Source of the DNA: Escherichia coli | GTDB lineage: Bacteria; Pseudomonadota; Gammaproteobacteria; Enterobacterales; Enterobacteriaceae | Assembly: GCF_003018255.1 (NCBI RefSeq) | Contig: NZ_CP027440.1 | Length of the DNA stretch: 64,000 nucleotides | Direction: 5' to 3' (one strand) | In this document: piece by piece, positions 1 through 64,000 of the stretch | How positions within the stretch are numbered: the stretch's first letter is position 1 | Layout of the letters: each line of letters begins with the position of its first letter | Position numbers and translations under genes: made by a program | The notes under the pieces: model-generated | Seen by the model: the letters and a program-made list of their open reading frames with translations, nothing else | What the model was told of the DNA's origin: nothing | Database searches by the model: none

Positions 1-454
1 GAAAACAGAGCAATATGCGGTGCGTCCGCAGCAAATTAAATTTGAAGTGACTGAACATGCATTTCTTGATGTCGACAAAATGACGCCGATTATTCTGGCT
101 TTCCGCCAGGCTGGTTACGAAGTGGCAATTGATGATTTTGGTATTGGCTACTCTAACTTGCATAACCTTAAATCATTGAATGTCGATATTTTGAAAATCG
201 ACAAATCGTTTGTTGAGACGCTGACCACCCATAAAACCAGTCATTTGATTGCGGAACATATCATCGAGCTGGCGCACAGTCTGGGGTTAAAAACGATCGC
301 TGAAGGCGTCGAAACTGAGGAGCAGGTTAACTGGCTGCGCAAACGCGGCGTGCGCTATTGTCAGGGATGGTTCTTTGCGAAGGCGATGCCGCCGCAGGTG
401 TTTATGCAATGGATGGAGCAATTACCCGCGCGGGAGTTAACGCGCGGGCAATAA
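1..454 (+). CDS. pdeC: c-di-GMP phosphodiesterase, C-terminal EAL-domain fragment (5' end outside window)
   Basis: Open frame from window edge to stop at 454; translation has EAL-domain signatures (DDFGIGYSNL, KIDKSFV). Position upstream of soxS fits yjcC/pdeC. Confidence 0.8.
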   Translation, partial: KTEQYAVRPQQIKFEVTEHAFLDVDKMTPIILAFRQAGYEVAIDDFGIGYSNLHNLKSLNVDILKIDKSFVETLTTHKTSHLIAEHIIELAHSLGLKTIAEGVETEEQVNWLRKRGVRYCQGWFFAKAMPPQVFMQWMEQLPARELTRGQ

Positions 455-456
455 AA

Positions 457-780
457 CTACAGGCGGTGGCGATAATCGCTGGGAGTGCGATCAAACTGCC
501 GACGGAAAACGCGGGAGAAGGTCTGCTGAGAGACATAACCCAGGTCCATTGCGATATCAAAAATCGGACGCTCGGTGGTGCGCAACTCAACGGCGGCCAG
601 TAACAGGCGGCGTTGGCGAATGTAATCACCTAGTGTCTGATGCGTCACAGTACGGAACATCCGCTGTAAGTACCACTTTGAATAGCCTGATTTTTTTGCG
701 ACGACATCAATGTTAAGCGGCTGGTCAATATGCTCGTCAATCCATGCGATAAGATCCTGAATAATTTTCTGATGGGACAT
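457..780 (-). CDS. soxS: SoxS superoxide-response transcriptional activator (AraC/XylS family)
   Basis: 107-aa ORF recognised as SoxS; divergent from soxR with the SoxR operator between them. Confidence 0.95.
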   Translation of the reverse strand: MSHQKIIQDLIAWIDEHIDQPLNIDVVAKKSGYSKWYLQRMFRTVTHQTLGDYIRQRRLLLAAVELRTTERPIFDIAMDLGYVSQQTFSRVFRRQFDRTPSDYRHRL

Positions 781-836
781 AAATCTGCCTCTTTTCAGTG
801 TTCAGTTCGTTAATTCATCTGTTGGGGAGTATAATT

Positions 837-854
837 CCTCAAGTTAACTTGAGG
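837..854. promoter_or_regulatory. SoxR operator within the soxS promoter spacer
   Basis: Perfect 18-bp palindrome CCTCAAGTTAACTTGAGG between divergent soxS and soxR; matches the SoxR site as I recall it. Confidence 0.75.
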
Positions 855-865
855 TAAAGCGATTT

Positions 866-1330
866 ATGGAAAAGAAATTACCCCGCATTAAAGCGCTGCT
901 AACCCCCGGCGAAGTGGCAAAACGCAGCGGTGTGGCGGTATCGGCGCTGCATTTCTATGAAAGCAAAGGGTTGATTAGCAGTATCCGTAATAGTGGCAAT
1001 CAGCGGCGATATAAACGTGATGTGTTGCGATATGTCGCAATCATCAAAATTGCTCAGCGTATTGGCATTCCGCTGGCGACCATTCGTGAAGCATTTGGCG
1101 TGTTGCCCGAAGGGCATACATTAAGTGCGAAAGAGTGGAAACAGCTTTCGTCCCAATGGCGAGAAGAGTTGGATCGGCGCATTCATACCTTAGTGGCGCT
1201 GCGTGACGAGCTGGACGGATGTATTGGTTGTGGCTGCCTTTCGCGCAGTGATTGCCCATTGCGTAACCCGGGCGACCGCTTAGGAGAAGAAGGCACAGGC
1301 GCACGCTTGCTGGAAGATGAACAAAACTAA
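866..1330 (+). CDS. soxR: SoxR redox-sensing MerR-family regulator ([2Fe-2S])
   Basis: 154-aa ORF; N-terminal MerR-type HTH and C-terminal [12 protein letters not shown] cysteine cluster. Confidence 0.95.
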
Positions 1331-1355
1331 AGCGCCACAAGGGCGCTTTAGTTTG
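1323..1355. terminator. Bidirectional rho-independent terminator at soxR 3' end
   Basis: Inverted repeat AAACTAAAGCGCC..GGCGCTTTAGTTT straddling the soxR stop, with T-runs on both strands. Confidence 0.6.
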
Positions 1356-1465
1356 TTTTCCGGTCTTTGTCTTTCTCTCTATCCCGCTGGTACACAGGAG
1401 GGTTTCCCCCGACGTCAACACACCTCATTCGAGCACGTGGTGGAGGTTCCGGTTGGTGTTGATGC
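1325..1465 (-). ncRNA. ryjA: Candidate small RNA RyjA (convergent with soxR)
   Basis: Positional inference only: K-12 has a ~140-nt sRNA on the opposite strand ending at the soxR terminator. No sequence-intrinsic proof; boundaries approximate. Confidence 0.3.
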
Positions 1466-1875
1466 TTTAATTGTATGTCACCGGCGTTTCTTCGCCAGTG
1501 TAAAAGTACACTTTTTAGCCGCAATATTTTTGTCATCTCAGACGATTTTTTATCGCAATCCTGAACGGTATACGGCTCGATAACGCTGCAATCTTGCGCA
1601 TCGACGATAACGTTTGCGCATCAATTGCCTGGTTTTTCATCGTCAAGACAATAAAAGAGAAAAAAGCAGCAAACTTCGGTTGAAAAAGCCGCTATGATCG
1701 CCGGATAATCGTTTGCTTTTTTTACCACCCGTTTTGTATGCGCGGAGCTAAACGTTTGCTTTTTTGCGACGCACCAATTTGTCGCAAACCTGGAGCAGGA
1801 AGATAACGTTTCGCTGGCAGGGGATTGTCCGCCACGCATCTTGACGAAAATTAAACTCTCAGGGGATGTTTTCTT

Positions 1876-3225
1876 ATGTCTACGCCATCAGCGCGTACCG
1901 GCGGTTCACTCGACGCCTGGTTTAAAATTTCACAACGTGGAAGCACTGTCCGTCAGGAAGTGGTTGCCGGGTTAACAACATTTCTGGCGATGGTCTACTC
2001 GGTTATCGTCGTTCCAGGCATGTTGGGTAAAGCAGGCTTCCCGCCTGCGGCAGTTTTCGTTGCGACCTGTCTGGTTGCCGGACTCGGTTCTATCGTGATG
2101 GGTCTGTGGGCTAATCTGCCGTTGGCGATTGGTTGCGCCATCTCCCTGACGGCGTTTACCGCATTCAGTCTGGTGCTGGGGCAACATATTAGCGTACCTG
2201 TCGCGCTGGGTGCCGTGTTCCTGATGGGTGTGCTGTTTACGGTCATTTCTGCCACGGGTATCCGTAGCTGGATTTTGCGCAACTTGCCGCACGGTGTGGC
2301 GCACGGCACGGGGATTGGTATCGGTCTGTTCCTGCTGCTGATTGCTGCTAATGGTGTCGGTCTGGTGATTAAAAACCCACTTGATGGTCTGCCCGTCGCG
2401 CTGGGGGATTTCACGACCTTTCCGGTGATGATGTCGTTGGTGGGGCTGGCAGTGATTATCGGCCTGGAAAAACTGAAAGTCCCTGGTGGCATTCTGCTGA
2501 CCATTATCGGTATCTCAATTGTCGGTTTGATCTTCGATCCTAACGTCCATTTCTCCGGCGTTTTCGCCATGCCTTCATTGAGCGATGAAAACGGCAATTC
2601 ACTAATTGGCAGCCTGGACATTATGGGCGCGCTGAATCCTGTAGTCCTGCCAAGCGTTCTGGCGCTGGTGATGACGGCAGTATTTGATGCCACCGGAACT
2701 ATCCGTGCCGTCGCCGGCCAGGCGAACCTGCTGGATAAAGATGGGCAGATCATCGACGGCGGGAAAGCACTGACCACTGACTCCATGAGCAGCGTTTTCT
2801 CTGGCCTGGTGGGTGCAGCTCCGGCAGCGGTATACATCGAGTCTGCGGCGGGTACGGCGGCGGGCGGTAAAACCGGTTTGACGGCTATCACCGTTGGCGT
2901 GCTGTTCCTGCTGATTCTGTTCCTCTCTCCGCTCTCTTACCTCGTTCCGGGGTATGCAACGGCTCCGGCGCTGATGTACGTTGGCCTGCTGATGCTGAGT
3001 AACGTGGCGAAAATCGACTTTGCTGATTTTGTTGATGCGATGGCGGGTCTGGTTACGGCGGTATTCATCGTGCTGACCTGTAACATCGTAACAGGCATCA
3101 TGATCGGCTTCGCGACTCTGGTGATTGGTCGTCTGGTTTCCGGCGAATGGCGCAAGTTGAACATCGGTACGGTCGTTATCGCTGTGGCGCTGGTGACCTT
3201 CTATGCGGGTGGCTGGGCTATCTAA
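1876..3225 (+). CDS. ghxP: Guanine/hypoxanthine permease (NCS2/AzgA family)
   Basis: 449-aa polytopic membrane ORF; position after soxR matches yjcD/ghxP. Confidence 0.9.
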
Positions 3226-3375
3226 TCTTTCATATGATTCTGAAAACGGGTGGCAATGGCTGCCCGTTTTTATTTTCTCCGCACATTGTGTGAGCTTTTG
3301 CGATATTCTGAAAAAATGAGAATTCAGGCATAACGCCTTTCTCAGATCATAAAAAACATCGCAAACAGGGAACGC

Positions 3376-5025
3376 ATGGAAATCTTCTTCACCATACTGA
3401 TAATGACCCTCGTGGTCTCGCTGTCCGGGGTGGTCACTCGTGTCATGCCCTTTCAGATCCCGCTTCCGCTTATGCAAATCGCCATCGGTGCGCTACTGGC
3501 GTGGCCGACGTTTGGTTTGCATGTGGAGTTTGATCCTGAACTCTTTTTAGTCTTGTTTATCCCGCCGTTGCTGTTCGCTGATGGCTGGAAAACGCCGACC
3601 CGTGAATTTCTCGAACATGGTCGAGAGATTTTCGGCCTCGCGCTGGCGCTGGTGGTGGTCACCGTGGTCGGCATTGGCTTTCTTATTTACTGGGTGGTGC
3701 CGGGCATTCCGCTGATCCCCGCCTTTGCGCTGGCGGCGGTGCTTTCTCCGACCGATGCTGTGGCGCTCTCGGGGATTGTTGGCGAAGGGCGCATCCCGAA
3801 AAAAATCATGGGCATTTTGCAGGGCGAAGCGTTGATGAATGACGCCTCCGGTCTGGTGTCGTTGAAGTTTGCCGTGGCAGTGGCGATGGGGACGATGATC
3901 TTCACCGTCGGTGGTGCGACGGTCGAATTTATGAAAGTGGCCATTGGCGGTATTCTCGCCGGTTTTGTGGTGAGCTGGCTGTACGGTCGCTCGCTGCGAT
4001 TCCTCAGCCGCTGGGGCGGTGATGAACCCGCGACGCAGATCGTCCTGCTGTTCCTGCTGCCATTCGCTTCTTATCTGATTGCCGAACATATTGGCGTTTC
4101 CGGTATCCTCGCTGCGGTTGCCGCCGGGATGACCATCACCCGTTCCGGTGTGATGCGCCGTGCGCCGCTGGCAATGCGCCTGCGCGCAAACAGTACCTGG
4201 GCGATGCTGGAATTTGTCTTTAACGGCATGGTATTCCTGCTGTTAGGTCTGCAGCTGCCGGGTATTCTGGAGACGTCGCTGATGGCGGCAGAAATCGACC
4301 CTAACGTCGAAATCTGGATGCTGTTTACCGATATCATTCTGATTTATGCGGCGCTGATGCTGGTCCGTTTCGGCTGGCTGTGGACGATGAAAAAGTTCAG
4401 CAACCGCTTCCTGAAGAAGAAGCCGATGGAGTTTGGTTCGTGGACCACACGAGAAATCCTGATCGCGTCTTTCGCCGGGGTGCGTGGGGCGATCACTCTG
4501 GCTGGTGTGCTCTCAATCCCGCTGCTCTTGCCGGATGGTAACGTCTTCCCGGCGCGCTATGAGCTGGTGTTCCTGGCGGCTGGTGTCATTCTCTTCTCGC
4601 TGTTTGTCGGCGTGGTGATGTTGCCTATTCTGCTACAACACATTGAAGTCGCGGACCATTCGCAACAATTGAAAGAGGAACGTATTGCGCGAGCGGCAAC
4701 GGCAGAAGTGGCGATTGTGGCGATCCAGAAAATGGAGGAGCGTCTGGCGGCGGATACCGAAGAGAATATCGATAACCAGCTGCTCACAGAGGTTAGTTCT
4801 CGCGTCATTGGTAACCTGCGTCGTCGCGCCGATGGACGTAACGACGTTGAAAGTTCCGTGCAGGAAGAGAACCTTGAGCGTCGCTTCCGTCTGGCGGCAT
4901 TGCGTTCTGAACGTGCTGAACTGTACCACCTGCGCGCCACGCGGGAGATCAGTAACGAAACGCTGCAAAAATTACTGCACGATCTCGATTTGCTTGAAGC
5001 GTTGCTGATTGAAGAGAACCAATAA
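3376..5025 (+). CDS. yjcE: Putative Na+/H+ exchanger (CPA1 family)
   Basis: 549-aa ORF with N-terminal multi-TM domain and charged C-terminal tail. Confidence 0.85.
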   Translation: MEIFFTILIMTLVVSLSGVVTRVMPFQIPLPLMQIAIGALLAWPTFGLHVEFDPELFLVLFIPPLLFADGWKTPTREFLEHGREIFGLALALVVVTVVGIGFLIYWVVPGIPLIPAFALAAVLSPTDAVALSGIVGEGRIPKKIMGILQGEALMNDASGLVSLKFAVAVAMGTMIFTVGGATVEFMKVAIGGILAGFVVSWLYGRSLRFLSRWGGDEPATQIVLLFLLPFASYLIAEHIGVSGILAAVAAGMTITRSGVMRRAPLAMRLRANSTWAMLEFVFNGMVFLLLGLQLPGILETSLMAAEIDPNVEIWMLFTDIILIYAALMLVRFGWLWTMKKFSNRFLKKKPMEFGSWTTREILIASFAGVRGAITLAGVLSIPLLLPDGNVFPARYELVFLAAGVILFSLFVGVVMLPILLQHIEVADHSQQLKEERIARAATAEVAIVAIQKMEERLAADTEENIDNQLLTEVSSRVIGNLRRRADGRNDVESSVQEENLERRFRLAALRSERAELYHLRATREISNETLQKLLHDLDLLEALLIEENQ

Positions 5026-5043
5026 CGCTTTGGCGGTGTAATC

Positions 5044-5076
5044 GGTAAAAAGGTGCAGTACATCGCACCTTTTTAC
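5044..5076. terminator. Bidirectional hairpin terminator between convergent yjcE and actP
   Basis: GGTAAAAAGGTGC-AGTACATC-GCACCTTTTTACC: stem flanked by A-run and T-run. Confidence 0.65.
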
Positions 5077-5107
5077 CGTTGGTCAGGTGACCAGAGGCTA
5101 GTGGAGA

Positions 5108-7068
<1,961 letters not shown>

Positions 7069-7149
7069 CACAGATTCTCCAGAGGTAATGTAGGGATTGT
7101 TTTAATTCCCGCTCCCTTATGGGAGAAGGTTAACGCTTGGGTAACCCTT

Positions 7150-7416
<267 letters not shown>

Positions 7417-7449
7417 AACCGTTACCGACTCGCATCGGGCAATTGTGGG

Positions 7450-9408
<1,959 letters not shown>

Positions 9409-9659
9409 GCTTTTGTTCTCCTTGTAGGATGTTAATAATATGTGGCATAAGCGTTAAATGTAGGGGTATTGGCAGTTTTGTTTAGTATTTGGGCGACAGA
9501 TCACGCAAAAGTAGAATTGTGCAAATAAACGGCAGGGTAATTTTTGAAGGTCAGCAACAAAAGTTGATTAATTCTTTGAGGAACATGCAGTTATGCATGC
9601 TGTTGAAAAAGAGGAAGATACTGACTAACTCTAAAGTGGTATTTTACATGCACTTACAA

Positions 9660-9673
9660 TTGATTAAAGACAA
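9660..9673. promoter_or_regulatory. Candidate FNR half-palindrome in the nrfA promoter region
   Basis: TTGATTAAAGACAA resembles TTGAT-N4-ATCAA; lies ~140 bp upstream of the nrfA start. Site assignment is inference. Confidence 0.3.
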
Positions 9674-9758
9674 CATTCACAGTGTGGTTATTTGTTACAC
9701 ATAGGGGCGAGCAATGTCATGACAGTGTAGGTGCGGTTACTGTCGTGAAAAACAATAA

Positions 9759-11237
<1,479 letters not shown>

Positions 11238-11281
11238 CCCCGTTCCGCCTCGCAAGGGGCGGAAAACACAATGGAGTGAAT

Positions 11282-11848
11282 ATGAGCGTATTACGTTCGT
11301 TATTAACTGCCGGGGTGCTGGCGTCGGGCCTGTTGTGGAGCCTGAACGGAATTACCGCTACCCCTGCGGCGCAGGCATCTGGTGATCGCTACGAAGTTAC
11401 CCAGCAGCGTAACCCGGATGCCGCCTGTCTGGACTGTCATAAGCCAGATACCGAAGGTATGCATGGCAAACATGCTTCCGTTATCAACCCGAATAACAAA
11501 CTGCCGGTCACCTGCACCAACTGCCACGGTCAGCCATCACCGCAACACCGCGAAGGGGTGAAAGATGTGATGCGCTTTAACGAGCCGATGTACAAGGTTG
11601 GAGAGCAGAACAGCGTCTGTATGTCCTGCCATCTGCCGGAACAGTTGCAAAAAGCGTTCTGGCCACACGATGTCCACGTAACCAAAGTGGCGTGCGCCAG
11701 CTGCCATTCCCTGCATCCACAGCAAGATACGATGCAGACGTTAAGTGACAAAGGACGGATTAAGATTTGCGTCGATTGCCACAGCGATCAGCGCACCAAT
11801 CCGAACTTTAACCCGGCGTCTGTTCCGTTGCTTAAGGAGCAGCCATGA
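11282..11848 (+). CDS. nrfB: Pentaheme cytochrome c NrfB
   Basis: 188-aa ORF with five CXXCH motifs (CLDCH, CTNCH, CMSCH, CASCH, CVDCH). Confidence 0.9.
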
Positions 11849-12516
11849 CCTGGTCTCGTCGCCAGTTTCTCACCGGCGTCGGCGTGCTGGCAGCCGTCAG
11901 CGGCACCGCAGGGCGCGTGGTGGCGAAAACGTTGAATATCAATGGGGTGCGTTACGGCATGGTGCATGACGAGTCGTTATGCATCGGCTGTACCGCCTGT
12001 ATGGATGCTTGTCGGGAAGTGAACAAGGTGCCGGAAGGCGTCTCGCGCCTGACGATTATTCGTAGCGAGCCGCAGGGCGAATTTCCTGATGTGAAATATC
12101 GCTTCTTCCGTAAGTCTTGCCAGCACTGCGATCATGCGCCGTGCGTTGACGTCTGCCCGACCGGTGCGTCTTTTCGTGATGCCGCTAGCGGGATTGTCGA
12201 TGTTAATCCTGATCTCTGCGTCGGTTGTCAGTACTGCATCGCCGCCTGTCCGTACCGCGTGCGCTTTATCCATCCGGTCACGAAGACGGCGGACAAATGC
12301 GATTTCTGCCGTAAGACCAATTTGCAGGCCGGTAAGCTGCCCGCGTGCGTTGAAGCTTGCCCGACCAAGGCACTGACGTTTGGCAATCTGGACGATCCCA
12401 ACAGTGAGATTTCGCAACTGCTGCGCCAGAAGCCCACTTACCGCTACAAGCTGGCGCTGGGAACCAAACCGAAGCTGTACCGCGTACCGTTTAAATACGG
12501 GGAGGTGAGCCAATGA
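11845..12516 (+). CDS. nrfC: NrfC 4Fe-4S ferredoxin-type subunit (Tat signal)
   Basis: 223-aa ORF; N-terminal RRQFLTG twin-arginine motif and multiple CxxCxxCxxxCP clusters; start overlaps nrfB stop. Confidence 0.9.
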
Positions 12517-13469
12517 TGCAGACTTCCGCATTTCATTTTGAATCGCTGGTGTGGGACTGGCCGATTGCCATCTACCTGTTTTTGATTGGTATTTCTGCCG
12601 GTCTGGTGACGCTGGCCGTGCTGTTACGTCGCTTCTACCCGCAGGCGGGCGGTGCAGACAGTACGTTGCTGCGCACCACGCTAATTGTCGGGCCTGGCGC
12701 GGTGATCCTCGGTCTGTTGATCCTCGTCTTCCACCTGACAAAGCCGTGGACCTTCTGGAAGCTGATGTTCCACTACAGTTTTACCTCGGTGATGTCGATG
12801 GGGGTGATGTTGTTTCAGCTCTACATGGTGGTGCTGGTGCTGTGGCTGGCGAAAATCTTTGAACATGATTTGCTTGCCCTGCAACAACGCTGGTTGCCGA
12901 AGCTGGGGATCGTGCAAAAGGTTCTGAGCCTGCTGACGCCCGTTCATCGCGGACTGGAAACATTGATGCTGGTGCTGGCGGTGCTGCTGGGGGCTTATAC
13001 CGGCTTTCTGCTGTCGGCGCTGAAATCGTATCCGTTCCTCAATAACCAGATCCTGCCGGTGCTGTTCCTCTTCTCCGGCATCTCGTCCGGTGCGGCGGTA
13101 GCGCTGATCGCCATGGCGATACGCCAACGCAAAAATCCGCATTCCACGGAAGCGCACTTTGTTCACCGTATGGAAATCCCTGTGGTATGGGGTGAAATCT
13201 TCCTGCTGGTGGCGTTTTTTGTCGGTCTGGCGCTGGGCGATGACGGTAAAGTGCGTGCGCTGGTGGCGGCATTAGGTGGCGGTTTCTGGACGTGGTGGTT
13301 CTGGCTTGGTGTCGCCGGGCTGGGGCTGATTGTGCCAATGTTGCTCAAACCGTGGGTCAATCGCAGTTCCGGCATTCCTACCGTGCTGGCGGCGTGTGGG
13401 GCCAGTCTGGTCGGCGTGTTGATGCTGCGCTTTTTCATTCTCTACGCCGGACAGTTGACGGTGGCGTAA
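12513..13469 (+). CDS. nrfD: NrfD integral membrane quinol-interacting subunit
   Basis: 318-aa polytopic ORF overlapping the nrfC stop. Confidence 0.9.
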   Translation: MMQTSAFHFESLVWDWPIAIYLFLIGISAGLVTLAVLLRRFYPQAGGADSTLLRTTLIVGPGAVILGLLILVFHLTKPWTFWKLMFHYSFTSVMSMGVMLFQLYMVVLVLWLAKIFEHDLLALQQRWLPKLGIVQKVLSLLTPVHRGLETLMLVLAVLLGAYTGFLLSALKSYPFLNNQILPVLFLFSGISSGAAVALIAMAIRQRKNPHSTEAHFVHRMEIPVVWGEIFLLVAFFVGLALGDDGKVRALVAALGGGFWTWWFWLGVAGLGLIVPMLLKPWVNRSSGIPTVLAACGASLVGVLMLRFFILYAGQLTVA

Positions 13470-13524
13470 GCCAGAAAAGAGGTGGTTTCTGGACGTATTC
13501 CTTCCTGAAGTCGGTTTTCTGGCG

Positions 13525-15207
13525 TTGTTGTTAAGTCTCGGGGTCAACGTGTTGACCCCGTTGACGGCCTTCGCGGGAGTGCGGTTGCGCTGGCCTGCCA
13601 TGATGCGACTCACTTGCATCGGCATTCTGGCGCAGTTCGCGCTCCTGCTGCTCGCCTTTGGCGTACTGACGTATTGTTTTCTCATCAGCGATTTCTCGGT
13701 CATTTATGTCGCCCAACATAGCTACAGCCTGCTGTCGTGGGAACTCAAACTGGCGGCGGTGTGGGGCGGTCATGAAGGTTCGCTGCTGCTTTGGGTGCTG
13801 CTGCTTTCCGCCTGGAGCGCGCTGTTTGCCTGGCATTATCGGCAGCAAACCGATCCGCTATTTCCGCTAACGCTAGCCGTTTTATCTCTCATGCTCGCCG
13901 CACTGCTACTGTTTGTAGTGCTGTGGTCCGATCCCTTCGTGCGGATATTTCCACCAGCAATCGAAGGCCGCGATCTCAATCCGATGCTGCAACATCCCGG
14001 TCTTATCTTTCATCCACCGCTGCTTTACCTTGGCTATGGCGGTTTGATGGTGGCGGCGAGCGTGGCGCTGGCGAGTTTACTGCGCGGCGAGTTTGATGGT
14101 GCCTGCGCCCGAATTTGCTGGCGCTGGGCGTTACCTGGCTGGAGTGCATTAACGGCTGGGATCATCCTCGGTTCCTGGTGGGCCTATTGCGAACTGGGCT
14201 GGGGCGGCTGGTGGTTCTGGGATCCGGTGGAAAACGCCTCTTTATTACCCTGGCTTTCTGCCACTGCGCTGCTGCACAGTTTGTCCCTGACACGCCAGCG
14301 GGGGATTTTCCGCCACTGGTCGCTGCTGCTGGCGATAGTTACTCTGATGCTGTCGCTGCTGGGCACCTTAATTGTCCGTTCTGGCATTCTGGTTTCGGTT
14401 CATGCGTTCGCACTGGATAACGTCCGCGCCGTGCCGTTGTTCAGCCTGTTTGCACTGATTAGCCTTGCGTCTCTGGCTCTGTATGGCTGGCGAGCGCGGG
14501 ACGGTGGCCCGGCGGTGCGTTTTTCGGGGTTATCGCGGGAAATGTTAATCCTCGCTACGCTGTTGCTGTTTTGCGCAGTGCTACTGATCGTGCTGGTGGG
14601 AACGCTTTATCCGATGATTTACGGTCTGCTGGGCTGGGGACGCCTCTCCGTTGGCGCGCCGTATTTTAACCGCGCGACGTTACCGTTTGGTCTGTTGATG
14701 CTGGTGGTGATTGTGCTGGCGACGTTTGTCTCTGGCAAACGCGTGCAGCTTCCGGCGCTGGTAGCTCATGCTGGCGTGCTGTTATTTGCCGCGGGGATCG
14801 TGGTTTCCAGCGTCAGTCGTCAGGAGATCAGCCTGAATTTACAGCCGGGTCAGCAGGTGACGCTGGCAGGATACACCTTCCGTTTTGAGCGACTCGATCT
14901 GCAAGCCAGAGGCAATTACACCAGCGAAAAAGCGATAGTGGCGCTGTTTGACCATCAGCAACGCATTGGTGAACTGACGCCGGAGCGGCGTTTTTATGAA
15001 GCACGCCGTCAGCAAATGATGGAACCGTCAATTCGCTGGAACGGCATCCATGACTGGTATGCGGTCATGGGCGAGAAAACCGGAGCGGATCGTTACGCTT
15101 TTCGTTTGTATGTACAAAGCGGTGTGCGCTGGATCTGGGGGGGAGGATTGTTGATGATTGCGGGCGCATTGTTAAGCGGATGGCGGGGGAGGAAGCGCGA
15201 TGAATAA
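13525..15207 (+). CDS. nrfE: NrfE heme lyase (CcmF-like)
   Basis: ~552-560-aa polytopic ORF with Trp-rich segment (WGGWWFWDPVEN); exact start uncertain. Confidence 0.85.
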   Translation: MLLSLGVNVLTPLTAFAGVRLRWPAMMRLTCIGILAQFALLLLAFGVLTYCFLISDFSVIYVAQHSYSLLSWELKLAAVWGGHEGSLLLWVLLLSAWSALFAWHYRQQTDPLFPLTLAVLSLMLAALLLFVVLWSDPFVRIFPPAIEGRDLNPMLQHPGLIFHPPLLYLGYGGLMVAASVALASLLRGEFDGACARICWRWALPGWSALTAGIILGSWWAYCELGWGGWWFWDPVENASLLPWLSATALLHSLSLTRQRGIFRHWSLLLAIVTLMLSLLGTLIVRSGILVSVHAFALDNVRAVPLFSLFALISLASLALYGWRARDGGPAVRFSGLSREMLILATLLLFCAVLLIVLVGTLYPMIYGLLGWGRLSVGAPYFNRATLPFGLLMLVVIVLATFVSGKRVQLPALVAHAGVLLFAAGIVVSSVSRQEISLNLQPGQQVTLAGYTFRFERLDLQARGNYTSEKAIVALFDHQQRIGELTPERRFYEARRQQMMEPSIRWNGIHDWYAVMGEKTGADRYAFRLYVQSGVRWIWGGGLLMIAGALLSGWRGRKRDE

Positions 15208-15583
15208 AGGACTTCTCACGCTACTGCTGTTATTTACCTGTTTTGCGCGCGCTCAGGTCGTAGACACCTGGCAATTCGCCAATCCGCAACAACAGCAACA
15301 GGCGTTAAATATTGCCAGCCAGTTACGTTGTCCGCAGTGCCAGAATCAAAACTTACTGGAATCCAACGCGCCGGTGGCGGTCAGTATGCGCCATCAGGTT
15401 TACAGCATGGTGGCGGAGGGGAAGAACGAAGCTGAAATCATCGGCTGGATGACCGAACGCTACGGAGATTTTGTTCGCTATAACCCACCGTTAACGGGCC
15501 AGACGCTGGTGTTGTGGGCGCTGCCAGTGGTGTTGTTACTGCTGATGGCACTGATCCTCTGGCGAGTGAGGGCGAAGCGATGA
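15200..15583 (+). CDS. nrfF: NrfF (CcmH-like thiol-disulfide protein)
   Basis: 127-aa ORF with signal peptide and CPQC motif. Confidence 0.88.
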
Positions 15584-16176
15584 AACAGTCACAAATACCG
15601 GTGAAAATGCTGACAACACTCACGATTTTGATGGCATTTCTCTGTATCGGCAGTTATCTGTTAAGCCCAAAATGGCAGGCGGTACGTGCGGAGTATCAGC
15701 GTCAGCGCGATCCGCTGCATCAGTTTGCCAGCCAGCAAACCCCAGAAGCGCAGCTTCAGGCATTGCAGGATAAAATCCGCGCTAATCCACAAAACAGCGA
15801 ACAGTGGGCGTTACTGGGCGAGTACTATCTGTGGCAAAATGATTACAGCAATTCGCTGCTGGCGTACCGTCAGGCGTTGCAACTACGTGGTGAGAACGCT
15901 GAACTGTATGCGGCGCTGGCGACGGTGCTTTATTACCAGGCCAGCCAGCATATGACCGCCCAGACACGCGCAATGATCGATAAAGCCCTCGCGCTGGACT
16001 CTAACGAAATCACCGCTCTGATGCTGCTGGCTTCCGATGCGTTTATGCAGGCGAATTACGCGCAGGCCATCGAACTATGGCAAAAAGTGATGGATCTCAA
16101 CTCACCCCGGATCAACCGGACACAGCTGGTCGAGTCGATTAATATGGCGAAATTGTTGCAGCGGAGATCAGATTAA
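15580..16176 (+). CDS. nrfG: NrfG TPR-repeat heme lyase accessory protein
   Basis: 198-aa ORF from [14 protein letters not shown] overlaps nrfF TGA; TPR-like repeats. Confidence 0.85.
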
Positions 16177-16517
16177 TCATCTGGTGATGAAGATTATGTT
16201 ATTGAGCTGCATAAAAAATAATCGAATGAACATATGCCAAAAATAATCACCAATCAGTATTATTGCAGATTAAACAAATAAAAATCTTTCCATAACAAAT
16301 GGTTATTCATTAATCCTGCCATAAACTCGCGTTATTATGCATTAATGCAGCGAAAAGCTCTGTTGTTAAAGGGTTGCGCAACATACCGCGCAAATGATAC
16401 TGATCATAAGCGTTAAAAAAATCTACAAACCAACGCAACACAATTCATGCCCTGGCAGTATGTCACGTTCTCGCGTTTCTGAACGGGGAACGGCGCTCCA
16501 TTGAGGAAGTTATTCTG

Positions 16518-17831
16518 ATGAAAAATATAAAATTCAGCCTGGCCTGGCAGATTCTGTTTGCTATGGTGCTGGGCATTCTCCTGGGAAGCTACCTGCACTA
16601 CCATAGCGACAGCCGCGACTGGCTGGTCGTCAATTTGCTCTCTCCGGCGGGTGATATCTTCATCCATCTGATCAAAATGATTGTTGTGCCGATTGTGATC
16701 TCCACGCTGGTGGTGGGTATCGCGGGTGTTGGTGATGCCAAACAGCTCGGGCGTATTGGCGCGAAAACCATTATTTACTTCGAGGTGATCACCACCGTCG
16801 CCATCATTTTGGGGATCACTCTGGCGAACGTCTTCCAGCCCGGTGCCGGGGTGGATATGTCGCAGCTGGCGACCGTCGATATCTCGAAATATCAGAGCAC
16901 TACGGAAGCGGTACAAAGCAGTTCCCACGGCATTATGGGCACGATTTTGTCGCTGGTGCCGACGAACATTGTGGCGTCGATGGCGAAAGGCGAAATGCTG
17001 CCGATCATCTTCTTCTCGGTGCTGTTTGGTCTGGGGCTTTCATCCCTGCCCGCGACGCATCGTGAACCGCTGGTGACCGTTTTCCGCTCCATCTCTGAAA
17101 CCATGTTTAAAGTGACTCACATGGTGATGCGTTATGCGCCGGTGGGTGTGTTTGCGCTGATTGCGGTGACGGTGGCTAACTTTGGTTTCTCGTCTCTGTG
17201 GCCACTGGCGAAACTGGTGCTGCTGGTGCATTTCGCCATTCTGTTCTTCGCGCTGGTAGTGCTGGGAATTGTGGCGCGCCTGTGCGGGTTAAGCGTCTGG
17301 ATCCTGATTCGTATTCTGAAAGATGAGCTGATTCTGGCGTACTCCACTGCCAGCTCTGAAAGCGTGCTGCCGCGAATTATTGAGAAGATGGAAGCCTACG
17401 GAGCACCGGCGTCGATCACCAGTTTCGTGGTGCCGACCGGTTACTCTTTTAACCTTGATGGTTCGACGCTGTATCAAAGTATTGCCGCTATTTTCATCGC
17501 GCAGTTGTATGGCATTGACCTGTCCATCTGGCAGGAAATCATTCTGGTGCTGACGCTGATGGTGACCTCGAAAGGGATTGCTGGCGTGCCGGGCGTGTCG
17601 TTTGTGGTGTTGCTGGCAACGCTGGGTAGCGTAGGTATTCCGCTGGAAGGTCTGGCGTTTATTGCCGGTGTTGACCGTATCCTCGACATGGCGCGTACTG
17701 CGCTGAACGTGGTGGGTAATGCGCTGGCGGTGCTGGTGATTGCCAAGTGGGAACACAAATTTGACCGTAAGAAAGCGCTGGCTTATGAGCGCGAAGTGCT
17801 GGGCAAATTTGATAAAACTGCGGATCAATAA
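16518..17831 (+). CDS. gltP: Glutamate/aspartate:proton symporter (DAACS family)
   Basis: 437-aa polytopic ORF recognised as GltP. Confidence 0.92.
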   Translation: MKNIKFSLAWQILFAMVLGILLGSYLHYHSDSRDWLVVNLLSPAGDIFIHLIKMIVVPIVISTLVVGIAGVGDAKQLGRIGAKTIIYFEVITTVAIILGITLANVFQPGAGVDMSQLATVDISKYQSTTEAVQSSSHGIMGTILSLVPTNIVASMAKGEMLPIIFFSVLFGLGLSSLPATHREPLVTVFRSISETMFKVTHMVMRYAPVGVFALIAVTVANFGFSSLWPLAKLVLLVHFAILFFALVVLGIVARLCGLSVWILIRILKDELILAYSTASSESVLPRIIEKMEAYGAPASITSFVVPTGYSFNLDGSTLYQSIAAIFIAQLYGIDLSIWQEIILVLTLMVTSKGIAGVPGVSFVVLLATLGSVGIPLEGLAFIAGVDRILDMARTALNVVGNALAVLVIAKWEHKFDRKKALAYEREVLGKFDKTADQ

Positions 17832-17871
17832 TTGAAGATTGCCGGGGATATCCACCCGGCAATATGTGGAT

Positions 17872-18247
17872 GCCTGATGCGACGCTTACCGCGTCTTATC
17901 AGGCCTACGCCAGACTGCGCAATAGCTTGATTTAGGGTGATTTTGTAGGTCGGATAAGGCGTTTACGCCGCATCCGACATCAATATCTGATGCGACGCTT
18001 GCCGCGTCTTATCAGGCCTACGCCAGACTGCGCAATAGCTTGATTTAGGGTGATTTTGTAGGTCGGATAAGGCGTTTACGCCGCATCCGACATCAATATC
18101 TGATGCGACGCTTACCGCGTCTTATCAGGCCTACGCCAGACTGCGCAATAGCCTGATTTAGCGTGATTTTGTAGGTCGGATAAGGCGTTTACGCCGCATC
18201 CGACATCAATGCCTGATGCGACGCTTACCGCGTCTTATCAGGCCTAC
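17872..18247. repeat. BIME/REP array, three full units plus one partial, 113-bp period
   Basis: CTGATGCG motif recurs at 17874, 17987, 18100, 18213 (exact 113-bp spacing); units contain REP palindromes; fills the gltP-yjcO spacer. Confidence 0.85.
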
Positions 18248-18248
18248 C

Positions 18249-18938
18249 TTAACCGTTAGTTAATTTTTCAAACTCTTCACACCCGGTATCAAACCCTTCC
18301 ATACAGCTCAGATTTAACCAGTGCAGCGCCTTTTGTTTGTTCTTCTCGATAAAACCTTCTTCACCGTTTAAGAACATCATTCCCGCCCAGTACTCGGAAT
18401 AACCGGTTCGGGAAATCGCAGAGCTGCGTTTGAAATACCAGGTTGCCTTGTCATCGTCGGCCTTAATGCCCACGCCGTTGGCGTAAATCAAACCAAGCAG
18501 CATTTGGGCATCGACGGCAGAGTCGTTCTCCAGATCTTCCGAGGCGTTTTCTAACAGCGAAATTGCCTTTGGATAATCCGGTTTACCCGCTTGCGTATTT
18601 ACCAGAATATGCGCCAGCGTTACTTCACCTTCTTTACTGCCCGCTTGCGCCGCTTTCTCTGCAAGAACTTTTGCTTGTGGATAGTCCAGACTGACCGGAT
18701 TGGTGATTTTGATCTGCGCTAACAGCGCGCAGGCATCAGCATCACCGCTGTCGGCGGCTTTCTGTGCCCAATATTCGGCTTTGCTCAAATCGCCGGAGCT
18801 AAACCAGCTGTCGGCAAGAAAATATTGTGCGCGTCGGTCCCCTGCCTCTGCTGCCTTTAAATACTGGCTGCCAGGCTCGGAGTCGTTCGCGTGGGCAAAG
18901 AATGTCAAAAACAACATCAATGCGATAATTTTTTTCAT
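18249..18938 (-). CDS. yjcO: Sel1-repeat periplasmic protein
   Basis: 229-aa ORF with signal peptide and Sel1-like repeats. Confidence 0.8.
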   Translation of the reverse strand: MKKIIALMLFLTFFAHANDSEPGSQYLKAAEAGDRRAQYFLADSWFSSGDLSKAEYWAQKAADSGDADACALLAQIKITNPVSLDYPQAKVLAEKAAQAGSKEGEVTLAHILVNTQAGKPDYPKAISLLENASEDLENDSAVDAQMLLGLIYANGVGIKADDDKATWYFKRSSAISRTGYSEYWAGMMFLNGEEGFIEKNKQKALHWLNLSCMEGFDTGCEEFEKLTNG

Positions 18939-18989
18939 TTTGATAATACGATTGGGTAGGGAGTAACCAGTATAAAGAGTTCGAATGGA

Positions 18990-19018
18990 TAAAAAAACAG
19001 CCTCCGAAAGGAGGCTGT
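18990..19018 (-). terminator. Rho-independent terminator downstream of fdhF
   Basis: Hairpin CAGCCTCC-GAAA-GGAGGCTG followed by a T-run on the minus strand. Confidence 0.6.
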
Positions 19019-19031
19019 AGAAAGGACTGTA

Positions 19032-21179
19032 TTACGCCAGTGCCGCTTCGCGCAGGCGAGTTTTCAACTTGTTGTACTCGTCAATCACGTACTGCTCGGC
19101 GGCGCGCTGATCGGCGATCGGCTCGACGCGCACGGCGCAGTATTTGTATTCCGGCGTTTTCGTAATCGGGCTTAAGTTTTCGGTCACCAGCTCGTTACAG
19201 GCACCAATCCACCACTGGTAGGTCATGTAAATCGCCCCTTTGTTCGGACGATCGCTGACCTGCGCACGGGTGATAATTTTGCCTTTACGCGAGTGCACCC
19301 AAACCAATGCCTCATCTTCAATACCCAGACGTTTGGCGTCTTCGGTATTGATTTGTGCGTAGCCAGGTTCATCAGCCAGCGCCGCCAGTGCCGCACAGTT
19401 ACCGGTCATCGAACGGCAAGAGTAGTGACCAACTTCACGCACCGTTGACAGTACCATCGGGTATTCGTCGGTGAGTTTGTCGATTGGCGCTACCCAGTCG
19501 CAGGTGAAGAACTGCGCCAGACCGTTCGGGGTATCAAACTTCTCTTTAAACAGATAAGAAGTCCCCTGATCGGCATCTGAAGTATCGCGGCAAGGCCACT
19601 GAATGAAGCCCAGTTCGCCCATTTTCTCGTAAGTCGCACCGTAGAAATCCGGGCACAGATGACGCAACTCGTCCCAGATCTCCTGGGTGTTGTTGTAGTG
19701 CATCGGATAACCCATACGAGTGGCAATTTCACTGATGATTTGCCAGTCCGTTTTCAGATCCCACTTCGGCTCAACCGCCTTGAAGAAACGCTGGAAGCCA
19801 CGGTCAGCCGCAGTAAACACGCCTTCATGCTCGCCCCACGACGTTGACGGTAAAATGACATCCGCCGCCGACGCGGTTTTGGTCATAAAGATGTCCTGAA
19901 CGATAACCAGTTCCAGATCTTCAAAGGCTTTACGTACTGCCGACAGTTCCGCGTCAGTTTGCAGCGGATCTTCGCCCATAATGTACGCCGCTCTCACTTC
20001 ACCATGCGCCACGCGGTGCGGCAGCTCGCTGATGCGATAGCCGGTATGAGCAGGCAGGCTTTCCACGCCCCAGGCTTTGGCGAATTTCTCGCGGTTAGCC
20101 GGATCTTTCACGTACTGATAGCCCGGATACGTATCCGGCAGCGCGCCCATATCGCAGGCACCCTGCACGTTGTTCTGACCACGAACCGGGTTTACACCCG
20201 CATGTGGCTTACCGAGGTTACCGGTCAGCATCGCGAGGCTGGTCAGAGAACGCACGGTTTCCACGCCCTGATAGAACTGGGTTACCCCCATGCCCCACAG
20301 GATGGCGGCGCTTTCTGCCTGGGCATACATCCGCGCCGCCTGACGAATCTCACTGGCGCTGACGCCGGTGATATCTTCAACCGACTCCGGCGTGTAGCCT
20401 TCAACGATTTTACGATACTCTTCAAAGCCTTCTGTACGGGAAGCGACGAACGCTTTGTCGTACAGATTTTCTTCAATAATGACATGGCCCATCGCATTCA
20501 ACAGCGCGATGTTCGAGCCGTTTTTCAATGCAATGTGCATGTCAGCAATGCGCGCGGTTTCAATTTTACGCGGATCGCAGACGATAATTTTCGCCCCGTT
20601 ACGTTTAGCGTTAATTACGTGATTCGCCACGATTGGGTGGGAATCCGCCGGGTTATACCCGAAAACGAACACTAAATCGGTATTATCAATTTCGTTAATA
20701 GCATTGCTCATTGCGCCATTACCGACCGATTGGTGCAGACCTGCAACCGATGGGCCGTGTCAGACACGAGCGCAGCAGTCAACGTTATTGGTACCAATAA
20801 CGGCGCGCGCAAATTTTTGCATTACATAGTTGGTTTCGTTACCCGTACCGCGCGAGGAGCCGGTCGTCTGGATGGCATCCGGACCGTACTTCTCTTTGAT
20901 GGCGCTCAGGCGCTCGGCAACGTAATTCAGTGCCTCATCCCAGGAAACAGGTTCGAGTTTGCCGCCACGCTGGCGACGGATCATGGGGGTTTTCAGGCGC
21001 GGGGTCAGGATCTGGGTATCGTTAATGAAGTCCCAGCCATAATAACCCTTCAGACACAGGGTACCCTGGTTGGTTTTCCCCTGCGCTGCCTCCGCCCGGA
21101 CGATTTTGCCGTTATCGACGACCAGGTTGATTTTGCAACCTGATGCGCAATAGGGGCAAACCGTGACGACTTTTTTCAT
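19032..21179 (-). CDS. fdhF: Formate dehydrogenase H, selenocysteine-containing (UGA recoded)
   Basis: 139-aa and 559-aa track ORFs are in frame across a single TGA at 20757..20759 (..CCARV-U-HGPSVAG..); total 715 codons; N-terminal CPYCASGC cluster. Confidence 0.92.
20715..20756 (-). other. SECIS hairpin immediately 3' of the fdhF UGA codon
   Basis: Sequence CACGGCCCATCGGTTGCAGGTCTGCACCAATCGGTCGG directly after the in-frame UGA can form the stem-loop expected for bacterial Sec insertion. Confidence 0.7.
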
Positions 21180-21230
21180 CGGTCTCGCTCCAGTTAATCA
21201 AATCACGCATACGCGCTCTCGACTACAGTA

Positions 21231-21246
21231 TGCATCTTTTATGCCA
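21231..21246 (-). promoter_or_regulatory. Sigma-54 (-24/-12) promoter of fdhF
   Basis: Minus-strand TGGCATAAAAGATGCA matches the TGGCAC-N5-TTGCA spacing (GG and GC 10 nt apart), ~50 bp upstream of the fdhF ATG. Confidence 0.6.
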
Positions 21247-21376
21247 CATTTTATTTGGGGTCATTCCCTGATATTACGGGCACTATTTATTCAAAACTCT
21301 GACGAAAAACAGGCTGTCGTCAGTTTTGACGTGACGAAACGAAATACCGCGTGACAGCCATCACGCGGTAGACATT

Positions 21377-22843
21377 TTATTTTTTCTCGACGATGGGAGC
21401 TGCCTGATACCCGCCGCCCAGCGATTTCATCAACTGAATGCTTTGGATCACCCGGCGGCTGTCCAGCATCAGTAATGACATCTCTTCGGCAAGCACTGGC
21501 AACCGGGCTTCGGTGGCCTGTAAGCGGCTGGTTAAGCCGCGCTGATAGGCGGCCTCGGCTGCGCGCTGGGCGAAGCGCGTTGCTTCCACGCGTTCCGCCT
21601 GCATCTCTCGCTCGTCGTTGAGGGTTTGCAGACGTGTGCCGTTGACGGCAATGTCACGCACCGCGTTCAATACTGACTGGTTGTAACGTTCAATCATCAT
21701 GTTGCTGGCGGTGCGAGTGCCTTCGAGATTGGCATTCAACCGTCCACCGTCAAACAGCGGCAATTTCAGACCCGGGATGAAGTTGAACTGGCGACTGGTT
21801 TTTTTGAATAAGGTATCCAGGTGGATGGAGTCCAGACCGAAAAACGCTTTGATATCAAAGCTCGGGTAGAACAGCGCCCGCGCGGAATCCACCTGATCTA
21901 ATGACGCCTGAACATACCAGCGCATGGCTTGCAGATCCGGGCGTCTGGCGAGCAACTCATAAGAGAGCGTTGCCGGAATGCCGGTCTGTACTCGTGGTAA
22001 TGCCACCGGTTTGATCTCCGGCATATCGCTGGCTCCCGCGCCAATCAATGCACGCAGAGATTCTCGCGTTTCAGTGATTTGCCCTTTGACGGCAGCAATT
22101 TGTTTATCGACCGCCAGAATCTGTGCCCGCGCGCCGTGGAAAGGCACTTGCGCTTCCAGACCGTGCGCCACTTTACTCTGGTGCGCTTTCACCGCGTAAT
22201 CAATCACATCGCGAGTTTGTTCTAACAGATCGAGCATCTGATAGCTGGCCTGCATACTGTAATAAAGCTGCGCTACGCCCGTGGTCAGCGATAGCTCTAC
22301 TGCTGCGGTTTCTGCCAGCGCGGCATTATGCGCGCCAATGGCGGCAGCAACCGCTGAGCGATGCACACCCCACAAATCGAGATCCAGTCCGGCAAACAAA
22401 CCGACTGTGGCTTCCGTATAGTACGGCCCGTCCATACCCAGTGCTGGCGCATCCATCGCATAAGGGCTTAAAAAGCCGTTCGCCGAGACGCGTTGGCGGT
22501 TGAGCATCCCTAACGCTGCGACCTGTAATTGTGAACCGGCATCTAACAAATCGGCCTGGGACTGCGCTTTTTCTTCCCGCAGTTTCGCTTCGGCGAGGGT
22601 GTGTGAACCACTTAGCGTCCGTTGGATCAGCGCATCCAGCTGCGGGTCATTGAGTTGTTTCCACCACTGCGCCTGCGGCCAGCCGGAGCTGGCAAGATGA
22701 ATATCATCGGCCAGTTTGATTTGTTCCGGTTTGAGCTGTTGATGAGGCGCAGAATCCTTACGTACCAGGGCACAGCCGGAAATCAGCGTCGTGCTGCCGA
22801 GAATGCTGCACAACAGCAGGCGTGAAAGTTGACGATTGATCAT
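21377..22843 (-). CDS. mdtP: Outer-membrane efflux lipoprotein (TolC-like OMF)
   Basis: 488-aa ORF with lipobox (LISGCA); overlaps the mdtO stop. Confidence 0.88.
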   Translation of the reverse strand: MINRQLSRLLLCSILGSTTLISGCALVRKDSAPHQQLKPEQIKLADDIHLASSGWPQAQWWKQLNDPQLDALIQRTLSGSHTLAEAKLREEKAQSQADLLDAGSQLQVAALGMLNRQRVSANGFLSPYAMDAPALGMDGPYYTEATVGLFAGLDLDLWGVHRSAVAAAIGAHNAALAETAAVELSLTTGVAQLYYSMQASYQMLDLLEQTRDVIDYAVKAHQSKVAHGLEAQVPFHGARAQILAVDKQIAAVKGQITETRESLRALIGAGASDMPEIKPVALPRVQTGIPATLSYELLARRPDLQAMRWYVQASLDQVDSARALFYPSFDIKAFFGLDSIHLDTLFKKTSRQFNFIPGLKLPLFDGGRLNANLEGTRTASNMMIERYNQSVLNAVRDIAVNGTRLQTLNDEREMQAERVEATRFAQRAAEAAYQRGLTSRLQATEARLPVLAEEMSLLMLDSRRVIQSIQLMKSLGGGYQAAPIVEKK

Positions 22844-24891
22844 TGCGTGGCTCCTTGTGCCTGTTCCGTGGCGGGCGTTAATGCCGGGGCTGTCCAGTCT
22901 GGCAAGCGGGCGAAAAGCTGGCAGACGTGTTGCTCCTGTTTTAATAAGGTCGGCAGGATGGCCTGCGAGGCGGGTGTTTCTTCAAGCGTTATTTGAGGAG
23001 AATGACTGAGTGCGGTAGCTACACCGGCGGCGTATTTCTCCAGGGCGTCGGCAAACTGACCTGCTCTGTCCGGCTGTAGTGCGTTATCCAGCGCCTGCGC
23101 CGAGTTCCAGGTAACATCCCAGGCGTGAAGAATATCGCGGCCCTGACGAATAACCGTTTGCGAACGTTCAATCAGTAATGCGCGTTCTTCGCTGTCCAGT
23201 TGACGCTCCAGCACCACGCGTTGGCACATCTCTTCACAGGCATTAAACGCCGCATGCAGACCTATGCGAATTTGCAGATAAGTGCGCAGAGCCGTGACTT
23301 CCTGCTGGCGTGGGATCCGCATTACTTTACTCAACATACCCAGCGCGCCAGCCAGTTTTTGCGGCAGCGTGCGCGCTTCGCTTTCAGGCCAGACAAAGGT
23401 GTAAATCACCGCCGACACCACGGTACCAATGATGATACCCAGAGCGCGATCGCGAATTTCCACCAGGTCGTACACCGGGCCAAAAACGTTTTCGAGCGTG
23501 GCGAGCGCGAAGGTGACCACCATCTGTGTGCCGATATAAGAAGAGCGTTCAGAGCTGGTGGCAATCCATGCGCCCAACAGGAAAATCGGTGCCAGCACAA
23601 ACAGCAATTCGACAATATTGTCCAGCCAGGGCATGACCAATAACGTGAATAACAGCGCCAGAATCGCGCCGCAAAAGGCCCCGCCAAAACGCAGCACCAT
23701 CTTCTGGTACGACGAACCGACATTGGGATTAGCGACGATCACGCAGGTCAGCATACAGGTGTGAATGCCTTCCCAGTCCACGCCGCTGTAGAAGGTGTAA
23801 CAGATCAAACAGGCGAGCAGCGTTTTTACCGCGTAGCGCATATAGTCTGGATTGGTAAAAGCGTCGGCGACCATTGATGGCGGTTTGGTGGCGGGCGTTG
23901 GCGGCGTATTCGGGTCCATCTGACCCAGTTGCAATAACGTCTGGCAGATATTCTCCAGGTTACATTCCCGTGCCGCCATCGCTTCACTTTCAGTGATCCG
24001 CCAGTCGCTTTGCCAGCACTGACCTTCGGCAATGGCATGCTGCAGCTTGTTGATTTCTGAGGCTAATTTTTGCCGAAATTCAATAATTGCCTGAGAATCA
24101 GCAAAAGAGGTGGGATCGTAGCGATTCAGCGTCGAGTAAATGTAGGTTACCGTTGCCACGCAGCTTTGCCACCATGCGCTCTGAGTTCGCCAGTTGGCAT
24201 CGTCCGCGAGGCAAAAGACATTGAGTTTTTGCAGCGCCAGCGCCTCTCTTTCAATCCGCGTTTCGGGTAGCGGTGCGAGGCTGTCCGTCAGGTGGCTAAT
24301 GGCATCATCAAGCCGATCATTAAGCGCCTGATGCATCTGCGTGATAGCGCGGCTGGGAAACCACAGCACGCCGATTAACGTCATCAGCAAGGTTGGATAG
24401 AGGCCGACAACGATACACCACAGGGTTAAGCGCACGACCACTTCCGGATAGTCGAGCATGGCGGGGAAGGTTTGCCCGTAAATAGCGACTATGGCGACGG
24501 CGAAAAAGACCAGCCCCAACCGATGGGTGCGCATCAAAAACATACAGCCCATCAGGATCGGTCCGGCGATGATCAATCGGATCAACGGTTCGCCGTATGA
24601 CCATTTGTAGATCAAAAACAGGCTGCCGATCTCCAGCACCGTGGCAACCACAAACAAGATCGCGACAAATTTGGTGTAAAACGCGTTCGACTGAATACCG
24701 TAAAACAGCACTGCCAGCGATAACGCCACAAAAGGGATCTCAAAGGTCATCGAGATCAGAATTACCAGCAGGCAGCCTACCCAGAGTTGCACGGTCTGCG
24801 GCACGCGACCTGGCCGCCGCTCGCTTAACTCTTCATGAAAGAACGCCAGCAGCCTGACCACCGGTAATGGCAGGGAGTTGAGCGCGCTCAT
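22840..24891 (-). CDS. mdtO: Inner-membrane efflux component (FUSC/PET family)
   Basis: 683-aa ORF with N- and C-terminal hydrophobic blocks; overlaps the mdtN stop. Confidence 0.88.
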   Translation of the reverse strand: MSALNSLPLPVVRLLAFFHEELSERRPGRVPQTVQLWVGCLLVILISMTFEIPFVALSLAVLFYGIQSNAFYTKFVAILFVVATVLEIGSLFLIYKWSYGEPLIRLIIAGPILMGCMFLMRTHRLGLVFFAVAIVAIYGQTFPAMLDYPEVVVRLTLWCIVVGLYPTLLMTLIGVLWFPSRAITQMHQALNDRLDDAISHLTDSLAPLPETRIEREALALQKLNVFCLADDANWRTQSAWWQSCVATVTYIYSTLNRYDPTSFADSQAIIEFRQKLASEINKLQHAIAEGQCWQSDWRITESEAMAARECNLENICQTLLQLGQMDPNTPPTPATKPPSMVADAFTNPDYMRYAVKTLLACLICYTFYSGVDWEGIHTCMLTCVIVANPNVGSSYQKMVLRFGGAFCGAILALLFTLLVMPWLDNIVELLFVLAPIFLLGAWIATSSERSSYIGTQMVVTFALATLENVFGPVYDLVEIRDRALGIIIGTVVSAVIYTFVWPESEARTLPQKLAGALGMLSKVMRIPRQQEVTALRTYLQIRIGLHAAFNACEEMCQRVVLERQLDSEERALLIERSQTVIRQGRDILHAWDVTWNSAQALDNALQPDRAGQFADALEKYAAGVATALSHSPQITLEETPASQAILPTLLKQEQHVCQLFARLPDWTAPALTPATEQAQGATQ

Positions 24892-25922
24892 TATTGCGGC
24901 TCAAGATTAGCGACTGCCGAAGCGCCGATGCGGAACATTTCCGGGTCAGGTTTATCGACCATGATTTTGACCGGAAAACGCTGGGCAACGCGGACCCAGT
25001 TAATAGAACGAGACACTTTCGGCAGGCCGCCCAGCACCAGGCCGCCGTCATCCGGTAGCACGCCGTAGCCAATCGAATCCACTTTACCCTCGAAGGTTTT
25101 GCCGCTGTCGCTCATCAGGCGAATGGTTGCGGGTGTACCTGAGCGAATATTTTTCAGATCGGTTTCGCGGAAGTTGGCGATCACGTACCAGTGACGAGTG
25201 TCGATTAGGGTAAAAATAGGGCGCATGGCAGAAGCAAATTGCCCGACGGAGGTTTTGAGGGAAATGACCCGGCCATCAAACGGCGCGCGAACGGTCGCCA
25301 TTTCCAGATGCAGTTTGGTCAGGGCAATATCCGCTTCGACCGCCGCACGTTGCGCCACCAGCGCATCGATGCCGCTGACGGCGCTGGCGGCTGACTGCGC
25401 CTGTAACAATACGGCATTAAGATCCGCTTCTGCGGCGCGCTGCGCAGTTCTTGCACGGTCAACGTCTTCCGCTGAGACAAAACCTTCTTTCAGTAATGGC
25501 TCGGTGCGGCGTAATGTATCTGTGGCCTGTTTCGCGGCGGCACGGGCTTTTTCTACCGTGGCATTAACCGAGTCGGCACCAAACTGTTGCGCGTCAACGC
25601 TACGCTGGGTGAGCATAATTTGCTTATCCAGCGCCGCGAGGGAGGCTTCGGCTTTCGCCAGATTGGCTTCGTATGGGCGTGGGTCGATGCGGAATAGCAA
25701 ATCACCCTGTTTCACCGCCTGGTTGTCGGTGACCGCCAGTTCTACAATGCGACCGCTGACTTCCGGCACCACATCAATGGTATCTGCTGACGCGTAAGCG
25801 TCATTAGTTGATGGCGCACTGTCTACGCGCCAGATAACGAAAACAAGGGCAACCAGCGCCAACGCAACCACTAACAGAGCAGGGAATTTACTGCGAGGAG
25901 CTTTTTTCGGCGTACTTTCCAT
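24891..25922 (-). CDS. mdtN: Membrane fusion protein (HlyD family)
   Basis: 343-aa ORF with N-terminal anchor and coiled-coil region. Confidence 0.88.
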   Translation of the reverse strand: MESTPKKAPRSKFPALLVVALALVALVFVIWRVDSAPSTNDAYASADTIDVVPEVSGRIVELAVTDNQAVKQGDLLFRIDPRPYEANLAKAEASLAALDKQIMLTQRSVDAQQFGADSVNATVEKARAAAKQATDTLRRTEPLLKEGFVSAEDVDRARTAQRAAEADLNAVLLQAQSAASAVSGIDALVAQRAAVEADIALTKLHLEMATVRAPFDGRVISLKTSVGQFASAMRPIFTLIDTRHWYVIANFRETDLKNIRSGTPATIRLMSDSGKTFEGKVDSIGYGVLPDDGGLVLGGLPKVSRSINWVRVAQRFPVKIMVDKPDPEMFRIGASAVANLEPQ

Positions 25923-25940
25923 GAGCGCGTCTCAAATAGA

Positions 25941-26216
25941 TTAGAAAAATGCCAGCCAGAACAGCATGGCGTAGAGAGCAAAAAGGGCGGTATAAATAAT
26001 TCCGACAAATGCCAGATTGATATTTGCCCGCTGAATAATTCGCCTCGTGATGAGCGTCAAAATAAGGCTGGCAATGGCGCAGAAAAACCAGCCGGGATAA
26101 TAAGCGCCGATCACCGGGATTGCCGGAGATAATGAGCATCCCGAAACCATGAAGACGGGAATTATCCAGGCTGTTTTTTTGAGTTGCATCGCCATGCGAG
26201 AGAGAACTGTTGGCAT
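25941..26216 (-). CDS. ytcA: Small lipoprotein/membrane protein upstream of mdtN
   Basis: 91 codons from MPTVLSRMAMQ; lipobox-like VSGCS and hydrophobic C-terminus. Confidence 0.7.
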   Translation of the reverse strand: MPTVLSRMAMQLKKTAWIIPVFMVSGCSLSPAIPVIGAYYPGWFFCAIASLILTLITRRIIQRANINLAFVGIIYTALFALYAMLFWLAFF

Positions 26217-26387
26217 ATTAAATACATCCTGTCTGCTGCGAACAATATCTGTAGTGAATATCAATATCCATTGAAGGCGTCAGTATGGCTATTTTCTCGA
26301 TGAATAAAAATAGATTTATTCAGCCACCGCATTCATAACTTATATGTTTTATGTATTAATTTGTTGTATATATTTTTAAAATAAATG

Positions 26388-26418
26388 CTTTTGGGGGCTT
26401 AAGCGCCCCCAAAAGTGA
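26388..26418. terminator. Hairpin terminator downstream of yjcS
   Basis: TTTTGGGGGC-TTAA-GCGCCCCCAAAAG perfect stem with flanking T/A runs. Confidence 0.6.
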
Positions 26419-26424
26419 GTAGCA

Positions 26425-28410
26425 TTAATTTGGGGTTACGATATTCACCCACAAATCGAAATTATCCAGACAGGCAATAATTTCTTCCAGTTTCGCGCCA
26501 TTGCCAATAATTTTGGCTTTCTTCGCTTTTACCAGATCCACCATTTTGACTTGTCCGGTCAGCACGGCATGCAGGTCTTCACGGCTGATGTAGAAAGAGG
26601 CGTTGGCTTCAGGTTGCAGCGTTTTACGGTAGTTAAGCACGCTATCGTTCAGCGTCAGGTTGAGGTTATCGCCGTTGCTCATATTGAAGTTCAGGCTGAT
26701 ATTTTTACCCGCGGCTTTCGCACTATCGAGGCGAACGGACATAAAGTCGAACAGCATTTCGACCGACATTCCGCGAATGGTGTCCGGGGAACCGGTGGTG
26801 CCGTGGCTGAACTTATGTACCCCTTCGCGCAGCTCTTTCGCGCCGGTCAGGTAGAAACCGCGCCATGTGGCGGACTCGGCCTGATAGCCCAGCTGTTCAA
26901 AGTTATCCGCTTGCAGATTCTTCGCGACCTGGTCACCAGGGTTGGCGGCAATCACCTGTTTCAGCAGTTCTGCCGACCAGCGGTAATCACCTTGCTTGTT
27001 CGCTTCTTTCGCCAGGTTGATGACGCGGGCAGAACCGCCCAGAGCTTGCACGTAACGTTTACCCATCTCCACCTGACCATACGGATGCAGGTTAGCCGGG
27101 TTACCGTCGTAATAGCCAAGATAGAAGTTATACACCGCGCGGGCGTTGTGGCTGACAGAACCGTAATAGCCGCGGCTGGCCCAGTTATTGGCAAGCGCAG
27201 GCGGCAGCTTAATCATGTCGCCGATTTCATTCATGGTGTAGCCCTGGTTCGCCAGGTGCAGGGTCTGGTCGTGAATGTACTTGATGGTATCGCGATATTT
27301 ACCAATATAATCATTGATATGCTTATTGCCCCAGACCGGCCAGGTGTGCGGCATAAACAGTACTTCCGCGTCGTTACCCCACATATCCAGCGTTTCGTTC
27401 AGGTACTCGGTCCACTTGCTGGTATCGCGGGTTTTCGCGCCGCGCAGAGTGTAGAAGTTGTGCAGGGTATGCGTGGCGTTCTCGGCGGTACACAGGGCTT
27501 TCAGGGCCGGAATATAGAAGTGCATTTCGGCTGGCGCTTCGCTACCCGGAGTCATCAGGAAGTCAAATTCCAGGCCGTCGATAATCATCTTCTCGCCAGT
27601 TCTGACGATAGTTTTAGTCGGTGCAATAATGCTCGGGTCGCCCGTTGCCAGCGTCACGCCCAGGCCGTTGCCCACGTTGCCTTGCGCGTTGTGCGGCAGT
27701 AACAGACCGTAAGAGTAGAGCGCACGGCGGCTCATGATGTTACCCGCCAGCACGTTTTCGCTGATGGCTTCGTCCATAAAGCCTGCCGGAGCAATCACCT
27801 GCACTTTGCCGGATTTAACATCGGCTTCAGAGATAATACCTTTCACGCCGCCATAGTGGTCGGCGTGGCTGTGAGTGTAGATAACGGCAACAATCGGTTT
27901 TTGCGGACGATGCTGGAAGTAAAGATCAAGTGCGGCTTTTGCTGCAGGCGGCGTCACCAGCGGGTCGATAACAATAATGCCTTTCTCGCCCTCAACGAAC
28001 GTAATGTTAGAGATATCCTGGCCGCGCACCTGATACATTTTATCGGTGACTTTGAACAGGCCTGAAATGCCGTTGATCTGCGACTGACGCCACAGGCTGG
28101 GGTTTATGGTTTCCGGCGCAGCGGCATTAATATCAAATTTGTAATCATTCGCGCGGTAGTAAATTTTACCGTTCGCATCACGCAGAATACCTTCATCCAG
28201 CAGCGGAGCGATAAATCCACGCTGAGCATCGTCAAAATCCTGACGATCGCTAAACGGTAATGATTTGGCGTAATTCTGATTAACCTGTTGGGTATATTGA
28301 GTGGCGGCTTTCGCTTCATCTGTTGCATTAGCGGTATTTACCATCATGCTGCTGGCGGCAGTTAACGCAATAACAATCCTGCTCAAACGGAATAACCGAG
28401 AGTTATTCAT
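26425..28410 (-). CDS. yjcS: Periplasmic alkyl/aryl-sulfatase (metallo-beta-lactamase fold)
   Basis: ~661-aa ORF with signal peptide and [11 protein letters not shown] motif. Confidence 0.85.
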
Positions 28411-28682
28411 ATAAATCTCCATTTATCATTTATGTCGTAAATATGTAATCCATGCAAAATACGTCATTTAAAGCTGGCGTTATCATAATTGGGAAATTGC
28501 GACTTTAATAAGTAGAAGTGTGAGCGGAACGAGCCATTTTATTAGGCATTTGTGCTGAAGAGGGAAAAGTACAGTAGAACTATCATTGCTGGGAATAATA
28601 TGGGCTGTTTTATGTAATTATTATATATATTGTACCTGTCGTTGGCACAGCGGGACATTGCGCTACTGTGCCAACGCTTTAC

Positions 28683-30291
<1,609 letters not shown>

Positions 30292-30301
30292 GTTCAATTC
30301 C

Positions 30302-31282
30302 TTACTTACTGATAAGACGGTCAAGGGCGACAGCCGCGATAATTAATCCGCCCATCACCACCAGTTGGTAATAGGTTTGTACCTGCAAAATATTCAGACC
30401 GTTGTTGATGGTGCCGATGATCAACCCGCCAATCACCACAGAGAAAATGCGCCCCTTGCCGCCGAAGAAACTGGTGCCGCCAATGATGGCGCTGGCAATG
30501 GCATAGGTTTCAAAACCCATACCGGCAAGCGGTTCTGCGGCACCGAGTCGTGCAGTTGAGACGACGCCTGCCAGACCTGCACAAACACCGGAGATGATAA
30601 ACACCACCAGGATGTGGAATTTCACGTCAATCCCGGAATAGAACGCCGAGTTTTTGTTGCCGCCCAGTGCGTAGATGTTGCGCCCGAGCCGCATACGCGT
30701 TGTCAGAAACCAAAGGATGAGCGCGACAATTAGCGAGAAGATAACGGGGACAGGTATCCCAATTACGCTGGCGGCAAAGAAGTTCACGAAGTCAAATGAG
30801 AAGCCGTATACCGAGTTGGCATCGGAGATCACCAGCGTGATCCCACGGAAAATAGCGTTGGTGCCAAGGGTGATAATGAACGGGTGTAGTCCCGTCCAGT
30901 TGACCAGGCAGCCGTTGATCGCCCCCAGTGCGCCGCCAACCAGTACACCGCCAATTAGCGCCGCGAGAAACGGATCAATACCTGCCAACATCAGTTTAGC
31001 GGTCACCATACCGGAAAGCGCCAGAATCGCGCCAACCGAAAGGTCGATACCGGCGACCAGGATAGCGAAGAATTCCCCCATGCCGATCAGTACCGTCACG
31101 GAGCTTTGCACAAAAATCTGGGTAATATTATTGGTGGTCAGAAAATATTCTGGCGACAGCGAACCAAAAATGGCGACGATGATCGCCAGGATAAAAAAAG
31201 TACCGTATTTATCCCAGAACAGCGCAAAGTTGAACGGTTTCTTCTCGCTCGCTTCGCTTTTTACTCGTGTGGTAAAGCCCAT
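30302..31282 (-). CDS. alsC: Allose ABC transporter permease
   Basis: 326-aa polytopic ORF. Confidence 0.88.
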   Translation of the reverse strand: MGFTTRVKSEASEKKPFNFALFWDKYGTFFILAIIVAIFGSLSPEYFLTTNNITQIFVQSSVTVLIGMGEFFAILVAGIDLSVGAILALSGMVTAKLMLAGIDPFLAALIGGVLVGGALGAINGCLVNWTGLHPFIITLGTNAIFRGITLVISDANSVYGFSFDFVNFFAASVIGIPVPVIFSLIVALILWFLTTRMRLGRNIYALGGNKNSAFYSGIDVKFHILVVFIISGVCAGLAGVVSTARLGAAEPLAGMGFETYAIASAIIGGTSFFGGKGRIFSVVIGGLIIGTINNGLNILQVQTYYQLVVMGGLIIAAVALDRLISK

Positions 31283-32793
31283 GCCATAATCTCCTCTTCG
31301 CTCATGTCATCGCGATTGGTCAGGATTTGCGTCAGTCGTCCTTCGCAGAACACGGCGATGCGGTCGCAGACGGTGATAATTTCAGGTAGTTCAGATGACA
31401 CCATCAGGATGACTTTTCCGTCGTCCGCCAGTTGGCGCATCACTTTGTAAATTTCGGCTTTCGCGCCAACGTCGATGCCACGGGTAGGTTCATCGAAAAT
31501 GATCACTTCCGGGTGACAGCACAGCCATTTGGAGATCAGGACTTTCTGCTGGTTACCGCCGGAGAGTTCAGTGATGTTCTGGTTTACCGAATGACATTTC
31601 AGCGCCAGCAGTTCGCGCTGGGCTTCAGCGGTACGTTGCTCGTCAACTTCATGAAACAACCCCATCGCGCCTTTATAGCCGCCGTCTTTCAGACTGCGGC
31701 TGATAGCTATGTTCTGAGCGATAGAAAAGTTGGGGAAAAAGCCGTTATCCCGGCGGCTTTCAGTGATGTAAGCCATCCCTTTTTTCACGGCATCCAGGGG
31801 AGAACGTGGAGAGATATCTTTGCCATTAAGACGGATTTCTCCGCCAGCGCGTTTATCAACGCCAAACAGGCAGTTCATCAGTTCAGTACGTCCGGAACCG
31901 ACCAGTCCGGCAAAGCCTAATATTTCTCCCCGGCAGACGCTAAATGAGATATCCCGGACCTTTTTTCTGTCACGGCTGGTGACGTTGCGCACCTCAAAAA
32001 CCGTATCGTGCGCAAGGTTGCTGACATTCTCCTTCATCGCGTTAAAACGGTTTTGCAGTTCGCGACCTACCATCAGACGGACGATATCGTCATTTGACAC
32101 ATCGCTCACCATGCCGCTGCAAACGCTGCTGCCGTCTTTCATCACCGTATAGCGGTCGCAAATACGGCGAATTTCCGCCAATTTATGCGAGATATAGACG
32201 ATGGCCGTACCCTCCTTACGCAACTGATTCATGATCAGAAACAAATAGTCCACCTCTTTATTAGTGAGTGAGGAGGTGGGTTCATCCATGATGATGACTT
32301 TGGCGTCGAGCATCAGCGTTTTGGCAATTTCCAGCATCTGCTTGTGGCTGATAGATAAATTCGCCACTTTCTCATCTAAATCAACTTTCAAGCCCACGCG
32401 TAATAACATCATGGCGGCGCGGACACGCATTTCTCGCCAGTCGATAATATTGACGCCACAGATTTTTTTCGTCAGATGACGACCAATATATAAATTTTCC
32501 AGTACGGTTAATTCATCAATAACGCTGAGTTCTTGATAAATAATCCCGATGCCGAGTTGTGCCGCTAATTTATGATCCAGTTTGTTATAGTTAATGTTAT
32601 TAATGGTAATGGTGCCTTTGGTCGGCTCATGTATTCCGGATAAAACTTTCATTAGCGTGGATTTACCCGCGCCATTTTCTCCTAGTAATGCATGTATTTC
32701 ACCAGGATAAACCGTTAAATTAACCGACTTTAATGCGTGAACCGGACCAAAGGACTTGCCGATCCCCGCCATCGATATATATGGCGTGGCCAT
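31261..32793 (-). CDS. alsA: Allose ABC transporter ATPase (duplicated ABC domains)
   Basis: 510-aa ORF with two Walker A motifs (GENGAGKST, GLVGSGRTE). Confidence 0.9.
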   Translation of the reverse strand: MATPYISMAGIGKSFGPVHALKSVNLTVYPGEIHALLGENGAGKSTLMKVLSGIHEPTKGTITINNINYNKLDHKLAAQLGIGIIYQELSVIDELTVLENLYIGRHLTKKICGVNIIDWREMRVRAAMMLLRVGLKVDLDEKVANLSISHKQMLEIAKTLMLDAKVIIMDEPTSSLTNKEVDYLFLIMNQLRKEGTAIVYISHKLAEIRRICDRYTVMKDGSSVCSGMVSDVSNDDIVRLMVGRELQNRFNAMKENVSNLAHDTVFEVRNVTSRDRKKVRDISFSVCRGEILGFAGLVGSGRTELMNCLFGVDKRAGGEIRLNGKDISPRSPLDAVKKGMAYITESRRDNGFFPNFSIAQNIAISRSLKDGGYKGAMGLFHEVDEQRTAEAQRELLALKCHSVNQNITELSGGNQQKVLISKWLCCHPEVIIFDEPTRGIDVGAKAEIYKVMRQLADDGKVILMVSSELPEIITVCDRIAVFCEGRLTQILTNRDDMSEEEIMAWALPHE

Positions 32794-32826
32794 AAATAAC
32801 CTCTCTGCACGAAATATCGTATTATT

Positions 32827-32912
32827 GCCTGATGGGCTACACTTATCAGGTCTACGTTCAGGTTATTTTGTTGGCCGGATAAGACACTTCATTAGCATCA
32901 CCATCCGGCATC
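32827..32912. repeat. REP elements between alsB and alsA
   Basis: GCCTGATGGGCTACACTTATCAGG and GCCGGATAAGAC..CATCCGGC palindromes of the REP type. Confidence 0.7.
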
Positions 32913-32920
32913 ATTTAGTT

Positions 32921-33856
32921 TTATTGAGTGACCAGGATTGAATCGACCAGTTTAAATTCCGGTGCTTTATCCAGCGGGATAACCTTGCCGGATTTTTCAG
33001 CGTCAACCATCAGCTTCAGACCCGTTGCGCCGATATCCGCCGGGTTCTGGGCAACCGTCGCGGTCATTTGTCCGGCTTCCACCATTTTGCGGGCTTCCGG
33101 AATGCCATCTGTACCGACGACCAGCACTTTTCCCGTTTTTCCGGCGTTTGCGACAGCCTGAGCAACACCCATTGCCATCGTGTCATTCGCGCAATAGATC
33201 GCTTTAATATTCGGATTACGTTGCAACACGTTAGTGGCGACATCCAGTGCTTTAATACGGTCCCAGTCGGCAGGCTGGCTGGCGACAAGCTTGATCTGGC
33301 TTGCTTTTTTGAAGGCTTCGGTGGCACCATTACGACGCGCTTCACCGGAGGCGTTACCGGCTTTACCCTCAATGATTGCGACTTCACCCCCTTCGGCACC
33401 CAGCTTGTCAATAATGAATGACGCGCCTTTCGCCCCGACGGCAACATTATCGGTGGTGACAAAACCTTCCACATTACCGCCTGCTTTTTTCAGATTATCC
33501 ATGTCGATTTTTTCATCGAGATTGACCAGATAAATGCCTTTTTTCCATGCGCGGGCGACAGGCATGACCAGGTTCACTGAGGATAATGGTGCGAAGGCGA
33601 TACCTTTGTAATTTTTATTACTGAGATCTTCAAATAACTGCAATTGAGATTGAAAATCGCCTTCTGAAGGAGAGGCAAAAATATCAACGCTGACGCCCAG
33701 CGTTTTTGCTTCATCTTCAATGCCTTTTTTCATATCTACCCAAAATGGATTGGAGAGTGTTTTCAATACGACGGCATATTCGGCGGCAGCAAAAGCGCTG
33801 GTTGACAACATTAAGCCCACGAGTGTGCCGCTGAAATATTTCAGATATTTATTCAT
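32921..33856 (-). CDS. alsB: Periplasmic D-allose-binding protein
   Basis: 311 codons from MNKYLKYF; signal peptide ending AFA. Confidence 0.9.
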   Translation of the reverse strand: MNKYLKYFSGTLVGLMLSTSAFAAAEYAVVLKTLSNPFWVDMKKGIEDEAKTLGVSVDIFASPSEGDFQSQLQLFEDLSNKNYKGIAFAPLSSVNLVMPVARAWKKGIYLVNLDEKIDMDNLKKAGGNVEGFVTTDNVAVGAKGASFIIDKLGAEGGEVAIIEGKAGNASGEARRNGATEAFKKASQIKLVASQPADWDRIKALDVATNVLQRNPNIKAIYCANDTMAMGVAQAVANAGKTGKVLVVGTDGIPEARKMVEAGQMTATVAQNPADIGATGLKLMVDAEKSGKVIPLDKAPEFKLVDSILVTQ

Positions 33857-33914
33857 AATCATGTTCTCACGGTAAGGGGATAGGTAACTCCGCGATGGCG
33901 GAATTACCTTTTTC

Positions 33915-34805
33915 TTATTTCAGCGCGCCTGGTGAGAAGAAATCAACAATTGCGCCGGTTTTTTGCATATTAATATTAGCTTGTTCAATGTTGAGCTGGG
34001 CGACAGAGACAAAAAACGCGTCCAGCAAAGTTAGTTGTAATATTCTTGCCGAGGCATTACGACCTAATAACGGTGTTTCCGGGGCCGGTGAGCAAATAAT
34101 ATAATCGGCCAGCTTCGCTATCGGTGAATGGTAGCTATGCGTTATACAAATAATCTTTGCCCCGTTCTTTTTTGCCAGTTCTACAGCCGCTTTTACATCA
34201 CTGGTTCGCCCGGAATGGGTCACCACCAGCACCACATCTCCTTCCTGTAACAACGAAGCAGACATCATCATGATGTGAGCGTCCGGATAGGCCTGGCAGC
34301 GTACGCCAATGCGCAAAAACTTGTGCTGTACATCAGCACAGATTGCATTTGATCCTCCGGCACCGTACAAATCCCGCTGTCTGGCCTGATAGAAAAAGCG
34401 GGCGGCACGGTGGATCTCATCAACGTTGACGATCGACTGACCTTCCATAATGGTGCGTAAAGTGATGTTAAATACCTTATTCACCACATCCTGCGGCGCT
34501 TCATCAAAAGCCAACTCGGAAGGCAATACTTGTTCTGACTGAGAAAAATAATCTTCCAGCGCACTGCGTAAGTTACGAAAGCCGCTAAACCCCAGCAGCT
34601 TTGATACCTTAACGATCATCGCTTCAGATACCGCCAGAGCTTCTGCGACATCTTTAATTGCGGGTGCACAACTCAGGTTACCGGGTTTGAGTAACCACTC
34701 CACGATGCGGCTTTCGTTTTCTGTCATTCCTTCCTGCTTCATTCGCAGGTAAGGCGCTAACCCGATACCGTTCGGAAGCGCTGAATCAAACTCTGACTGG
34801 CTCAT
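33915..34805 (-). CDS. rpiR: RpiR/AlsR transcriptional repressor (HTH + SIS domain)
   Basis: ~296-aa ORF, divergent from rpiB. Confidence 0.85.
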   Translation of the reverse strand: MSQSEFDSALPNGIGLAPYLRMKQEGMTENESRIVEWLLKPGNLSCAPAIKDVAEALAVSEAMIVKVSKLLGFSGFRNLRSALEDYFSQSEQVLPSELAFDEAPQDVVNKVFNITLRTIMEGQSIVNVDEIHRAARFFYQARQRDLYGAGGSNAICADVQHKFLRIGVRCQAYPDAHIMMMSASLLQEGDVVLVVTHSGRTSDVKAAVELAKKNGAKIICITHSYHSPIAKLADYIICSPAPETPLLGRNASARILQLTLLDAFFVSVAQLNIEQANINMQKTGAIVDFFSPGALK

Positions 34806-35162
34806 CACGTTCTCTTGTCCTTGAATTGAAGACGCCACTATATCACCACAGCAAGAACAGAAAAGATGCTGGCAACTTCACAAAAAAATAAAATTTATAA
34901 AGTTTGTTTTGTTGTGAATAATGGAGAGTGGCTTAAAATTTCATTTCATTTAATCACTTTAAAAACATGATGTTATTGTTTTCCTGGTTTATTAGATGAT
35001 AGATGTTGCTGGATAGTGAGTGTCTTTAACGCTATTGCGCTGCCAGATGTAACTCTGTAAAACAGATCGGGAAGGCGGATTTCATCGATTTTGGGTGTTT
35101 TTAATTCATTTACATCACAAATGTTTTTTGATTGTGAAGTTTTGCGCGGGCGGGGAAGATGA

Positions 35163-35612
35163 ATGAAAAAGATTGCATTTGGCTGTGATCATGTCGGTTT
35201 CATTTTAAAACATGAAATAGTGGCACATTTAGTTGAGCGTGGCGTTGAAGTGATTGATAAAGGAACCTGGTCGTCAGAGCGTACTGATTATCCGCATTAC
35301 GCCAGTCACGTCGCACTGGCCGTTGCTGGCGGAGAGGCTGATGGCGGGATTTTGATTTGTGGCACTGGCGTCGGTATTTCGATAGCGGCGAACAAGTTTG
35401 CCGGAATTCGCGCGGTCGTTTGTAGCGAACCTTATTCCGCGCAACTTTCGCGGCAGCATAACGACACCAACGTGCTGGCTTTTGGTTCACGAGTGGTTGG
35501 CCTCGAACTGGCAAAAATGATTGTCGATGCGTGGCTGGGCGCACAGTACGAAGGCGGTCGTCATCAACAACGCGTGGAGGCGATTACGGCAATAGAGCAG
35601 CGGAGAAATTGA
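35163..35612 (+). CDS. rpiB: Ribose-5-phosphate isomerase B / allose-6-phosphate isomerase
   Basis: 149-aa ORF of the RpiB/LacAB family. Confidence 0.92.
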   Translation: MKKIAFGCDHVGFILKHEIVAHLVERGVEVIDKGTWSSERTDYPHYASHVALAVAGGEADGGILICGTGVGISIAANKFAGIRAVVCSEPYSAQLSRQHNDTNVLAFGSRVVGLELAKMIVDAWLGAQYEGGRHQQRVEAITAIEQRRN

Positions 35613-35680
35613 GATTCGTCCACTACTTGCATGGATGAGTAATGACTAATGTGGATAGAGTTTCTTTTTGAGGTTGGCTA

Positions 35681-36010
35681 ATGAAACGCTTTCCGCTATT
35701 TCTTTTATTCACCCTGCTCACGCTGTCCACCGTTCCGGCCCAGGCCGATATTATCGACGACACCATTGGCAATATTCAGCAGGCGATTAACGACGCTTAT
35801 AACCCTGACCGTGGGCGAGACTATGAAGATTCGCGCGACGACGGCTGGCAGCGTGAAGTGAGCGACGATCGGCGCAGACAATATGATGACCGCCGCCGCC
35901 AGTTTGAAGATCGCCGCAGGCAGCTGGACGATCGCCAGCGCCAGCTTGATCAGGAGCGTCGGCAACTGGAAGATGAAGAGCGGAGAATGGAAGATGAGTA
36001 TGGGCGTTGA
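35681..36010 (+). CDS. yjdP: Small secreted protein with charged DDRRRQ-type repeats
   Basis: 109-aa ORF: signal peptide (..VPAQA) then tandem D/E-R-R-R-Q repeats. Confidence 0.75.
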   Translation: MKRFPLFLLFTLLTLSTVPAQADIIDDTIGNIQQAINDAYNPDRGRDYEDSRDDGWQREVSDDRRRQYDDRRRQFEDRRRQLDDRQRQLDQERRQLEDEERRMEDEYGR

Positions 36011-36037
36011 TATAGGGGCCGGCGCGGGTATTTTCCC

Positions 36038-36796
36038 TCACGCCACCTCAATCTCCATCCCATCAAACCCCGCCTCAAACCCCGATGGTAGCGCGTTTTC
36101 CATCAGCCACGCATCAAACTGATGGCTGATATGGGTCAGAATCACCCGCGGCGAGCGGATAACCTGATTCAGCGCAAGCACGGTATTTAAATCACAGTGA
36201 TTACGCGGTGCATCCTCGCGCGGCGGGTGGCTGCAATCAATCACCATTACCTGCGGCTGATTATTGCGTAAAAATTTCAGCGTTTTTTCCGGCAGGCCTG
36301 CGGTGTCAGATAGCCACGCCACCCGGCTGTGCGCCGTTTCCAGTAAATAGCCGAAAGTGAGTTTTGAGTGGTTGAGCGGTAGCGGCGTGACCTGTAATCC
36401 CTGCAAATCAAACATCACAAATGGCTCCACCGTGTGGCTGAAATCAAGCAGGCCCGAATGTTTGAATAGATCGTCGCAGCCCTGTTCATCCGGCGGGCCG
36501 TAGACCGGGATCTGATCGCCCACGCCCCAGCGCAGCGGAAACAGCCCCTGCACGTGATCCATATGGTAGTGCGTCAGCAAAAACTGCTGGAACGATCCGG
36601 GCGACCAGCGATCGGCGAGATCGTGCCGCCCGGCGTCGATCAGGGTGATCGCGTCGTTAAACTTCACGACGCCGCTGCATGGCTGGCGGCGATACTGCGG
36701 TGAGCGCCGCGCTCTGACGCAGGCCACGCACTCACAGCCCCATGCGGGAACGCCCTGTGCGCCGCCAGTGCCAGTAAGTGTGAGGGTCAGGCTCAT
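36038..36796 (-). CDS. phnP: Phosphoribosyl 1,2-cyclic phosphate phosphodiesterase
   Basis: 252-aa ORF with metallo-beta-lactamase motif HYHMDH; last gene of the phn operon. Confidence 0.9.
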
Positions 36797-36797
36797 G

Positions 36798-37232
36798 TTA
36801 CAGCACCTTGGTGAAGCGGAAGTGGCTCTGCTCGTAGCCTTCGCGCAGGTAAAATCGGTGCGCGTCGTGGCGCTTCACGTTGGTGGAAAGCTCAGTCATT
36901 TCGGCCCCGGCCTGGCGGGCTTCTTCTTCTGCCCATGCCAGTAATTTGCTGCCGACATTCAGACCGCGCGCCTGCGGCATCACCACCAGTTCCTGAATTT
37001 CGCCGATCCAGTTGACATGATGCAGATGAAACTGCAAATGCAGGCCGATCATGCCGACAACTTCGCCATCCAGCAGCGCCAGTTGGTAGCGCATGTTCGG
37101 ATCGCGCAGATTGGCGTTAAACCCCACGCGAAACGCCTGGTGGTCAAACTCCGCCTGTTTTAGCTCACAAATCAGCGCGTAAACTGCGTCGGTGTCGTAC
37201 TGCGTAGCCGGGCGAAGCTCACAAGCAGGCAT
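36798..37232 (-). CDS. phnO: Aminoalkylphosphonate N-acetyltransferase (GNAT)
   Basis: 144-aa GNAT-fold ORF. Confidence 0.9.
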
Positions 37233-37776
37233 GGTGTTTCTCCTTCTGATGAATCAGCGTCAGCAACTTGTCGACCGACTGGCGCAGGCTGCCGTCATTA
37301 TTGAGCGTAAGACAATCCTGAGGAGTATAGCGGGCAGCGCGCGCCAGCCGGGCGTTAATTTCACTGGCATTTTCACGACCACGGTTTTCCAGGCGCTGGC
37401 GCAGGATCTCTGGCGAAACCTGTAAACAAACGGGCAGCAGCGCCGATTGATAGCGCGCCCGCGCCTGCGGCAGATGGGCGCGTGAGCCGTTGACCACCAC
37501 GTCAAATCCAGCGTGCAGCCAGAGGTCAATCTCGACGCCGACGCCATAATACAGACCGTTAGCGTGCCAGCTTAAGGCCAGAAGGTTCTGCCCCGCGCGG
37601 GTAAAAAACTCCTGCTCGCTCAGGGCGATATGGTTTTCACTTCCGGCGCTGGCGGCGCGCGTGATGTAGCGATGCGCTACCAGTAGCTGAGTTTGTTCCC
37701 GCTGGCGGAGTTCCGTCAACAGACTGTCTTTTCCGGAGCCAGAGGCCCCCATTAACCAAATCAGTTTTCCCGTCAT
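37219..37776 (-). CDS. phnN: Ribose 1,5-bisphosphate phosphokinase
   Basis: 185-aa ORF with P-loop GASGSGKDS. Confidence 0.9.
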
Positions 37777-38912
37777 CAGAACACCCTTTTACCCTGACGC
37801 CAGACGTGGTCGATATGAATGTGATTGCCCTTGCGATGCGCCAGCACCAGGTCGGCGCGTTTGCCCTCGCCAATCACCCCGCGATCCTGAAGATTAAGCG
37901 CCTGCGCCGGATTTTTAGTCACCAGCTTCACCGCCTGCGGCAGCGTAAAGCGGTTGCTCTCGTCATCGGCGACGCGAAATGCCGCATCGAGCAGGCTGGC
38001 GGGGTAGTAGTCGGAAGAGAGGATATCCAGCAGGCCAAGCTGCGCCAGTTCACTGGCCGCCACGTTGCCGGAGTGCGAACCGCCGCGCACGATATTCGGT
38101 GCGCCCATCAGCACGTTCATGCCATGCTTGCGCGAGGCTTCTGCCGCTTCGAACGTGGTGGGAAATTCGGCGATTACGCTGCCAAGTTGGTGAGATTCAG
38201 CAACGTGGGCGTGCGTGGCGTCATCGTGGCTGGCGAGCGCAATGTGTCGCGCGCGGCACATTGCGGCGATGGTTTCGCGATTTGGCTGCGACCAGCGTGC
38301 GGCGAGCGCCAGCTGCTCTTCTTCATACTGCTGCATCTGCGCTTCGGTGAGCGAGTATTTGCCCTGATAATATTCGCGATACTTCTCGCGGTTAGCGAAC
38401 TGGCGCTGGCCCGGCGAGTGATCCATCAGCGACACCAGCGTCACCGGTTCGCGCTGCACCAGTTTTTCAAACAGCGGCAGCGTGGTGTGATGCGGCAGTT
38501 CGCAGCGCAGATGCAGACGGTGCTCGGCGCGGTTGACGCCGCGTTTCTGCGTCTCTTCGATGGCGTTGATCATCTTCTCCAGATTCTCCAGCCGATCGCC
38601 GCCGTCGCGCACGTCGCCAATCGCCACCGCGTCCAGCACGGTGGTGATGCCGCTCGCCACCATCAGCGCGTCGTGGCTACTCATTGCCGAGTGGGCGGGC
38701 CAGTCCACTTTTGGACGCGGGGTGAAGAATTTATCCAGATTATCGGTATGCAGCTCAATCAGCCCCGGCAGCAGCCAGCCACCTTCGCCGTCCATCGCTT
38801 CCGGCTGGCGGCTCTGGCTTTCGGCAAAGGCGCGAATTTTGCCATCCTGTACTTCCAGTGAACCGTGCACCACTTCGTTTTCCAGCACCAGTTTGACGTT
38901 ATTGATAATCAT
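37776..38912 (-). CDS. phnM: Amidohydrolase-family triphosphate diphosphatase
   Basis: 378-aa ORF overlapping phnN start and phnL stop. Confidence 0.9.
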
Positions 38913-39589
38913 GAAGAGACTCCCATTGGGTGCAGGCGGTCGGCGACGTCATTGCGTACGGCTTCGTCATGGAAGATACCGACGATGGCCGCGCCACGGG
39001 CTTTGGCTTCGCGAATTAATTCCACCACCGCGGCGCTGTTTTTAGCGTCCAGCGAGGCGGTGGGTTCATCCAGCAGCAGAATCGGATAGTCGACGATAAA
39101 GCCACGGGCGATGTTGACGCGCTGCTGTTCGCCGCCGGAGAAGGTCGATGGTGCCAGGTGCCACAGGCGTTCAGGCACGTTCAGGCGCGTCAGTAATCGG
39201 GCGGCTTTAGCGGCGCAGGCTTCACGCGGTACGCCGGTATCGAGCAGAGGCTGCATCACCACTTCCAGTGCCGAAATACGCGGGATGACGCGCAGAAACT
39301 GGCTCACCCAGCCGATGGTGGTTTTGCGGATCTCCACCACTTTGCGGGCTGGCGCGGTGACCAGGTCTACCCATTCCTCACCGTGTTTGATCTGGATTTG
39401 CCCTTCGTCGGGCAGATAGTTGGCGTACAGCGAGCGCAGCAGGGTTGATTTTCCGCTGCCGGAGTGGCCGTGAAGCACCACGCATTCGCCTGCGTTGACG
39501 GTGAGCGAGGCACGTTGTAAGACGGGCAGGCGCACGCCGTTTTGCTGATGCAGGATGAAGGTTTTACTGACGTTTTGTACGTTAATCAT
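38909..39589 (-). CDS. phnL: C-P lyase ABC-ATPase-like subunit
   Basis: 226 codons from MINVQNVSK; Walker [10 protein letters not shown]. The track ORF extends upstream into the REP spacer. Confidence 0.88.
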
Positions 39590-39610
39590 TTTTCGCCTCG
39601 TGGTTCGGGT

Positions 39611-39697
<87 letters not shown>

Positions 39698-39699
39698 GC

Positions 39700-40458
39700 T
39701 CAATTCTGCAAAACCGATGACACCAGCAGTTGTGTATACGGATGGTGCGGGTCGTCGAGCACGCGGTCGGTTAACCCACTCTCCACCACTTTCCCTTGCT
39801 TCATTACCAGCAAACGGTCCGCCAGCAGACGGGCGACGCCTAAATCGTGGGTGACAATCACTACCGCCAGGTTAAGCTCCATCACCAGACCGCGGAGCAG
39901 GTCCAGCAGGCGCGCCTGTACCGACACATCCAGCCCGCCAGTGGGTTCATCCATAAACACCAGCTTCGGATGCGTCACCAGGTTGCGGGCAATCTGCAAA
40001 CGTTGCTGCATGCCGCCGGAAAAGGTGGTCGGCAGGTCGTCGATCCGGTTGGCGGGAATCTCCACCTCTTCCAGCCATTTCTGCGCGGTGGCGCGAATAT
40101 CGCCGTAATGACGCGCTCCGGTTGCCATCAACCGTTCGCCGATATTGCCGCCTGCCGACACCTGGCGGCGCAGGCCGTCAAGCGGATGCTGATGCACCAC
40201 ACCCCATTCGGTGCGCAGCAGGCGACGGCGGTCGGCCTCGCTCATCGCGTACAGCGAACGGTTCTCGTAGCGAATTTCCCCTTGCTGTGGTGTCAGGCGG
40301 GCGGAAATTGATTTCAGTAGCGTGGTCTTCCCGGAACCGGACTCCCCAACAATGCCCAGAACTTCTCCCGGCCATAAATCAAAAGAGACATCGCTAAAGC
40401 CTTTGCCCGGCGCGTAAAGGTGGGTCAGGTTATTGACCGAAAGTAACGGTTGATTCAT
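39700..40458 (-). CDS. phnK: C-P lyase ABC-ATPase-like subunit
   Basis: 252 codons from [11 protein letters not shown]; Walker [10 protein letters not shown]. Confidence 0.9.
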
Positions 40459-41300
40459 TGGTTTTTTGCCTCGCTCTGTTGGCGGCAATAATCGGTATCG
40501 GAGCAGACAAACATGCGGTTTCCGGCGTCATCCAGCACCACTTCATCAAGATAGCTGTGGGTCGATCCGCAGATGGCGCACGGCTCATTCCACTGCTGAA
40601 CGGTGAACGGGTGATCGTCGAAATCGAGGCTTTCCACGCGGGTAAACGGCGGCACCGCATAGATGCGCTTCTCGCGCCCCGCGCCGAACAGTTGCAGGGC
40701 GGGCATCATGTTCATTTTCGGGTTATCAAATTTCGGGATCGGCGACGGGTCCATTACGTAGCGCCCGTTTACCTTCACCGGATAGGCGTAGGTGGTGGCG
40801 ATATGACCGAAGCGGGCGATATCTTCATACAGCTTCACCTGCATCACGCCGTACTCCTCCAGCGCGTGCATGGTGCGGGTTTCCGTTTCGCGCGGCTCGA
40901 TAAAGCGCAGCGGTTCGGGGATCGGCACCTGGAAAATAATGATCTGATCTTCGGTCAGCGGCGTTTCGGGGATGCGGTGGCGCGTCTGGATAAGCGTCGC
41001 ATCGTCCGTACGTTCAGTGGTGTTTACCCCGGTCACGCGCTTAAAGAAGTTACGGATCGACACCGCGTTGGTGGTGTCGTCCGCGCCCTGGTCAATCACC
41101 TTCAGCACATCGCTTTCGCCAATCACGCTGGCGGTAAGCTGTATGCCGCCGGTTCCCCAGCCGTAGGGCATCGGCATCTCGCGCCCGCCAAACGGCACCT
41201 GATAACCGGGGATCGCCACCGCTTTTAAGATGGCGCGGCGGATCATGCGTTTGGTCTGCTCGTCGAGGTAGGCAAAGTTGTAGCCGCTCAGATTAGCCAT
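40455..41300 (-). CDS. phnJ: C-P lyase catalytic subunit (radical SAM-like)
   Basis: 281 codons from MANLSGYNF; C-terminal cysteine cluster CAICGS..CSDTDYC. Confidence 0.9.
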   Translation of the reverse strand: MANLSGYNFAYLDEQTKRMIRRAILKAVAIPGYQVPFGGREMPMPYGWGTGGIQLTASVIGESDVLKVIDQGADDTTNAVSIRNFFKRVTGVNTTERTDDATLIQTRHRIPETPLTEDQIIIFQVPIPEPLRFIEPRETETRTMHALEEYGVMQVKLYEDIARFGHIATTYAYPVKVNGRYVMDPSPIPKFDNPKMNMMPALQLFGAGREKRIYAVPPFTRVESLDFDDHPFTVQQWNEPCAICGSTHSYLDEVVLDDAGNRMFVCSDTDYCRQQSEAKNQ

Positions 41301-42357
41301 GGTTCTGCTCCTGTTGCAGACGTTTGAGTAGCTCCAGTTCGGCCTGGAAATCGACGTAGTGCGGGAGTTTAAGGTGCGAGACAAAGCCTGCGGCTTCGAC
41401 GTTGTCGGCATGCGCCAGCACGAACTCTTCATCCTGCGCCGGGCCTGTCGCGTGCTCGCCGTACTCCGGGGCTTGTAGAGCGCGGTCAACCAGCGCCATC
41501 GCCATCGCTTTGCGCTCGCTCATGCCGAACACCAGCCCGTAGCCGCGCGTGAAGTGCGGCGGCTCATCCGGCGGGTCGATAAAACCGTTGACCATTTCAC
41601 ATTCGGTCATCAGCAGTTCGCCGACGTTCACCGCAAATCCCAGCTCTTCCGGCACAATCGACACGTCGATATAGCCGCTGCGGATTTCGCCTGCGAACGG
41701 ATGATTGCGTCCGTAACCACGCTGGGTGGAGTAGGCCAGCGCCAGCAAATAGCCTTCGTCGCCGCGCATTAATTGTTGCAGGCGGGAGGAGCGTGAGCAG
41801 GGGTAAACCGGCGGCGTGCGGGTGATGTCGTCCGGCTGTGCGCCGCTATCTTCTTCAAACTTCGCCAGCCCCTGACGCGCCAGCAGGCTGAAAACGTGCG
41901 GCGACGGCTGTTGTTCGCTGTCGGCTGTGGTCAGCGTCGGCGCTTCGCCGTTTGCCAGCAGGGTGAAATCGAGCAGGCGATGGGTGTAGTCGTAGGTTGG
42001 GCCAAGCAGCTGGCCGCCGGGAATGTCTTTATAAACCGCCGAAATACGGCGTTCGAGCCGCATCTCCGTGGTGTCGAGCGGCTCGCTCACCGCCAGCTTT
42101 GCCAGCGTCGTGCGGTAGGCGCGCAACAGGAAAATCGCTTCAACGTTATCGCCGCTGGCCTGTTTCAGCGCCAGTGCCGCCAGCTCACGGTCGGCAATGC
42201 CGCCTTCGGTCATCACGCGATCTACCGCGAGGTTAAGCTGCTGTTCAATCTGGGCGACGCTCAGTTCGGGTAAATCGGTATCGCCCCGGCGTCGGCTCTC
42301 TTGCAGGGCGTGGGCGGCGTCGATCGCCTTCTCGCCCCCTTTCACGGCAACGTACAT
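41293..42357 (-). CDS. phnI: C-P lyase core complex subunit
   Basis: 354 codons from [13 protein letters not shown]. Confidence 0.9.
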   Translation of the reverse strand: MYVAVKGGEKAIDAAHALQESRRRGDTDLPELSVAQIEQQLNLAVDRVMTEGGIADRELAALALKQASGDNVEAIFLLRAYRTTLAKLAVSEPLDTTEMRLERRISAVYKDIPGGQLLGPTYDYTHRLLDFTLLANGEAPTLTTADSEQQPSPHVFSLLARQGLAKFEEDSGAQPDDITRTPPVYPCSRSSRLQQLMRGDEGYLLALAYSTQRGYGRNHPFAGEIRSGYIDVSIVPEELGFAVNVGELLMTECEMVNGFIDPPDEPPHFTRGYGLVFGMSERKAMAMALVDRALQAPEYGEHATGPAQDEEFVLAHADNVEAAGFVSHLKLPHYVDFQAELELLKRLQQEQNHG

Positions 42358-42941
42358 CAGCACACCTCCACATGAGTGGTTCGCGGGATAGCCAGCAGGC
42401 GCTCGCCGCAGGTCAGGATCAGGTCGATGCCGAGCGGGAACGGGTGCGGGCGCTCGGTAAGTTCGTGCAGAATGCACTCTGGCAGCTGCGGGGCGATCAT
42501 TCGTTCTTCGGCAATACCCGCGCCAGTAAGGCGCAGCATGCGCCCGCCGCTCAGGCTGACGACCTGTAAAATCAGCGTCGCGCCCGCTTCTGGCGCAACA
42601 GCGGTGCCGCTGGAAAGGGCGTTAAGCTGTTCGCTGGAAATCGCCTCATCCGTTACCGCGAAGGTCGCCAGTTCCGGCTGATTGACCAGCGGCGCGTTGG
42701 TATGAAAACGCAGGCTCTGGCTGACGATATCGTTACTTAATGGCGCAGAAAGCCACACCGGCGTGTCGTTATCGGCCAGCGTCAGCAGCACGCTGGTGGT
42801 GGCGATATTCAGCGGCTGCCAGCCGCGTTTGAGCTGATGCAGGGCGACAATCACGCCCGGCTCGCTCATGGCTTTTAACAGGCGACGAAAACTGTGCTGG
42901 GCATCCTGCACGGGAAGCATAAAAGCGGTTTCCAGGGTCAT
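42357..42941 (-). CDS. phnH: C-P lyase core complex subunit
   Basis: 194-aa ORF. Confidence 0.9.
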
Positions 42942-43390
42942 GCGTTATCTCCGCGAACCATCGTAAAGAAGTCGACCCGGCTGGCGTTTACTTCGGCCTG
43001 GCGTGCGGCAATGCGTGCCATACGGTCAGCGTTCAGCGGGGCAATAAGAGTTTCTGATAAGTTTTGAAAATGGCGGGTTTGCTGCATCAGCGCGTCAATC
43101 AGCGCGCAGCGTTCGGCGTGCTGTTTGTCGCGCCCCAGCACCCAGCTGTAGCCGAGCGTGCCGTCAGTCAGGCGTACGGCGGCGCGGGTGAGCGTGGCGT
43201 CGCCAGCAAAAAAGCGTTCGCCGGTGCCACCCATCCGCGCCTGAATCTGCACCAGGCCGGTTTCAGCGGCGCGGATTACTTCATAGTCGGCAGTGATGTT
43301 CAGCGCCTTCAGGCGGGCTGCCAGTTCAGCCGGTTGGCTGTGTGCCAGTATGGACATCCAGTGCTGGCGGGTCGCGGTATCTGCGTGCAT
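42938..43390 (-). CDS. phnG: C-P lyase core complex subunit
   Basis: 150-aa ORF. Confidence 0.9.
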
Positions 43391-44116
43391 TCAGTGCTCC
43401 ATAGTGAATTCAATCATGTCGGCGCGCGTCAGGCTGACGGAGTACTCCGCCGGGCTGCTTTCACCGTCACGGTGGTTAAGGGTGCGCACGCACAGCAGCG
43501 GCGACATATTCGGGATTTCAAGACGCTGGCACTCTTTGGCCTGGGCGCGGCGGGCGCTGATCCGCGTCTGGCTGCGGCGCAGCGCAATCCCCGTTTGCTC
43601 GCGCAGAAAATCGTGCAGCGAGCCGCTGTCGAAGCGTTGCAGCGTCGGCCAGAGGGTGAGGTCCGCAAAGTAGTGGTCGATTAAACAGAGCGCGACGCCG
43701 TTGACCCGGCGCAGGGTGCGCAGGTGGATAACGTTCTCGCCCTCGGTTATCCCCAGCGCGTCAGCGACGTGACCGGAGGCCGGGCGCAGCACAGACAGCA
43801 GTTTTTCGCTGGTGGGATGGCTGCCCTGATCCAGCAGGTTCTGGCTAAAACGCGCCTGGGCGTTGAGCGGGTAATCGAACGGGCGCATCAGCACCAGCAC
43901 GCCGACGCCCTGACGGCGCTGTACCCAGCCTTTTTCCACCAGTTGGTCGATGGCGCGGCGCAGGGTGTGGCGGTTCACCTCAAAGCGCGCCGCCAGTTGC
44001 TGCTCGGCGGGAAGATAGTCGCCGCAGCGGTAGTGTTGACGAAGCTCCTGCTCAAGTTTTGCGGCTATCTCCTGATAGCGTGTTGGGTAGCTGGTCGGAT
44101 GTGTAGACAAGTGCAT
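43391..44116 (-). CDS. phnF: GntR-family repressor of the phn operon
   Basis: ~241-aa ORF with N-terminal HTH and UTRA-type C-terminus. Confidence 0.88.
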   Translation of the reverse strand: MHLSTHPTSYPTRYQEIAAKLEQELRQHYRCGDYLPAEQQLAARFEVNRHTLRRAIDQLVEKGWVQRRQGVGVLVLMRPFDYPLNAQARFSQNLLDQGSHPTSEKLLSVLRPASGHVADALGITEGENVIHLRTLRRVNGVALCLIDHYFADLTLWPTLQRFDSGSLHDFLREQTGIALRRSQTRISARRAQAKECQRLEIPNMSPLLCVRTLNHRDGESSPAEYSVSLTRADMIEFTMEH

Positions 44117-44136
44117 AGATATCAATGCCTCGCTTA

Positions 44137-44916
44137 TCAGATAAAGTGCTTACGCAACCGTTGAGAGAGGAAATCCAGCAGGCTGACCGTGACGATAATC
44201 AGCACCATCAGGGCGCAGGTTTGCTGGAACTGGAAACCGCGAATCGCTTCCCACAGGGTGACGCCGATCCCGCCCGCGCCGACCATGCCAACAACGGTGG
44301 CCGAACGGACGTTGGATTCGAAGCGATAGAGGGAGTAGGAGATCAGCAGCGGCATCACCTGCGGCAGCACGCCGTAGAGGATCTCTTCGAGCTTGTTGGC
44401 ACCAGTGGCGCGAATACCTTCCACCGGGCCGGGTTCAATTGCTTCTACCGCTTCGGAAAGCAGTTTGGAGAGCACGCCGGTGGTGTGGATAAACAGCGCC
44501 AGTACGCCAGCGAACGGACCGAGACCGACGGCGACCACGAACAGCATGGCGAAGACCATCTCGTTAATGGCGCGGCAGGCGTCCATCAGGCGGCGAACGG
44601 GCTGATACACCCACCACGGCACCAGGTTTTCAGCGCTCATCAGGCCGAAGGGGATGGAGAGAACGACTGCCAGCGCGGTGCCCCAGACGGCGATTTGCAG
44701 CGTGACGGCCATTTCGGTGAGGTAATCCTGCCATTGGCTGAAATCGGGCGGGAAGAAGTCGGCGGCGAAGGTTGCCATGTTGCCGCCGTCTTTGATCAGC
44801 GTAAGCGGGGCCATTTCCGCGCCCTGCCACGAGACGACCAACACGGCGAGAACAATGGCCCAGCTCAGAAGCGAGAACCAGCTGCGCTTGGGTGGGGCGA
44901 TGGTGATGGTTTGCAT
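44137..44916 (-). CDS. phnE: Phosphonate ABC transporter permease (intact allele)
   Basis: Single continuous ORF (259 aa from MQTITIAPP; 280 aa from an upstream in-frame start), with no frameshift. Confidence 0.85.
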
Positions 44917-44931
44917 GTTTGGCTCCGGTCT

Positions 44932-45018
44932 GTAGGCCGGATAAGGTGCTTGCACCGCATCCGGCATCAACGTCTGCACATTGTCGGATGCGACGCCGGG
45001 GCGTCTTATCCGACCTAC
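44932..45018. repeat. REP pair inside the phn operon (phnD-phnE spacer)
   Basis: GTAGGCCGGATAAGGTGCTTGCACCGCATCCGGCA and GTCGGATGCGACGCCGGGGCGTCTTATCCGACCTAC. Confidence 0.8.
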
Positions 45019-45021
45019 GAT

Positions 45022-46038
45022 TTACTGCACCGCTTTACTCACCGAACTCATCGCGCTTAACGCGTTGTTCAGGCGGTCCAGGTCATCCAGTTGCGCCTGA
45101 ATGGCGCTGGTTTTTGCCAGCTTGTCCTGCTCATTCAGCCCTTTATTGCCTTTCACGCCCTGCATCTCTTTAAACAGCGCGAGCTGGCGAATCGGCACCA
45201 GTTGCAGGTCGCTGGAGGCGCGGAACGGGGCCCAGCCCAGGCGTTCCAGCACCGCTTTCTCTTCCGGCGTTTTGCCGTAGTTCATAAAGAAGTCGTAGAT
45301 CTTGTCTTTGGTGGTTTCGGACAGATTTTTGCGCCAGACGATCGGATCGCCTGGGATCAGCGGCGATTTCCAGATCACCTTCAGTTCTTTGAGCTTCTCC
45401 GGTGCGGAGGTTTTCAGCTTGTCGAGGTTTTCGGTGTTGTTGGTCGCCACATCCACCTGTTTGTTGGCGACGGCCAGCGCGTTGGTTTCATGCCCGGCGT
45501 TGACGGTGCGCTTGAAGTCGCTGGCGGAGATATTGTTTTTGGCGAAGACGTAGTAGCCGGGGACGAGGAAGCCAGAGGTGGAGTTAGGATCGCCATTGCC
45601 AAAGGTGAGATCTTTACGCTTCGCCAGCAGATCGTTCAGGTTGTTGATCGGACTGTCTTTGTTGACGATCAACACGCTCCAGTAACCTGGCGATCCATCC
45701 GCCGCGACCGTCTGGGCGAAGACCTGACCGTTGGCGCGATCCACCGCTTCCATCGCCGACAGATTGCCGTACCAGGCGATATCCACTTTGTTGAAGCGCA
45801 TTCCCTGGATAATGCCCGCGTAGTCCGGGGCAAAGAAGGCGTTGACCTTTACGCCCAGCTTCTTCTCCATATCCTGTAAGAACGGCGTCCATTGCGGTTT
45901 CAGGTTTTGCTGTGATTCCGTTGAAATAATGCCGAAATTCAGCGCCTTTTCCTGCTCTTCGGCGTGCGCCGGGCTTAACAGGGTGCTGAGGCTGAACATG
46001 CTGGTGAAGGCCAGCGAGGCAATTATCTTAGCGTTCAT
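45022..46038 (-). CDS. phnD: Periplasmic phosphonate-binding protein
   Basis: 338-aa ORF with signal peptide. Confidence 0.9.
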   Translation of the reverse strand: MNAKIIASLAFTSMFSLSTLLSPAHAEEQEKALNFGIISTESQQNLKPQWTPFLQDMEKKLGVKVNAFFAPDYAGIIQGMRFNKVDIAWYGNLSAMEAVDRANGQVFAQTVAADGSPGYWSVLIVNKDSPINNLNDLLAKRKDLTFGNGDPNSTSGFLVPGYYVFAKNNISASDFKRTVNAGHETNALAVANKQVDVATNNTENLDKLKTSAPEKLKELKVIWKSPLIPGDPIVWRKNLSETTKDKIYDFFMNYGKTPEEKAVLERLGWAPFRASSDLQLVPIRQLALFKEMQGVKGNKGLNEQDKLAKTSAIQAQLDDLDRLNNALSAMSSVSKAVQ

Positions 46039-46062
46039 TCGTTTTCCTCAATGATGGGGATG

Positions 46063-46851
46063 TCAGGCAGCTTTCGCGTTCTCTTCAATGCGATTAATGC
46101 TGCGGTAGAGATGGTCAAAACGTTCGTTATCAAACAGTTGGCTGCTGCCGTCGTAAAAGACGTGCCCCTGACGCAGGGCGACGATGCGTTCGCAGTAGCG
46201 CAGGGCGTAATCCACCTGATGTAGCGTGACGACCACGGTGATGCCGTCGTTCTGGTTGATGTCGCGCAGGGTGTCCATCACGATGCGCGCCGATTCCGGG
46301 TCCAGCGAGGCGATGGGTTCGTCCGCCAGAATCACCTTCGCCTGCTGCATCAGCGCGCGGGCAATCGCCACACGCTGTTGCTGTCCGCCGGAGAGGGTGG
46401 AAACGCGCTGATGGGCAAAGTGCACCATGCCAACGCGGGTCAGCGCCTGTAACGCGCGCTGTTTCTGCTCGCGGGTGAAGTAGCTAAAACAGGTGCGCCA
46501 GAATGGCGTGCTGCCGAGCGCGCCAATCAGCACGTTCTCCAGTACGCTCAGGCGATTCACCAGGTTGAATTGTTGGAAGATGTAGCCGGTATTGGCGCGG
46601 CTTTTGCGGATATCGCGGGCCAGGCGGCCTTCGCGCTGGACTGTGCGGCCCAGCAGCTCGATATGGCTACCGGCAGATTTATCGCCGGTAATCAAACCGC
46701 TTAAGTGACGTAAAAGGGTGGATTTGCCGGAACCCGACGGCCCAAGCAGAGCCACCATTTCACCGTGATGAATGTTCAGATCAACCGCGTGCAGCGCCTG
46801 ATGCTGATTGAAGGTTTTGGCGAGCTTCTCGACACGGATAATCGTTTGCAT
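46063..46851 (-). CDS. phnC: Phosphonate ABC transporter ATPase
   Basis: 262-aa ORF with Walker [10 protein letters not shown] and LSGGQQQR signature. Confidence 0.92.
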
Positions 46852-46889
46852 GATGCAGCCTCCCTAAAAAAGTGGCTCCATCGTGGCGG

Positions 46890-46930
46890 ATTATTGTGAC
46901 GATTTTGTTAACTAAAAGTGACTAACGGAT
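46890..46930 (-). promoter_or_regulatory. Pho box (PhoB site) of the phnC promoter
   Basis: Minus-strand CGTTAGTCACTTTTAGTTAACAAAATCGTCACAAT, ~45-80 bp upstream of phnC; resembles the CTGTCAT-type pho box. Confidence 0.55.
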
Positions 46931-46983
46931 GAAGAGTTAACGAGATTTCGATGACAGTGCGGGAGGGCGGCCCTCCCGGCGGG

Positions 46984-47427
46984 TTAGTGCGTTGGTTGTT
47001 GTTTGACGACATTAATCATCCACGGTACGCCAAATTTATCGGTGACTTTGCCGAAGCCATGCGCCCAGAAAGTTTCCTGCCAGGCCATTTCGATTTTTCC
47101 GTTAGCTGCAAGGTTATCAAACCAGCGTTTTCCTTCTTCGACCTGTTGCGAATCGAGCACTAGCGTAAAGCCGGAGTAGCTGGCTTTTCCTGACGGTATA
47201 GCATCGCTCATCATGATGTCGCTTCCTGCAATGCGCACGTTGGCATGAGCGATGGCGGTATCGGGAAATTGCATTCCGGAAGGGCAGTTCTCGGCGCTGT
47301 CCTGCGCTGATTTCGGCATTTCGCCGAAGCTGATTTTATAGAGCAGTTCCGCGCCCAACGTACGTTGATAATAGGCAATCGCGTCGGAACAGTTACCGGC
47401 AAAAGAGAGGTAGGGACTTAACGGCAT
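46984..47427 (-). CDS. yjdN: VOC/glyoxalase-like protein
   Basis: 147-aa ORF; position matches yjdN (phnB). Confidence 0.8.
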   Translation of the reverse strand: MPLSPYLSFAGNCSDAIAYYQRTLGAELLYKISFGEMPKSAQDSAENCPSGMQFPDTAIAHANVRIAGSDIMMSDAIPSGKASYSGFTLVLDSQQVEEGKRWFDNLAANGKIEMAWQETFWAHGFGKVTDKFGVPWMINVVKQQPTH

Positions 47428-47471
47428 GATGGTGACCTCAGTTAAGAGAAGCCCGTTAAGTGTAGTTCGAA

Positions 47472-47580
<109 letters not shown>

Positions 47581-47586
47581 ATACAA

Positions 47587-47922
47587 TCAGTTCTTTTTCA
47601 CAAACTCAGACTTCAGTTTCATCGGACCAAAACCGTCGATTTTGCAATCGATGTTATGGTCGCCTTCAACCAGGCGGATGTTTTTCACTTTGGTGCCAAT
47701 TTTCAGCATCGAAGAGCTACCTTTCACTTTCAGATCTTTAATGATGGTAACGCTGTCGCCGTCAGCCAGCAGATTGCCGTTAGCATCTTTAACGATCAGC
47801 TCGTCGCTTTCCTGTGCAGGTTCTGCGTCGTTCCATTCGTAGGCACATTCCGGGCAGATGTACATGCCGTTATCTTCGTAGGTGTATTCGGAGTTGCATT
47901 TTGGGCAGTGTGGTAATGACAT
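47587..47922 (-). CDS. yjdM: Zinc-ribbon protein PhnA/YjdM
   Basis: 111 codons from [21 protein letters not shown] zinc ribbon. Confidence 0.85.
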
Positions 47923-48323
47923 GTGGATTTCCTCAAAAGTCAGCAGGGCAAAAGCGCCAAAAAACGGCAGATTGCCGAAAAAGGCCGCAATTATACACAA
48001 AATCCCTGAGTTTGTCGGGGGTACTGCTGATTTTAGACGACGATCGTTTTCATTTGAAAGGAAACGCAAAAAGAAAATAATCTTTTTGCCTCCATTTATT
48101 ATTTAAGATAAGGTTAATGCTCTACTCGTTCTTTTTTTAATTCACATGATGTTTTTATCTTTCTGACGTTTTAAACGTATTGGAAGATGTTATTTGTTCT
48201 AATAAAAAACAACACGCTAAATATAAAATTATTTCCTGCAGTAATTATAAAAGCCGAAAACAGAACTCAAAAACAATCTGGCTAAATAAAAGTAATAAAA
48301 TTTGCTTTAAGGAAGAATATTCT

Positions 48324-50552
48324 ATGTATACACAGACCCTGTATGAGTTAAGTCAGGAGGCTGAACGCCTGTTACAGCTTTCTCGCCAACAGTTGCAGTT
48401 ACTGGAAAAAATACCTCTCTCTGTACCCGGAGACGATACGCCACAACTGGCTTTACCCTGGAGTCAGCCTAATATCGCCGAACGTCACGCGATGCTGAAT
48501 AATGAGTTGCGTAAAATTTCCCGGCTGGAAATGGTGCTGGCGATTGTCGGTACCATGAAAGCAGGGAAATCAACCACCATTAATGCCATTGTTGGTACGG
48601 AGGTTCTGCCTAATCGTAATCGCCCAATGACTGCGCTGCCAACGCTTATTCGCCATACGCCCGGGCAAAAAGAACCGGTACTGCATTTTTCACATGTCGC
48701 GCCAATCGACCATTTAATTCAACAATTACAACAGCGCCTGCGTGATTGCGATATTAAGCATCTGACCGATGTGCTGGAAATAGATAAAGATATGCGTGCG
48801 CTTATGCAGCGGATTGAAAATGGCATCGCTTTCGAAAAATATTATCTGGGTGCTCAACCTATTTTTCATTGTCTGAAAAGTTTGAATGATTTGGTGCGAC
48901 TGGCGAAGGCGCTGGACGTCGATTTTCCTTTTTCTGCTTACGCCGCCATTGAGCATATTCCCGTGATTGAAGTGGAGTTTGTCCATCTGGCGGGGCTGGA
49001 GAGTTATCCCGGTCAGTTGACGTTACTGGATACCCCCGGGCCAAATGAAGCCGGGCAACCGCATCTGCAAAAAATGCTTAACCAGCAGCTGGCACGCGCC
49101 TCGGCGGTACTGGCGGTGCTGGATTATACGCAACTGAAATCGATCTCCGATGAAGAGGTCCGTGAGGCAATTTTGGCGGTGGGGCAATCGGTGCCGTTGT
49201 ATGTGCTGGTCAATAAGTTCGATCAACAGGATCGTAACAGTGACGACGCCGACCAGGTGCGGGCACTGATTTCCGGGACGCTGATGAAAGGTTGTATTAC
49301 GCCACAGCAGATATTTCCGGTGTCGTCGATGTGGGGCTACCTGGCGAATCGGGTGCGCCATGAGTTAGCCAACAACGGTAAGTTACCACCGCCAGAGCAA
49401 CAACGCTGGGTGGAAGATTTTGCCCATGCCGCGCTCGGCAGGCGCTGGCGTCATGCCGATCTGGCGGACCTCGAACATATTCGTCATGCTGCCGATCAGT
49501 TGTGGGAAGATTCGCTGTTCGCCCAGCCAATTCAGGCGTTGCTTCATGCCGCTTACGCTAACGCCTCGTTGTATGCTCTGCGATCTGCCGCGCATAAACT
49601 GTTGAATTACGCGCAGCAGGCGCGGGAATACCTGGATTTTCGTGCGCACGGGTTAAACGTCGCTTGTGAACAATTGCGGCAAAATATCCATCAGATCGAA
49701 GAAAGTTTGCAGCTATTGCAACTCAATCAGGCGCAGGTGAGCGGCGAGATTAAACATGAAATCGAGCTGGCCCTGACCTCCGCCAACCACTTTCTGCGTC
49801 AACAGCAAGATGCGCTGAATGCGCAGTTAGCCGCCTTGTTTCAGGATGATTCAGGGTCATTAAGCGAGATTCGTACCTGCTGTGAGACACTGTTACAGAT
49901 GGCGCAGAACACCATTAGTCGCGACTTTACGCTGCGTTTTGCCGAGCTGGAATCCACCCTTTGCCGGGTGTTAACCGATGTTATTCGCCCCATTGAGCAA
50001 CAAATCAAAATGGAATTGAGCGAGTCAGGGTTTCGTCCTGGGTTTCATTTTCCTGTTTTTCACGGCGTAGTTCCCCACTTCAACACTCGCCAGCTGTTCA
50101 GTGAAGTCATTTCGCGCCAGGACGCAATGGACGAGCAGAGCACGCGTTTAGGCGTTGTGCGTGAGACTTTTTCGCGCTGGTTGAATCAGCCCGACTGGGG
50201 ACGGGGAAATGAGAAATCCCCGATAGAGACGGTTGATTACAGTGCGTTGCAACGAGCATTAAGCGCAGAAGTCGATCTTTATTGCCAACAAATGGCTAAA
50301 GTTCTGGCAGAGCAGGTCGATGAATCTGTTACGGCAGGCATGAATACTTTTTTCGCTGAGTTCGCTTCATGTTTGACGGAATTACAGACGCGTTTACGCG
50401 AAAGTCTGGCTCTGCGTCAACAAAATGAATCGGTGGTCAGGCTGATGCAGCAGCAATTGCAGCAGACTGTGATGACTCATGGCTGGATTTACACCGACGC
50501 TCAGCTGTTACGCGATGATATTCAAACACTTTTCACGGCAGAACGATATTGA
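48324..50552 (+). CDS. crfC: Dynamin-like large GTPase
   Basis: 742 codons from MYTQTLYELS with RBS AAGGAAG upstream; P-loop GTMKAGKST near N-terminus; long helical C-terminal region. Confidence 0.85.
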   Translation: MYTQTLYELSQEAERLLQLSRQQLQLLEKIPLSVPGDDTPQLALPWSQPNIAERHAMLNNELRKISRLEMVLAIVGTMKAGKSTTINAIVGTEVLPNRNRPMTALPTLIRHTPGQKEPVLHFSHVAPIDHLIQQLQQRLRDCDIKHLTDVLEIDKDMRALMQRIENGIAFEKYYLGAQPIFHCLKSLNDLVRLAKALDVDFPFSAYAAIEHIPVIEVEFVHLAGLESYPGQLTLLDTPGPNEAGQPHLQKMLNQQLARASAVLAVLDYTQLKSISDEEVREAILAVGQSVPLYVLVNKFDQQDRNSDDADQVRALISGTLMKGCITPQQIFPVSSMWGYLANRVRHELANNGKLPPPEQQRWVEDFAHAALGRRWRHADLADLEHIRHAADQLWEDSLFAQPIQALLHAAYANASLYALRSAAHKLLNYAQQAREYLDFRAHGLNVACEQLRQNIHQIEESLQLLQLNQAQVSGEIKHEIELALTSANHFLRQQQDALNAQLAALFQDDSGSLSEIRTCCETLLQMAQNTISRDFTLRFAELESTLCRVLTDVIRPIEQQIKMELSESGFRPGFHFPVFHGVVPHFNTRQLFSEVISRQDAMDEQSTRLGVVRETFSRWLNQPDWGRGNEKSPIETVDYSALQRALSAEVDLYCQQMAKVLAEQVDESVTAGMNTFFAEFASCLTELQTRLRESLALRQQNESVVRLMQQQLQQTVMTHGWIYTDAQLLRDDIQTLFTAERY

Positions 50553-51427
50553 CCAAGACGTTACTGGACGGCCCCGGTCGCGTGCTGGAGTCGATTCATC
50601 CCCGCTTTTTAGTGGATCTGGCGCAGGGCGATGATGCCCGCCATCCACAAGCCCATCAGCAGCAGTTTCGTGAACGACTGATGCAGGAACTTCTTGCGCG
50701 TGTGCAGCTTCAGGCATGGACGAACGGCGGGATGTTAAATGCGCCGCTTAGCCTGCGTCTGACATTGGTGGAAAAACTGGCGTCGATGCTGGATCCCGGT
50801 CATCTGGCGCTGACGCAGATCGCGCAACATCTGGCGCTGCTGCAAAAAATGGATCACCGCCAGCACTCTGCTTTCCCTGAGCTCCCCCAGCAAATTGCCG
50901 CCTTGTATGAGTGGTTTTCAGCCCGTTGTCGCTGGAAGGAAAAGGCGTTAACGCAACGAGGCCTACTGGTGCAGGCGGGTGAACAGAGCGAGCAAATTTT
51001 TACCCGCTGGCGTGCTGGGGCGTACAACGCCTGGTCGTTGCCTGGGCGCTGTTTTATCGTTCTGGAGGAGTTGCGTTGGGGGGCATTTGGCGATGCCTTT
51101 CGTCTGGGAAGCCCGCAAGCGGTGGCGTTGTTGCTGGGTGATTTGCGCGTGAAAGCGACACAACATCTGGCAGAGAGTATCAATGCGGCCCCGACCACGC
51201 GTCACTATTACCATCAGTGGTTTGCCTCTTCGACCATTCCGACGGGCGGGGATCATGCTGATTTTTTAAGTTGGCTGGGAAAGTGGTCCACGGCAGATAA
51301 ACAACCCGTTTGCTGGTCAGTGACCCAACGCTGGCGAACTGTCGCACTGGGGATGCCACGACTCTGTTCAGCGCAGCGTCTGGCGGGGGCAATGGTCGAG
51401 GAAATCTTCTCTGTAAATTTGGTGTAA
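50549..51427 (+). CDS. yjcZ: Protein of unknown function, coupled to crfC
   Basis: 292-aa ORF whose TTG start overlaps the crfC TGA (TTGA); no recognisable motif. Confidence 0.75.
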   Translation: MTKTLLDGPGRVLESIHPRFLVDLAQGDDARHPQAHQQQFRERLMQELLARVQLQAWTNGGMLNAPLSLRLTLVEKLASMLDPGHLALTQIAQHLALLQKMDHRQHSAFPELPQQIAALYEWFSARCRWKEKALTQRGLLVQAGEQSEQIFTRWRAGAYNAWSLPGRCFIVLEELRWGAFGDAFRLGSPQAVALLLGDLRVKATQHLAESINAAPTTRHYYHQWFASSTIPTGGDHADFLSWLGKWSTADKQPVCWSVTQRWRTVALGMPRLCSAQRLAGAMVEEIFSVNLV

Positions 51428-51690
51428 ATAATCAGTTACATCAATGAGTCCTAAACGAAATCCATGTGTGAAGTTGATCACAAATTTAAACGCTGGTAGG
51501 GTAAAAAGGTCATTAACTGCCCAATTCAGGCGTCAACTGGTTTGATTGTACATTCCTTAACCGGAGAGTGTAAGCAAACCCGCTACGCTTGTTACAGAGA
51601 TTGCATCCTGCAATTCCCGCTCCCCTTTTGCGGCCGTCGCGCTGATTTTTCTGGCGTTTGCGGAAATGGGCCAACTCTGCGAGGAAAGCT

Positions 51691-53193
51691 ATGCTGAAAA
51701 GGAAAAAAGTAAAACCAATTACCCTTCGTGATGTCACCATTATTGATGACGGTAAACTGCGTAAAGCCATTACCGCAGCATCACTGGGTAATGCAATGGA
51801 ATGGTTTGATTTTGGTGTTTATGGTTTTGTTGCTTACGCATTAGGTAAAGTTTTTTTCCCGGGGGCTGACCCCAGCGTGCAGATGGTTGCTGCACTTGCC
51901 ACTTTCTCCGTTCCCTTTCTGATTCGACCGCTTGGTGGACTCTTCTTTGGTATGTTGGGCGATAAATATGGTCGCCAGAAGATCCTCGCTATCACTATTG
52001 TGATTATGTCGATCAGTACGTTCTGTATTGGCTTAATACCGTCCTACGACACGATTGGTATTTGGGCACCGATTCTGCTGTTGATCTGTAAGATGGCACA
52101 AGGTTTCTCGGTCGGCGGTGAATATACCGGGGCGTCGATATTTGTTGCGGAATACTCCCCTGACCGTAAACGTGGCTTTATGGGCAGCTGGCTGGACTTC
52201 GGTTCTATTGCCGGGTTTGTGCTGGGTGCGGGCGTGGTGGTGTTAATTTCGACCATTGTCGGCGAAGCGAACTTCCTCGACTGGGGCTGGCGTATTCCGT
52301 TCTTTATTGCTCTGCCGTTAGGGATTATCGGGCTTTACCTGCGCCATGCGCTGGAAGAGACCCCGGCGTTCCAGCAGCATGTTGATAAACTGGAGCAGGG
52401 CGACCGCGAAGGTTTGCAGGATGGCCCGAAAGTCTCGTTTAAAGAGATTGCCACCAAACACTGGCGCAGCCTGTTGACATGTATTGGTCTGGTAATTGCC
52501 ACCAACGTGACTTACTACATGTTGCTGACCTATATGCCGAGTTATTTGTCGCATAACCTGCATTATTCCGAAGACCACGGGGTGCTGATTATTATCGCCA
52601 TTATGATCGGTATGCTGTTTGTCCAGCCGGTGATGGGCTTGCTGAGTGACCGTTTTGGCCGTCGTCCGTTTGTGCTACTTGGTAGTGTTGCACTGTTTGT
52701 GTTGGCGATCCCGGCGTTTATTCTGATTAACAGTAACGTCATCGGCCTGATTTTTGCCGGGTTACTGATGCTGGCGGTGATCCTTAACTGCTTTACGGGC
52801 GTTATGGCTTCTACCTTGCCAGCGATGTTTCCGACGCATATCCGTTACAGCGCGCTGGCGGCGGCATTTAATATTTCGGTGCTGGTTGCCGGTCTGACGC
52901 CAACACTGGCGGCCTGGCTGGTCGAAAGCTCGCAGAATCTGATGATGCCTGCCTATTACCTGATGGTAGTGGCGGTGGTTGGTTTAATCACCGGCGTAAC
53001 CATGAAAGAGACGGCAAATCGTCCGTTGAAAGGTGCGACACCGGCGGCGTCAGATATACAGGAAGCGAAGGAAATTCTCGTCGAGCATTACGATAATATC
53101 GAGCAGAAAATCGATGATATTGACCACGAGATTGCCGATTTGCAGGCGAAACGTACTCGCCTGGTGCAGCAACATCCGCGAATTGATGAATAA
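51691..53193 (+). CDS. proP: Proline/glycine-betaine:proton symporter (MFS, osmosensing)
   Basis: 500 codons from MLKRKKVKPITL; 12-TM MFS core and C-terminal coiled-coil. Confidence 0.92.
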   Translation: MLKRKKVKPITLRDVTIIDDGKLRKAITAASLGNAMEWFDFGVYGFVAYALGKVFFPGADPSVQMVAALATFSVPFLIRPLGGLFFGMLGDKYGRQKILAITIVIMSISTFCIGLIPSYDTIGIWAPILLLICKMAQGFSVGGEYTGASIFVAEYSPDRKRGFMGSWLDFGSIAGFVLGAGVVVLISTIVGEANFLDWGWRIPFFIALPLGIIGLYLRHALEETPAFQQHVDKLEQGDREGLQDGPKVSFKEIATKHWRSLLTCIGLVIATNVTYYMLLTYMPSYLSHNLHYSEDHGVLIIIAIMIGMLFVQPVMGLLSDRFGRRPFVLLGSVALFVLAIPAFILINSNVIGLIFAGLLMLAVILNCFTGVMASTLPAMFPTHIRYSALAAAFNISVLVAGLTPTLAAWLVESSQNLMMPAYYLMVVAVVGLITGVTMKETANRPLKGATPAASDIQEAKEILVEHYDNIEQKIDDIDHEIADLQAKRTRLVQQHPRIDE

Positions 53194-53243
53194 GCTGAAA
53201 CGGATGGCCTGATGTGACGCTGTCTTATCAGGCCAATTGAACT

Positions 53244-53260
53244 CTTAAGGTTCACTTAAT
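53244..53260 (+). promoter_or_regulatory. BasR/PmrA box upstream of pmrR
   Basis: CTTAAG-GTTCA-CTTAAT, ~45 bp upstream of the pmrR ATG. Confidence 0.6.
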
Positions 53261-53304
53261 CTCTGACGCGCATACTCTCCTCCAGGTTAACGGAGGAGAG
53301 TGCA

Positions 53305-53394
53305 ATGAAAAACCGTGTTTATGAAAGTTTAACTACCGTGTTCAGCGTGCTGGTGGTCAGCAGCTTTCTTTATATCTGGTTTGCCACGTTCTGA
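53305..53394 (+). CDS. pmrR: PmrR small membrane peptide (29 aa)
   Basis: ATG preceded by GGAGGAG RBS; encodes MKNRVYESLTTVFSVLVVSSFLYIWFATF. Below the ORF-track length cut-off; overlaps basS 3' end antisense. Confidence 0.7.
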   Translation: MKNRVYESLTTVFSVLVVSSFLYIWFATF

Positions 53395-54470
53395 TCTTTC
53401 TTCAGCCGTACCCAGGCCCGCGTGCCGGAAGTCTCTTGCCGGTTTTGCAGGAAAAACTGCCCGTGATGCAACTGTGTAATGCGGCTGACAATACTTAACC
53501 CCAGACCAATCCCGCCATAACGGCTGTCCATACGTACAAACGCTTTACTCAACTCCCCGCATTTACTCTCATCAATACCCGGTCCTTCATCTTCAACGGC
53601 CATGACCGCTCCGCCATCTTCTTGCAGCTTAATCATAATGTTGCTGCCTTGCGGGCTGTAACGATGGGCGTTTTCTACCAGGTTTCGCAATAACATCCGC
53701 AGCAGGGTTGCATCACCCTGAACGGTGATGTCGGCGGCGCTCTCTGGCAATAGCAGGTTTTGCTGTCGCTGGTCGAGCATGGTACTGAGTTCGTCATACG
53801 AGGGGAGAATGACATCTTCCAGCAGTTTTACATGTTGATAATTACCGGAAGAAAATGACTGTCCGGCACGCGCCAGTTGCAGCAGCTGGGAGACACTCTC
53901 CATCATCTGATCAAGTCGAGCCACTAACGGTGCTACATCAATGTGATGCGTTTTCGCCAGCAGTTCCAGATGCAAACGCACCCCCGCCAGTGGCGTTCGC
54001 AGTTCGTGCGCGACGTCAGCGGTAAACAACCTTTCGTTATCCAGCGTGCTGGTCAGGCGACTGACCAGATCGTTCAACGCCGAAACCACCGCTTCGATTT
54101 CGAGGGTGGCGCTGTGAATGGCAATAGGCGTTAAGTTGTCGGCGGTGCGCGCTTCCAGCTCTTTTTGCAGCTCCGCCAGCGGCCGGGTGATGCGGCGTAC
54201 CGCCTGATAGCAGATAAATAGCGTCAGGCTGACCATAAAGACGCCGGGGACGATCAGGCTGGCGACCGCCTCGCGGATCTCACGCATGATGTGGCGATCG
54301 TTGTTGCGATTGTCGCGTAGCGCCTGCTCAAACAGCTGAATCTGCTCGGTACTTTCATGCCATAGCCAGAAGACGCTGATCAGCTCAAACACCAACAAAA
54401 TGGCCCCAATGGTCAATATCAGCCGTTGGCGCAGCGATATTGGTCGGCGCAGAAAACGCATCAGATTCAA
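53370..54470 (-). CDS. basS: Sensor histidine kinase BasS/PmrB
   Basis: ~363-aa ORF with H-box ADVAHELRTPL; exact start uncertain. Confidence 0.9.
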   Translation of the reverse strand: MNLMRFLRRPISLRQRLILTIGAILLVFELISVFWLWHESTEQIQLFEQALRDNRNNDRHIMREIREAVASLIVPGVFMVSLTLFICYQAVRRITRPLAELQKELEARTADNLTPIAIHSATLEIEAVVSALNDLVSRLTSTLDNERLFTADVAHELRTPLAGVRLHLELLAKTHHIDVAPLVARLDQMMESVSQLLQLARAGQSFSSGNYQHVKLLEDVILPSYDELSTMLDQRQQNLLLPESAADITVQGDATLLRMLLRNLVENAHRYSPQGSNIMIKLQEDGGAVMAVEDEGPGIDESKCGELSKAFVRMDSRYGGIGLGLSIVSRITQLHHGQFFLQNRQETSGTRAWVRLKKDQNVANQI

Positions 54471-55139
54471 TTAGTTTTCCTCATTTGCGACCAGCATATA
54501 GCCAAAGCCGCGCACGGTGCGGATACGGGCTTTGCCCACTTTGTCGCGCAGATTGTGGATATGCACTTCCAGGGTGTTGGTCGAGGGTTCATTGTCCCAG
54601 TTATAGATGTCGTTGTAGAGAATTTCCCGATGCACCGGACTGCCTGCTTTGAGCATTAACCGTGACAGCAGAGCATATTCTTTGGGCGTCAGAATCAACT
54701 CTTCACCGCCCATCCATACCTGACGGCGACCCATATTCAGCGTCAGATTGCCAACAATCAGCTCACTTTCGCCCTGATTATTATGGCGTCGTAGCAGGGC
54801 GCGGATACGGGCGTGTAACTCTTCCAGCGCAAAAGGCTTCACCAGATAGTCATCGGCACCGACATCCAGCCCGGCGATTTTGTCGGTCAGCGTATCGCGA
54901 GCGGTGAGGATCAGTACCGGCAGGGTGTATTTTTTCTGCCGGATACGGGCGAGAAAATGCAGTCCATCTTCGTCGGGTAACCCTAAATCCAGTACCACCA
55001 GGCTGTAATGACCGGCCTCAAGGCTTTGTTCCGCCATCCGCGCGGTTGTCACGCCATCGCACGCGTAGCCTTCGGTTTGCGCCGCCAGAATTAATCCCTG
55101 CAATAACAGCGTATCGTCTTCAACAATCAGAATTTTCAT
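54471..55139 (-). CDS. basR: Response regulator BasR/PmrA (OmpR family)
   Basis: 222-aa ORF; start overlaps eptA stop. Confidence 0.92.
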
Positions 55140-56779
55140 TCACTCACTCTCCTGCAAGTTTGCAGAATATCATCCGCAGCCTGGTAATACTTCGTCTCAA
55201 CGCCAGTTAATCCCAATAGCGTGGAGAATAAATTATCTTGTGAATAGTGTTGCGTTTGCGCCTGTTTTTGCAGGCAGTTCTGGTCAACCTGATACCGTTT
55301 TTGATAATCCTCCGACAGCCACAGCAGCATCGGCACCTGTTTTTGGCTATCCGGGGCGATGGCATAAGGCAGACCGTGCAGATAGATGCCATTTTCACCT
55401 AACGACTCACCGTGGTCAGAAAGATAAACCAGGCTGGTGGTAAATTTATCCTGATGTTCTTTCAGCAGATTAATCGCTTTATCAACAATATAGTCGACGT
55501 AAACCAGCGTGTTGTCGTAAGTGTTCACCAGTTGCTCTTTGGTACAGGTCTGGATCTCGTTAGTGTCACAGGTTGGGGTAAATTTCCTGAACTGCGGCGG
55601 ATAGCGGTTGTAATAGGTCGGACCGTGGCTGCCGATGGTGTGTAAGACAATCACGCCATCACCCTGCAGGTTATTGATGTACTCTTCCAGCCCGTGGAAC
55701 AGCACTTCGTCATAGCATTCGCCGTTGATGCACTGACCTGGCAGATTCAGCGCGGTGACGTTCTGGTGAGGTACGCGATCGCAAACGCCTTTACAGCCGC
55801 CATCGTTGTCATTCCACAGCACGTTGATGCCCGCTCGCTGAATGATATCCAGCACGCCTTCCTGGTGCTGTGCCAGCTCTTCTTTGTAGTGCTCACGCGG
55901 CATATCCGAGAACATGCATGGTACTGAAACTGCCGTTGCCGTGCCGCAAGAGGCGGTATTAGGGAAATAGACCACGTTATCTTTTGCCAGACGAGGATTG
56001 GTTTCGCGTGGATAACCATTCAGCGAGAAATTCTCTGCGCGCGACGTTTCTCCGACGATCAAAATGGTCAGGTTTTTACGTTTCCCATTTTGCATTAATG
56101 GGTTGCGGTGAGCATCTTCACCAATGCGTATCAGTGGCAGGTTGGCTGACCGCTGGTGAGAGTACCACGACCAGCTAGCAACAATGCTGTTGGACGGGCT
56201 TAAGGATTTCACCAGCTCTTTGTTGTTGCGAAACAGCGAGGCATAGTCTTTGTAGAACAGTGCGGCAACCAGCAGAATCAGCAGTACAGAAATCAGGATG
56301 TTGGCCCCGCGGAAAAGAACGCTGCGCAGGCGTGAGGTGGTGGGGGTGATTTTGATCCAGCAGGCAATAATCGCGGCTAACACGCCACTTAACCCCAGCG
56401 TTAATAACATTCGTGGCGTCATCAGGGCATAACTTTCCGCCGGCGTAGTATCAATGATATTGGTGATCATTGAACGGTCGATGACGATGCCATAGGTCAT
56501 GATGAAATATTGTGCAGCCGCACCGACCAGAATAAACAGGCAGGCGAGTGGACGATTAAGCCATAAGAAAGAGCCTAGTGTCAGGACAATATTAATCACG
56601 CTGAATGCGACGACCGGCATCGACAAGAAAACCAGCACGTTATGCAGTGAATCCAGCGGTAACACCTGTAGCACCTGTTTAAAAAAGGCGATATTCAGGC
56701 AGACTGAGATATAAAAAGTAGCAAGTAATAACCAGGAGAATAAATTTAAAGAGGGTCTTTTTAGTAGGCGCTTCAACAT
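55136..56779 (-). CDS. eptA: Lipid A phosphoethanolamine transferase
   Basis: 547 codons from [13 protein letters not shown]-terminal 5-TM domain plus sulfatase-like domain. Confidence 0.9.
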
Positions 56780-56824
56780 CACGGTGTTTCCATCGAACAA
56801 AGTGCGCATATGCTCGCAAAGCAA

Positions 56825-56841
56825 AATTAAGCCAACCTTAA
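56825..56841 (-). promoter_or_regulatory. BasR/PmrA box upstream of eptA
   Basis: Minus-strand CTTAAG-GTTGG-CTTAAT, ~45-60 bp upstream of the eptA ATG. Confidence 0.6.
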
Positions 56842-56857
56842 GTTCTTAAGGTTGGCT
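56829..56857 (-). terminator. Hairpin downstream of adiC (overlaps the PmrA box)
   Basis: AGCCAACCTTAAG-TTCT-TAAGGTTGGCT inverted repeat with T-rich flank. Confidence 0.45.
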
Positions 56858-56882
56858 TTTATGTTTGCTTGATTAAGGGGAA

Positions 56883-58220
56883 TTAATCTTTGCTTATTGG
56901 TGCATCTAAGGGATACGGGTTTTTATGCAGCCGGTTGTAATTCAGCGCATACATGGCGGTGATTACCATCAGAGTGACAAATGACCACATAACCTCTTTC
57001 GCGCCGGACCCTACCACGGCCCAGATGCAGTAGAGGAAGGCAATGGTAGTCACTGCCAGGTATGCCGGGCGTGCTTTACCAAAGTGACCGTGGCCGAGCA
57101 GTAGTAACGCCGCACAGGTGTAAAGATATGGCACCAGTGTAAAGATGACCGACACGGAAGAAACCAGACCGAATTCTTTGGTCGCGTTTGGCGAAATGCT
57201 ACTGAGCTGGAAGATGGTCATCAAAATACCGACGATAATCAGCCCCGCCACTGGCGTGCCCGCTTTATTAACACGGGCAAAAATCGGTGGGAACAGTCCG
57301 TCATCGGCAGCGGCTTTCGCCGTTTGACCCGCCAGCAACGTCCAGCCGCCCAGTGAACCTAAGCAACCCGCAGCTGCGCAGAAGGAAACAATGGCCCCGG
57401 CGGTGTCACCCAACGCCATCCGTGCGGCATCACCGAATGGCGAAGCAGAAACGCGCAGTGCGGCATTAGGGATCATCCCCATAATCGCGGTGGTAGAAAG
57501 TACATAGCAAACGGCAGCAATCAATACCCCGCCAATGGTGGCGATAGGGACGTTGCGTTTCGGGTTTTTCACCACACCTGCGGCAACGGAGGCACTTTCC
57601 ACACCGATGAACGACCACAGCGTAACGTTAAGGGTACTTTGAATCGCACCGAAGGTGCCCAGACCGCTGACGTTCCATGCCGCCATATAGGTTTCACCAC
57701 GGAACCAGAACCAGCCAAATACGGCAATCCCGACGATGGGGATCAGCGCCAGCACGGTAGCAACGGCCTGTACGCGGGTGATCATTTTCGGACCGACAAT
57801 GTTCAGCAGGACGAAGATCCACAGCACCACGACGCAGGTGATGGTTAATACCAATGGGTCTTTCAGAATCGGGAAGAAGTAACTTAAATATCCTACGCCA
57901 ATGACCACCATGGCGATATTGCCGATCCAGCAGGCCAGCCAGTAGAGGACGTTGGTTTGATAACCGAGAAACGGGCCAAAGCAGCGGCGGGCGTAAGCGT
58001 AAGAACCACCAGGACTTGGGTCGAGGAACGACATTTTGGCGTATACCATCGAGAGCCCCAGCGCACCGATAATCGTCACCAACCATCCATAAATGGCAAT
58101 CCCGCCAGTGGAGGCCAGGTTTGCAGGTAACAGAAAAACACCTGACCCCATAATATTCCCCGACACCATCAGGGTGACGGGGATTAAGCCCACTTTGTGA
58201 GCATCAGCATCCGAAGACAT
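56883..58220 (-). CDS. adiC: Arginine:agmatine antiporter (APC family)
   Basis: 445-aa 12-TM ORF. Confidence 0.92.
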
Positions 58221-58356
58221 AATTAAACTCCTGCGAAGGCGAGCTTCGTGACAATAAATTACGTCGTATCATACGCCTGCATTCGATAGTTGAATTATTA
58301 TCGGCCGGGTTATCGCTGATGCCGTTATTAATATAGCTCTTCGTTAAGGTTAAAAA

Positions 58357-59118
58357 TCAGGCGACAGTGCGTTCTCTGTGCTGACTAACATAATGCAGCG
58401 GCGTCATACCGTAGAAGTCTTTAAAGACAGAAATAAAGTACGACGTACTGTTGTAGCCGCAGGACTGTGATACCTGAGAGATATTTTTACCGTCCATCAT
58501 TAATTCATTTACGGCATAGCGCATGCGGCAGGTGGTGATTATTTGGCTATAACTGGTGTTTTCGCTTTTCAGCTTTTTCTTTAACAGACTTGGGCTAAGA
58601 CATAAACAACTGGCTACCATACTAAGATTCCAGTCTTTGTGGATATCGCTTTCAATAATTTGATAAACGCTGTCACTTACACAATTACGTAACATATACA
58701 TCATTAGTGAAAGGAATTTTTTACTGTCGAGAAAACGGGATAGCACAGTGAATAATAATGCACGTGTTCGTTCCTTTTCTGACTCAGTTTCAGCGGGCAT
58801 CATGCTATGTTGCGCGGCAACGCGAAAGACGTCTGGCGTCAGGCATGGAAGGGTGAGGATGGGCGTAGCGCTACGTTGCCATACTGGTATTTGCGAGAGA
58901 TCTTTATTCAGAAACCGGAGGTAATCTTTGATGATGTCGTGACTAATATGAGCAACCAAAGTGTTATTAAGAGAGGAGACGTCGATAATATTATTTTCAC
59001 AATTTAATAACGCCATATGGTTAGCTTTAAGGCTAATAGGTTCTTTCCCATTCACCCTTATCCAGACATCTTTTTCAGTCAATAAAACAATACAAGGTTG
59101 GTCGCTGCAAATCCTCAT
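58357..59118 (-). CDS. adiY: AraC-family regulator AdiY
   Basis: 253-aa ORF with C-terminal AraC-type HTH; AT-rich coding and flanks. Confidence 0.88.
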   Translation of the reverse strand: MRICSDQPCIVLLTEKDVWIRVNGKEPISLKANHMALLNCENNIIDVSSLNNTLVAHISHDIIKDYLRFLNKDLSQIPVWQRSATPILTLPCLTPDVFRVAAQHSMMPAETESEKERTRALLFTVLSRFLDSKKFLSLMMYMLRNCVSDSVYQIIESDIHKDWNLSMVASCLCLSPSLLKKKLKSENTSYSQIITTCRMRYAVNELMMDGKNISQVSQSCGYNSTSYFISVFKDFYGMTPLHYVSQHRERTVA

Positions 59119-59312
59119 ACATGTACTCCTGAGTGCGAATAAAAGACCAGTTCTCGCTAAAGCGAAGCGATACCGGGAAATGGTTATATAATTGTATGAT
59201 GAATATAAACATGCATAAAAATAACGAGTTTTACTAATATTACAAATTTTTATAGTAATTTCTCATGTACATATTTTTTTACAGGCTAAAAAAAGGATAA
59301 ATAACAGGCAAA

Positions 59313-59340
59313 AAAAAAGCGCGGGGTGGGACCGCGCAAA
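59313..59340 (-). terminator. Rho-independent terminator downstream of adiA
   Basis: Minus-strand GCGCGGTCCCACCCCGCGC followed by TTTTTTTTT. Confidence 0.7.
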
Positions 59341-59454
59341 AAGTATGACATTTTTTGTTTGCAGCAATTTTTATGAAAACGTTGCCATACTTAAAAGGCC
59401 TCAAGCCAGGCGGCGTAATGTTATTTAACAATTACGCCTTCAGCGGAATAGTGG

Positions 59455-61722
59455 TTACGCTTTCACACACATAACGTGGTAAATACCGTCAATAATTTCT
59501 GTCCCTTCTGTTTCGTGTTCAAATCCAGGGAAATGATGGTCCCAGGATTGCAGCGAGCGTAAATAACTTACTTGCGGACTGTTTTTATCGCCGAAGTTTT
59601 CACCAGACAGCAGCATCGGGATTCCTGGCGGATACGGGATAACTGAGTTTGCCGCGATACGTCCTGGCAGATTTTCAATGGATACCAGTTCGACATTGTT
59701 GTCGACAATCGCGTTGTACGCTTCACGCGGGGTGATTTCCGCCACCGGCAGGCCGGAATAGGCTTCGTTCAACCGTGCGCCAGGGTTGTTTTCTTTCAGC
59801 CAGGCAAACATGGTGTCACCCAGATCGTGAATCCCCATGTTCGCGTAAGTGTCAGGATATTGTTCAACAAGTTCCGGCATCACCTGCGCCAGCGGTGTGT
59901 TGGCGTCATAGTGGCGTTTGAAGGAGCAAAGGGTGTTAACCAGAGTCCCCCATTTCCCACGGGTTACGCCCATAGAGAACAGGAACATAATTTGGAAGTC
60001 AGTGGTGCGGGTAGGCACAATGCCGTGGCGACCAAGCCAGGCAGTGACCAGCGCCGCCGGAACACCGGTTTCTTCCAGTTCACCATCTTCACCCATTCCC
60101 GGAGCAAGGATGCTGACTTTAATCGGGTCGAGCATACTCCAGTTATCCGGAATATCTTTGAAGCCGTGCCAGCTTTCGCCCGGATGCATTACCCAGCAGT
60201 CCTGAACGGTGGTCAGCAGTTTGGTTGGTGCGTCAGCAAAGTCATAGGTTTTGCCGGTTTGTGGGTCGGTGACGACTTCTTTGTTCCACGGTTTGAAGAA
60301 CCAGCTACCGTCAGCGGTGAACTCTTTATACAGCCGCGCCATCGCCTGACGAAAATCAACCGCTTCGTCGATCACTTCCTGCGTCAGTGACAGGCCGCTG
60401 TTGCCGTCCATCATCGACACCGCCACGTCGTTGGATGCGCAGATGGCATACAGCGGGGAGGTGGTGGCATGCATCATGTAGGCCTGGTTGAAGCGGGAGA
60501 AGTTAATCGCCCCACGACCTTCACGTACATGAATATAAGAGGCCTGTGACAGTGCATTCAGCAGTTTGTGGGTGGAGTGGGTGGCGAAAACGGTAGGACC
60601 GTTGTGATCGCCAGGTTCGCCGCGCATGGCATAGTGATCGGCATAGATCGGGTTGAAACGTGCATAGCCGTACCAGGCTTCGTCAAAGTGCAGACGATCG
60701 GAGGTTTTTTCCAGCAGATCCTGCGCTTCTTTAGCGTTATAACACACGCCGTCATAAGTACAGTTGGTCACCACGCAGTAAGACGGTTTTTGCCCGGCTT
60801 TGTCTTTAGTCAGCGGGCTTTCACTGATTTTCTTCTGCAAGGTTTCAGGTTGCATTTCCTGCGGATAGATTGGCCCGATAATGCCGTAGCGGTTGCGGCT
60901 TGGCACCATGTAGACCGGTTTCGCGCCTGTCAGCATCAAGCCTTGTTCGATGGATTTATGGCAGTTACGGTCAACGACCACGACATCGTTATCGGTCATG
61001 CAAGCCTGCATGATAGTGCGGTTAGAGCCGGAAGTACCGACGACTACCGACCAGGAGCGATCGGCACCAAATACGCGTGCGGCATATTTTTCGCTTTCGC
61101 CAAATGCGCCAGTATGGTCAAGCAAAGAACCGAGGGAAGTGCGTTCGATGCCCATGTCGGTGCGGAACAGATTTTCACCATAGTAGTCATGGTAGAAACG
61201 TCCGGCGGGTGTTTTGGTAAAACCAACGCCACCCTGGTGGCCTGGCGCTGCCTAGGAATATTCATGGATGTCGCTATATTTCATCAGCGCGCTGAACAGT
61301 GGCGGCAACAGTTGCTGGCGGTAGCGGGTCATCGCGGCAACGGCGCGTCCGGCGATAAAGTCGGCGGTATCTTCCAGAATCCAGGCGAATTCATCGACAA
61401 GCTCCAGCAGATCCCGGTCCATTGCGGCGAGGGCTTTTTCCCGATCGCCCAACAGGAAGACCGGCACGTTTTGTTGGCGCTCATGAAGCTTACCGATCAA
61501 TTGTCTGACGTTTTGATGTTCGTCCGGATGTTCCATTTGATAGCTGAACATCAGGCAGTCAATGGCTTCGTTTGAAGAGAGAATGGCAAAACCATCATCA
61601 AAGGAGGTGGATTTAATCACGGTAACATTTTGCTGGCTTAAAGCATCTGCCAGACGCTCAACGGCGTTACCGACCCAGGTGTCTTGATGGAGAAACTCGC
61701 TTTCAACAATTAATACTTTCAT
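59455..61722 (-). pseudogene. adiA: Biodegradative arginine decarboxylase interrupted by an in-frame amber codon (TAG at 61252..61254)
   Basis: Track ORFs of 157 aa and 566 aa are in the same frame, separated by one TAG; translation reads ..KYSDIHEYS-stop-AAPGHQGGVGFTK.., where intact AdiA has Trp (TGG) as I recall it. Everything else is in frame for the 755-codon gene. Confidence 0.8.

Positions 61723-64000: not shown

Follow-up and report, generated by a model that had tools for sequence, protein, structure and literature searches.

The sequence at the 3′ end of soxR in the window (the whole stretch of E. coli DNA that was analysed, 64 kb in length) contains the gene for the small RNA RyjA/SraL and its terminator, both of which are already known. 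The explanation that best accounts for the data as a whole, and that we consider likely, is that the sraL gene ends in a hairpin at which the transcripts of both sraL and the convergent soxR gene are terminated. Sequence tools or the literature establish what the small RNA is, where it begins and ends, how conserved it is, and which promoter type and terminator it has. The use of the same hairpin by soxR is deduced from the symmetry of the element and from comparative data. The first 5 kb of the window have the gene order pdeC'-soxS-soxR-ghxP-yjcE. The features of this segment are listed below.

457..780, minus strand: soxS.
866..1330, plus strand: soxR, 154 aa, stop codon TAA at 1328-1330 (from the ORF list and the RefSeq annotation of the identical locus of strain 104 and of K-12).
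1319..1331, minus strand: U-rich tract, with the minus-strand sequence TTTAGTTTTGTTC; the annotation places the 3′ end of RyjA at 1323.
1323..1463, minus strand: sraL (ryjA) gene, 141 nt long, with transcription running from 1463 to 1323 (from Rfam and K-12 identity).
1324..1354, both strands: putative shared terminator hairpin with a perfect Watson-Crick stem of 13 bp (1324-1336 / 1342-1354) and a loop of 5 nt (1337-1341).
1331-1347: G+C-rich core of the hairpin, AGCGCC/GGCGCT.
1347..1359, plus strand: U-rich tract after the G+C core, TTTAGTTTGTTTT; the predicted 3′ end of soxR mRNA is at ~1355-1360.
1442..1452, minus strand: block CCGGAACCUCC, nt 12-22 of the small RNA, a candidate target-pairing region.
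1470..1475, minus strand: −10 hexamer TACAAT; counted from the start at 1463, the hexamer spans −12 to −7 and the TAA after it −6 to −4.
1493..1498, minus strand: weak element resembling a −35 box, CTGGCG (CTGGCA in the family consensus), presumptive in role and located 17 nt upstream of the −10 hexamer.
1876..3225, plus strand: ghxP.
3376..5025, plus strand: yjcE.

The first-pass annotation had postulated a convergent minus-strand small RNA locus, RyjA, between positions 1323 and 1465. A search with Rfam model RF01408 (sraL, 'sraL Hfq binding RNA') confirmed its existence: the match runs from 1463 to 1323 on the minus strand, covers the full model (positions 1-142 of 142) and scores 153.3 bits (gathering score 39, E = 7.1e-36). 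The postulated span is within 2 nt of this match and of the K-12 gene. In the K-12 record NC_000913.3, the ncRNA gene ryjA (b4459) occupies positions 4277926..4278066 on the minus strand and overlaps the end of soxR (4277933) by 8 nt; the 141 nt of the window are 100% identical to it and found at the same place relative to soxR and ghxP. The minus-strand transcript on which the proposal had been made to depend is present in published Northern blots and 3′ RACE experiments (PMC3753932, PMC5389530). The locus shares with the known SraL/RyjA (RF01408; b4459; the Salmonella sraL gene between soxR and STM4267) the convergence with soxR, the terminator and a sigma-S-like −10 sequence. The RNA itself shows no difference from the known one; what differs is only the surrounding strain sequence and the missing annotation. 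Records produced by PGAP (e.g. NZ_CP029164.1, locus L002) give soxR and ghxP with no ncRNA between them. The curated K-12 record alone carries ryjA; in most E. coli genomes, the automatic RefSeq annotation lacks it.

A query of 801 bp was found in 5420 of 5426 complete E. coli genomes; it is 100% identical in E. coli strain 104 and 98.6% identical in K-12. Of these 5420 genomes, 5398 have the small RNA segment at 99% identity or more. Between the start of soxR and the start of ghxP, the window differs from K-12 by 20 substitutions, none of which falls inside the small RNA. Two of the differences (nucleotides 978 and 1085) change the SoxR protein relative to that of K-12: T38S (ACC to AGC, 977-979) and G74R (GGT to CGT, 1085-1087). 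We take both changes to be common natural soxR polymorphisms of non-K-12 E. coli.

SraL/RyjA was discovered in 2001 as an RNA of about 140 nt that accumulates in stationary phase (PMC3753932). In Salmonella, it is transcribed directly by sigma-S, with an RpoS ChIP enrichment of more than 100-fold, and its Rho-independent terminator is conserved in all enterobacteria examined (PMC3753932). Salmonella SraL represses the tig mRNA, encoding trigger factor, by pairing through the SraL 5′ region (Silva et al. 2013, PMC3753932). The RNA decays more quickly in the absence of Hfq (Silva et al. 2013). It is polyadenylated at its 3′ end and is among those most increased in a pcnB mutant (PMC5389530). As cited in PMC6582626 from Silva et al. 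2019, Salmonella SraL also pairs with the rho leader and blocks premature Rho-dependent termination. A literature search combining RyjA and RIL-seq returned nothing.

The comparative analysis used a pattern made from two conserved blocks of the small RNA, which retrieved 100 loci from species-representative genomes of more than 20 genera. Almost all loci are from Enterobacteriaceae, including Escherichia, Citrobacter, Salmonella, Enterobacter, Klebsiella, Raoultella and Kosakonia; Buttiauxella, Cedecea, Leclercia, Atlantibacter and Trabulsiella are further genera with sraL. One locus from an archaeal MAG (L024) was discarded as a chance match to the pattern, having neither soxR nor an Rfam match. 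Representatives from other genera were all recognized as RF01408 (9 of 9, 110-165 bits). In about 96 of the 100 loci, the C-terminus of SoxR (CIGCGCLS...) is encoded on the opposite strand just downstream of sraL; thus, the convergent arrangement is ancestral. An alignment (A1) was built from 94 distinct enterobacterial sequences. The block CCGGAACCUCC is identical in all 94, an invariance that follows from retrieval since the loci were fetched with a pattern containing it; the block is also in upper case, denoting high conservation, in the Rfam RF01408 consensus, which is independent of A1.

Upstream of the transcription start, three positions of the −10 region (A −11, A −9 and T −7) are invariant among the 94 sequences of A1. 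The family consensus of this hexamer is TACACT, in the context CTACACTTAA, and is preceded by a C in most genera. The −35-like block, CTGGCRAA, is conserved in A1 with one invariant G. The sequence of the −10 region fits the published assignment of the promoter to sigma-S. A sigma-70 promoter scan of the window did not call the sraL promoter; a sigma-S promoter whose −35 element is poor should indeed escape such a scan.

At the other end of the gene, the first-pass annotation had noted a 13-bp perfect stem straddling the soxR stop codon, with T-runs on both strands. The stem is as described: the arms at 1324-1336 and 1342-1354 are 100% complementary and separated by 5 nt, and the TAA at 1328-1330 sits in the 5′ arm. 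Perfect hairpins of at least 13 bp (loop 3-9) occur three times in the 64-kb window and never in 30 block shuffles, and a 76-nt plus-strand segment folds with an energy of −34.2 kcal/mol (z = −5.7), a value matched by none of 200 shuffles. The stem is therefore beyond chance. As for the T-runs, the claim holds with a qualification. A terminator scan applying a simple rule found a match on the minus strand only (1354..1324, 13 pairs, 6 G-C, loop 5). The plus strand failed because the 8 bases past the full 13-bp stem contain just 4 T (GTTTTCCG). When measured from the G+C core (plus-strand tail TTAGTTTGTTTTCC, minus-strand tail TTAGTTTTGTTCATC), the T-runs are present in both directions, with tail scores of −3.82 (plus) and −3.84 (minus). 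The hairpin energies are −19.0 kcal/mol (plus) and −18.4 kcal/mol (minus). At its base, over 7-8 bp, the stem is A/T-rich (AAACTAAA/TTTAGTTT). Since, in addition, all pairs are of the Watson-Crick type, both strands yield GGCGC-UUUAGUUU..., with a U-rich tail after the G+C core.

Across the family, the hairpin, (A)AACTAAAGCGCC-loop-GGCGCTTTAGTT(T), hardly varies except in its loop, which ranges from 4 to 9 nt. In A1, 96% of the cells are paired, 7 of the 13 pairs never vary and 2 pairs show compensatory double changes (CUAAAG/CUUUAG to CGAAAG/CUUUCG; AAC/GUU to AGC/GCU). Few cells (16) hold a G-U pair, which on the opposite strand would be a mismatch. The tails are T-rich both ways, the mean score across the family being −3.89 toward the small RNA end and −3.64 in the soxR direction. 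When the Rfam consensus structure was mapped onto one aligned sequence, 94.7% of the cells of the whole structure were paired as compared with 36-52% in slid controls; both-side changes affected 10 pairs versus 5.5 in shuffles, with 0 of 500 shuffles reaching the observed value, and helices 1 and 6 of SraL were found to covary. The strong conservation of the hairpin could simply be part of a generally slow evolution of the small RNA's entire 3′ half.

Together, these data lead to the following model. Transcription of sraL starts at 1463 from the sigma-S-type promoter (−10 at 1470-1475) and heads toward soxR. It stops at an intrinsic terminator composed of the core at 1331-1347 and the A/U-rich lower stem that extends it to 13 bp; the tail UUUAGUUUU comes next, and the RNA ends at 1323. 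The plus strand encodes an equally stable hairpin followed by UUUAGUUUGUUUU, and soxR transcripts would most likely end there too, at ~1355-1360. A single DNA element would thus close both convergent units, with the two RNAs overlapping by ~33 nt. SraL acts in trans, on tig and the rho leader in Salmonella. The two units meet at the hairpin, soxR ending at 1330 on the plus strand and sraL at 1323 on the minus strand. Downstream of soxR, the sraL hairpin is the first structure that resembles a terminator, and in most cases the only one; termination of soxR transcription there is therefore most likely. Between soxR and ghxP in the window, the terminator scan gave no other plus-strand terminator-like site. 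A separate soxR terminator in the genera with long spacers was considered and rejected: 38 of the 40 loci in which the soxR stop codon is more than 20 nt from the core have no other terminator-like hairpin in the spacer.

Two loci deserve separate mention. In locus L092 (~5800-6500), the soxR stop codon lies ~520 nt from the sraL hairpin, and the spacer contains a separate strong terminator-like hairpin (AAAAACCCAGG...CCTGGGTTTTT); an insertion separates soxR and sraL in that lineage. In Enterobacter sp. EA-1 (L057, CP025776.1, ~425-630), soxR appears frameshifted near its 3′ end (...CPLRNPRRPAWAAGYRRAPVGRRLRCIKTKAPVGAL*) and the resulting ORF runs through the whole sraL hairpin. The frameshift is either a sequencing error or the mark of a pseudogene.

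The position of the soxR stop codon relative to the hairpin varies within the family. Escherichia and the Citrobacter amalonaticus group have 1 nt between the stop codon and the G+C core. Most genera have 7-25 nt, and the gap reaches as much as 158 nt in some members of Citrobacter, Enterobacter and Lelliottia. In most genera, SoxR ends in ...LLEDD* or ...LLEED*, with the stop codon just outside the stem; in Escherichia and the C. amalonaticus group, the protein ends in ...LEDEQN*. Comparing Citrobacter sp. FP75 (GAA GAT GAT TAA AAC TAA AGC) with the window (GAA GAT GAA CAA AAC TAA AGC) shows how the change arose: conversion of the ancestral TAA stop to CAA made SoxR two codons longer, up to the in-frame TAA present in the invariant stem arm. 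The location of the soxR stop inside the stem is thus specific to Escherichia and the C. amalonaticus group, and is a derived rather than an ancestral trait.

This configuration bears on how efficiently soxR transcription might end at the hairpin. In one study, a terminator located a few bp from a stop codon was almost completely repressed in vivo (PMC4824070). A ribosome at the soxR stop codon would cover the 5′ arm of the hairpin, so that termination of soxR could be leaky under coupled transcription-translation; indeed, it may be leaky when the coupling is tight. One could take this further and imagine that, in Escherichia and the C. amalonaticus group, the move of the stop codon into the AAACTAAAG arm made soxR termination translation-dependent through ribosome masking. 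Read-through transcripts would then run antisense across sraL and its promoter, and SoxR synthesis would be coupled in cis to SraL output and, thereby, to tig and rho. We consider this elaboration improbable.

An alternative is that the hairpin ends sraL only, and that soxR transcription reads through it and is stopped either by Rho farther downstream or solely by head-on collision with the RNA polymerases that transcribe sraL. The failure of the plus strand in the strict terminator scan could be taken in its favour, as could, above all, the ribosome masking allowed by a stop codon within the stem, given that terminators so close to a stop were nearly inactive in vivo (PMC4824070). Moreover, collisions have been proposed to drive termination at hairpins that lie between convergent E. 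coli genes (bioRxiv 10.1101/2022.10.23.513370). However, hairpin energy and U-tract score are practically equal on the two strands, the T-tract in the soxR direction is kept across genera, and neither the window nor the great majority of the long-spacer loci (the 38 of 40 above) offer an alternative terminator-like hairpin past soxR. Furthermore, since sraL is transcribed mainly in stationary phase, collisions could not halt soxR transcription in growing cells. On balance, a terminator dedicated to sraL seems rather unlikely.

The possibility that the overlap itself is regulatory carries less weight still. As the first-pass annotation had anticipated, the small RNA is complementary to the soxR 3′ end, over 8 nt of coding sequence; complementarity to the soxR mRNA would extend to about 32-37 nt if this mRNA ends just past the hairpin. 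SraL might then act as a cis-antisense RNA on the 3′ end of soxR mRNA, through duplex formation and cleavage by RNase III, or the two genes might be subject to mutual transcription interference, either of which would link the sigma-S response to the SoxR level. The RNAs would indeed be perfectly complementary over the hairpin (about 33 nt), and the convergent layout is kept in about 96 of 100 loci. Yet in each of the RNAs the complementary stretch is tied up in a very stable intramolecular hairpin, and the overlap with the coding sequence is lineage-specific, the stop codon lying as far as 158 nt from the core in other genera. In addition, no paper accessible to searching ties SraL to soxR functionally, and the demonstrated targets, tig and rho, are regulated in trans. 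We therefore view a regulatory role of the overlap as very improbable; a cis-antisense function of SraL on soxR, in particular, is unlikely. That the stem is a palindrome due to chance or belongs to a repeat family, or that the locus codes for a small protein, is hardly conceivable. The E. coli small RNA does have an ATG at nt 36, which opens a 26-codon ORF that ends at the TAA in the hairpin arm. However, this ATG is found in just 10 of 94 sequences, the frame is broken by indels (lengths modulo 3 distribute as 47/31/16), and the covariation of helices 1 and 6 speaks for a structured RNA. The chance palindrome was rejected as no hairpin of at least 13 bp occurred in the shuffles, and the dispersed repeat because the locus is single-copy, with a median of 1 place per E. 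coli genome.

Returning to the reading in which one hairpin terminates both soxR and sraL, published 3′-end data and precedents were searched. The curated Term-seq table of Adams et al. 2021 contains no 3′ end at K-12 positions 42778xx-42780xx on either strand, and no entry under the gene names; this absence probably reflects low expression. The SMRT-Cappable-seq supplements yielded no match to a soxR or ryjA 3′ end. A literature search for an explicit soxR/sraL shared terminator returned only an unrelated use of the term 'bidirectional terminator'. Bidirectional terminators at convergent E. coli gene pairs have been described as a prevalent class (Ju et al. 2019, as related in bioRxiv 10.1101/2022.10.23.513370). 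As far as that account goes, the soxR/sraL pair resembles this class in having one hairpin-forming element, within the convergent overlap, that would define both 3′ ends. On the same account, members of the class are said to be unlike canonical intrinsic terminators, whereas the soxR/sraL hairpin looks canonical on both strands (G+C core plus U-tract); the pair also differs from the class so portrayed in that one partner is a small RNA instead of a protein-coding gene. Several small RNAs in the table of Sittka et al., among them those of the spf/yihA and glmZ/hemY loci of Salmonella, have the same '-> -> <-' layout, with the 3′ end of an Hfq-associated small RNA facing a convergent gene; they are mentioned as an analogy only.

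Some additional sequences in the window were noted in passing. The region upstream of ghxP (1578-1815) contains four copies of the motif (A/T)AACGTTT(G)C.

1606-1617: GATAACGTTTGC.
1706-1722: TAATCGTTTGCTTTTTT.
1749-1765: TAAACGTTTGCTTTTTT.
1799-1811: GAAGATAACGTTT.

These four boxes resemble half of the PurR operator. A promoter-like site, TTGAAA-18-GATAAT, is found on the plus strand at 1680-1709, also upstream of ghxP. The promoter of yjcD (= ghxP) has been reported to have a PurR motif and to be repressed by adenine (PMC3809563). Beyond yjcE, 18 nt past its stop codon (5025), lies a 14-bp perfect hairpin (5043-5078, CGGTAAAAAGGTGC ... GCACCTTTTTACCG, loop 8) with A/T-rich flanks on both sides. 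This is probably another terminator and could act in both directions. Finally, one of the three perfect hairpins of at least 13 bp in the window is a 13-bp palindrome, AAGCCAACCTTAAGTTCTTAAGGTTGGCTT, at 56829-56858.

The importance of these findings beyond annotation is small. RyjA/SraL already has a defined promoter, a defined terminator and two validated targets. The points that are new, and only mildly so, are comparative: the invariance of the hairpin on both strands across the family and the simple mutational origin of the stop codon overlap in Escherichia. As long as ryjA is missing from automatic RefSeq annotation, scans of raw sequence will keep finding RyjA/SraL anew. The hairpin very probably also serves soxR. 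In E. coli, any deletion or tag at the 3′ end of soxR also changes the sraL terminator, and vice versa, which matters for the interpretation of soxR or sraL mutants. The stop codon overlap arose recently, as a by-product confined to a single lineage. The locus neatly illustrates how a single hairpin, invariant on either strand, would close a protein gene and a small RNA gene across the Enterobacteriaceae.

Follow-up and report, generated by a model that had tools for sequence, protein, structure and literature searches.

PurR operators and a putative structured leader RNA upstream of the guanine/hypoxanthine permease gene ghxP in Escherichia coli

The ryjA-ghxP intergenic region

The window referred to throughout is the whole stretch of DNA analysed, 64 kb of E. 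coli sequence. Its first 5 kb correspond to the pdeC'-soxS-soxR-ryjA-ghxP-yjcE region of E. coli, in which the open reading frames and sraL matched at offsets equal to those in K-12 MG1655. The ghxP open reading frame occupies positions 1876-3225, with its ATG at 1876, and is annotated as ghxP (= yjcD), a guanine/hypoxanthine permease gene. GhxP is the main uptake route of toxic and mutagenic purine analogues. An invariant TCAGGGGAT on the plus strand (1860-1868), recognised by its conservation across the species alignment, holds the ghxP Shine-Dalgarno sequence. On the minus strand, and of interest as context only, the small RNA RyjA/SraL was located at 1323-1463 (Rfam RF01408, 153 bits), which agrees with the ryjA annotation of K-12 at the equal offset, and the terminator scan placed the sraL/soxR terminator at 1324-1354. 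The 412-bp ryjA-ghxP spacer was found in 5,420 of 5,426 complete E. coli genomes. The spacer of the window was 100% identical to that of strain 104 and differed from that of K-12 at six positions (SNPs), none of them within the four motif copies described below.

That PurR controls ghxP was known before. Kozmin et al. (2013), with reference to DREAM5, gave yjcD/ghxP as repressed in an adenine- and PurR-dependent manner, and PurR/adenine repression of ghxP also appears in the PurR-1 iModulon work. The RegPrecise PurR regulon includes yjcD (PMC4576408). The ChIP-chip region reported for PurR (4,275,855-4,276,485; Cho 2011) corresponds to positions 1229-1859 of the window and spans all four copies; at 630 bp, its resolution is too coarse to say which boxes PurR occupies. 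On the strength of this literature, PurR almost certainly represses ghxP via this region.

Four PurR-like boxes upstream of ghxP

An earlier note on this DNA described four copies of a short motif upstream of ghxP that resembles the central half of the PurR operator. Direct sequence look-up located all four on the plus strand. The copy c1 lies at 1604-1619 (16-mer ACGATAACGTTTGCGC, with GATAACGTTTGC at 1606-1617), c2 at 1703-1718 (16-mer GGATAATCGTTTGCTT, with GGATAATCGTTTGCTTTTTTT spanning 1703-1723), c3 at 1746-1761 (16-mer AGCTAAACGTTTGCTT, with AGCTAAACGTTTGCTTTTTT spanning 1746-1765), and c4 at 1800-1815 (16-mer AAGATAACGTTTCGCT). Together they cover 212 bp, close to the 200 bp or so given before, and c2 and c3 are each followed by a run of 6-7 T, as had been noticed. 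The core thought to be common to all copies was exact only in c1 and c3 (AACGTTTGC), whereas c2 reads AATCGTTTGC and c4 reads AACGTTTCGC.

Counted as a plain string, the exact core occurred three times in the window against 0.98 expected, a number that 8 of 100 shuffles reached and that is not significant. The 12-mer with up to two mismatches occurred four times against 6.7 expected, with no excess. Since the plain string counts carried no significance, we used a PurR weight matrix in their place. The log-odds matrix was built from the 27 published ChIP-chip sites of Cho 2011 (Table 1), the yjcD site being left out, and both strands of the 64-kb window were scanned (127,970 positions). The training sites themselves scored 12.2-24.9 bits, with a median of 20.3. 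This scoring, which the earlier note had proposed, returned c3 (19.0 bits) and c1 (18.4 bits) as ranks 1 and 2 of the 127,970 positions, that is, as the two top sites of the window. Rank 8 was c2 (11.2 bits) and rank 23 was c4 (8.4 bits); the top score outside the cluster, in the rest of the window, was 13.1 bits. With ranks 1, 2, 8 and 23 all packed into 212 bp, the clustering of PurR-like copies far exceeds chance.

We compared the copies with known and predicted PurR sites. The c1 16-mer is the exact motif given for the ryjA/yjcD PurR ChIP-chip region (Cho 2011), and the reading of c1 as a PurR site is thereby already published. A computational regulon reconstruction predicted c4, at -76, as an additional yjcD PurR site (BMC Bioinformatics 2015, PMC4576408). 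The c2 and c3 16-mers had no occurrence in the main text of the papers searched. Only c1 and c3 combined a 16-bp imperfect palindrome like ACGNAAACGTTTGCNT with a score within the validated range. In E. coli, c2 scored below all 27 training sites, and it reached 14.1 bits in the species in which it carries AGATAAT. The copy c4 fell short both in its score and in its conservation as a box.

Conservation of the boxes across species

The ghxP loci of 80 Enterobacteriaceae species were gathered. Upstream of ghxP, c1 was present in 80 of 80 species, c2 in 79 of 80 and c3 in 80 of 80, nearly unchanged, while the sequence flanking these three boxes diverged strongly among the loci. The earlier note had held that poor conservation of the copies among close relatives would speak against PurR operators; c1, c2 and c3 are kept across the enterobacteria, and c4, as a PurR box, is not. 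The best PurR scores in the c4 region of 72 species with distinct leaders had a median of -1.3 bits and were 9.7 bits at most, none reached 12.2 bits, and a score of at least 8 bits was seen in just a handful of Escherichia and Citrobacter species. One distant lineage carries a strong box, ACGGAAACGATTACGT (17.5 bits), at the c4 position.

Loci in which single boxes are missing were also found. Two Erwinia species kept the promoter, c2 and c3; in both, c1 has been lost and a GST gene has been inserted upstream. In the bee-gut enterobacterium L089, c1 and c2 are kept, 99 bp apart, and c3 is absent. Given these cases, the three boxes behave as separable modules. A GhxP-like match in Serratia was of the ghxQ type; it follows a guanine deaminase gene and lacks PurR boxes. 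A further conserved block, TTGCGCAT (1594-1601, plus strand; at least 90% conserved in the 80 species), repeats the right end of c1 in direct orientation, 20 bp upstream.

From scores, conservation and literature combined, c1, the published ChIP motif, is a real PurR operator with hardly any room for doubt. The operator reading of the earlier note extends very likely to c3 and plausibly to c2; c4, with its median of -1.3 bits, is not a conserved PurR box.

The predicted ghxP promoter and the fixed c1-c2 spacing

The promoter scan returned one sigma-70-like site as the sole one in 1300-1950. It consists of the -35 hexamer TTGAAA (1680-1685, plus strand; 10/12 in the scan), an 18-bp spacer and the -10 hexamer GATAAT (1704-1709, plus strand). 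Both hexamers were invariant in 81 sequences, and the spacer between them was constant in length and variable in sequence. The transcription start is predicted at 1715-1717 on the plus strand, 6-8 nt past the -10 hexamer; since leader pairs covary from 1736 onwards (see below), transcription must begin upstream of 1736. Relative to this putative start, c1 is centred at about -104.5, c2 at about -5.5 and c3 at about +37.5. The first T-run (1717-1723, plus strand) would then be an initially transcribed U-run at the start itself, and it received no terminator call. UTP-sensitive reiterative transcription at this run was considered and is unlikely, as just 39 of 79 species keep 5 or more T there.

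The box c2 overlaps the -10 hexamer and the putative start, and its GATAA is the -10 hexamer. Just 3' of this hexamer, CGTTTGC forms a perfect PurR right half-site that was invariant in 79 of 80 species; the left half-site of c2 is poor. Promoters seldom constrain the stretch directly after the -10 hexamer. In many species c2 reads AGATAATCGTTTGCCT (AGATAAT), whose 14.1 bits lie inside the range of the ChIP-validated sites. In E. coli no training site scores as low as c2. Constraint on the promoter or the discriminator might by itself account for the conservation of c2.

The distance between the c1 and c2 centres was 99 bp in 79 of 79 species. In the same genomes, the c2-c3 distance took 16 values (42-156 bp) and the c3-ATG distance took 20. 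The spacer from c1 to the -35 hexamer (1620-1679) is variable in sequence and fixed in length, and it contains phased A/T tracts and a Fis-like element. Positions 1620-1660 were poorly conserved, with only G1627 and C1641 invariant. The A/T (WW) dinucleotide periodicity of the c1-c2 spacer peaked at 10-10.5 bp, with z-scores that are inflated by related sequences. No conserved open reading frame was found in the spacer, and no frame is open across it in most species. The fixed spacing suggests a geometry-dependent upstream complex. In such a complex, c1 might cooperate with a promoter-proximal site over bent DNA, or PurR at c1 might interfere with an upstream activator. To our knowledge, PurR is a dimer without known tetramerisation and is not known to loop DNA, and looping between c1 and c2 would be without precedent.

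A conserved leader RNA structure and the identity of c4

In the minimum-free-energy fold of the E. coli leader, c3 (1746-1756) pairs with c4 (1805-1815). Taken alone, the E. coli leader folded no better than shuffled sequence (z = -0.37). Applied to 72 distinct leaders, RNAalifold recovered two covarying elements, a hairpin at 1764-1787 and a long-range helix in which AUGC (about 1738-1741) pairs with GCAU (about 1836-1839). An explicit model of four helices on the plus strand, spanning 1736-1841 with 31 pairs, was tested on the leader alignment. Helix P1 joins 1736-1742 (GUAUGCG) to 1835-1841 (CGCAUCU) and showed changes on both sides in 6 of 7 pairs. Helix P1b joins the RNA copy of c3 (1746-1756) to c4 (1805-1815) and was 90% paired. 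Hairpin P2 (1763-1770 with 1781-1788) has a pyrimidine-rich loop and both-side changes in 7 of 8 pairs, one of which reads CG in 29, UA in 22 and UG in 19 leaders. Hairpin P3 (1820-1824 with 1828-1832) had 92% of its cells paired and both-side changes in 2 of 5 pairs. The second T-run (1760-1765, plus strand) forms a conserved U-run at the base of P2, and 61 of 72 species have 5 T or more there; its last U residues pair with A1786-1788, and it received no terminator call.

Over the whole model, 91.5% of cells were paired, compared with 30-52% when the partners were slid by 1-3 columns. Both-side changes were found in 17 of 31 pairs against 8.9 +/- 1.7 in shuffles, and none of 500 shuffles reached the observed value on any of five measures. 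On the tree of ghxP coding sequences, the covarying pairs had changed independently many times. Across the leader pairs, G.U cells (179) far outnumbered A.C cells (39), and this excess assigns the structure to the ghxP sense strand. Compensatory changes in excess of controls and strand-specific G.U pairs, the marks of a generic conserved structured RNA, were thus both found, and we are highly confident that the leader structure is real.

P1b covaried in only 2 of its 11 pairs. Most of its pairs are frozen because c3 is also under DNA-level operator constraint. One position of P1b that varies freely (alignment pair 37:110) reads UA in 31, CG in 24, UG in 12 and other combinations in 5 leaders. 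A lineage whose GhxP is 85% identical supplied a further comparison: a compensatory AAUCG:CGAUU change keeps its c3' AGCUAAUCGUUUGC paired with ACGGAAACGAUUACGU, and shuffles of its leader folded less well than the leader itself (z = -3.3). The conserved property of c4 is its complementarity to c3, including G.U wobbles and C-G/U-A exchanges. The resemblance of c4 to the motif follows from the near-palindromic sequence of c3, whose reverse complement looks like an operator. We consider c4 to be probably the RNA pairing partner of c3 and not an operator.

A covariance model was built from 69 leaders. In the window it matched a single locus, 1724-1847, with 120 bits. Sequences withheld from its training were recovered with 34-99 bits, and one Erwinia leader was picked up weakly (16.6 bits). 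The paralog ghxQ (xanQ-guaD-ghxQ operon, 35-bp gap) gave no match to the model. No Rfam 15 family matched the plus strand of 1690-1900, even at E <= 10, and across positions 1-6000 Rfam returned sraL only.

We searched the leader for conserved alternative folds and found no covarying competitor to P1, P1b or P3. Neither a fold that sequesters the Shine-Dalgarno sequence nor a terminator was found in the ghxP leader. The absence of a conserved alternative fold inclines us to a static element acting in mRNA stability, translation or protein binding over a switch. A literature search for links of yjcD to sRNA/Hfq, CsrA or riboswitches returned nothing relevant. Two candidates were rejected. Base pairing of AGGGG, which is invariant, with CCCC in the P2 loop was set aside since the Shine-Dalgarno sequence never varies and the loop of one clade has changed to CUGC without compensation. 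A 22-codon upstream open reading frame in E. coli (1738-1806) has lost its ATG in Enterobacter and Kluyvera. It is conceivable, though we put this forward with clear reserve, that the leader (about 1724-1847) acts in Enterobacteriaceae and Erwiniaceae as a cis-regulatory RNA that has not been described before. It would add a post-transcriptional layer (e.g. metabolite sensing or protein binding), and c3 would double as a strand of its central helix. If so, a single sequence would have two readings, one by the repressor at the DNA level and one in the folded RNA.

A two-layer explanation and its alternatives

We propose a composite explanation, which we regard as probable, with a DNA layer of PurR operators and an RNA layer formed by the folded ghxP leader. 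The gene would be transcribed from the sigma-70 promoter at 1680-1709, and PurR bound to hypoxanthine or guanine would repress it via up to three operators. The strong distal operator c1 would be kept at 99 bp from c2, on its upstream side, and the A/T-tract DNA between the two is intrinsically phased. On the weak c2, PurR would exclude RNA polymerase sterically; for c2 as a weak operator that occludes the -10 hexamer and the start, the arguments are about evenly balanced. On the strong c3, some 30-45 nt into the transcribed region, PurR could act as a roadblock. PurR sites within the open reading frames of purB and purR block elongation (Cho 2011), and c3 is very probably a real operator that acts downstream of the start, presumably as a roadblock of this kind. 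In the transcript, the part of c3 from its left half to its centre would pair with the downstream c4 to give helix P1b within the P1/P1b/P2/P3 leader. The occupancy of the boxes, the steric and roadblock mechanisms, the role of the 99-bp spacing and the function of the leader are what we infer from this arrangement. The three-position operator layout with its locked 99-bp spacing, the reassignment of c4 and the unannotated leader RNA structure are new.

Several other explanations were weighed against this one. All four copies, c4 included, might be PurR operators in an unusually dense array that tightens repression of the permease. The published prediction of c4 as a PurR site (PMC4576408), its rank of 23 among 127,970 positions and the 17.5-bit ACGGAAACGATTACGT at the c4 position of a distant lineage are in keeping with such an array, but over 72 species the c4 scores have a median of -1.3 and a maximum of 9.7 bits, when the weakest ChIP site scores 12.2, and the conservation of c4 lies in its pairing with c3, which is a signature at the RNA level. 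We consider the four-operator array quite unlikely. A smaller set of sites has somewhat more in its favour. Here only c1 and c3 would be PurR sites, c2 would be pure promoter sequence, the 99 bp would reflect a series of sites for other proteins (such as a Fis-like one at 1627-1641 and an UP element), and PurR at c1 would block an upstream activator. The score of c2 in E. coli, under all 27 training sites, fits this reading. So do the invariant G1627 and C1641, which stand 14 bp apart with a conserved A at +4 and T at +10 (the element fits what we take to be the Fis consensus, GNNNAWWWWWTNNNC), and the A-rich tract immediately 5' of the -35 hexamer. However, the seven invariant bases CGTTTGC after the -10 hexamer are a perfect PurR right half-site, and the AGATAATCGTTTGCCT of many species scores in the ChIP-validated range, at 14.1 bits. 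This two-site reading is rather unlikely in our judgement.

The earlier note had also suggested that the copies followed by T-runs belong to terminator or attenuator structures of the convergent sRNA locus. In its wider form, this view takes c2 and c3 with their T-runs as intrinsic terminators or attenuators, either of RyjA/SraL or of the ghxP leader. Both boxes are indeed followed by 6-7 T, and RNAalifold can draw a short hairpin, GCGGA:UUUGC, right before the second T-run. That hairpin nevertheless contains just two G-C pairs, shows no covariation and is in competition with P1b, which does covary. RyjA/SraL extends to 1463, and its terminator (1324-1354) lies on the opposite side of its gene; the motifs start 140 bp past its 5' end, upstream of its promoter, and lie outside both the sRNA gene and its terminator. 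The terminator scan of 1300-1950 returned only the sraL site, with nothing at the T-runs in 1700-1770 on either strand. The first T-run sits at the putative start and is kept in half of the species, and the second comes before hairpin P2, not after it. A terminator role is therefore very unlikely for either transcript, and for the sRNA the suggestion is contradicted. RNA structure does take part, yet in the ghxP leader itself and not in the sRNA. The repeats might, lastly, be neutral remnants of a local duplication. The copies are direct and have common GATAA flanks in E. coli, but the boxes are near-invariant across genera while their flanks diverge, the GATAA flank of c4 is limited to Escherichia and Salmonella, the GATAA of c2 is the -10 hexamer, and all six SNPs relative to K-12 fall outside the boxes. 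The duplication reading, to which we give next to no probability, is already contradicted by the conservation data.

Comparison with known systems

The ghxP boxes resemble the PurR operators of the E. coli pur regulon in their 16-bp imperfect palindrome with a central CG, in hypoxanthine/guanine-dependent repression and in the purine-related gene that they serve. The downstream sites of purR (which has two operators) and purB have a position like that proposed for c3. The ghxP region differs from the pur-regulon operators in having up to three sites in three positions, with the distal one locked at 99 bp, and in that one of its operator sequences is also a strand of a conserved mRNA helix.

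The gal operon repressosome offers a second comparison. In this complex, HU helps to loop the DNA between GalR dimers bound to OE and OI, which are about 113 bp apart. The ghxP region shares with it a dimeric repressor of the LacI/GalR family, two operators about 100 bp apart that bracket the promoter, and bendable DNA between them. We know of no looping, HU dependence or cooperativity for PurR, and in contrast to the gal repressosome, the strict spacing and A/T phasing at ghxP are only suggestive. A fixed 99-bp spacing between operator and promoter is hard to explain for a dimeric repressor, and higher-order PurR complexes become testable.

Purine riboswitches and other structured leaders of purine transporter genes, such as those of Bacillus xpt-pbuX and pbuG, are similar to the ghxP leader in their conserved multi-helix architecture, their conserved unpaired junction nucleotides and the guanine/hypoxanthine permease gene downstream. 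Unlike them, the ghxP leader matches no Rfam family, has no terminator or Shine-Dalgarno-sequestering fold that we could find, and builds its helix partly from a repressor operator. If the structured leader holds, it would give ghxP an extra control of expression, which is of practical interest given the uptake of toxic and mutagenic purine analogues. The site predicted at yjcD -76 (PMC4576408) is the same 16-mer as c4; in the present data this 16-mer is conserved as the RNA complement of c3 and not as a PurR box. If this reading of c4 holds, the RNA complement of a palindromic operator would be a general trap for motif-based regulon reconstruction.

Variation at the c3 and c4 elements among ghxP loci

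A distant lineage (L087/L088), with 85%-identical GhxP and the gene order GST-ghxP-yjcE, differed from E. coli at c3, a PurR box of the ghxP upstream region, and at c4, the 3' strand of the leader RNA helix P1b that pairs with transcribed c3. At the c4 position (~1428-1443, -65 from the ATG) this lineage carried a strong symmetric PurR-type box, ACGGAAACGATTACGT, scoring 17.5 and 16.2 bits, one per strand, and its c3 equivalent was weak (10.9 bits). In L087/L088, the operator role may have shifted to the opposite strand of the RNA helix.

The c2-c3 distance also varied among loci. Insertions extended it to 78-156 bp versus 42-46 bp elsewhere (L029, L032, L034, L044, L047, L049, L053, L055-L058, L075 and L078), and were found in Klebsiella, Raoultella, Kluyvera, Siccibacter, Pseudocitrobacter and some Enterobacter species. 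They lay between the start region and c3 and made the leader longer, leaving c3 and the RNA helices undisturbed.

Conserved elements upstream of the promoter

Only two bases of the spacer between c1, the distal PurR operator, and the promoter were invariant, G1627 and C1641, 14 bp apart; the rest was variable. The A at +4 and the T at +10 of this element (1627-1641) were also conserved, and the arrangement is compatible with the Fis consensus GNNNAWWWWWTNNNC. The centre of such a Fis-like element would be at about -82 relative to the inferred start. Across 77 distinct sequences, A/T dinucleotides in the c1-c2 spacer (1620-1702) showed a periodicity of 10-10.5 bp, which suggests that this DNA is intrinsically bent.

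Upstream of c1, a conserved block was found at 1584-1601 (consensus TGTTGC-N4-ATTGCGCAT). Within it the right end of c1 recurs as TTGCGCAT, exactly 20 bp upstream. The block gave no PurR-box score and may be bound by a different regulator.

Other elements in the ghxP leader

The CsrA binding consensus is ACARGGAUGU, and two conserved GGA-containing stretches of the leader were similar to it. One is at 1793-1804 (family consensus ACAGGGAGAU; E. coli version GCAGGAAGAU), and the other, CAGGGGAUGU, is at the Shine-Dalgarno sequence (1859-1870). A literature search for a link between CsrA and yjcD (ghxP) found none. In E. coli, an upstream ORF of 22 codons (1738-1806; ATG at 1738, TAA at 1804) crosses c3 and ends within c4. 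It probably does not encode a leader peptide, because neither Enterobacter (GTAAGCG) nor Kluyvera (GTCTGCG) has kept the ATG.

Similar sequences and neighbouring features

A sequence near-identical to c2, GGATAATCGTTTGCAT, was present in the yjdN-phnC interval (46836-46851; 11.6 bits), and the leader covariance model gave a weak partial match at 46840-46904 (E = 0.085); both are probably due to chance. The sraL/RyjA gene and the 3' end of soxR share 8 nt (1323-1330). A 13-bp hairpin (1324-1354) spans the soxR stop and scores as the sraL terminator; it is likely a bidirectional terminator. Among the compared loci, the 2.9-kb contig JAEWQV010000038.1 (L001) is labelled 'MAG: Bacillota bacterium', and its ghxP and upstream region are 100% identical to those of E. 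coli; the label almost certainly reflects contamination or a binning error.

Follow-up and report, generated by a model that had tools for sequence, protein, structure and literature searches.

The stretch of Escherichia coli DNA analysed here (the window; 64,000 nucleotides) has the 'empty' allele at a polymorphic site with three states that lies between two convergent core genes. One of them is yjcE, encoding a Na+/H+ antiporter of 549 aa (positions 3376-5025, plus strand; NCBIfam TIGR00831, 851 bits), and the other is actP, encoding the cation/acetate symporter ActP, also of 549 aa (5108-6757, minus strand; NCBIfam TIGR02711, 1145 bits). Since the stop codons lie at 5023-5025 and, on the reverse strand, at 5108-5110, the intergenic gap on which the two genes converge is exactly 5026-5107, or 82 bp. 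The surrounding gene order, pdeC-soxS-soxR-ghxP-yjcE-actP-yjcH-acs-nrfA, is the usual one for E. coli.

An earlier note, made from the sequence alone, had reported the 82-bp spacing and stated that yjcF, a pentapeptide-repeat gene of ~1.3 kb located between yjcE and actP in K-12, was missing from the gap, with neither a remnant open reading frame nor flanking direct repeats. Each of these statements was borne out. The 82 bp contain no open reading frame, and tblastn of the whole 64-kb window with K-12 YjcF as query returned no match and no remnant. A tblastn search of the same 64 kb with the LysR, LrgA and LrgB proteins of strain IHE3034 was likewise without a match. We found no insertion sequence remnant, terminal inverted repeats or target-site direct repeats within the 82 bp, and composition showed no anomaly at the junction. 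An Rfam search of the whole window in gathering mode placed no sRNA or REP element at the junction, and in E-value mode the junction gave chance snoRNA matches only, with no sRNA or REP.

The last four sense codons of yjcE in the window are GAA GAG AAC CAA (5011-5022), whereas both cassette-type alleles (described below) and K-12-type alleles end the gene with GAG GAA AAT CAG. These four third-position changes at 5013, 5016, 5019 and 5022 are synonymous and travel with the empty junction in E. coli.

In K-12 MG1655 the flanking genes and their convergent orientation are as in the window, but the yjcE-actP gap measures 1623 bp and holds espX5, which is identical with yjcF (1293 bp, minus strand; 3480-4772 of the retrieved K-12 locus). 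The encoded protein (430 aa) matches Pfam pentapeptide-repeat families. The K-12 hairpin on the yjcE side, AAAAAGGTGC...GCACCTTT, is homologous to that of the window; the difference consists of 1541 extra bp (33% G+C) and an intact separate actP terminator, both of which the window lacks. With a G+C content of 32.9% compared with 55.8% in the flanks, yjcF looks horizontally acquired. A search around K-12 yjcF for target-site duplications and terminal repeats yielded only short chance matches, the hairpin itself aside.

We surveyed 5426 complete E. coli genomes, in 5420 of which the locus was present. The K-12-type segment with yjcF/espX5 was found in 4118 genomes (76%) and the contiguous empty junction in 262-264 (about 4.8%); thus, the 82-bp junction is the arrangement of neither K-12 nor most E. 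coli. Roughly 1040 genomes had neither the yjcF segment nor the contiguous junction, and a LysR-LrgA-LrgB cassette was detected in 1038 genomes, mostly of B2. The sum of 4118, 1038 and 262 is 5418 of the 5420 genomes with the locus. The three states therefore exclude one another, and by this partition of the counts the empty-junction genomes very probably carry no K-12-type yjcF elsewhere. Carriers of the empty junction include EPEC O127:H6 E2348/69, APEC O78:H4 strains and APEC O2-211, and a junction identical to that of the window occurs in JNE23-011, JNE112863 and 2017.09.02CC. Among the cassette carriers are IHE3034, ATCC 11775, ST131, ST95 and ATCC 25922. The earlier note had described a strain-level presence/absence difference. 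The polymorphism is real, but the cassette state was overlooked, and the framing 'yjcF present or absent' is incomplete because this third state fills the same gap.

IS1 was encountered twice at the site, both cases being rare fourth states. In Res13-Lact-PEB21-38-A it replaces most of yjcF and leaves 187 bp of the K-12-type gap (3001-3997 of the retrieved locus), and in strain R2 it is inserted within espX5. Strain GF66.1 was considered as an intermediate combining yjcF with an empty-type right flank and was rejected, as its allele is of the ordinary K-12 type with one additional base matching.

The third state is represented by IHE3034, where the gap is occupied by a 2154-bp cassette (1851-4004 of the retrieved locus) comprising a LysR regulator gene on the minus strand and genes for a CidA/LrgA protein and an LrgB protein. 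The lysR gene is transcribed divergently from the lrgA-lrgB-like genes, and the cassette adjoins the acetate-uptake genes actP-yjcH-acs. Such B2-type loci (IHE3034, ATCC 11775, ST131) have the same flanks as the window and differ from it by the cassette and by another yjcE terminator hairpin, both absent from the window; the actP side of the window is nevertheless nearer to IHE3034 than to K-12. The cassette has probably been little studied in E. coli because K-12 lacks it.

To examine ancestry, we searched one genome per species with YjcE as query and mapped the neighbouring genes by tblastn, which yielded 80 loci, among which E. fergusonii, E. marmotae and E. ruysiae were not identifiable. 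The order yjcE-lysR-lrgA-lrgB-actP was found in Citrobacter, Enterobacter, Lelliottia, Raoultella/Klebsiella, Kluyvera, Yokenella, Trabulsiella, Cedecea, Shimwellia, Mixta and Erwinia as well as in Escherichia whittamii, and the cassette is thus the arrangement of nearly all other Enterobacteriaceae sampled. This distribution indicates that the cassette is ancestral and that K-12 is not the ancestral reference. Its G+C content (51.5%) is close to that of the flanks. None of the 80 non-E. coli loci held a yjcF homologue at the site. In other genera we also observed extra DNA in the yjcE-lysR gap (2.5-3.6 kb; n=5 loci) and in the lrgB-actP gap (about 1.4 kb; n=7 loci), which suggests that, across the family, insertions recur in the terminator regions of this site.

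The 82-bp gap itself is dominated by a hairpin, CGGTAAAAAGGTGC-AGTACATC-GCACCTTTTTACCG, which was detected by folding at 5043-5078 on both strands. Its 14-bp stem is formed by CGGUAAAAAGGUGC and GCACCUUUUUACCG around an 8-nt loop. The gap folds with -33.4 kcal/mol on the plus strand (z -4.2) and -31.4 kcal/mol on the minus strand (z -6.4), and none of 200 shuffled sequences folded as well. The G+C core of the hairpin, GGTGC (5052-5056) paired with GCACC (5065-5069), is abutted by A5 (5047-5051) and T5 (5070-5074), so that a stem-loop is followed by UUUUU on either strand. This layout resembles that of bidirectional intrinsic (Rho-independent) terminators between convergent genes, in which a G+C stem lies between an A-run and a T-run and gives a U-tract on both strands. 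In the window, however, the core has only 5 bp, with a loop of 8 nt and a U-tract of 5 nt, and a consensus terminator and promoter scan of 4800-5300 called no site. We infer that the scan remained silent because pairing between the A and T runs makes them count as extended stem. By its anatomy the main hairpin is a putative bidirectional intrinsic terminator.

A second small hairpin, TTGGTC-AGGT-GACCAG, folds at 5079-5094; it is homologous to the actP terminator CCCCGGTCAGACGACCGGGG but degenerate, whereas this terminator is intact in K-12 and in cassette-type alleles. The hairpin that the earlier note placed between the two genes is thus real, with A5/T5 anatomy, and is joined by the additional small one. 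In the empty allele, the former actP terminator would have decayed, and the anatomy of the main hairpin makes it most likely that this single structure ends both converging transcripts.

The main hairpin matched no Rfam family. Its pattern is present as a single copy in the window and no naRNA4/REP match falls on the junction, so the hairpin does not behave as a REP/BIME or other repeated element. All eight naRNA4 matches of the window lie elsewhere. At Rfam gathering scores, REP-type naRNA4 clusters occupy the yjcH-acs gap (7160-7412) and the gltP-yjcO gap (17948-18244), and further naRNA4 matches are situated in the phn region (44935-45015 and 47492-47569). The same search placed the sRNA sraL/ryjA beside soxR (1323-1463, minus strand), the SECIS element of fdhF at 20713-20767 (minus strand) and STnc630 at 53236-53401. 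In the phn region, an intact phnE of 780 bp is annotated in JNE23-011 at coordinates that match 44138-44917 (minus strand) of the window; in K-12, phnE is a frameshifted pseudogene.

Comparison of the alleles on either side of the gap provides information on their relationships. Outside the E. coli survey, three Escherichia representatives carry the empty junction with the same hairpin, namely E. albertii NBRC 107761 (82 bp), Escherichia sp. MOD1-EC7003 (97 bp) and strain SCPM-O-B-8794 (82 bp, with 7 differences from the window). In E2348/69 it comprises 82 bp with two positions differing from the window (6077-6158 of the retrieved locus). Architecture and hairpin are as in the window in EPEC E2348/69, APEC O78:H4 and O2-211, E. 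albertii and MOD1-EC7003, with the differences that E. albertii lacks the second small hairpin and that the left arm in both MOD1-EC7003 and E. albertii contains a run of 15 nt with no counterpart in the window. Sharing of the empty junction by E. albertii and two more lineages of Escherichia indicates that the allele is old.

On the yjcE side, the K-12 allele aligns with the empty alleles of E. albertii and MOD1-EC7003 through the yjcE-side hairpin, suggesting that empty and yjcF alleles share an ancestor that was already without the cassette. All alleles of the empty and yjcF types keep the main hairpin. In cassette alleles the yjcE-side hairpin is an unrelated one, GGTTGGCGGGCGAGCCCGCCAACC, and the main-hairpin motif was absent from every cassette-bearing locus. 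The 82 bp are thus not a simple join of the cassette flanks, and their origin by simple deletion of the cassette is ruled out. Homology among all the alleles extends over about 30 nt on the actP side. The actP terminator is intact in K-12 (ATTCCCCGGTCAGACGACCGGGG, cassette-type) and decayed in the empties (GGTCAGGTGACC), and about a third of the positions in the right flank of the empties differ from the other alleles, K-12 included.

The explanation that we consider probable as a whole is that of a three-state site with an ancestral cassette, a later hairpin segment and alleles exchanged by recombination. The ancestral enterobacterial state would be yjcE followed convergently by lysR, with lrgA and lrgB reading towards actP (yjcE > < lysR, lrgA >, lrgB > < actP). 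Within Escherichia, the cassette together with the yjcE-side terminator would have been replaced by a short segment containing the A5-GGTGC-loop-GCACC-T5 hairpin. One descendant of this hairpin allele would have received the AT-rich, foreign yjcF/espX5 between the hairpin and the actP terminator, giving the state of K-12 and 76% of E. coli; the other would hold no gene there, a state found in about 5% of E. coli (the window among them), in E. albertii and in another two lineages of Escherichia. That the site is flanked by core genes would be the reason why the alleles can be swapped between lineages by homologous recombination.

As to the polarity between the two hairpin alleles, we lean slightly towards a haplotype that never held yjcF, the gene having been inserted into a sister allele of the empty type. 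The left flank and the species distribution favour such an insertion. The state of the actP terminator, intact in K-12 and degenerate in the empties, fits equally well or better with yjcF replacing the cassette and the empties arising later by deletion. Whichever polarity holds, the right-flank divergence and the four linked yjcE changes indicate that the empty allele is old.

The empty junction may instead be a deletion derivative of the yjcF allele that was spread by recombination, including into other Escherichia species; we regard this as a credible but less probable origin. Here, the 1.54-kb AT-rich segment and the outer stem of the actP terminator would have been excised between the short similar motifs GCTCGG and GGTCAG, for which GCTCGGGC just after the K-12 hairpin and GGTCAG in the actP terminator offer possible microhomology. 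The left-flank hairpin common to both alleles agrees with such an excision, as does the ancestral actP terminator, which is intact in K-12 and has lost its outer stem in the empties. The IS1-associated partial loss of yjcF in Res13-Lact-PEB21-38-A moreover indicates that the gene is dispensable and does get lost. However, the empty allele occurs in E. albertii and two other lineages although no yjcF homologue was seen at the site in the 80 non-E. coli loci, so this origin requires inter-species transfer of the deleted allele. The gap also retains no remnant of yjcF, and a recent deletion is excluded, since roughly one position in three of the empties' right flank deviates from K-12.

It is conceivable, though in our view rather unlikely, that the yjcE/actP gap is a long-lived polymorphism across Escherichia in which niche-dependent or balancing selection acts while short-patch recombination shuffles the alleles. 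The three alleles would then differ in function, offering a transporter cassette of the LrgAB type plus the LysR regulator, a putative pentapeptide-repeat effector, or nothing, and the empty allele would be selected rather than a neutral loss.

A recent, clean and strain-specific deletion of the LysR-LrgAB cassette or of yjcF in the isolate's own lineage is very improbable. In its favour, the collection contains few near relatives (JNE23-011, JNE112863 and 2017.09.02CC), and these share the identical junction. Yet the junction occurs in 262 genomes of several lineages, E2348/69 and APEC O78:H4 included, and in three other Escherichia taxa, and yjcE bears four linked synonymous changes in its last, yjcF-proximal codons, the mark of an old haplotype; this spread, together with the main hairpin that is nonexistent in cassette alleles, refutes the proposal. 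That a gene was removed by an assembly or collapse artefact is refuted by the identical junction in independently finished genomes (262-264 complete genomes) and by the lack of repeats able to cause a collapse, and its probability is negligible.

Recombination at the site, which forms part of the favoured explanation of a three-state site with exchanged alleles, was investigated by comparing E2348/69 (empty) with IHE3034 (cassette). Both strains are B2, and their YjcE, ActP and YjcH proteins are identical. On the left of the junction, the two sequences differ at distances of 3, 6, 9, 12, 96, 281, 312, 426 and 450 nt, and on its right at 42, 207 and 213 nt; past these, no further difference is seen up to 1920 nt on the left side or 1242 nt on the right side. 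This pattern is typical of a short patch, imported by homologous recombination within B2, that brought one allele into the background of the other.

Judged by sequence identities, the window too is a mosaic around the site. Against K-12, yjcE of the window reaches 98-99% identity, but the 3'-terminal ~900 bp of actP reach only 92-94%; for this part of actP, identity to the B2 strain IHE3034 is 95-99%. The switch in haplotype between yjcE and the 3' end of actP (5108-6000) coincides with the polymorphic gap. The closest relative of the window is JNE23-011, with 99.7% identity over 24 kb; a match over the full window was not found for any genome in the collection. In roughly the first 18.6 kb, window and JNE23-011 differ at only two positions (7201 and 13048). 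From 18623 to 24000, through yjcO-fdhF-mdtP, the window is SNP-dense relative to JNE23-011, which suggests a recombination boundary near 18.6 kb.

The presence or absence of espX5 is routinely tabulated in virulome surveys, and one virulome screen refers to it as an EPEC virulence gene 'located on the LEE' and uses it as an EPEC/LEE marker (PMC10893164). Our comparison identifies espX5 as the K-12 gene yjcF at a non-LEE site, carried by 76% of complete E. coli genomes, and the prototype EPEC strain E2348/69 is empty at this site; as a marker of pathotype, espX5 looks poor. RefSeq annotation already covers all three alleles, which are ordinary pan-genome variation, and as routine accessory-gene variation at a core-genome junction the finding carries little weight alone. 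For E. coli, its meaning is that K-12 is a misleading reference at this gap, as the ancestral content is the LysR-LrgAB cassette that K-12 is missing.

Follow-up and report, generated by a model that had tools for sequence, protein, structure and literature searches.

The spacer between the convergent genes gltP and yjcO in the 64,000-nt stretch of Escherichia coli DNA analysed here (the window) contains a tandem array of palindromic units, which we show to be a BIME-2 and the orthologue of REP321 in E. coli K-12. Taken jointly, this identity, a 3′-UTR role shared by both genes and a change of size in steps of 113 bp make up an account of the locus that we regard as highly probable. Publications already exist on the element, on its family and locus and on the strain-variable number of tandem BIMEs.

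The genes gltP (16518-17831, + strand) and yjcO (18249-18938, − strand) are separated by 417 bp (17832-18248), of which 374 bp belong to the array. Tandem Repeats Finder placed the array at 17874-18247 with a period of 113, 3.3 copies, 97% matches, 0% indels and a score of 713, and the motif CTGATGCG was found on the + strand to start exactly at 17874, 17987, 18100 and 18213. Both results agree with the exact 113-bp periodicity that the initial annotation had read from these four positions. Across the whole window CTGATGCG matched 13 times with 3.7 matches expected, and this number was reached in 0 of 100 shuffles. Three in-register copies of 148 nt with identities of 100, 99 and 97% were detected by a repeat search. 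Since the last palindrome ends at 18247, a single base is left before the yjcO stop codon (18249-18251), and the location between convergent genes and directly at the yjcO stop, as described before, is confirmed by the ORF coordinates and the end of the array. The further statement that the array fills the spacer needs a small correction, as the first 42 nt past the gltP stop form a non-repeat leader with a hairpin of its own. This non-REP hairpin (17838-17863, + strand) starts 6 nt past the stop and consists of ATTGCCGGG, a loop of 8 nt and CCCGGCAAT, with a perfect 9-bp stem and −17.4 kcal/mol. It is part of the minimum-energy structure computed for the whole spacer and is kept in all 12 strains compared, where variation is located in or beside the loop. 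No T-run is present 3′ of the stem and the hairpin is not called by the terminator scan; it is probably the first 3′ structure that the gltP mRNA contains and may be the primary one.

The 113-bp repeat is composed of Z2, linker, Y and linker, occurs three times and is completed by a closing Z2. With the linker lengths in brackets, the order is Z2 (36) Y (9) Z2 (36) Y (9) Z2 (36) Y (9) Z2, followed by one base and the yjcO stop. The seven palindromic units alternate in orientation, with four Z2 on the + strand (4 matches to the Z2 pattern, 0 mismatches) and three Y on the − strand (3 matches to the Y pattern, 1 mismatch each). Z2 units have a length of 35 nt and Y units of 33 nt, and they are joined tail-to-tail by 36 nt and head-to-head by 9 nt, three times each. 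The palindromes were located by explicit unit patterns plus folding. An inverted-repeat search of 17800-18300 returned zero inverted pairs with a 9-nt exact seed, because the palindrome stems are short and interrupted and stay below such a seed.

The first Z2 unit (17872-17908, + strand) has its head to the left and the GGCCTAC tail to the right, shows 0 mismatches and folds as RNA into a computed hairpin of −21.3 kcal/mol. It is followed by the first tail-to-tail linker (GCCAGACTGCGCAATAGCTTGATTTAGGGTGATTTT; 17909-17944, + strand), which alone reaches −2.4 kcal/mol and is essentially unstructured, and by the first Y unit (17945-17977, − strand), which is inverted with respect to Z2 and has 1 mismatch and values of −18.8 kcal/mol for the + strand RNA and −19.2 kcal/mol for the − strand RNA. 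The first head-to-head linker of the S type (CATCAATAT; 17978-17986, + strand) was assigned, like the other two, by parsing the architecture. The second repeat comprises a pattern-matched Z2 unit with the loop variant TTGCC (17987-18021, + strand), a 36-nt linker detected by sequence search and the same as the first copy (18022-18057, + strand), a pattern-matched Y unit (18058-18090, − strand) and a 9-nt linker (18091-18099, + strand). The third repeat is built from pattern-matched Z2 (18100-18134, + strand) and Y (18171-18203, − strand) units, with a 36-nt linker (18135-18170, + strand) that differs from copies 1 and 2 at 2 positions, where it has the sequence common in other strains, and the 9-nt linker CATCAATGC (18204-18212, + strand). 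The terminal Z2 unit (18213-18247, + strand) lies 1 nt from the yjcO stop and, read on the − strand, provides the yjcO 3′-UTR with its first hairpin. Between the Y and Z2 heads the linker reads CATCAAT followed by AT or GC. The 36-nt linker is array-specific within the window, with three copies where none is expected by chance, and in MG1655 all five copies are located at gltP-yjcO.

The repeats had been recognized as a BIME in the initial annotation, and the alternation of Z2 and Y units with short and long linkers allows us to sharpen this assignment to BIME-2. The array contains Y and Z2 units and no Z1, successive units are inverted (Z2+ Y− Z2+ Y− Z2+ Y− Z2+), the heads are joined by the short S linker rather than by the long IHF-binding L linker of BIME-1, and multiple tandem copies are present in a number that varies between strains (3.3 here; 0 to at least 8 units). 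At the position of the s/l/r flanking motif a conserved 36-nt tail-to-tail linker was found, which may belong to the 'l' class, judged by its length. By definition, BIME-2 comprises z2 and y, an S linker, s/l/r flanks and multiple tandem copies (PMC3333891).

In a supplementary table REP321 is listed at MG1655 4295836-4296435 as 'Convergent, yjcO, gltP' (bioRxiv 10.64898/2026.03.23.713779), and the MG1655 array coordinates derived here are exactly the same. The gltP and yjcO flanks, the leader and the terminal junction of the window array are as in K-12. Under the name 'B319, located at gltP-yjcO' the element was used by Ton-Hoang et al. 2012 as a substrate of TnpA_REP (RayT) in vitro, with four linker cleavage sites (PMC3333891). 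The window region itself is 100% identical to E. coli strain 2017.09.02CC (NZ_AP025214.2). In the MG1655 reference, the last Y unit of REP321 lacks 2 bp (GGCGTTTACCGCATCC vs GGCGTTTACGCCGCATCC) and the array has 598 bp, compared with 599-600 bp in several other K-12 assemblies with five units; the deletion is a genuine mutation or else an error from early sequencing.

The initial annotation had counted this array as the second one in the window, and the other was found at 7148-7428. It is a BIME-2 array with a period of 91 bp and 94% matches, composed of three Y(−)/Z2(+) pairs with linkers of 10 and 14 nt, and sits between acs and yjcH within the acs-yjcH-actP operon, not between convergent genes. 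All three of its pairs score above threshold with the Rfam naRNA4 model. Three more palindromic-unit sites (32829-32855, 39613-39692 and 44932-45018) were detected on the way from the gltP-yjcO array to REP325, two of them Y/Z2 pairs and one a weak Z1-like unit, in accordance with EcoCyc, where the numbers REP322 to REP324 come between REP321 and REP325. At yjdM-yjdN (47489-47572), the REP325 orthologue consists of a single Y/Z2 pair in a 159-bp spacer, compared with six pairs and 657 bp in K-12; REP325, the basis of the nucleoid-RNA model, is strongly copy-number polymorphic itself. Further Rfam matches above the gathering score were obtained for the sRNA sraL (1323-1463, − strand), the fdhF SECIS element (20713-20767, − strand) and STnc630 (53236-53401, + strand), all of which are expected for the part of the chromosome concerned.

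The near-identity of the units, for which the difference TTACC versus TTGCC had been given as an example, was verified base by base. The three full units vary at only five columns: 17888/18001/18114 with A/G/A (the loop base of TTACC and TTGCC), 17927/18040/18153 with T/T/C, 17936/18049/18162 with G/G/C, and two adjacent bases at the end of the 9-nt linkers with AT/AT/GC. Over 113 bp, units 1 and 2 differ by this loop base alone, and they have AGCTTGATTTAGGG and the AT end of the short linker in common. All three linkers of the window contain GACTGCG, with T at the position where the arrays of MG1655, HT873X1 and ZF34 have A (GACAGCG). The mean difference between units is 3.3 nt within the window array vs 6.2-6.7 nt to the units of MG1655, HT873X1 and ZF34. 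Judged by these sequence differences, the units appear to evolve in concert within a lineage, and the single base between units 1 and 2, the lineage-specific T and the lower mean difference support the recent expansion proposed before, in the form of a probable duplication of the gltP-proximal unit in the lineage of the window.

A comparison of copy number between strains had been suggested as a check, and it revealed strong polymorphism. By direct parsing of 12 gltP-yjcO loci we obtained spacer lengths of 77 and 78 bp (both with one Z2), 191, 304, 416/417, 530 and 641 bp, which form steps of 113 bp, a length of 177 bp in O157-type strains, whose linker has lost 12 bp, and lengths of 147, 488 and 1,054 bp in B2-type strains. 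The range is thus 77 to 1,054 bp and 1 to at least 17 palindromes, and the spacer is among the most length-variable E. coli REP arrays. For a larger sample, drawn evenly from 5,422 ranked records, array length was read from the match span of a flank-only chimeric query. Zero, one, two, three, four and five full units were present in 23, 9, 2, 5, 7 and 2 of 48 non-B2-type genomes, respectively, and 0 to 7 extra units in 10 of the 11 B2-type genomes sampled; the remaining one, FDAARGOS_144, has a shorter spacer segment of 37 bp. With the 36-nt linker as a probe, at least one copy was found in 2,637 of 5,426 complete E. coli genomes (median 3, maximum at least 8), where the counts are a lower bound because diverged linkers escape the probe. 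About half of the 5,426 genomes therefore have no copy of this linker, and most of these represent the single-palindrome state. From this census, the seven-palindrome allele of the window is a minority state. The terminal Z2 is kept in all non-B2-type strains examined and is the sole palindrome in strains W and E7-1N7. In the B2-type strains AVS0655, FDAARGOS_1303 and clone D i14, most of the Z2 next to gltP has been deleted, the Z2 next to yjcO has the degenerate sequence CTGATGCGACGTTTGCTGCGCCTAC, and ABC-transporter genes replace fdhF downstream of yjcO.

Unit numbers vary even among K-12 stocks, here defined as genomes with 2-kb flanks 100% identical to MG1655. Four units were found in BW25113, DH5alpha, DH1, C600, J53, NCM3722, HMS174 and several assemblies labelled MG1655, five units in the MG1655 reference as well as in RR1, AG100, KLY and others, and two units and one unit in the two GM4792 records. 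The loss of a part of REP321 relative to MG1655 is mentioned in the J53 genome paper (PMC5968721), and the unit orders A-B-A-A-C in MG1655 and A-B-A-C in HT873X1 differ cleanly by one unit that was gained or lost. These differences reflect either change on a laboratory timescale or proneness to mis-assembly, and the spacer is therefore a likely site of assembly errors as well as a candidate typing marker. In the K-12-like strain USML2 (NZ_CP011124.1), the gltP-yjcO region extends over 3,933 bp, contains an IS150 transposase and has yjcO annotated twice, which points to a duplication or to the insertion of an IS at the array or close to it. The three full units of the window might themselves be the product of an assembly collapse or expansion, with another array length in reality. 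Two units that are one base apart over 113 bp are difficult for short reads, and unit numbers conflict between assemblies labelled MG1655 (4 and 5) and between the two GM4792 records (2 and 1). However, the same 374-bp length with seven palindromes occurs in independent assemblies of other strains (ZF34, BL21-AI, 146, LB858871, PI12 and JNE23-011) whose unit sequences differ, the unit-specific variants in the window follow an orderly pattern, and the collection consists of RefSeq assemblies of complete-genome level throughout. We consider an artefact in the unit count to be unlikely.

Whole units of 113 bp would be gained and lost by unequal homologous recombination or by replication slippage between near-identical units, since events in register between such units would give exactly the observed steps. 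In addition or instead, cleavage and strand transfer by RayT may contribute, which is the published alternative (PMC3333891). In NZ_AP025214.2, rayT is annotated at 1,907,238-1,907,735 between yafL and lfhA as an intact single-copy gene, and by tblastn its product is 95% identical to K-12 RayT over 164 aa. The segment of yafL plus rayT is covered in 3,560 of the 5,426 genomes, about two thirds. The largest array found, in the 1,054-bp spacer of clone D i14, belongs to a strain without rayT at the canonical yafL-lfhA site, which means that a large array can persist without RayT. The yafL-lfhA gap of clone D i14 comprises 274 bp with three tandem BIME-like doublets, a different linker set and no RayT match; it is a 'REPtron' remnant minus the transposase. 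The same strain has an island of roughly 105 kb at tRNA-Asp.

At the RNA level, the palindromic units are computed to form hairpins of about −19 to −21 kcal/mol each from either strand, and the whole spacer folds far more stably than shuffled controls, with z = −9.4 for the + strand and −9.7 for the − strand. On the yjcO-sense RNA, the stem of the terminal Z2 begins 5-6 nt past the UAA and has −21.8 kcal/mol. An intrinsic terminator, i.e. a G+C-rich hairpin plus T-run, was called on neither strand of 17832-18248, and this reading of the array was dropped. A promoter inside the array was also discarded, as the lone sigma-70-like match sits within yjcO and corresponds to chance frequency. The same applies to a protein-coding function: the array is touched only by a TTG-initiated ORF of 32 aa (17832-17930) which runs into a palindrome.

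From these properties and from work on K-12 we propose that the array would act as a 3′-UTR element common to gltP and yjcO, as a hairpin barrier and partial terminator. On the yjcO side, the first hairpin just past the stop would block 3′ exonucleases and dampen translation termination, as was reported for REPs in such a position. The gltP transcript would first run through the small conserved hairpin and then through seven REP hairpins, by which read-through may be attenuated, and Rho probably terminates the remaining read-through transcripts before they extend across yjcO in the antisense direction. REPs in K-12 are located almost only at the 3′ ends of genes. For REP325 a dual role was reported, as a partly Rho-dependent terminator or attenuator and as a stabiliser of the upstream mRNA; in the same study, convergent gene pairs with a REP between them had higher expression, terminal REPs were not generally tied to longer mRNA half-lives and effects were context-dependent (bioRxiv 10.64898/2026.03.23.713779). 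The row for REP321 contains an in-vitro Rho-binding (rut) peak on the + strand at 4,296,428-4,296,596, inside a BST (bioRxiv 10.64898/2026.03.23.713779). This peak overlaps the yjcO-proximal end of the K-12 array, from which it would seem that gltP-sense transcription is able to pass the array and is then terminated by Rho. BST is read here as bicyclomycin-sensitive transcript, which is our assumption. The position of the K-12 rut site past the array implies that the array alone does not fully stop gltP transcription.

REP321 is also listed among the REPs at most 15 nt from the upstream gene, and according to the 15-nt rule stop-proximal REPs interfere with translation termination (PMC12306157). 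In the window, this distance is kept on the yjcO side, where the REP follows 1 nt past the UAA and its stem 5-6 nt past it, and is exceeded on the gltP side, where 42 nt lie between the stop and the first REP. The terminal Z2, as the unit that single-palindrome strains have kept, is the best candidate for a selected function. Since about half of the genomes have no 36-nt linker and mostly a single palindrome, extra units cannot be essential and may be neutral. The number of units, which differs among K-12 laboratory stocks and covers 0 to at least 8 in the species, might change fast enough to act as a heritable and reversible 'dial' for gltP read-through to the Rho site and for the amount of YjcO, which we consider very improbable; if true, it would be a contingency-like expression switch made of REPs and not of simple-sequence repeats. 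The natural allelic series of 1, 3, 5, 7, 9, 11 or more palindromes with near-identical flanks represents a ready-made test of whether two convergent genes respond to REP array length in their termination, mRNA stability and translation. The locus also has the value of a warning, as the spacer is unstable or assembly-sensitive even inside K-12.

Other explanations for the array have to be weighed against such a 3′-UTR role. The array could be without host function, a locally amplified, neutral or selfish REPIN/BIME population that is tolerated between convergent genes and drifts in length by recombination, slippage or RayT activity. The absence of an apparent preferred size over a range from 1 to at least 17 palindromes, the lack of the 36-nt linker in about half of the genomes, the differences between K-12 laboratory stocks with no known phenotype, the concerted evolution of units within a lineage and the in-vitro cleavage of the linker of the K-12 locus by RayT (PMC3333891) would all be in line with this reading. 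However, none of the non-B2-type strains examined has lost the terminal Z2 next to the yjcO stop, and convergent pairs with REPs are more expressed genome-wide (bioRxiv 10.64898/2026.03.23.713779). We give neutrality of the entire array a limited chance, noting that it is compatible in part with the preferred explanation, in which the first palindrome would be functional and the extra units possibly neutral. A role at the DNA level would be that of a gyrase binding and cleavage site which absorbs positive supercoils between the convergent genes. BIME-2 arrays are preferred targets of DNA gyrase binding and cleavage, and the cleavage was reported by Espeli and Boccard in 1997. The membership of the array in BIME-2 and the convergent gene arrangement agree with this possibility, whereas strains with one palindrome are common. 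We regard a role as a gyrase site as rather unlikely here; it would be compatible with an explanation at the RNA level.

The Y/Z2 pairs might also be genes for small RNAs like naRNA4, binding HU and condensing the chromosome as first proposed for REP325 (PMC4550694). The Rfam model RF02564 does match on the + strand at 17948-18018 (69.8 bits), 18061-18131 (68.1 bits) and 18174-18244 (77.3 bits), above the gathering score of 59.5, and the matches are oriented to gltP as naRNA4 is to yjdM. The model also matches at 7160-7412, 44935-45015 and 47492-47569, that is at every other Y/Z2 pair of the window, so that its matches amount to recognition of the BIME-2 doublet and do not by themselves speak for a specific RNA gene. 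Moreover, deletion or over-expression of REP325 leaves the nucleoid volume unchanged and contacts between REPs were not seen, in a study whose authors include the senior author of the original naRNA4 proposal (bioRxiv 10.64898/2026.03.23.713779). The reduction of REP325 to one pair in the window further argues against a conserved, dosage-dependent role in the nucleoid. A function as nucleoid RNA is thus very unlikely for the gltP-yjcO array, and the 3′-UTR role remains the explanation we prefer.

In comparison with known systems, the array is closest to REP321 of MG1655 (BIME 'B319'), with which it has in common the locus, the 42-nt leader with its hairpin, the Z2 and Y units, the linkers, the 113-bp period and the terminal Z2 at 1 nt from the yjcO stop. 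It differs by 7 palindromes instead of the 11 of the MG1655 reference, by GACTGCG for GACAGCG in every linker and by AGCTTGATTTAGGG in units 1 and 2. As a tandem, extragenic array of alternating Y and Z2 units with short head-to-head linkers, tail-to-tail flanking linkers and a putative 'l' class for the latter, it shows no departure from the BIME-2 family in the classification of Gilson and Bachellier (PMC3333891). REP325/naRNA4 (yjdM-yjdN in K-12; RF02564) is likewise a tandem BIME-2 of Y-S-Z2 pairs in a 3′-UTR, but has linkers of 16/17 nt and a period of 100 bp instead of 9/36 nt and 113 bp, and lies between tandem genes and not between convergent ones. REPIN-RAYT systems resemble the window array in their inverted REP doublets with a GTAG/CTAC foot and in a single-copy rayT in the genome; their doublets are dispersed, whereas those at gltP-yjcO are amplified locally in tandem.

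Follow-up and report, generated by a model that had tools for sequence, protein, structure and literature searches.

A selenocysteine UGA codon and its SECIS element in the fdhF gene of Escherichia coli

The locus described here is almost certainly the Escherichia coli fdhF gene, encoding the Mo/Se formate dehydrogenase H (FDH-H) of the formate-hydrogen lyase complex, with a UGA at codon 140 and a SelB-dependent SECIS element. fdhF ranks as the founding case of selenocysteine recoding in bacteria. The selenocysteine codon and the SECIS are real, and the interpretation given in a first-pass annotation of the same DNA is supported with small corrections; both features are already fully known. 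The evidence comes from the reading frame, from the match of the RNA to a covariance model, and from a comparison of homologues that have either TGA or a cysteine codon at the active site.

The gene and its internal stop codon

fdhF lies on the minus strand of the window, by which we mean the whole 64-kb stretch of DNA that was analysed, and the coordinates of its features are collected in Table 1. Translated, the CDS is a single frame of 716 codons that is interrupted by one TGA and yields 715 residues. The mechanical ORF list divides this frame into two pieces, of which the second begins at Met-157; the 16 codons between them (141-156) are in the same frame and contain no stop. The product around the internal stop reads ..NNVDCCARV*HGPSVAGLHQSVGNGAMSNA.., and the corresponding minus-strand DNA is GAC TGC TGC GCT CGT GTC TGA CAC GGC CCA TCG GTT GCA GGT CTG CAC CAA TCG GTC GGT AAT GGC GCA ATG. 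The first-pass annotation had proposed that one in-frame TGA splits fdhF into ORFs of 139 and 559 aa, as we find, but it placed the TGA at 20757..20759 (-). Those bases are CAC, the codon for His-141 that follows the TGA, and the proposed coordinate is thus 3 bases, or one codon, off. That the translation is continuous across the TGA (CCARV-U-HGPSVAG) was confirmed.

Table 1. Coordinates of fdhF and associated features (positions in the window unless a locus pair is given)
Feature	Location	Strand	Remarks
fdhF CDS, formate dehydrogenase H	19032..21179	(-)	715 aa including Sec-140, plus terminal stop
139-aa ORF	20760..21179	(-)	mechanical ORF list; same frame as the 559-aa ORF
559-aa ORF	19032..20711	(-)	mechanical ORF list
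UGA codon 140, read as selenocysteine	20762..20760	(-)	aligned with X140 of FDH-H crystal sequences; TGA kept in relatives
Full SECIS, Rfam SECIS_2 (RF01988)	20713..20767	(-)	spans the UGA, beginning 5 nt ahead of it
Spacer from UGA to hairpin	20759..20749	(-)	11 nt; hairpin begins at 20748
Minimal upper hairpin GGUUGCAGGUCUGCACC, SelB-binding part	20732..20748	(-)	fold (((.(((....))))))
GGUC loop	20741..20738	(-)	G23/U24 = 20740/20739, both unpaired
Shine-Dalgarno GGAG	21188..21191	(-)	8 nt before ATG at 21179..21177; direct sequence reading
Candidate sigma-54 -24/-12 promoter element TGGCATAAAAGATGCA	21231..21246	(-)	about 50 nt upstream of ATG
Sec/Cys fdhF pairs	L011/L012, L014/L015, L055/L056, L046/L047, L120/L121 and others		homologue scan, among the matches listed

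With a Cys placeholder at position 140, the protein shows the Pfam domains PF04879 (Molybdop_Fe4S4, residues 1-54), PF00384 (Molybdopterin, 61-487), and PF01568 (Molydop_binding, 576-682), all far over the cut-offs, and their N-to-C order fits a molybdopterin formate dehydrogenase. Judged by its sequence, FdhF belongs to the Mo-bis-PGD (DMSO reductase) superfamily. The joined residues 1-715 align end to end with E. coli FDH-H in the PDB entries 1AA6, 1FDO, 1FDI, 2IV2, and 7Z0T. The alignment with 1AA6_A scores 1665 bits, with 712 of the 715 residues matching; two of the three mismatches to the PDB chains are the substitutions K289E and A390V, and the third is at position 140, with the Cys placeholder in our query and X in the structure. 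This nonstandard residue X falls exactly on TGA codon 140. Sec-140, His-141, Arg-333, Cys-8, Cys-11, Cys-15, and Cys-42 are all found at the expected positions in the translation; we take the first three to be catalytic and the four cysteines to be cluster ligands in FDH-H.

Over its 2148 nt, the gene has 100% DNA identity with the fdhF CDS annotated in several complete E. coli genomes, and of the 5426 complete genomes of this species, 5419 contain fdhF. The order gltP-yjcO-fdhF-mdtPON, with mdtP upstream and yjcO downstream of fdhF, is the usual one for E. coli. E. coli K-12 fdhF (SECIS RF01988; FDH-H) occupies the same locus, with the same neighbors. Compared with the crystallized K-12 protein, the window's product has two substitutions, and relative to other E. 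coli alleles the gene shows about 1.2-1.8% synonymous divergence. The complete DNA identity, the alignment with X140, and the canonical SECIS bear out the earlier assignment of this gene as fdhF with a selenocysteine UGA.

It had also been predicted that standard gene callers would mark the gene as a pseudogene. This did not hold, as NCBI PGAP/RefSeq gives one intact 2148-nt CDS, with no pseudogene flag, in all six of the complete genomes inspected. The split of fdhF is restricted to naive stop-to-stop ORF finders. Three of the six genomes have 'selenocysteine-containing' in the RefSeq product name; the remaining three have 'formate dehydrogenase subunit alpha' with no such addition. In NZ_LR890405.1 and NZ_CP080155.1 (L006 and L007), the fdhF product is labeled 'formate dehydrogenase N subunit alpha, selenocysteine-containing', which is a product-name error, because FDH-N is encoded by fdnG.

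Two strains differ in the organization of the locus. E. coli Ec-U18 (L010, 3001-3843) has a genuine fdhF pseudogene; a deletion has cut the gene short after about 840 nt and has taken with it yjcO and the last part of gltP. In STEC299, whose fdhF allele is identical to that of the window, a cluster of five ABC transporter genes separates fdhF from yjcO (L001, 8149-13703). The window and the genome of strain JNE23-011 are without this cluster, and in the window yjcO follows 93 bp after fdhF (spacer at 18939-19031).

The putative -24/-12 element upstream of the gene has two mismatches to TGGCAC-N5-TTGCW. In a scan of the whole window, the sigma-54 consensus was not enriched, with 36 occurrences found against 45 expected. 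We take fdhF to be sigma-54/FhlA dependent. Given this lack of enrichment, the designation of TGGCATAAAAGATGCA as the candidate fdhF promoter relies on its position and on this presumed FhlA dependence.

Structure of the SECIS element

The RNA on the 3' side of the TGA had been proposed to form a hairpin, to be examined by folding and by comparison with the SECIS consensus. Minimum free energy (MFE) folds of 20720..20762 and 20713..20767 confirmed the hairpin. In a search of the whole window, the Rfam SECIS_2 model, with a gathering score of 70, matched the fdhF element at 87.1 bits (full model, 1-55/55; E = 1.8e-17), and this was the sole SECIS match in the 64 kb. All 55 positions agree with the consensus; the sole non-exact pair, 2/54, is U-G compared with the consensus c-g, which is compatible. 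The MFE structure of the 55 nt coincides with the one that Rfam gives as consensus, and the comparison thus came out in favor of the proposed element.

The upper hairpin has the form GGU-U-GCA [GGUC] UGC-ACC, both in the fold and in the Rfam alignment. One U of the doublet U20746/U20745 is unpaired, and it is 20745 in the MFE fold and in the Rfam consensus; the bulged U named U17 in the literature is presumably 20746. The minimal SECIS was reportedly defined by Liu et al. in 1998 as a 17-nt hairpin 11 nt past the UGA, and the fdhF hairpin has this length and this distance. Bacterial SECIS elements share three conserved traits that SelB binding requires (PMC8704476): a stem-loop directly after the UGA, a U bulged out of the stem, and adjacent unpaired G and U bases in the loop. 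The fdhF element has all three, with its stem-loop inside the CDS. The published layout of fdhF is UGA140 followed by a SECIS that encodes residues 141-153 (PMC4513850).

The folding energy of the hairpin is not exceptional compared with dinucleotide shuffles; stretches of 51, 43, and 55 nt have z-scores of -0.52, -1.28, and -1.23, respectively. Furthermore, the mean folding energies of the homologues described below, among the matches listed, are -19.5 kcal/mol for those with TGA (Sec-type) and -19.4 kcal/mol for those with TGC or TGT (Cys-type), p = 0.56. The first-pass annotation had named the lack of a stable hairpin as one result that would count against a SECIS. A hairpin is indeed present, but its stability is a poor discriminator, since the Cys-type genes fold equally stably. 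We therefore dropped hairpin thermodynamics as evidence for the SECIS. A SECIS is recognized by its particular loop, bulge, and spacing, not by its stability, and the signal beyond chance in the fdhF hairpin is the covariance-model match, not the energy.

We also looked at covariation in 32 distinct Sec-type elements. Standard pairs make up 90.8% of the pair cells, vs 23-49% when the partners are slid, and one stem pair switches from G-C to U-A in 6 of the 32 elements. Changes on both sides were found in just 2 of 20 pairs, a number that 237 of 500 shuffles reach, and the mean column identity is 92%. The covariation signal is small because the element is nearly invariant. Covariation is consistent with the structure but weak, and as structural proof it was set aside as largely uninformative.

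Selenocysteine and cysteine homologues

The motif CARV[TGA/TGC/TGT]HGP was used to scan for homologues, with one genome per species. At least 120 stretches were obtained, of which 119 had enough flank to analyse. Among the matches listed, 113 of these 119 proved to be genuine homologues; 51 of them have TGA at the active site, and the other 62 have TGC or TGT. The Cys-type homologues and paralogues (CARVCHGPSVAGL...), from Enterobacterales and other bacteria, have the enzyme family and the active-site peptide in common with fdhF. They differ from it in having TGC or TGT instead of TGA, in lacking AGGTCT, in their free use of synonymous codons, and in giving no Rfam SECIS match at the six loci tested.

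AGGTCT, which spans the loop, is found at one fixed offset in 50 of the 51 TGA genes and in none of the 62 TGC/TGT genes among the matches listed. The genes that encode HGPSVAGL allow a comparison at constant peptide sequence, again among the matches listed. In the Sec-type genes (n = 47), Ala-Gly-Leu is always GCA GGT CTG, with a third-position entropy of 0.00 bits, whereas the Cys-type genes (n = 49) use 4, 4, and 5 codons for Ala, Gly, and Leu, with entropies of 1.69, 1.89, and 0.97 bits. The synonymous entropy of the Sec-type genes among these matches is 1.11 bits outside the element, 0.53 bits in codons +1 to +16, and 0.18 bits in the apical codons +5 to +8. The Cys-type genes show no dip in the same regions (1.24, 1.57, and 1.66 bits). 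The Sec-type genes come from a narrower range of lineages than the Cys-type genes, which could inflate the contrast between the two sets, although this comparison within genes addresses the effect of relatedness. The pattern of codon use shows purifying selection on the RNA beyond the coding constraint, limited to those of the listed homologues that bear UGA.

The Rfam SECIS_2 model detects, at threshold, the Sec-type loci of Enterobacter and Morganella, and it matched none of the six Cys-type loci tested. Sec-type elements that are more distant, from Haemophilus, Budvicia, and a Coriobacteriales MAG, escape it, and its range is thus narrow. The Sec-type fdhF genes of the Pasteurellaceae (Haemophilus, Actinobacillus, and Aggregatibacter) have the UGA codon and the GGUC offset as in the gene described here, with 575-577 codons open downstream. 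Their element differs from that of E. coli in a re-paired upper stem (GUAGCAGGUCUGCUC), with a compensatory change from G-C to U-A. Of seven such loci, L013, L036, L053, and L080 have this stem and L054, L088, and L096 have GUAACAGGUCUGCUC, all with the GGUC offset kept. The sole Pasteurellaceae locus tested with the model, L013 from Haemophilus, scores under the gathering score, and SECIS_2 probably under-detects the elements of this family.

The TGA itself has to be considered as a true nonsense mutation, with fdhF a pseudogene in this strain. A stop-to-stop ORF list does give two fragments, and real fdhF pseudogenes occur in E. coli, such as the deletion-truncated copy in Ec-U18. However, the TGA stands at the position of the selenocysteine in the crystallized wild-type enzyme, it is kept at codon 140 in all five of the diverged E. 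coli alleles examined, and it is also at codon 140 in 51 other species among the matches listed. Past the TGA, about 575 codons are open in most of those other species, again among the matches listed. Compared with the window, the five E. coli alleles differ downstream of the UGA in 24-34 codons, of which just 2-3 are nonsynonymous, and there are no differences in codons 139-157. These substitutions show purifying selection at the protein level downstream of the UGA. The open downstream frame and the mostly synonymous change rule out that fdhF is a pseudogene or two genes, and a SECIS comes after the TGA; we regard the chance of a nonsense mutation as vanishingly small.

Alternatively, the UGA could be read by near-cognate suppression, or the two ORFs could give separate polypeptides, with the hairpin an accident of the conserved active-site peptide. 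The folding energies, which are no better than those of shuffled sequences, fit this reading, and since HGPSVAGL is also conserved in the Cys-type enzymes, coding alone predicts some conservation of nucleotides. It does not predict that, for an identical peptide, the Cys-type genes have 4-5 codons for each of Ala, Gly, and Leu and the Sec-type genes have one, nor that synonymous variation dips just in the 16 codons past the UGA, and just in the UGA genes, both among the matches listed. Nor would an accidental hairpin be recognized by the Rfam model in Sec-type loci and in none of the six Cys-type loci. The solved structures are single 715-residue chains, which speaks against two polypeptides. 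An accidental hairpin with suppression or separate products is thus highly improbable, and we retain selenocysteine insertion directed by the SECIS, which none of our observations contradicts.

Among the matches listed, many Enterobacterales genomes have both a Sec-type fdhF, with TGA and SECIS, and a Cys-type paralogue, with TGC or TGT and no SECIS. The fdhF locus in the E. coli window has the Sec form only. Pairs of Sec and Cys isoenzymes that are selenium dependent have been described in Treponema primitia (PMC3892789), and the Enterobacterales pairing resembles them. It is conceivable, as a mild possibility, that the two forms in other Enterobacterales serve as a backup system for selenium availability.

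Recoding and genomic setting

In the mechanism that we envisage, the mRNA from +4 to about +43 relative to the UGA, inside the CDS, folds into the bacterial SECIS hairpin. SelB, with GTP and Sec-tRNA(Sec), would be expected from established knowledge to bind the apical hairpin by contacting the bulged U and, in the GGUC loop, the bases G23 and U24. Tethered 11 nt from the UGA, SelB would deliver selenocysteine at the UGA in the A site, in competition with RF2, and the ribosomes that do not recode would terminate and release the 139-aa fragment. For fdhF, SelB binding and selenium-dependent read-through have been published, with a fragment encoding residues 130-179, and the recoding efficiency is about 30-40% (PMC4513850). 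On the strength of this established knowledge, we infer SelB binding, selenium dependence, and recoding of about 30-40% at this locus as well.

A tRNA search found no tRNA, hence no selC, within the 64-kb window, and none of selA, selB, selC, and selD lies within it. In K-12, the sel genes are elsewhere on the chromosome. When 5426 complete E. coli genomes were searched with the K-12 genes as queries, 5425 had selA-selB, 5424 had selC, and 5425 had selD. From these counts, it is highly probable that the sel genes are present in the source strain.

What of the lower part of the SECIS, made up of the lower stem and of the helix between nt 51-55 and the 5 nt ahead of the UGA? In the 32 sequences, pairing in the outer helix amounts to 98.8%. 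In codons +11 to +15, the synonymous entropy is 0.33-0.98 bits in Sec-type genes vs 0.88-1.59 bits in Cys-type genes, among the matches listed. Mutational work is said to describe just the upper 17-nt hairpin as necessary. Selection on the lower part in its own right seems unlikely; if it were true, this part might have a second role, for example, in shielding the UGA from RF2 or in timing the refolding of the SECIS between ribosomes.

The whole window is colinear with JNE23-011, its closest complete genome, with 99.5% identity and 314 mismatches. The mismatches cluster at 19000-24000 (fdhF-mdtP-mdtO), 39000-47000 (the phn operon), and 57000-64000 (adiC to melA), and outside these three blocks there are 0-2 mismatches per kb. 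The fdhF allele is 100% identical to that of STEC299 and other strains, unlike that of JNE23-011. In sequence terms, the window looks like an ordinary recombination mosaic.

Several other RNA features were seen in the window. An Rfam 'sRNA' match to STnc630 at 53236-53401 (+), with 178.5 bits, encloses the 29-codon pmrR ORF (about 53306-53395, from the colinear genome), and the transcript listed as an 'sRNA' is apparently mRNA for a small protein. The Hfq-binding sRNA sraL is at 1323-1463 (-), with 153 bits; it is convergent to soxR (866-1330, +) and overlaps the 3' end of soxR by a few bases. There are eight naRNA4 (REP/BIME-type) matches, at 7160-7412, 17948-18244, 44935-45015, and 47492-47569. 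Among them are two arrays in which three copies stand in tandem, and one of these arrays is in the gltP-yjcO spacer near fdhF.

The practical value of the fdhF case is as a positive control, in which a recoded stop codon can be recognized from the sequence alone. Hairpin stability tests poorly for a SECIS; the loop, the bulge, and the spacing, together with the freezing of codons in Sec-type compared with Cys-type genes, are good tests.

Follow-up and report, generated by a model that had tools for sequence, protein, structure and literature searches.

The σ54-dependent promoter of the Escherichia coli fdhF gene and a conserved candidate FhlA enhancer upstream of it

Introduction

An archetype of σ54-dependent transcription is the glnAp2 promoter, which has a GG-N10-GC core and is served by NtrC, an AAA+ ATPase acting from an enhancer about 100 bp upstream by DNA looping. 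The promoter of fdhF, fdhFp, is a classic case of control by σ54 and an enhancer outside nitrogen metabolism. It differs from glnAp2 in its activator and signal (FhlA and formate at fdhF) and in the sequence of its enhancer. The fdhF start site and its upstream activating sequence (UAS) were reportedly first mapped by Birkmann et al. in 1987, Birkmann and Böck in 1989 and Schlensog et al. in 1994. The gene product, formate dehydrogenase H, oxidises formate as one half of the formate hydrogenlyase complex, which evolves hydrogen, and the promoter ties its synthesis to intracellular formate during fermentation.

The scheme of a σ54 promoter and its enhancer-binding protein, as at glnAp2, has been described (PMC4987338). 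FhlA is reported to sense and bind formate, to attach to DNA ahead of both fdhF and hyc, and to work with σ54 (PMC11291172, PMC11841067). In E. coli K-12, σ54 ChIP-seq gave peak OS41, with a fold-above-threshold value of 41, for the motif GTGGCATAAAAGATGCA on the minus strand at fdhF; its predicted start lies 41 nt before fdhF, and the site carries the EcoCyc flag 'C', experimentally confirmed (PMC4591121, Bonocora et al. 2015). The PSSM score of OS41, 10.976, falls inside the range of confirmed σ54 promoters in the same table, which include hydN (9.2) and hypA (14.1). The fdhF/mdtP spacer was also bound in vitro by the RpoN holoenzyme in genomic SELEX (PMC8743547, Shimada et al. 2021). In Salmonella, the fdhF site TGGCATAAAACATGCATA was bound by σ54 with a 10-fold ChIP enrichment, and fdhF expression was 29-fold σ54-dependent (PMC3844500). 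The fdhF promoter of Proteus mirabilis is less active in rpoN and fhlA mutants, and formate and anaerobiosis induce it (PMC7658346).

Here we describe a putative σ54 site at positions 21231 to 21246, minus strand, of a 64,000-nucleotide stretch of E. coli DNA (the window). The site had been picked out from the letters of the window alone as a sigma-54 promoter for fdhF, and we compare it with the systems above, with three unlinked formate-regulon promoter regions of K-12 (hydN, hyfA and hycA-hypA) and with fdhF loci from other genera.

Results and Discussion

Sequence and position of the -24/-12 core

Read directly from the window, the minus strand from 21246 to 21231 is TGGCATAAAAGATGCA. It carries the GG-N10-GC arrangement named in the original prediction, with GG at 21245-21244, GC at 21233-21232 and a spacing of exactly 10 nt. 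The 3' end of the motif stands 51 nt from the fdhF ATG (21179-21177), in agreement with the distance of about 50 bp that had been given. The whole promoter core, G-TGGCAT-AAAAGA-TGCA-T, occupies 21230-21247 on the minus strand and was delimited by its sequence, its matrix score and its identity with K-12 OS41. Numbered from the predicted start, the GG is at -25/-24 and the GC at -13/-12.

The bare motif is no rarer in the window than chance would have it. With up to 2 mismatches, TGGCACNNNNNTTGCW matched the 64-kb window 36 times against 45 +/- 6 expected, and TGGCA-N7-TGCA matched it once against 1.33 expected; there was no excess of either. Every position on both strands was then scored with a σ54 count matrix built from 186 published promoters (PMC7658346, Table 2). 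The fdhF site scored 13.79 bits out of a maximum of 21.05 and ranked third among the 127,970 window positions, a score not above chance window-wide, as first-order Markov random windows contain 2.24 +/- 1.70 sites this good. For the 197-nt spacer between mdtP and fdhF, sense strand only, the expectation came to about 0.003 (scaled from the Markov figures). Since the motif alone is no rarer than chance, the case for a promoter rests on context and conservation; the motif is real, and it is significant in context only.

Two other positions outscored the fdhF site in the matrix scan, TGGCGCGGCTTTTGCG at 46593-46608(+) with 15.07 bits and TGGCAGACGTGTTGCT at 22919-22934(+) with 14.88 bits. Both are antisense within ORFs, 46063-46851(-) and mdtO (22840-24891, minus strand), respectively. 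Neither mdtO nor mdtP, by gene name or b-number, occurs in the main text of PMC4591121.

These frequencies would suit a chance or non-productive σ54 site, with fdhF mRNA arising from a different promoter or from mdtP read-through, and so would the report that most of the 135 E. coli σ54 ChIP sites are intragenic and of unclear function (PMC4591121). Against this, the fdhF site is intergenic and in the sense orientation, with a predicted start 41 nt from the ATG, and it is among the sites flagged as experimentally confirmed in that same study.

The fdhF gene, mdtP and the spacer between them

The coding sequence downstream of the core lies at 19032-21179 on the minus strand and has 715 codons. 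Its product matched TIGR01591 (formate dehydrogenase alpha; cutoff 666) with 1095.7 bits. An in-frame TGA is codon 140 of the translation (20762-20760), and the Rfam element SECIS_2 (RF01988) lies over it at 20713-20767(-) with 87.1 bits (gathering score 70). Together with the RefSeq annotation, these matches identify the gene as fdhF, as had been proposed; FdhF is a formate hydrogenlyase component, as the product of an FhlA-regulon target should be. The program-made list of open reading frames cuts the gene in two at the selenocysteine TGA codon.

The start of transcription was predicted with the rule used for the K-12 ChIP-seq sites, which sets it 19 nt past the centre of the motif (PMC4591121). 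With the centre at 21239, the rule places the start at 21220 and predicts a 41-nt 5' UTR (21180-21220, minus strand). A Shine-Dalgarno sequence, GGAG, can be read at 21191-21188, 8 nt ahead of the fdhF ATG.

Upstream and co-oriented with fdhF is mdtP (21377-22843, minus strand; NF007390, 1022 bits, and annotation), whose stop codon at 21379-21377 forms the far edge of the 197-nt regulatory spacer. A terminator scan and RNA folding located a putative intrinsic terminator of mdtP at 21335-21370 on the minus strand. It is composed of a hairpin (21370-21345) with an 11-bp stem including 6 GC pairs, followed by the T-rich tail TTTCGTTTCG. The hairpin folds with -19.6 kcal/mol (z = -4.6), and 0 of 200 shuffled sequences were as stable. 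A scan of 21100-21500 for σ70-like promoters found none. A σ70 promoter or mdtP read-through as the main source of fdhF transcription was rejected on the strength of these two results, both of which also speak against a chance σ54 site.

The junction between the two genes is widespread. An 801-nt query across the junction found matches in 5,419 of 5,426 complete E. coli genomes, where RefSeq names the two genes mdtP and fdhF. In strain O150:H6 FEX669, which matches the query at 100%, the gene downstream of fdhF encodes an ABC-transporter substrate-binding protein (7044-8612 of fetched region L001). In the window, the corresponding flank holds a 229-amino-acid ORF (18249-18938, minus strand) with the size and position of K-12 yjcO. 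The gene content 3' of fdhF thus differs between FEX669 and the window, which shows that the downstream flank of fdhF varies among strains.

Comparison with fdhFp of K-12

A 231-nt stretch over the spacer was 99% identical to K-12 MG1655 in alignment. K-12 fdhFp has the identical 17-mer GTGGCATAAAAGATGCA with its centre 60 nt from the ATG, the same predicted 41-nt leader, a spacer of the same 197 nt and an identical enhancer. The spacer of the window differs from that of K-12 at two bases only, 21369 (A vs G) and 21255 (A vs C). The first belongs to the terminator stem and the second lies 9 nt upstream of the -24 T, so that the boxes and the enhancer are untouched.

Because the two spacers are nearly identical, the experiments performed with K-12 transfer directly to the window. 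The site is almost certainly fdhFp, from which E. coli transcribes its formate dehydrogenase H gene with σ54. This promoter is already known from K-12; the window shows the same element in a different strain. The call of a σ54 promoter is upheld by the identity with OS41, the RpoN SELEX result, the rpoN dependence in Salmonella and Proteus and the cross-species comparison below. Made from the letters only, the original prediction had the right position, strand and spacing, the right target gene and the right range for the enhancer, and the locus can serve as a positive control for such calls.

Conservation of the promoter upstream of fdhF in other genera

A total of 120 loci were fetched from one-genome-per-species contigs by their match to a degenerate pattern that encodes the FdhF N-terminus (CPYCASGCKI), and 400 nt upstream of each match were scored. 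As the loci were chosen by coding sequence only, there was no selection on the promoter. A σ54 site of at least 12 bits was present upstream, on the sense strand, in 76 of the 117 scorable loci. At the same threshold, the reverse strand gave 0 of 117 and 400-nt coding controls gave 2 of 106; median σ54 scores were 13.4 bits for the sense strand, 3.4 for the reverse strand and 8.9 for coding sequence. Retention of the site at the orthologous position, compared with its absence from the control strand, argues against a chance occurrence at fdhF.

The σ54-positive loci came from Escherichia, Salmonella, Citrobacter, Enterobacter, Klebsiella, Raoultella, Kluyvera, Kosakonia, Buttiauxella, Cedecea, Hafnia, Edwardsiella, Proteus, Providencia, Morganella and Arsenophonus. 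The σ54-negative loci were those of Pasteurellaceae, Oxalobacter and other Burkholderiales, Desulfovibrio, Budvicia/Pragia and Orbaceae, and also second fdhF-like copies in some Enterobacteriaceae.

In the 65 non-redundant positive loci, TGGCA and TGCA were invariant, which is partly due to selection by the matrix. The six spacer positions between them varied (AAAAGA, AGAAGC, AGATAA, AAACCC, GCTTCA and others), and the T that follows TGCA (21230 here), which lies outside the matrix, was 100% conserved. Judged from these alignments, fixed boxes with a free spacer are the pattern expected of a functional -24/-12 promoter.

The fdhF site of Salmonella Typhimurium (STM4285), TGGCATAAAACATGCATA, has one spacer substitution relative to the window, G->C. 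At the P. mirabilis fdhF locus (L118), TGGCACAGTCTCTGCAT precedes the Cys-8 codon by 80 nt and has TCGACA/TCGTCA sites upstream of it. P. mirabilis fdhF shares with its E. coli counterpart the dependence on rpoN and fhlA and the induction by formate (PMC7658346), but it has another spacer sequence and a longer enhancer distance and is without the enhancer-promoter blocks of Enterobacteriaceae.

A conserved palindrome and its flanking repeats form a candidate enhancer

Upstream of the core, at 21318-21331, is the perfect palindrome CGTCAAAACTGACG, of the form CGWCA-N4-TGWCG, which we propose as the core of the enhancer (UAS) and a putative FhlA binding site. Its centre is at about -104.5 from the predicted start, and it lies 78 nt upstream of the -24 T. 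The palindrome was found in 61 of the 65 non-redundant σ54-positive loci, 42 of which have it 78-79 nt before the -24 T. Among all scorable loci it was present in 73 of 76 σ54-positive and 0 of 41 σ54-negative ones (Fisher p = 2e-28, uncorrected for phylogeny). It was seen once in the coding controls, and its overall frequency, with the fdhF sites counted in, was about 1 per 12 kb. The only other CGWCA-N4-TGWCG match of the window (2 in total) is CGACATTGTTGTCG at 59691-59704, which lies within ORF 59455-61155(-) and probably arose by chance.

The palindrome is flanked by an exact 8-mer direct repeat. One copy of TTTCGTCA (21332-21339, minus strand, -119 to -112) abuts it on the upstream side; this half-site is kept as TTCGaCA in 34 same-register loci and overlaps CATTTCGT, a half-site of the published FhlA consensus (PMC4987338). 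The second copy (21307-21300, -87 to -80) is spaced 32 nt from the first, which reads from 21339 to 21332. It is contained in a proximal block, GCCTGTTTTTCGTCAGAGTTTTGA, at 21291-21313 on the minus strand, which was delimited by conservation and by repeats D4/I4/I5. At a level of at least 80% in the 34 same-register loci, the consensus of the proximal block is gcCTGtTTTTCGTCAG.gTTTtG. Many genera's upstream regions align gap-free when anchored on the -24 element. Over the whole enhancer the consensus of the 34 loci is TTCGaCACGTCAA.t.TGACGA..gcCTGtTTTTCGTCAG.gTTTtG, and the sequence further upstream is not conserved. In S. enterica subsp. arizonae (locus L085) the same enhancer blocks stand in the same register as in the window; further upstream, the sequence at Salmonella fdhF is unlike that of the window.

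A distal GTCAC at 21351-21355 on the minus strand (-135 to -131) stands about 31 nt, or three helical turns, from the centre of the palindrome on its upstream side. A GTCAC whose start lies 28-32 nt upstream of that centre was seen in 42 of 61 loci. The original prediction had expected activator sites within 21290-21370, and the enhancer blocks at 21291-21340 and the GTCAC at 21351-21355 all fall inside this range. In E. coli, the terminator hairpin of mdtP includes the distal GTCAC in its 3' arm, so that terminator and enhancer overlap.

The distance from enhancer to promoter falls into classes of about 69, 78, 100, 104 and 112 nt. A Rayleigh test on the 14 distinct distances gave p of about 3e-4 to 8e-4 for periods of 10.5-11, with adjacent values being non-independent and the 104-nt class a misfit. 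Such spacing would fit looping that is constrained to one face of the helix, and we take it as supportive only.

That the enhancer palindrome goes with the σ54 site across loci is a further point against a chance site, and rpoN dependence of the gene has been demonstrated in both Salmonella (PMC3844500) and Proteus (PMC7658346). Taken together with the intergenic position, the orthologous conservation, the stable terminator and the scan for σ70-like promoters, this makes a chance or non-productive site very improbable.

FhlA as the probable activator

In K-12, the palindrome recurs as CGACACTAGTGACG at hydN, about 69 nt before the -24 T (521-534 of fetched region L124), and as CGACACGGGTGTCG at hyfA, about 102 nt before the -24 T (536-549 of fetched region L125), compared with 78 nt at fdhF. 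The distances at hydN and hyfA fall in classes met among the fdhF orthologues (69/78/100/112), which suggests helical phasing. The full CGWCA-N4-TGWCG palindrome was not found in the K-12 hycA-hypA spacer. This spacer is rich in related half-sites, TTTCGTCG (aaTTTCGTCg), TGTCGA, CATTTCGACA and TCGACA. The hydN, hyfA, hycA and hypA promoters thus share with fdhF a -24/-12 core and upstream sites of the CGWCA/TGWCG type.

The published 16-mer FhlA consensus, CATTTCGTACGAAATG, is taken from Leonhartsberger 2000 as quoted in PMC4987338. With up to 3 mismatches, it had no match anywhere in the window. The likeness of the spacer to the consensus is at the level of half-sites only (tATTTCGT, gTTTCGTCA and tTTTCGTCA), and the quoted CATTTCGTACGAAATG appears to be an idealised half-site dimer. 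With a matrix of 13 FhlA sites (PMC7658346, Table 2), the best score in the spacer was 8.22 of 17.65 bits and fell on the palindrome; the matrix discriminates poorly, and this score ranked 110th in the window. The matrix was dropped as a discriminating test for this reason.

The missing consensus match and the mediocre matrix score would be expected if fdhF, though σ54-dependent, had another enhancer-binding protein as its main activator, for example NtrC or the FhlA paralogue HyfR. The presence of the same type of palindrome upstream of hyfA, which is also activated by HyfR, points in the same direction. The palindrome is also found at hydN, however, and hydN is listed in the FhlA/formate regulon (PMC3844500, PMC11841067). 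The TTTCGT half-sites in the fdhF spacer overlap the published FhlA half-consensus, and fdhF itself is stated to depend on FhlA and formate, with FhlA binding upstream of it (PMC11291172, PMC11841067, PMC4987338). The drop in P. mirabilis fdhF promoter activity in an fhlA mutant (PMC7658346) tells against another main activator as well. The mismatch to the consensus weakens the motif match and not the functional assignment to FhlA, and we find a different main activator scarcely credible.

FhlA stays the preferred activator of fdhF, and the formate- and FhlA-dependent anaerobic expression that had been foreseen for this promoter is in accordance with the literature (PMC7658346, PMC11291172, PMC11841067). 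From its co-occurrence with the σ54 site and its recurrence across the regulon, rather than from a footprint, we infer that the palindrome is a FhlA site. The phylogenetic footprint describes this putative FhlA enhancer more cleanly than the published consensus strings do. The increments beyond what was known of fdhFp are this enhancer footprint, the overlap of the distal GTCAC with the mdtP terminator, and the conserved block at 21257-21280 considered below.

A model for fdhF transcription

RNA polymerase with σ54 binds the -24 element TGGCA and the -12 element TGCA at 21246-21231, and transcription needs both rpoN and fhlA and responds to formate and anaerobiosis by induction, as others have demonstrated on identical or orthologous sequence. 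For the further steps, we propose that the closed complex would be unable to open unaided. FhlA, an ATPase activated by cytoplasmic formate, may bind a composite enhancer about 70-135 bp upstream, made up of CGTCAAAACTGACG, the flanking TTTCGTCA half-sites and the distal GTCAC at roughly whole-helical-turn spacing. It would reach the polymerase by DNA looping, and ATP hydrolysis would then open the promoter. Transcription is predicted to begin near 21220 and to give the 41-nt leader. The mdtP terminator hairpin probably shields fdhF from upstream transcription, and full-length FdhF would further require SECIS-directed selenocysteine insertion at UGA-140.

Conserved sequence at 21257-21280

A further conserved block, CCCGTAATATCAGGGAATGACCCC, is located between the enhancer and the -24 element at 21257-21280 on the minus strand (-60 to -37), and was recognised by its conservation. 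Its consensus in the 34 same-register Enterobacteriaceae loci is CGTAa.aTC.G..aATaCCCac. By eye, the block has 1 mismatch to the IHF core WATCARNNNNTTR, and possibly it is a bending or IHF-like site. In one source, the listed targets of IHF are hyc, hyp and fhlA, and fdhF is not among them.

The spacer may hold inputs that have not been described, namely this block as a target of a bending protein or another regulator, the distal GTCAC, whose position is kept from genus to genus, and the distance classes, which differ by about one helical turn among genera and regulon members. We regard this as a rather doubtful proposal. If true, it would give a more precise grammar of the FhlA enhancer, CGWCA-N4-TGWCG with phased half-sites, than the published consensus strings.

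Other features of the window

Clusters of naRNA4 (RF02564), a REP-type repeat, were found at 7160-7412, 17948-18244, 44935-45015 and 47492-47569. Four naRNA4 copies lie between ORF 16518-17831(+) and the yjcO-like ORF, just downstream of fdhF. Two small RNA genes scored above the Rfam gathering score, sraL at 1323-1463(-) with 153 bits and STnc630 at 53236-53401(+) with 178.5 bits.

Genomic SELEX also gave an RpoN peak in the yjcS/alsK spacer (PMC8743547). By coordinate offset, this peak would map to about 28575-28752 of the window, approximately 7.3 kb beyond the fdhF spacer. Two matches to a relaxed σ54 consensus are found near yjcS/alsK, at 28575-28590(+) and 28737-28752(-) (TGGCGCTCAGGGTGCA).

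Follow-up and report, generated by a model that had tools for sequence, protein, structure and literature searches.

The stretch of Escherichia coli DNA analyzed here (64 kb, termed the window) contains alsA, alsB, alsR (rpiR), rpiB, yjdP and phn genes. alsB lies downstream of alsR, and alsR and rpiB are divergently oriented, with a 357-bp spacer between them. The two genes that flank the spacer are:

35163–35612, plus strand: rpiB (alsI) coding sequence, the regulated gene (TIGR01120 rpiB equivalog, 254 bits)
33915–34805, minus strand: alsR (rpiR) coding sequence, the repressor, 296 amino acids from the MSQ start (NCBIfam NF040776 AlsR equivalog, 488 bits)

K-12 b4089 is annotated as the repressor AlsR, and the RefSeq K-12 record has no binding feature annotated in the alsR–rpiB spacer. 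When purified RpiR was used in genomic SELEX, a single E. coli target was obtained, the rpiR/rpiB spacer, at the resolution of the spacer (PMC5934670). No base-level AlsR site (footprint, EMSA or ChIP-exo) was found in the literature searched, the 1996–1999 primary papers excepted, and searching the literature with the literal box sequences described below gave no match.

For comparison, alsR loci were gathered at one genome per species. Thirty-four Enterobacterales loci shared the divergent arrangement of alsR and rpiB, with 329–373 bp between the genes, and, together with the window, made up a set of 35 spacers. Information-content profiles were computed on 28 non-redundant spacers, with a mean pairwise identity of 58%.

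The palindrome and the rpiB-proximal box

The segment 35115–35137 is TCACAAATGTTTTTTGATTGTGA, in which the arms TCACAA (35115–35120) and TTGTGA (35132–35137) enclose 11 nt (ATGTTTTTTGA). The original prediction had reported this inverted repeat ∼25 bp before rpiB, and 25 nt indeed separate the right arm from the ATG (35163). The exact TCACAA-N11-TTGTGA pattern occurs once in the window. As a bare inverted repeat, however, the palindrome is not above chance: perfect 6-bp inverted repeats with a gap of 0–20 nt number 2 in the 357-bp spacer vs. 3.5 ± 2.5 in dinucleotide shuffles, and 530 in the whole window (∼3 per 357 bp). The arms cannot be extended as a perfect repeat, and the 9-nt arms ACATCACAA and TTGTGAAGT are 89% complementary. 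The palindrome is meaningful because of its conservation and recurrence, and not because of its symmetry. The repeat counts are those expected of a functionless palindrome that arose by chance in AT-rich intergenic DNA, but such an origin is contradicted by the conservation islands, the recurrence and the association with alsR across two bacterial orders presented below, and we consider it extremely improbable.

The arms stand out as islands of conservation (1.84 and 1.53 bits, compared with 0.50 bits for the N11 between them and 0.91 bits for the whole intergenic region). Both arms are kept across the 28 non-redundant spacers, in agreement with the expectation, raised with the prediction, that the palindrome should be conserved in relatives. 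Across genera the right arm reads (T/C)GT(A/G)AAGT and reaches position 35140, 3 nt past the end of the palindrome. Since conservation of the right arm runs to 35140, the conserved unit is a 29-bp segment, here termed box B, with the following parts:

35112–35140, no strand assigned: box B, the proposed rpiB-proximal AlsR box, ACATCACAA-N11-TTGTGAAGT, 29 bp, which contains the palindrome and has 1 mismatch to ACTTYAYAA-N11-TTRTRAAGT
35112–35120, no strand assigned: putative left half-site of box B, ACATCACAA; most other genera have AAATCACAA; information content 1.72 bits on average
35132–35140, no strand assigned: putative right half-site of box B, TTGTGAAGT, with the conserved core GTRAAGT at 35134–35140 (1.64 bits, 34/35 spacers)

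ATCACA in the left half-site is kept in ≥90% of the 35 spacers, and the left half is consistently off consensus (ACATCAC or AAATCAC, not ACTTCAC). Perfect TTGTGA was observed in E. coli only; CTGTGA replaces it in E. whittamii and in one outlier E. coli strain, and CGTAAA or TGTAAA in other genera. Judged from these sequences, the perfect 6-bp symmetry is peculiar to Escherichia. The half-sites are spaced by N11 in Escherichia, Citrobacter, Pantoea and Shimwellia, and by N12 in Klebsiella, Raoultella, Enterobacter and Cedecea. The distance from box B to the rpiB ATG is 45–51 nt in 33 of the 35 spacers.

Within E. coli, box B of K-12 MG1655 is identical over its 29 bp (TCACAA at 4313302-07, rpiB ATG at 4313350), and none of the 19 spacer differences between K-12 and the window falls in it. 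The alsR–rpiB spacer is present in 3,396 of 5,426 complete E. coli genomes, and a 38-mer around the palindrome is matched at ≥99% identity in 2,067 genomes. Alleles were surveyed by retrieving divergent matches; in the most divergent ones sampled (93.5% over 76 nt) box B is intact, with the variation located just downstream. Two composite 38-mers designed for the minor E. coli allele gave no match. One E. coli match (H12) retains rpiB and box B and has a hypothetical protein in place of alsR, and two copies of the spacer sit on plasmids.

TGTGA and TCACA are also the core pentamers of CRP, and the als operon is reportedly subject to catabolite repression (a finding ascribed to Kim et al. in 1997), which the arms could mediate as CRP half-sites. 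A CRP core is TGTGA-N6-TCACA, whereas in box B the order of the pentamers is reversed (TCACA…TGTGA) with 13 nt between them. The best CRP-like matches, at 35104 and 35133, reach 7/10, but each consists of one perfect pentamer plus chance identities and is present in only 11 and 9 of the 35 spacers, respectively, and the right arm of other genera contains GTAAA, not GTGAA. A CRP site at box B, with wrong order, wrong spacing and non-conserved matches, was rejected, and we regard this role of the pentamers as highly improbable.

Paired boxes at the alsR end and association with AlsR

A repeat finder located words of the palindrome again near alsR (ACTTCACAAA at 34875 and TTGTGAA at 34912). These words form a gap-free dyad with 21-nt arms (86% complementary), and the alignment contains three conserved blocks at this end, ACTTCACAAAA, TT(C/T)ATAAAGTT and TTGTGAAGT. 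The three blocks resolve into two overlapping boxes with the geometry of box B:

34875–34903, no strand assigned: box A1, alsR-proximal, ACTTCACAA-N11-TTATAAAGT, 0 mismatches to the consensus
34892–34920, no strand assigned: box A2, AATTTATAA-N11-TTGTGAATA, 3 mismatches in the window, 12-bp overlap with box A1

ACTTCAC and ATAAAGT of box A1 are each present in 35/35 spacers with N11 spacing throughout; TTGTGAAGT of box A2 is found in 31/35 spacers, and the spacing of this box is likewise invariably N11. Boxes A1 and A2 together form a 46-bp dyad, mirror-symmetric about 34897/34898, and the overlapping pair is also found in Providencia and Sodalis. The left half of box A1 is overlapped by a CRP-like 7/10 core (TGCTGGCAACTTCACA, 34867–34882) that is positionally conserved in 34/35 spacers, its centre ∼44.5 bp upstream of the alsR start. 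What is truly conserved is the TCACA half only; because this half is already explained by AlsR, a real CRP site at this position is doubtful.

When the 64 kb were searched with ACTTYAYAA-N11-TTRTRAAGT at ≤3 mismatches, exactly three matches were obtained, A1 (0 mismatches), B (1) and A2 (3). All three lie within the alsR–rpiB spacer, with 0.13 expected, and 0/100 shuffles reached three. The cross-genus pattern TCACA-N14-RTRAAGT at ≤1 mismatch gave 4 matches in the window, all in the spacer, vs. 0.65 expected. Over 36 loci (∼245 kb), 113 matches fell inside the spacers vs. 7 outside. A PWM of 29 columns, derived from B sites outside Escherichia with the spacer included, placed box B at the top of the window and A1 second. 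This PWM was rejected for its poor discrimination (16.7 in the window vs. a shuffle maximum of 19.6), and half-site-only patterns replaced it because shuffles scored similarly.

Four of the seven matches outside spacers come from Histophilus somni (AlsR 57% identity, no rpiB nearby), in which a zero-mismatch box (ACTTTACAA-N11-TTGTGAAGT, matched on both strands) lies with a neighbouring match in the alsR–alsB gap. Eight further orthologue contigs were obtained and scanned blind with the consensus. Zero-mismatch boxes were found upstream of alsR in Gallibacterium (AlsR 57% identity) and before alsB, in the alsR–alsB gap, in Pasteurella (55% identity), neither with rpiB nearby. Providencia (81%), where alsR precedes alsE and PTS genes and rpiB is likewise not nearby, has the overlapping A1/A2 pair with 1 mismatch each. 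In a Pectobacteriaceae genome (69%) the spacer has boxes at its rpiB end as well as at its alsR end, and Sodalis-like genomes (67–68%) have weaker box pairs before alsR. Near a homologue with 46% identity that lies outside an als context (L090), the scan revealed no box. The background in shuffled loci was 0.93 matches per locus at ≤4 mismatches, the loosest threshold. Since the box stands beside alsR or als genes in varied contexts, it travels with alsR and the als genes and not with rpiB.

Several features of the more distant sites were recorded. In Pasteurellaceae (L032, 3920–3953; L088, ∼3926–3965; L087, ∼2927–2965) the perfect box is directly followed by TGATC(A/G/T)CTTTTTT. In Histophilus this stretch continues to TGATAAAGT, which abuts a perfect TATAAT; TGATAAAGT is a second, B-like site with N12-type spacing and seems to overlap the alsB −10. 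A related arrangement, ACATTACGA-N12-TTGTAAAGT (L089, 2683–2712), occurs in the divergent upstream region of an RpiR-family homologue (47% identity) that lies outside an als context, with AP-endonuclease-like and SIR2 neighbours. On this ground the half-site may be common to a wider subfamily.

The boxes could instead serve a different regulator, such as RbsR or another sugar repressor: a base-level assignment to AlsR is not on record, and ribose also induces the regulon. However, the box accompanies alsR orthologues into different gene contexts, pure RpiR selects the spacer in SELEX, and LacI-family boxes have a form unlike that of the AlsR box. We consider an operator of another regulator very unlikely.

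These data indicate that (i) the palindrome is, judged from the sequences compared, very probably one of three AlsR (RpiR) binding boxes in the alsR–rpiB control region; and (ii) spacer-level binding in SELEX, conservation of the arms as dyad half-sites, recurrence at the alsR end and association with the regulator were all found, which supports the earlier proposal of an RpiR (AlsR) operator for rpiB and makes the palindrome a probable AlsR operator. The extent proposed for the operator requires revision: the palindrome lies inside the box, but the box is 29 bp long and one of three.

Promoters, leader structures and a possible mode of control

Two promoter elements were located in the spacer:

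34837–34845, minus strand: alsR promoter, extended −10 TGATATAGT (TATAGT with upstream TG in 35/35 spacers; start 34830)
35035–35063, plus strand: candidate rpiB promoter P1, TTGCGC, 17 nt, TAAAAC (31/35 spacers; predicted start ∼35070)

SMRT-Cappable-seq places the alsR transcription start at K-12 4313016 (PMC6131387 supplement), which maps to window 34830, the start predicted from the extended −10. With alsR starting at 34830, boxes A1 and A2 occupy positions −45 to −90; this location, upstream of the alsR core promoter, is not classical for steric repression.

The alsR transcript in the SMRT-Cappable-seq data (K-12 4313016 to 4312063) stops at window 33877. This is 6 nt beyond the stem of a stem-loop (GGTAATTCCGC-CATC-GCGGAGTTACC, 33883–33908, minus strand) that lies in the alsR–alsB gap (33863–33914) and has no U-tract. 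The literature describes a single alsRBACE operon; the transcript end at 33877 suggests an alsR-only mRNA under non-inducing conditions. In E. coli this gap contains no AlsR box, in contrast to Pasteurellaceae, whose boxes sit there.

P1 is the only positionally conserved σ70-like element on the rpiB strand (TTGnnn-17 nt-TA(A/G)AA(C/A)), and in the window it is the only plausibly placed plus-strand PSSM match scoring ≥5 before rpiB. Its −10 lies 57–60 nt upstream of box B in 32 of the 33 spacers with a −10 match, and 67 nt in the remaining one (L028); L026 and L030 have no −10 match. No rpiB transcription start was found in the Cappable-seq or Kim 2012 data. If rpiB is transcribed from P1, its start would lie near 35070, and box B would span roughly positions +43 to +71. 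In other genera the same columns (35035–35064) form a conserved block, TTG...TG...TGTA(A/G)AAC, whose centre is TTGTGAAAT in 21 of the 35 spacers, none of them Escherichia. This is an extra AlsR-like half-site inside the P1 spacer, and by its sequence it may be a third, weak AlsR contact point that was lost in Escherichia.

The box B arms might themselves be the rpiB core promoter, in which ATCACA would resemble a −35 and T(A/G)AAGT a −10, both conserved for RNA polymerase and not for AlsR. ATCACA-16 nt-TAAAGT scores as a weak σ70 promoter in 28/35 spacers, all outside Escherichia, and TTCACA-15 nt-TAAAGT is present at box A1 in 35/35. The window, however, reads ATCACA-15 nt-TGAAGT, without the key A at position 2 and without a PSSM match ≥5, and the promoter and PSSM scans detected no σ70 core promoter at box B with hexamers 16–18 nt apart in the window. 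A core promoter at box B is ranked low because of this 15-nt spacing and the TGAAGT hexamer. In addition, the elements have dyad symmetry and are found in either orientation, conservation extends beyond the hexamers (AC.. and ..AAGT), the spacing at A1 is always 15 nt, which is poor for σ70, and the Pasteurellaceae boxes before alsB or alsR have separate −10 elements. We therefore consider it unlikely that the arms are conserved as a promoter, although promoter and operator would be compatible, since operators often overlap promoters.

With a start near 35070 the palindrome would be transcribed, and it could then form an RNA hairpin in the rpiB leader that acts on stability, translation or termination. 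The same stretch is one strand of a conserved helix in a sister clade (see below). The stem, however, is weak (−4.4 kcal/mol), the leader of the window folds no better than shuffles (z = +0.91), and the substitutions in the arms are not compensatory: TCACAA is fixed while its partner becomes CGTAAA. No terminator-like site was found. A hairpin or terminator at box B was rejected on the weak stem, the z-score and the lack of a terminator-like site, and we give this function of the palindrome next to no credence.

The sister-clade helix was observed in Enterobacter, Cedecea, Kosakonia, Lelliottia and Huaxiibacter (L014–L018, L020–L025, L027, L029, L033, L035 and L036), where a segment ∼55 nt upstream is complementary to a stretch that runs from the end of the box B left arm across the entire spacer into the beginning of the right arm (alignment A2, columns 16–32 with 67–84). 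The helix has 17 counted pairs (∼17–20 bp in MFE folds). Ninety-one percent of the cells are paired, compared with 32–50% when the partners are slid, and 0/500 shuffles reached the score. Nine pairs have changed on both sides, the fold z-scores range from −2.7 to −4.3, and the G·U pairs fit the rpiB-sense strand only. The three related loci scanned (L014, L015 and L018) gave no Rfam match. Klebsiella, Raoultella, Pantoea, Citrobacter and Escherichia lack the helix (equivalent region of the window, 35070–35140), and RNAalifold over all 24 leaders found no structure common to all lineages. This covariation could reflect a leader RNA hairpin or a DNA quasi-palindrome maintained by template switching. 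If it is leader RNA, transcription would come from upstream of box B.

As for AlsR, its mode of action may be proposed as follows. Box B would be the 29-bp operator of this RpiR-family repressor, with the palindrome as its core. An AlsR dimer would place one helix-turn-helix domain on each arm, with the arm serving as a half-site, and would not read the 11 nt in between. In the absence of inducer (D-allose and ribose in the literature), AlsR on the boxes would keep rpiB and alsR-alsBACE expression low. rpiB would be transcribed from the 35035–35063 element, and box B would act as a downstream block; alternatively or additionally, it would anchor a loop to the A boxes through an AlsR tetramer. 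The A-to-B distances are 207.5–237 bp, with clusters at ∼220–225 and 229–237 bp that are roughly one helical turn apart; helical phase is loosely kept (R ∼0.46), with a wide spread within the clusters. RpiR-family proteins form dimer-of-dimers tetramers with mobile DNA-binding domains, and RccR, such a tetramer, accepts sequence-free spacers of 3 bp and 16 bp and tolerates a weak second half-site (PMC11014249). In view of this precedent, a tetramer that bridges the A boxes and box B is plausible, and the N11/N12 variation of box B is less worrying. We consider the explanation as a whole, with box B as an AlsR operator and A1 and A2 as two further boxes, to be probable with good confidence; a downstream block, a loop or both would be the most likely mode of repression. 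Within it, we infer the contact of AlsR with the exact bases of the boxes and the manner in which box B would block rpiB.

An extension of this scheme is tentative, and we find it rather doubtful. Box B, located in the rpiB leader and coupled through a tetramer to the double box, would in Enterobacter, Cedecea, Kosakonia and Lelliottia also supply ∼20 nt as the 3′ strand of the helix, so that the operator would be read both as DNA and as RNA. If true, one element would exert control at two levels, something that has not been described for the als regulon.

The proposed AlsR boxes and other RpiR-family operators

The AlsR box can be compared with the operators of several known repressors. Daddaoua et al. 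reportedly defined the HexR operator of Pseudomonas putida in 2009 as TTGT-N7/8-ACAA. HexR resembles AlsR as an RpiR-family sugar repressor with a TGT/ACA palindrome in divergent promoter regions, with release by a phosphosugar in the case of HexR; the HexR spacer and half-sites are shorter, however, and the order of the arms is opposite (TTGT...ACAA vs. ACAA...TTGT).

MurR, in the 2008 work of Jaeger and Mayer, is said to act at two adjacent inverted repeats in the E. coli murR-murQ divergent region. The divergent regulator/target layout and the presence of several inverted repeats in one spacer are shared with AlsR. MurR is a tetrameric repressor (PMC11014249). The sequences are unrelated, and the MurR repeats are adjacent, whereas AlsR has a double box and a single box ∼230 bp apart. 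In GalR OE/OI and similar two-operator loops, one operator precedes the promoter and the other falls within the first part of the transcribed region. By analogy only, boxes A and B would likewise be an operator pair that a multimeric repressor could bridge; the protein family differs, and the A–B helical phasing is only loosely kept.

The RccR operators of Pseudomonas are TGTAGT-N3-ACTACA (aceE) and TGTAGT-N16-ACTACA (aceA), and RccR is released or switched by a sugar-phosphate effector (PMC11014249). RccR and AlsR are both RpiR-family proteins (HTH_6 and SIS domains), and both systems have a pseudo-palindrome with a length-constrained, sequence-free spacer. In contrast, the AlsR half-site is 9 bp (ACTTYAYAA), arranged as half-site-N11-reverse complement, with an arm orientation opposite to TGTAGT...ACTACA, and RccR has many targets whereas the three AlsR boxes share one control region.

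The AlsR box would be an operator of the ordinary kind, serving a local sugar repressor within the divergent control region of its own gene, and our understanding of RpiR-type regulation is unchanged by it. AlsR (RpiR) is the namesake of a large family of sugar-responsive regulators, and in the literature found its operator had previously been located only to the alsR–rpiB spacer; as far as checked, outside RegulonDB, RegPrecise and the 1996–1999 papers, the base-level definition of the box is new. It would add a long-spacer member with opposite arms to the few characterised RpiR-family operators. The consensus and the three boxes provide targets for mutagenesis and for the design of allose/allulose-responsive biosensors, and the consensus can be used for annotation of the als regulon in Enterobacterales and Pasteurellales.
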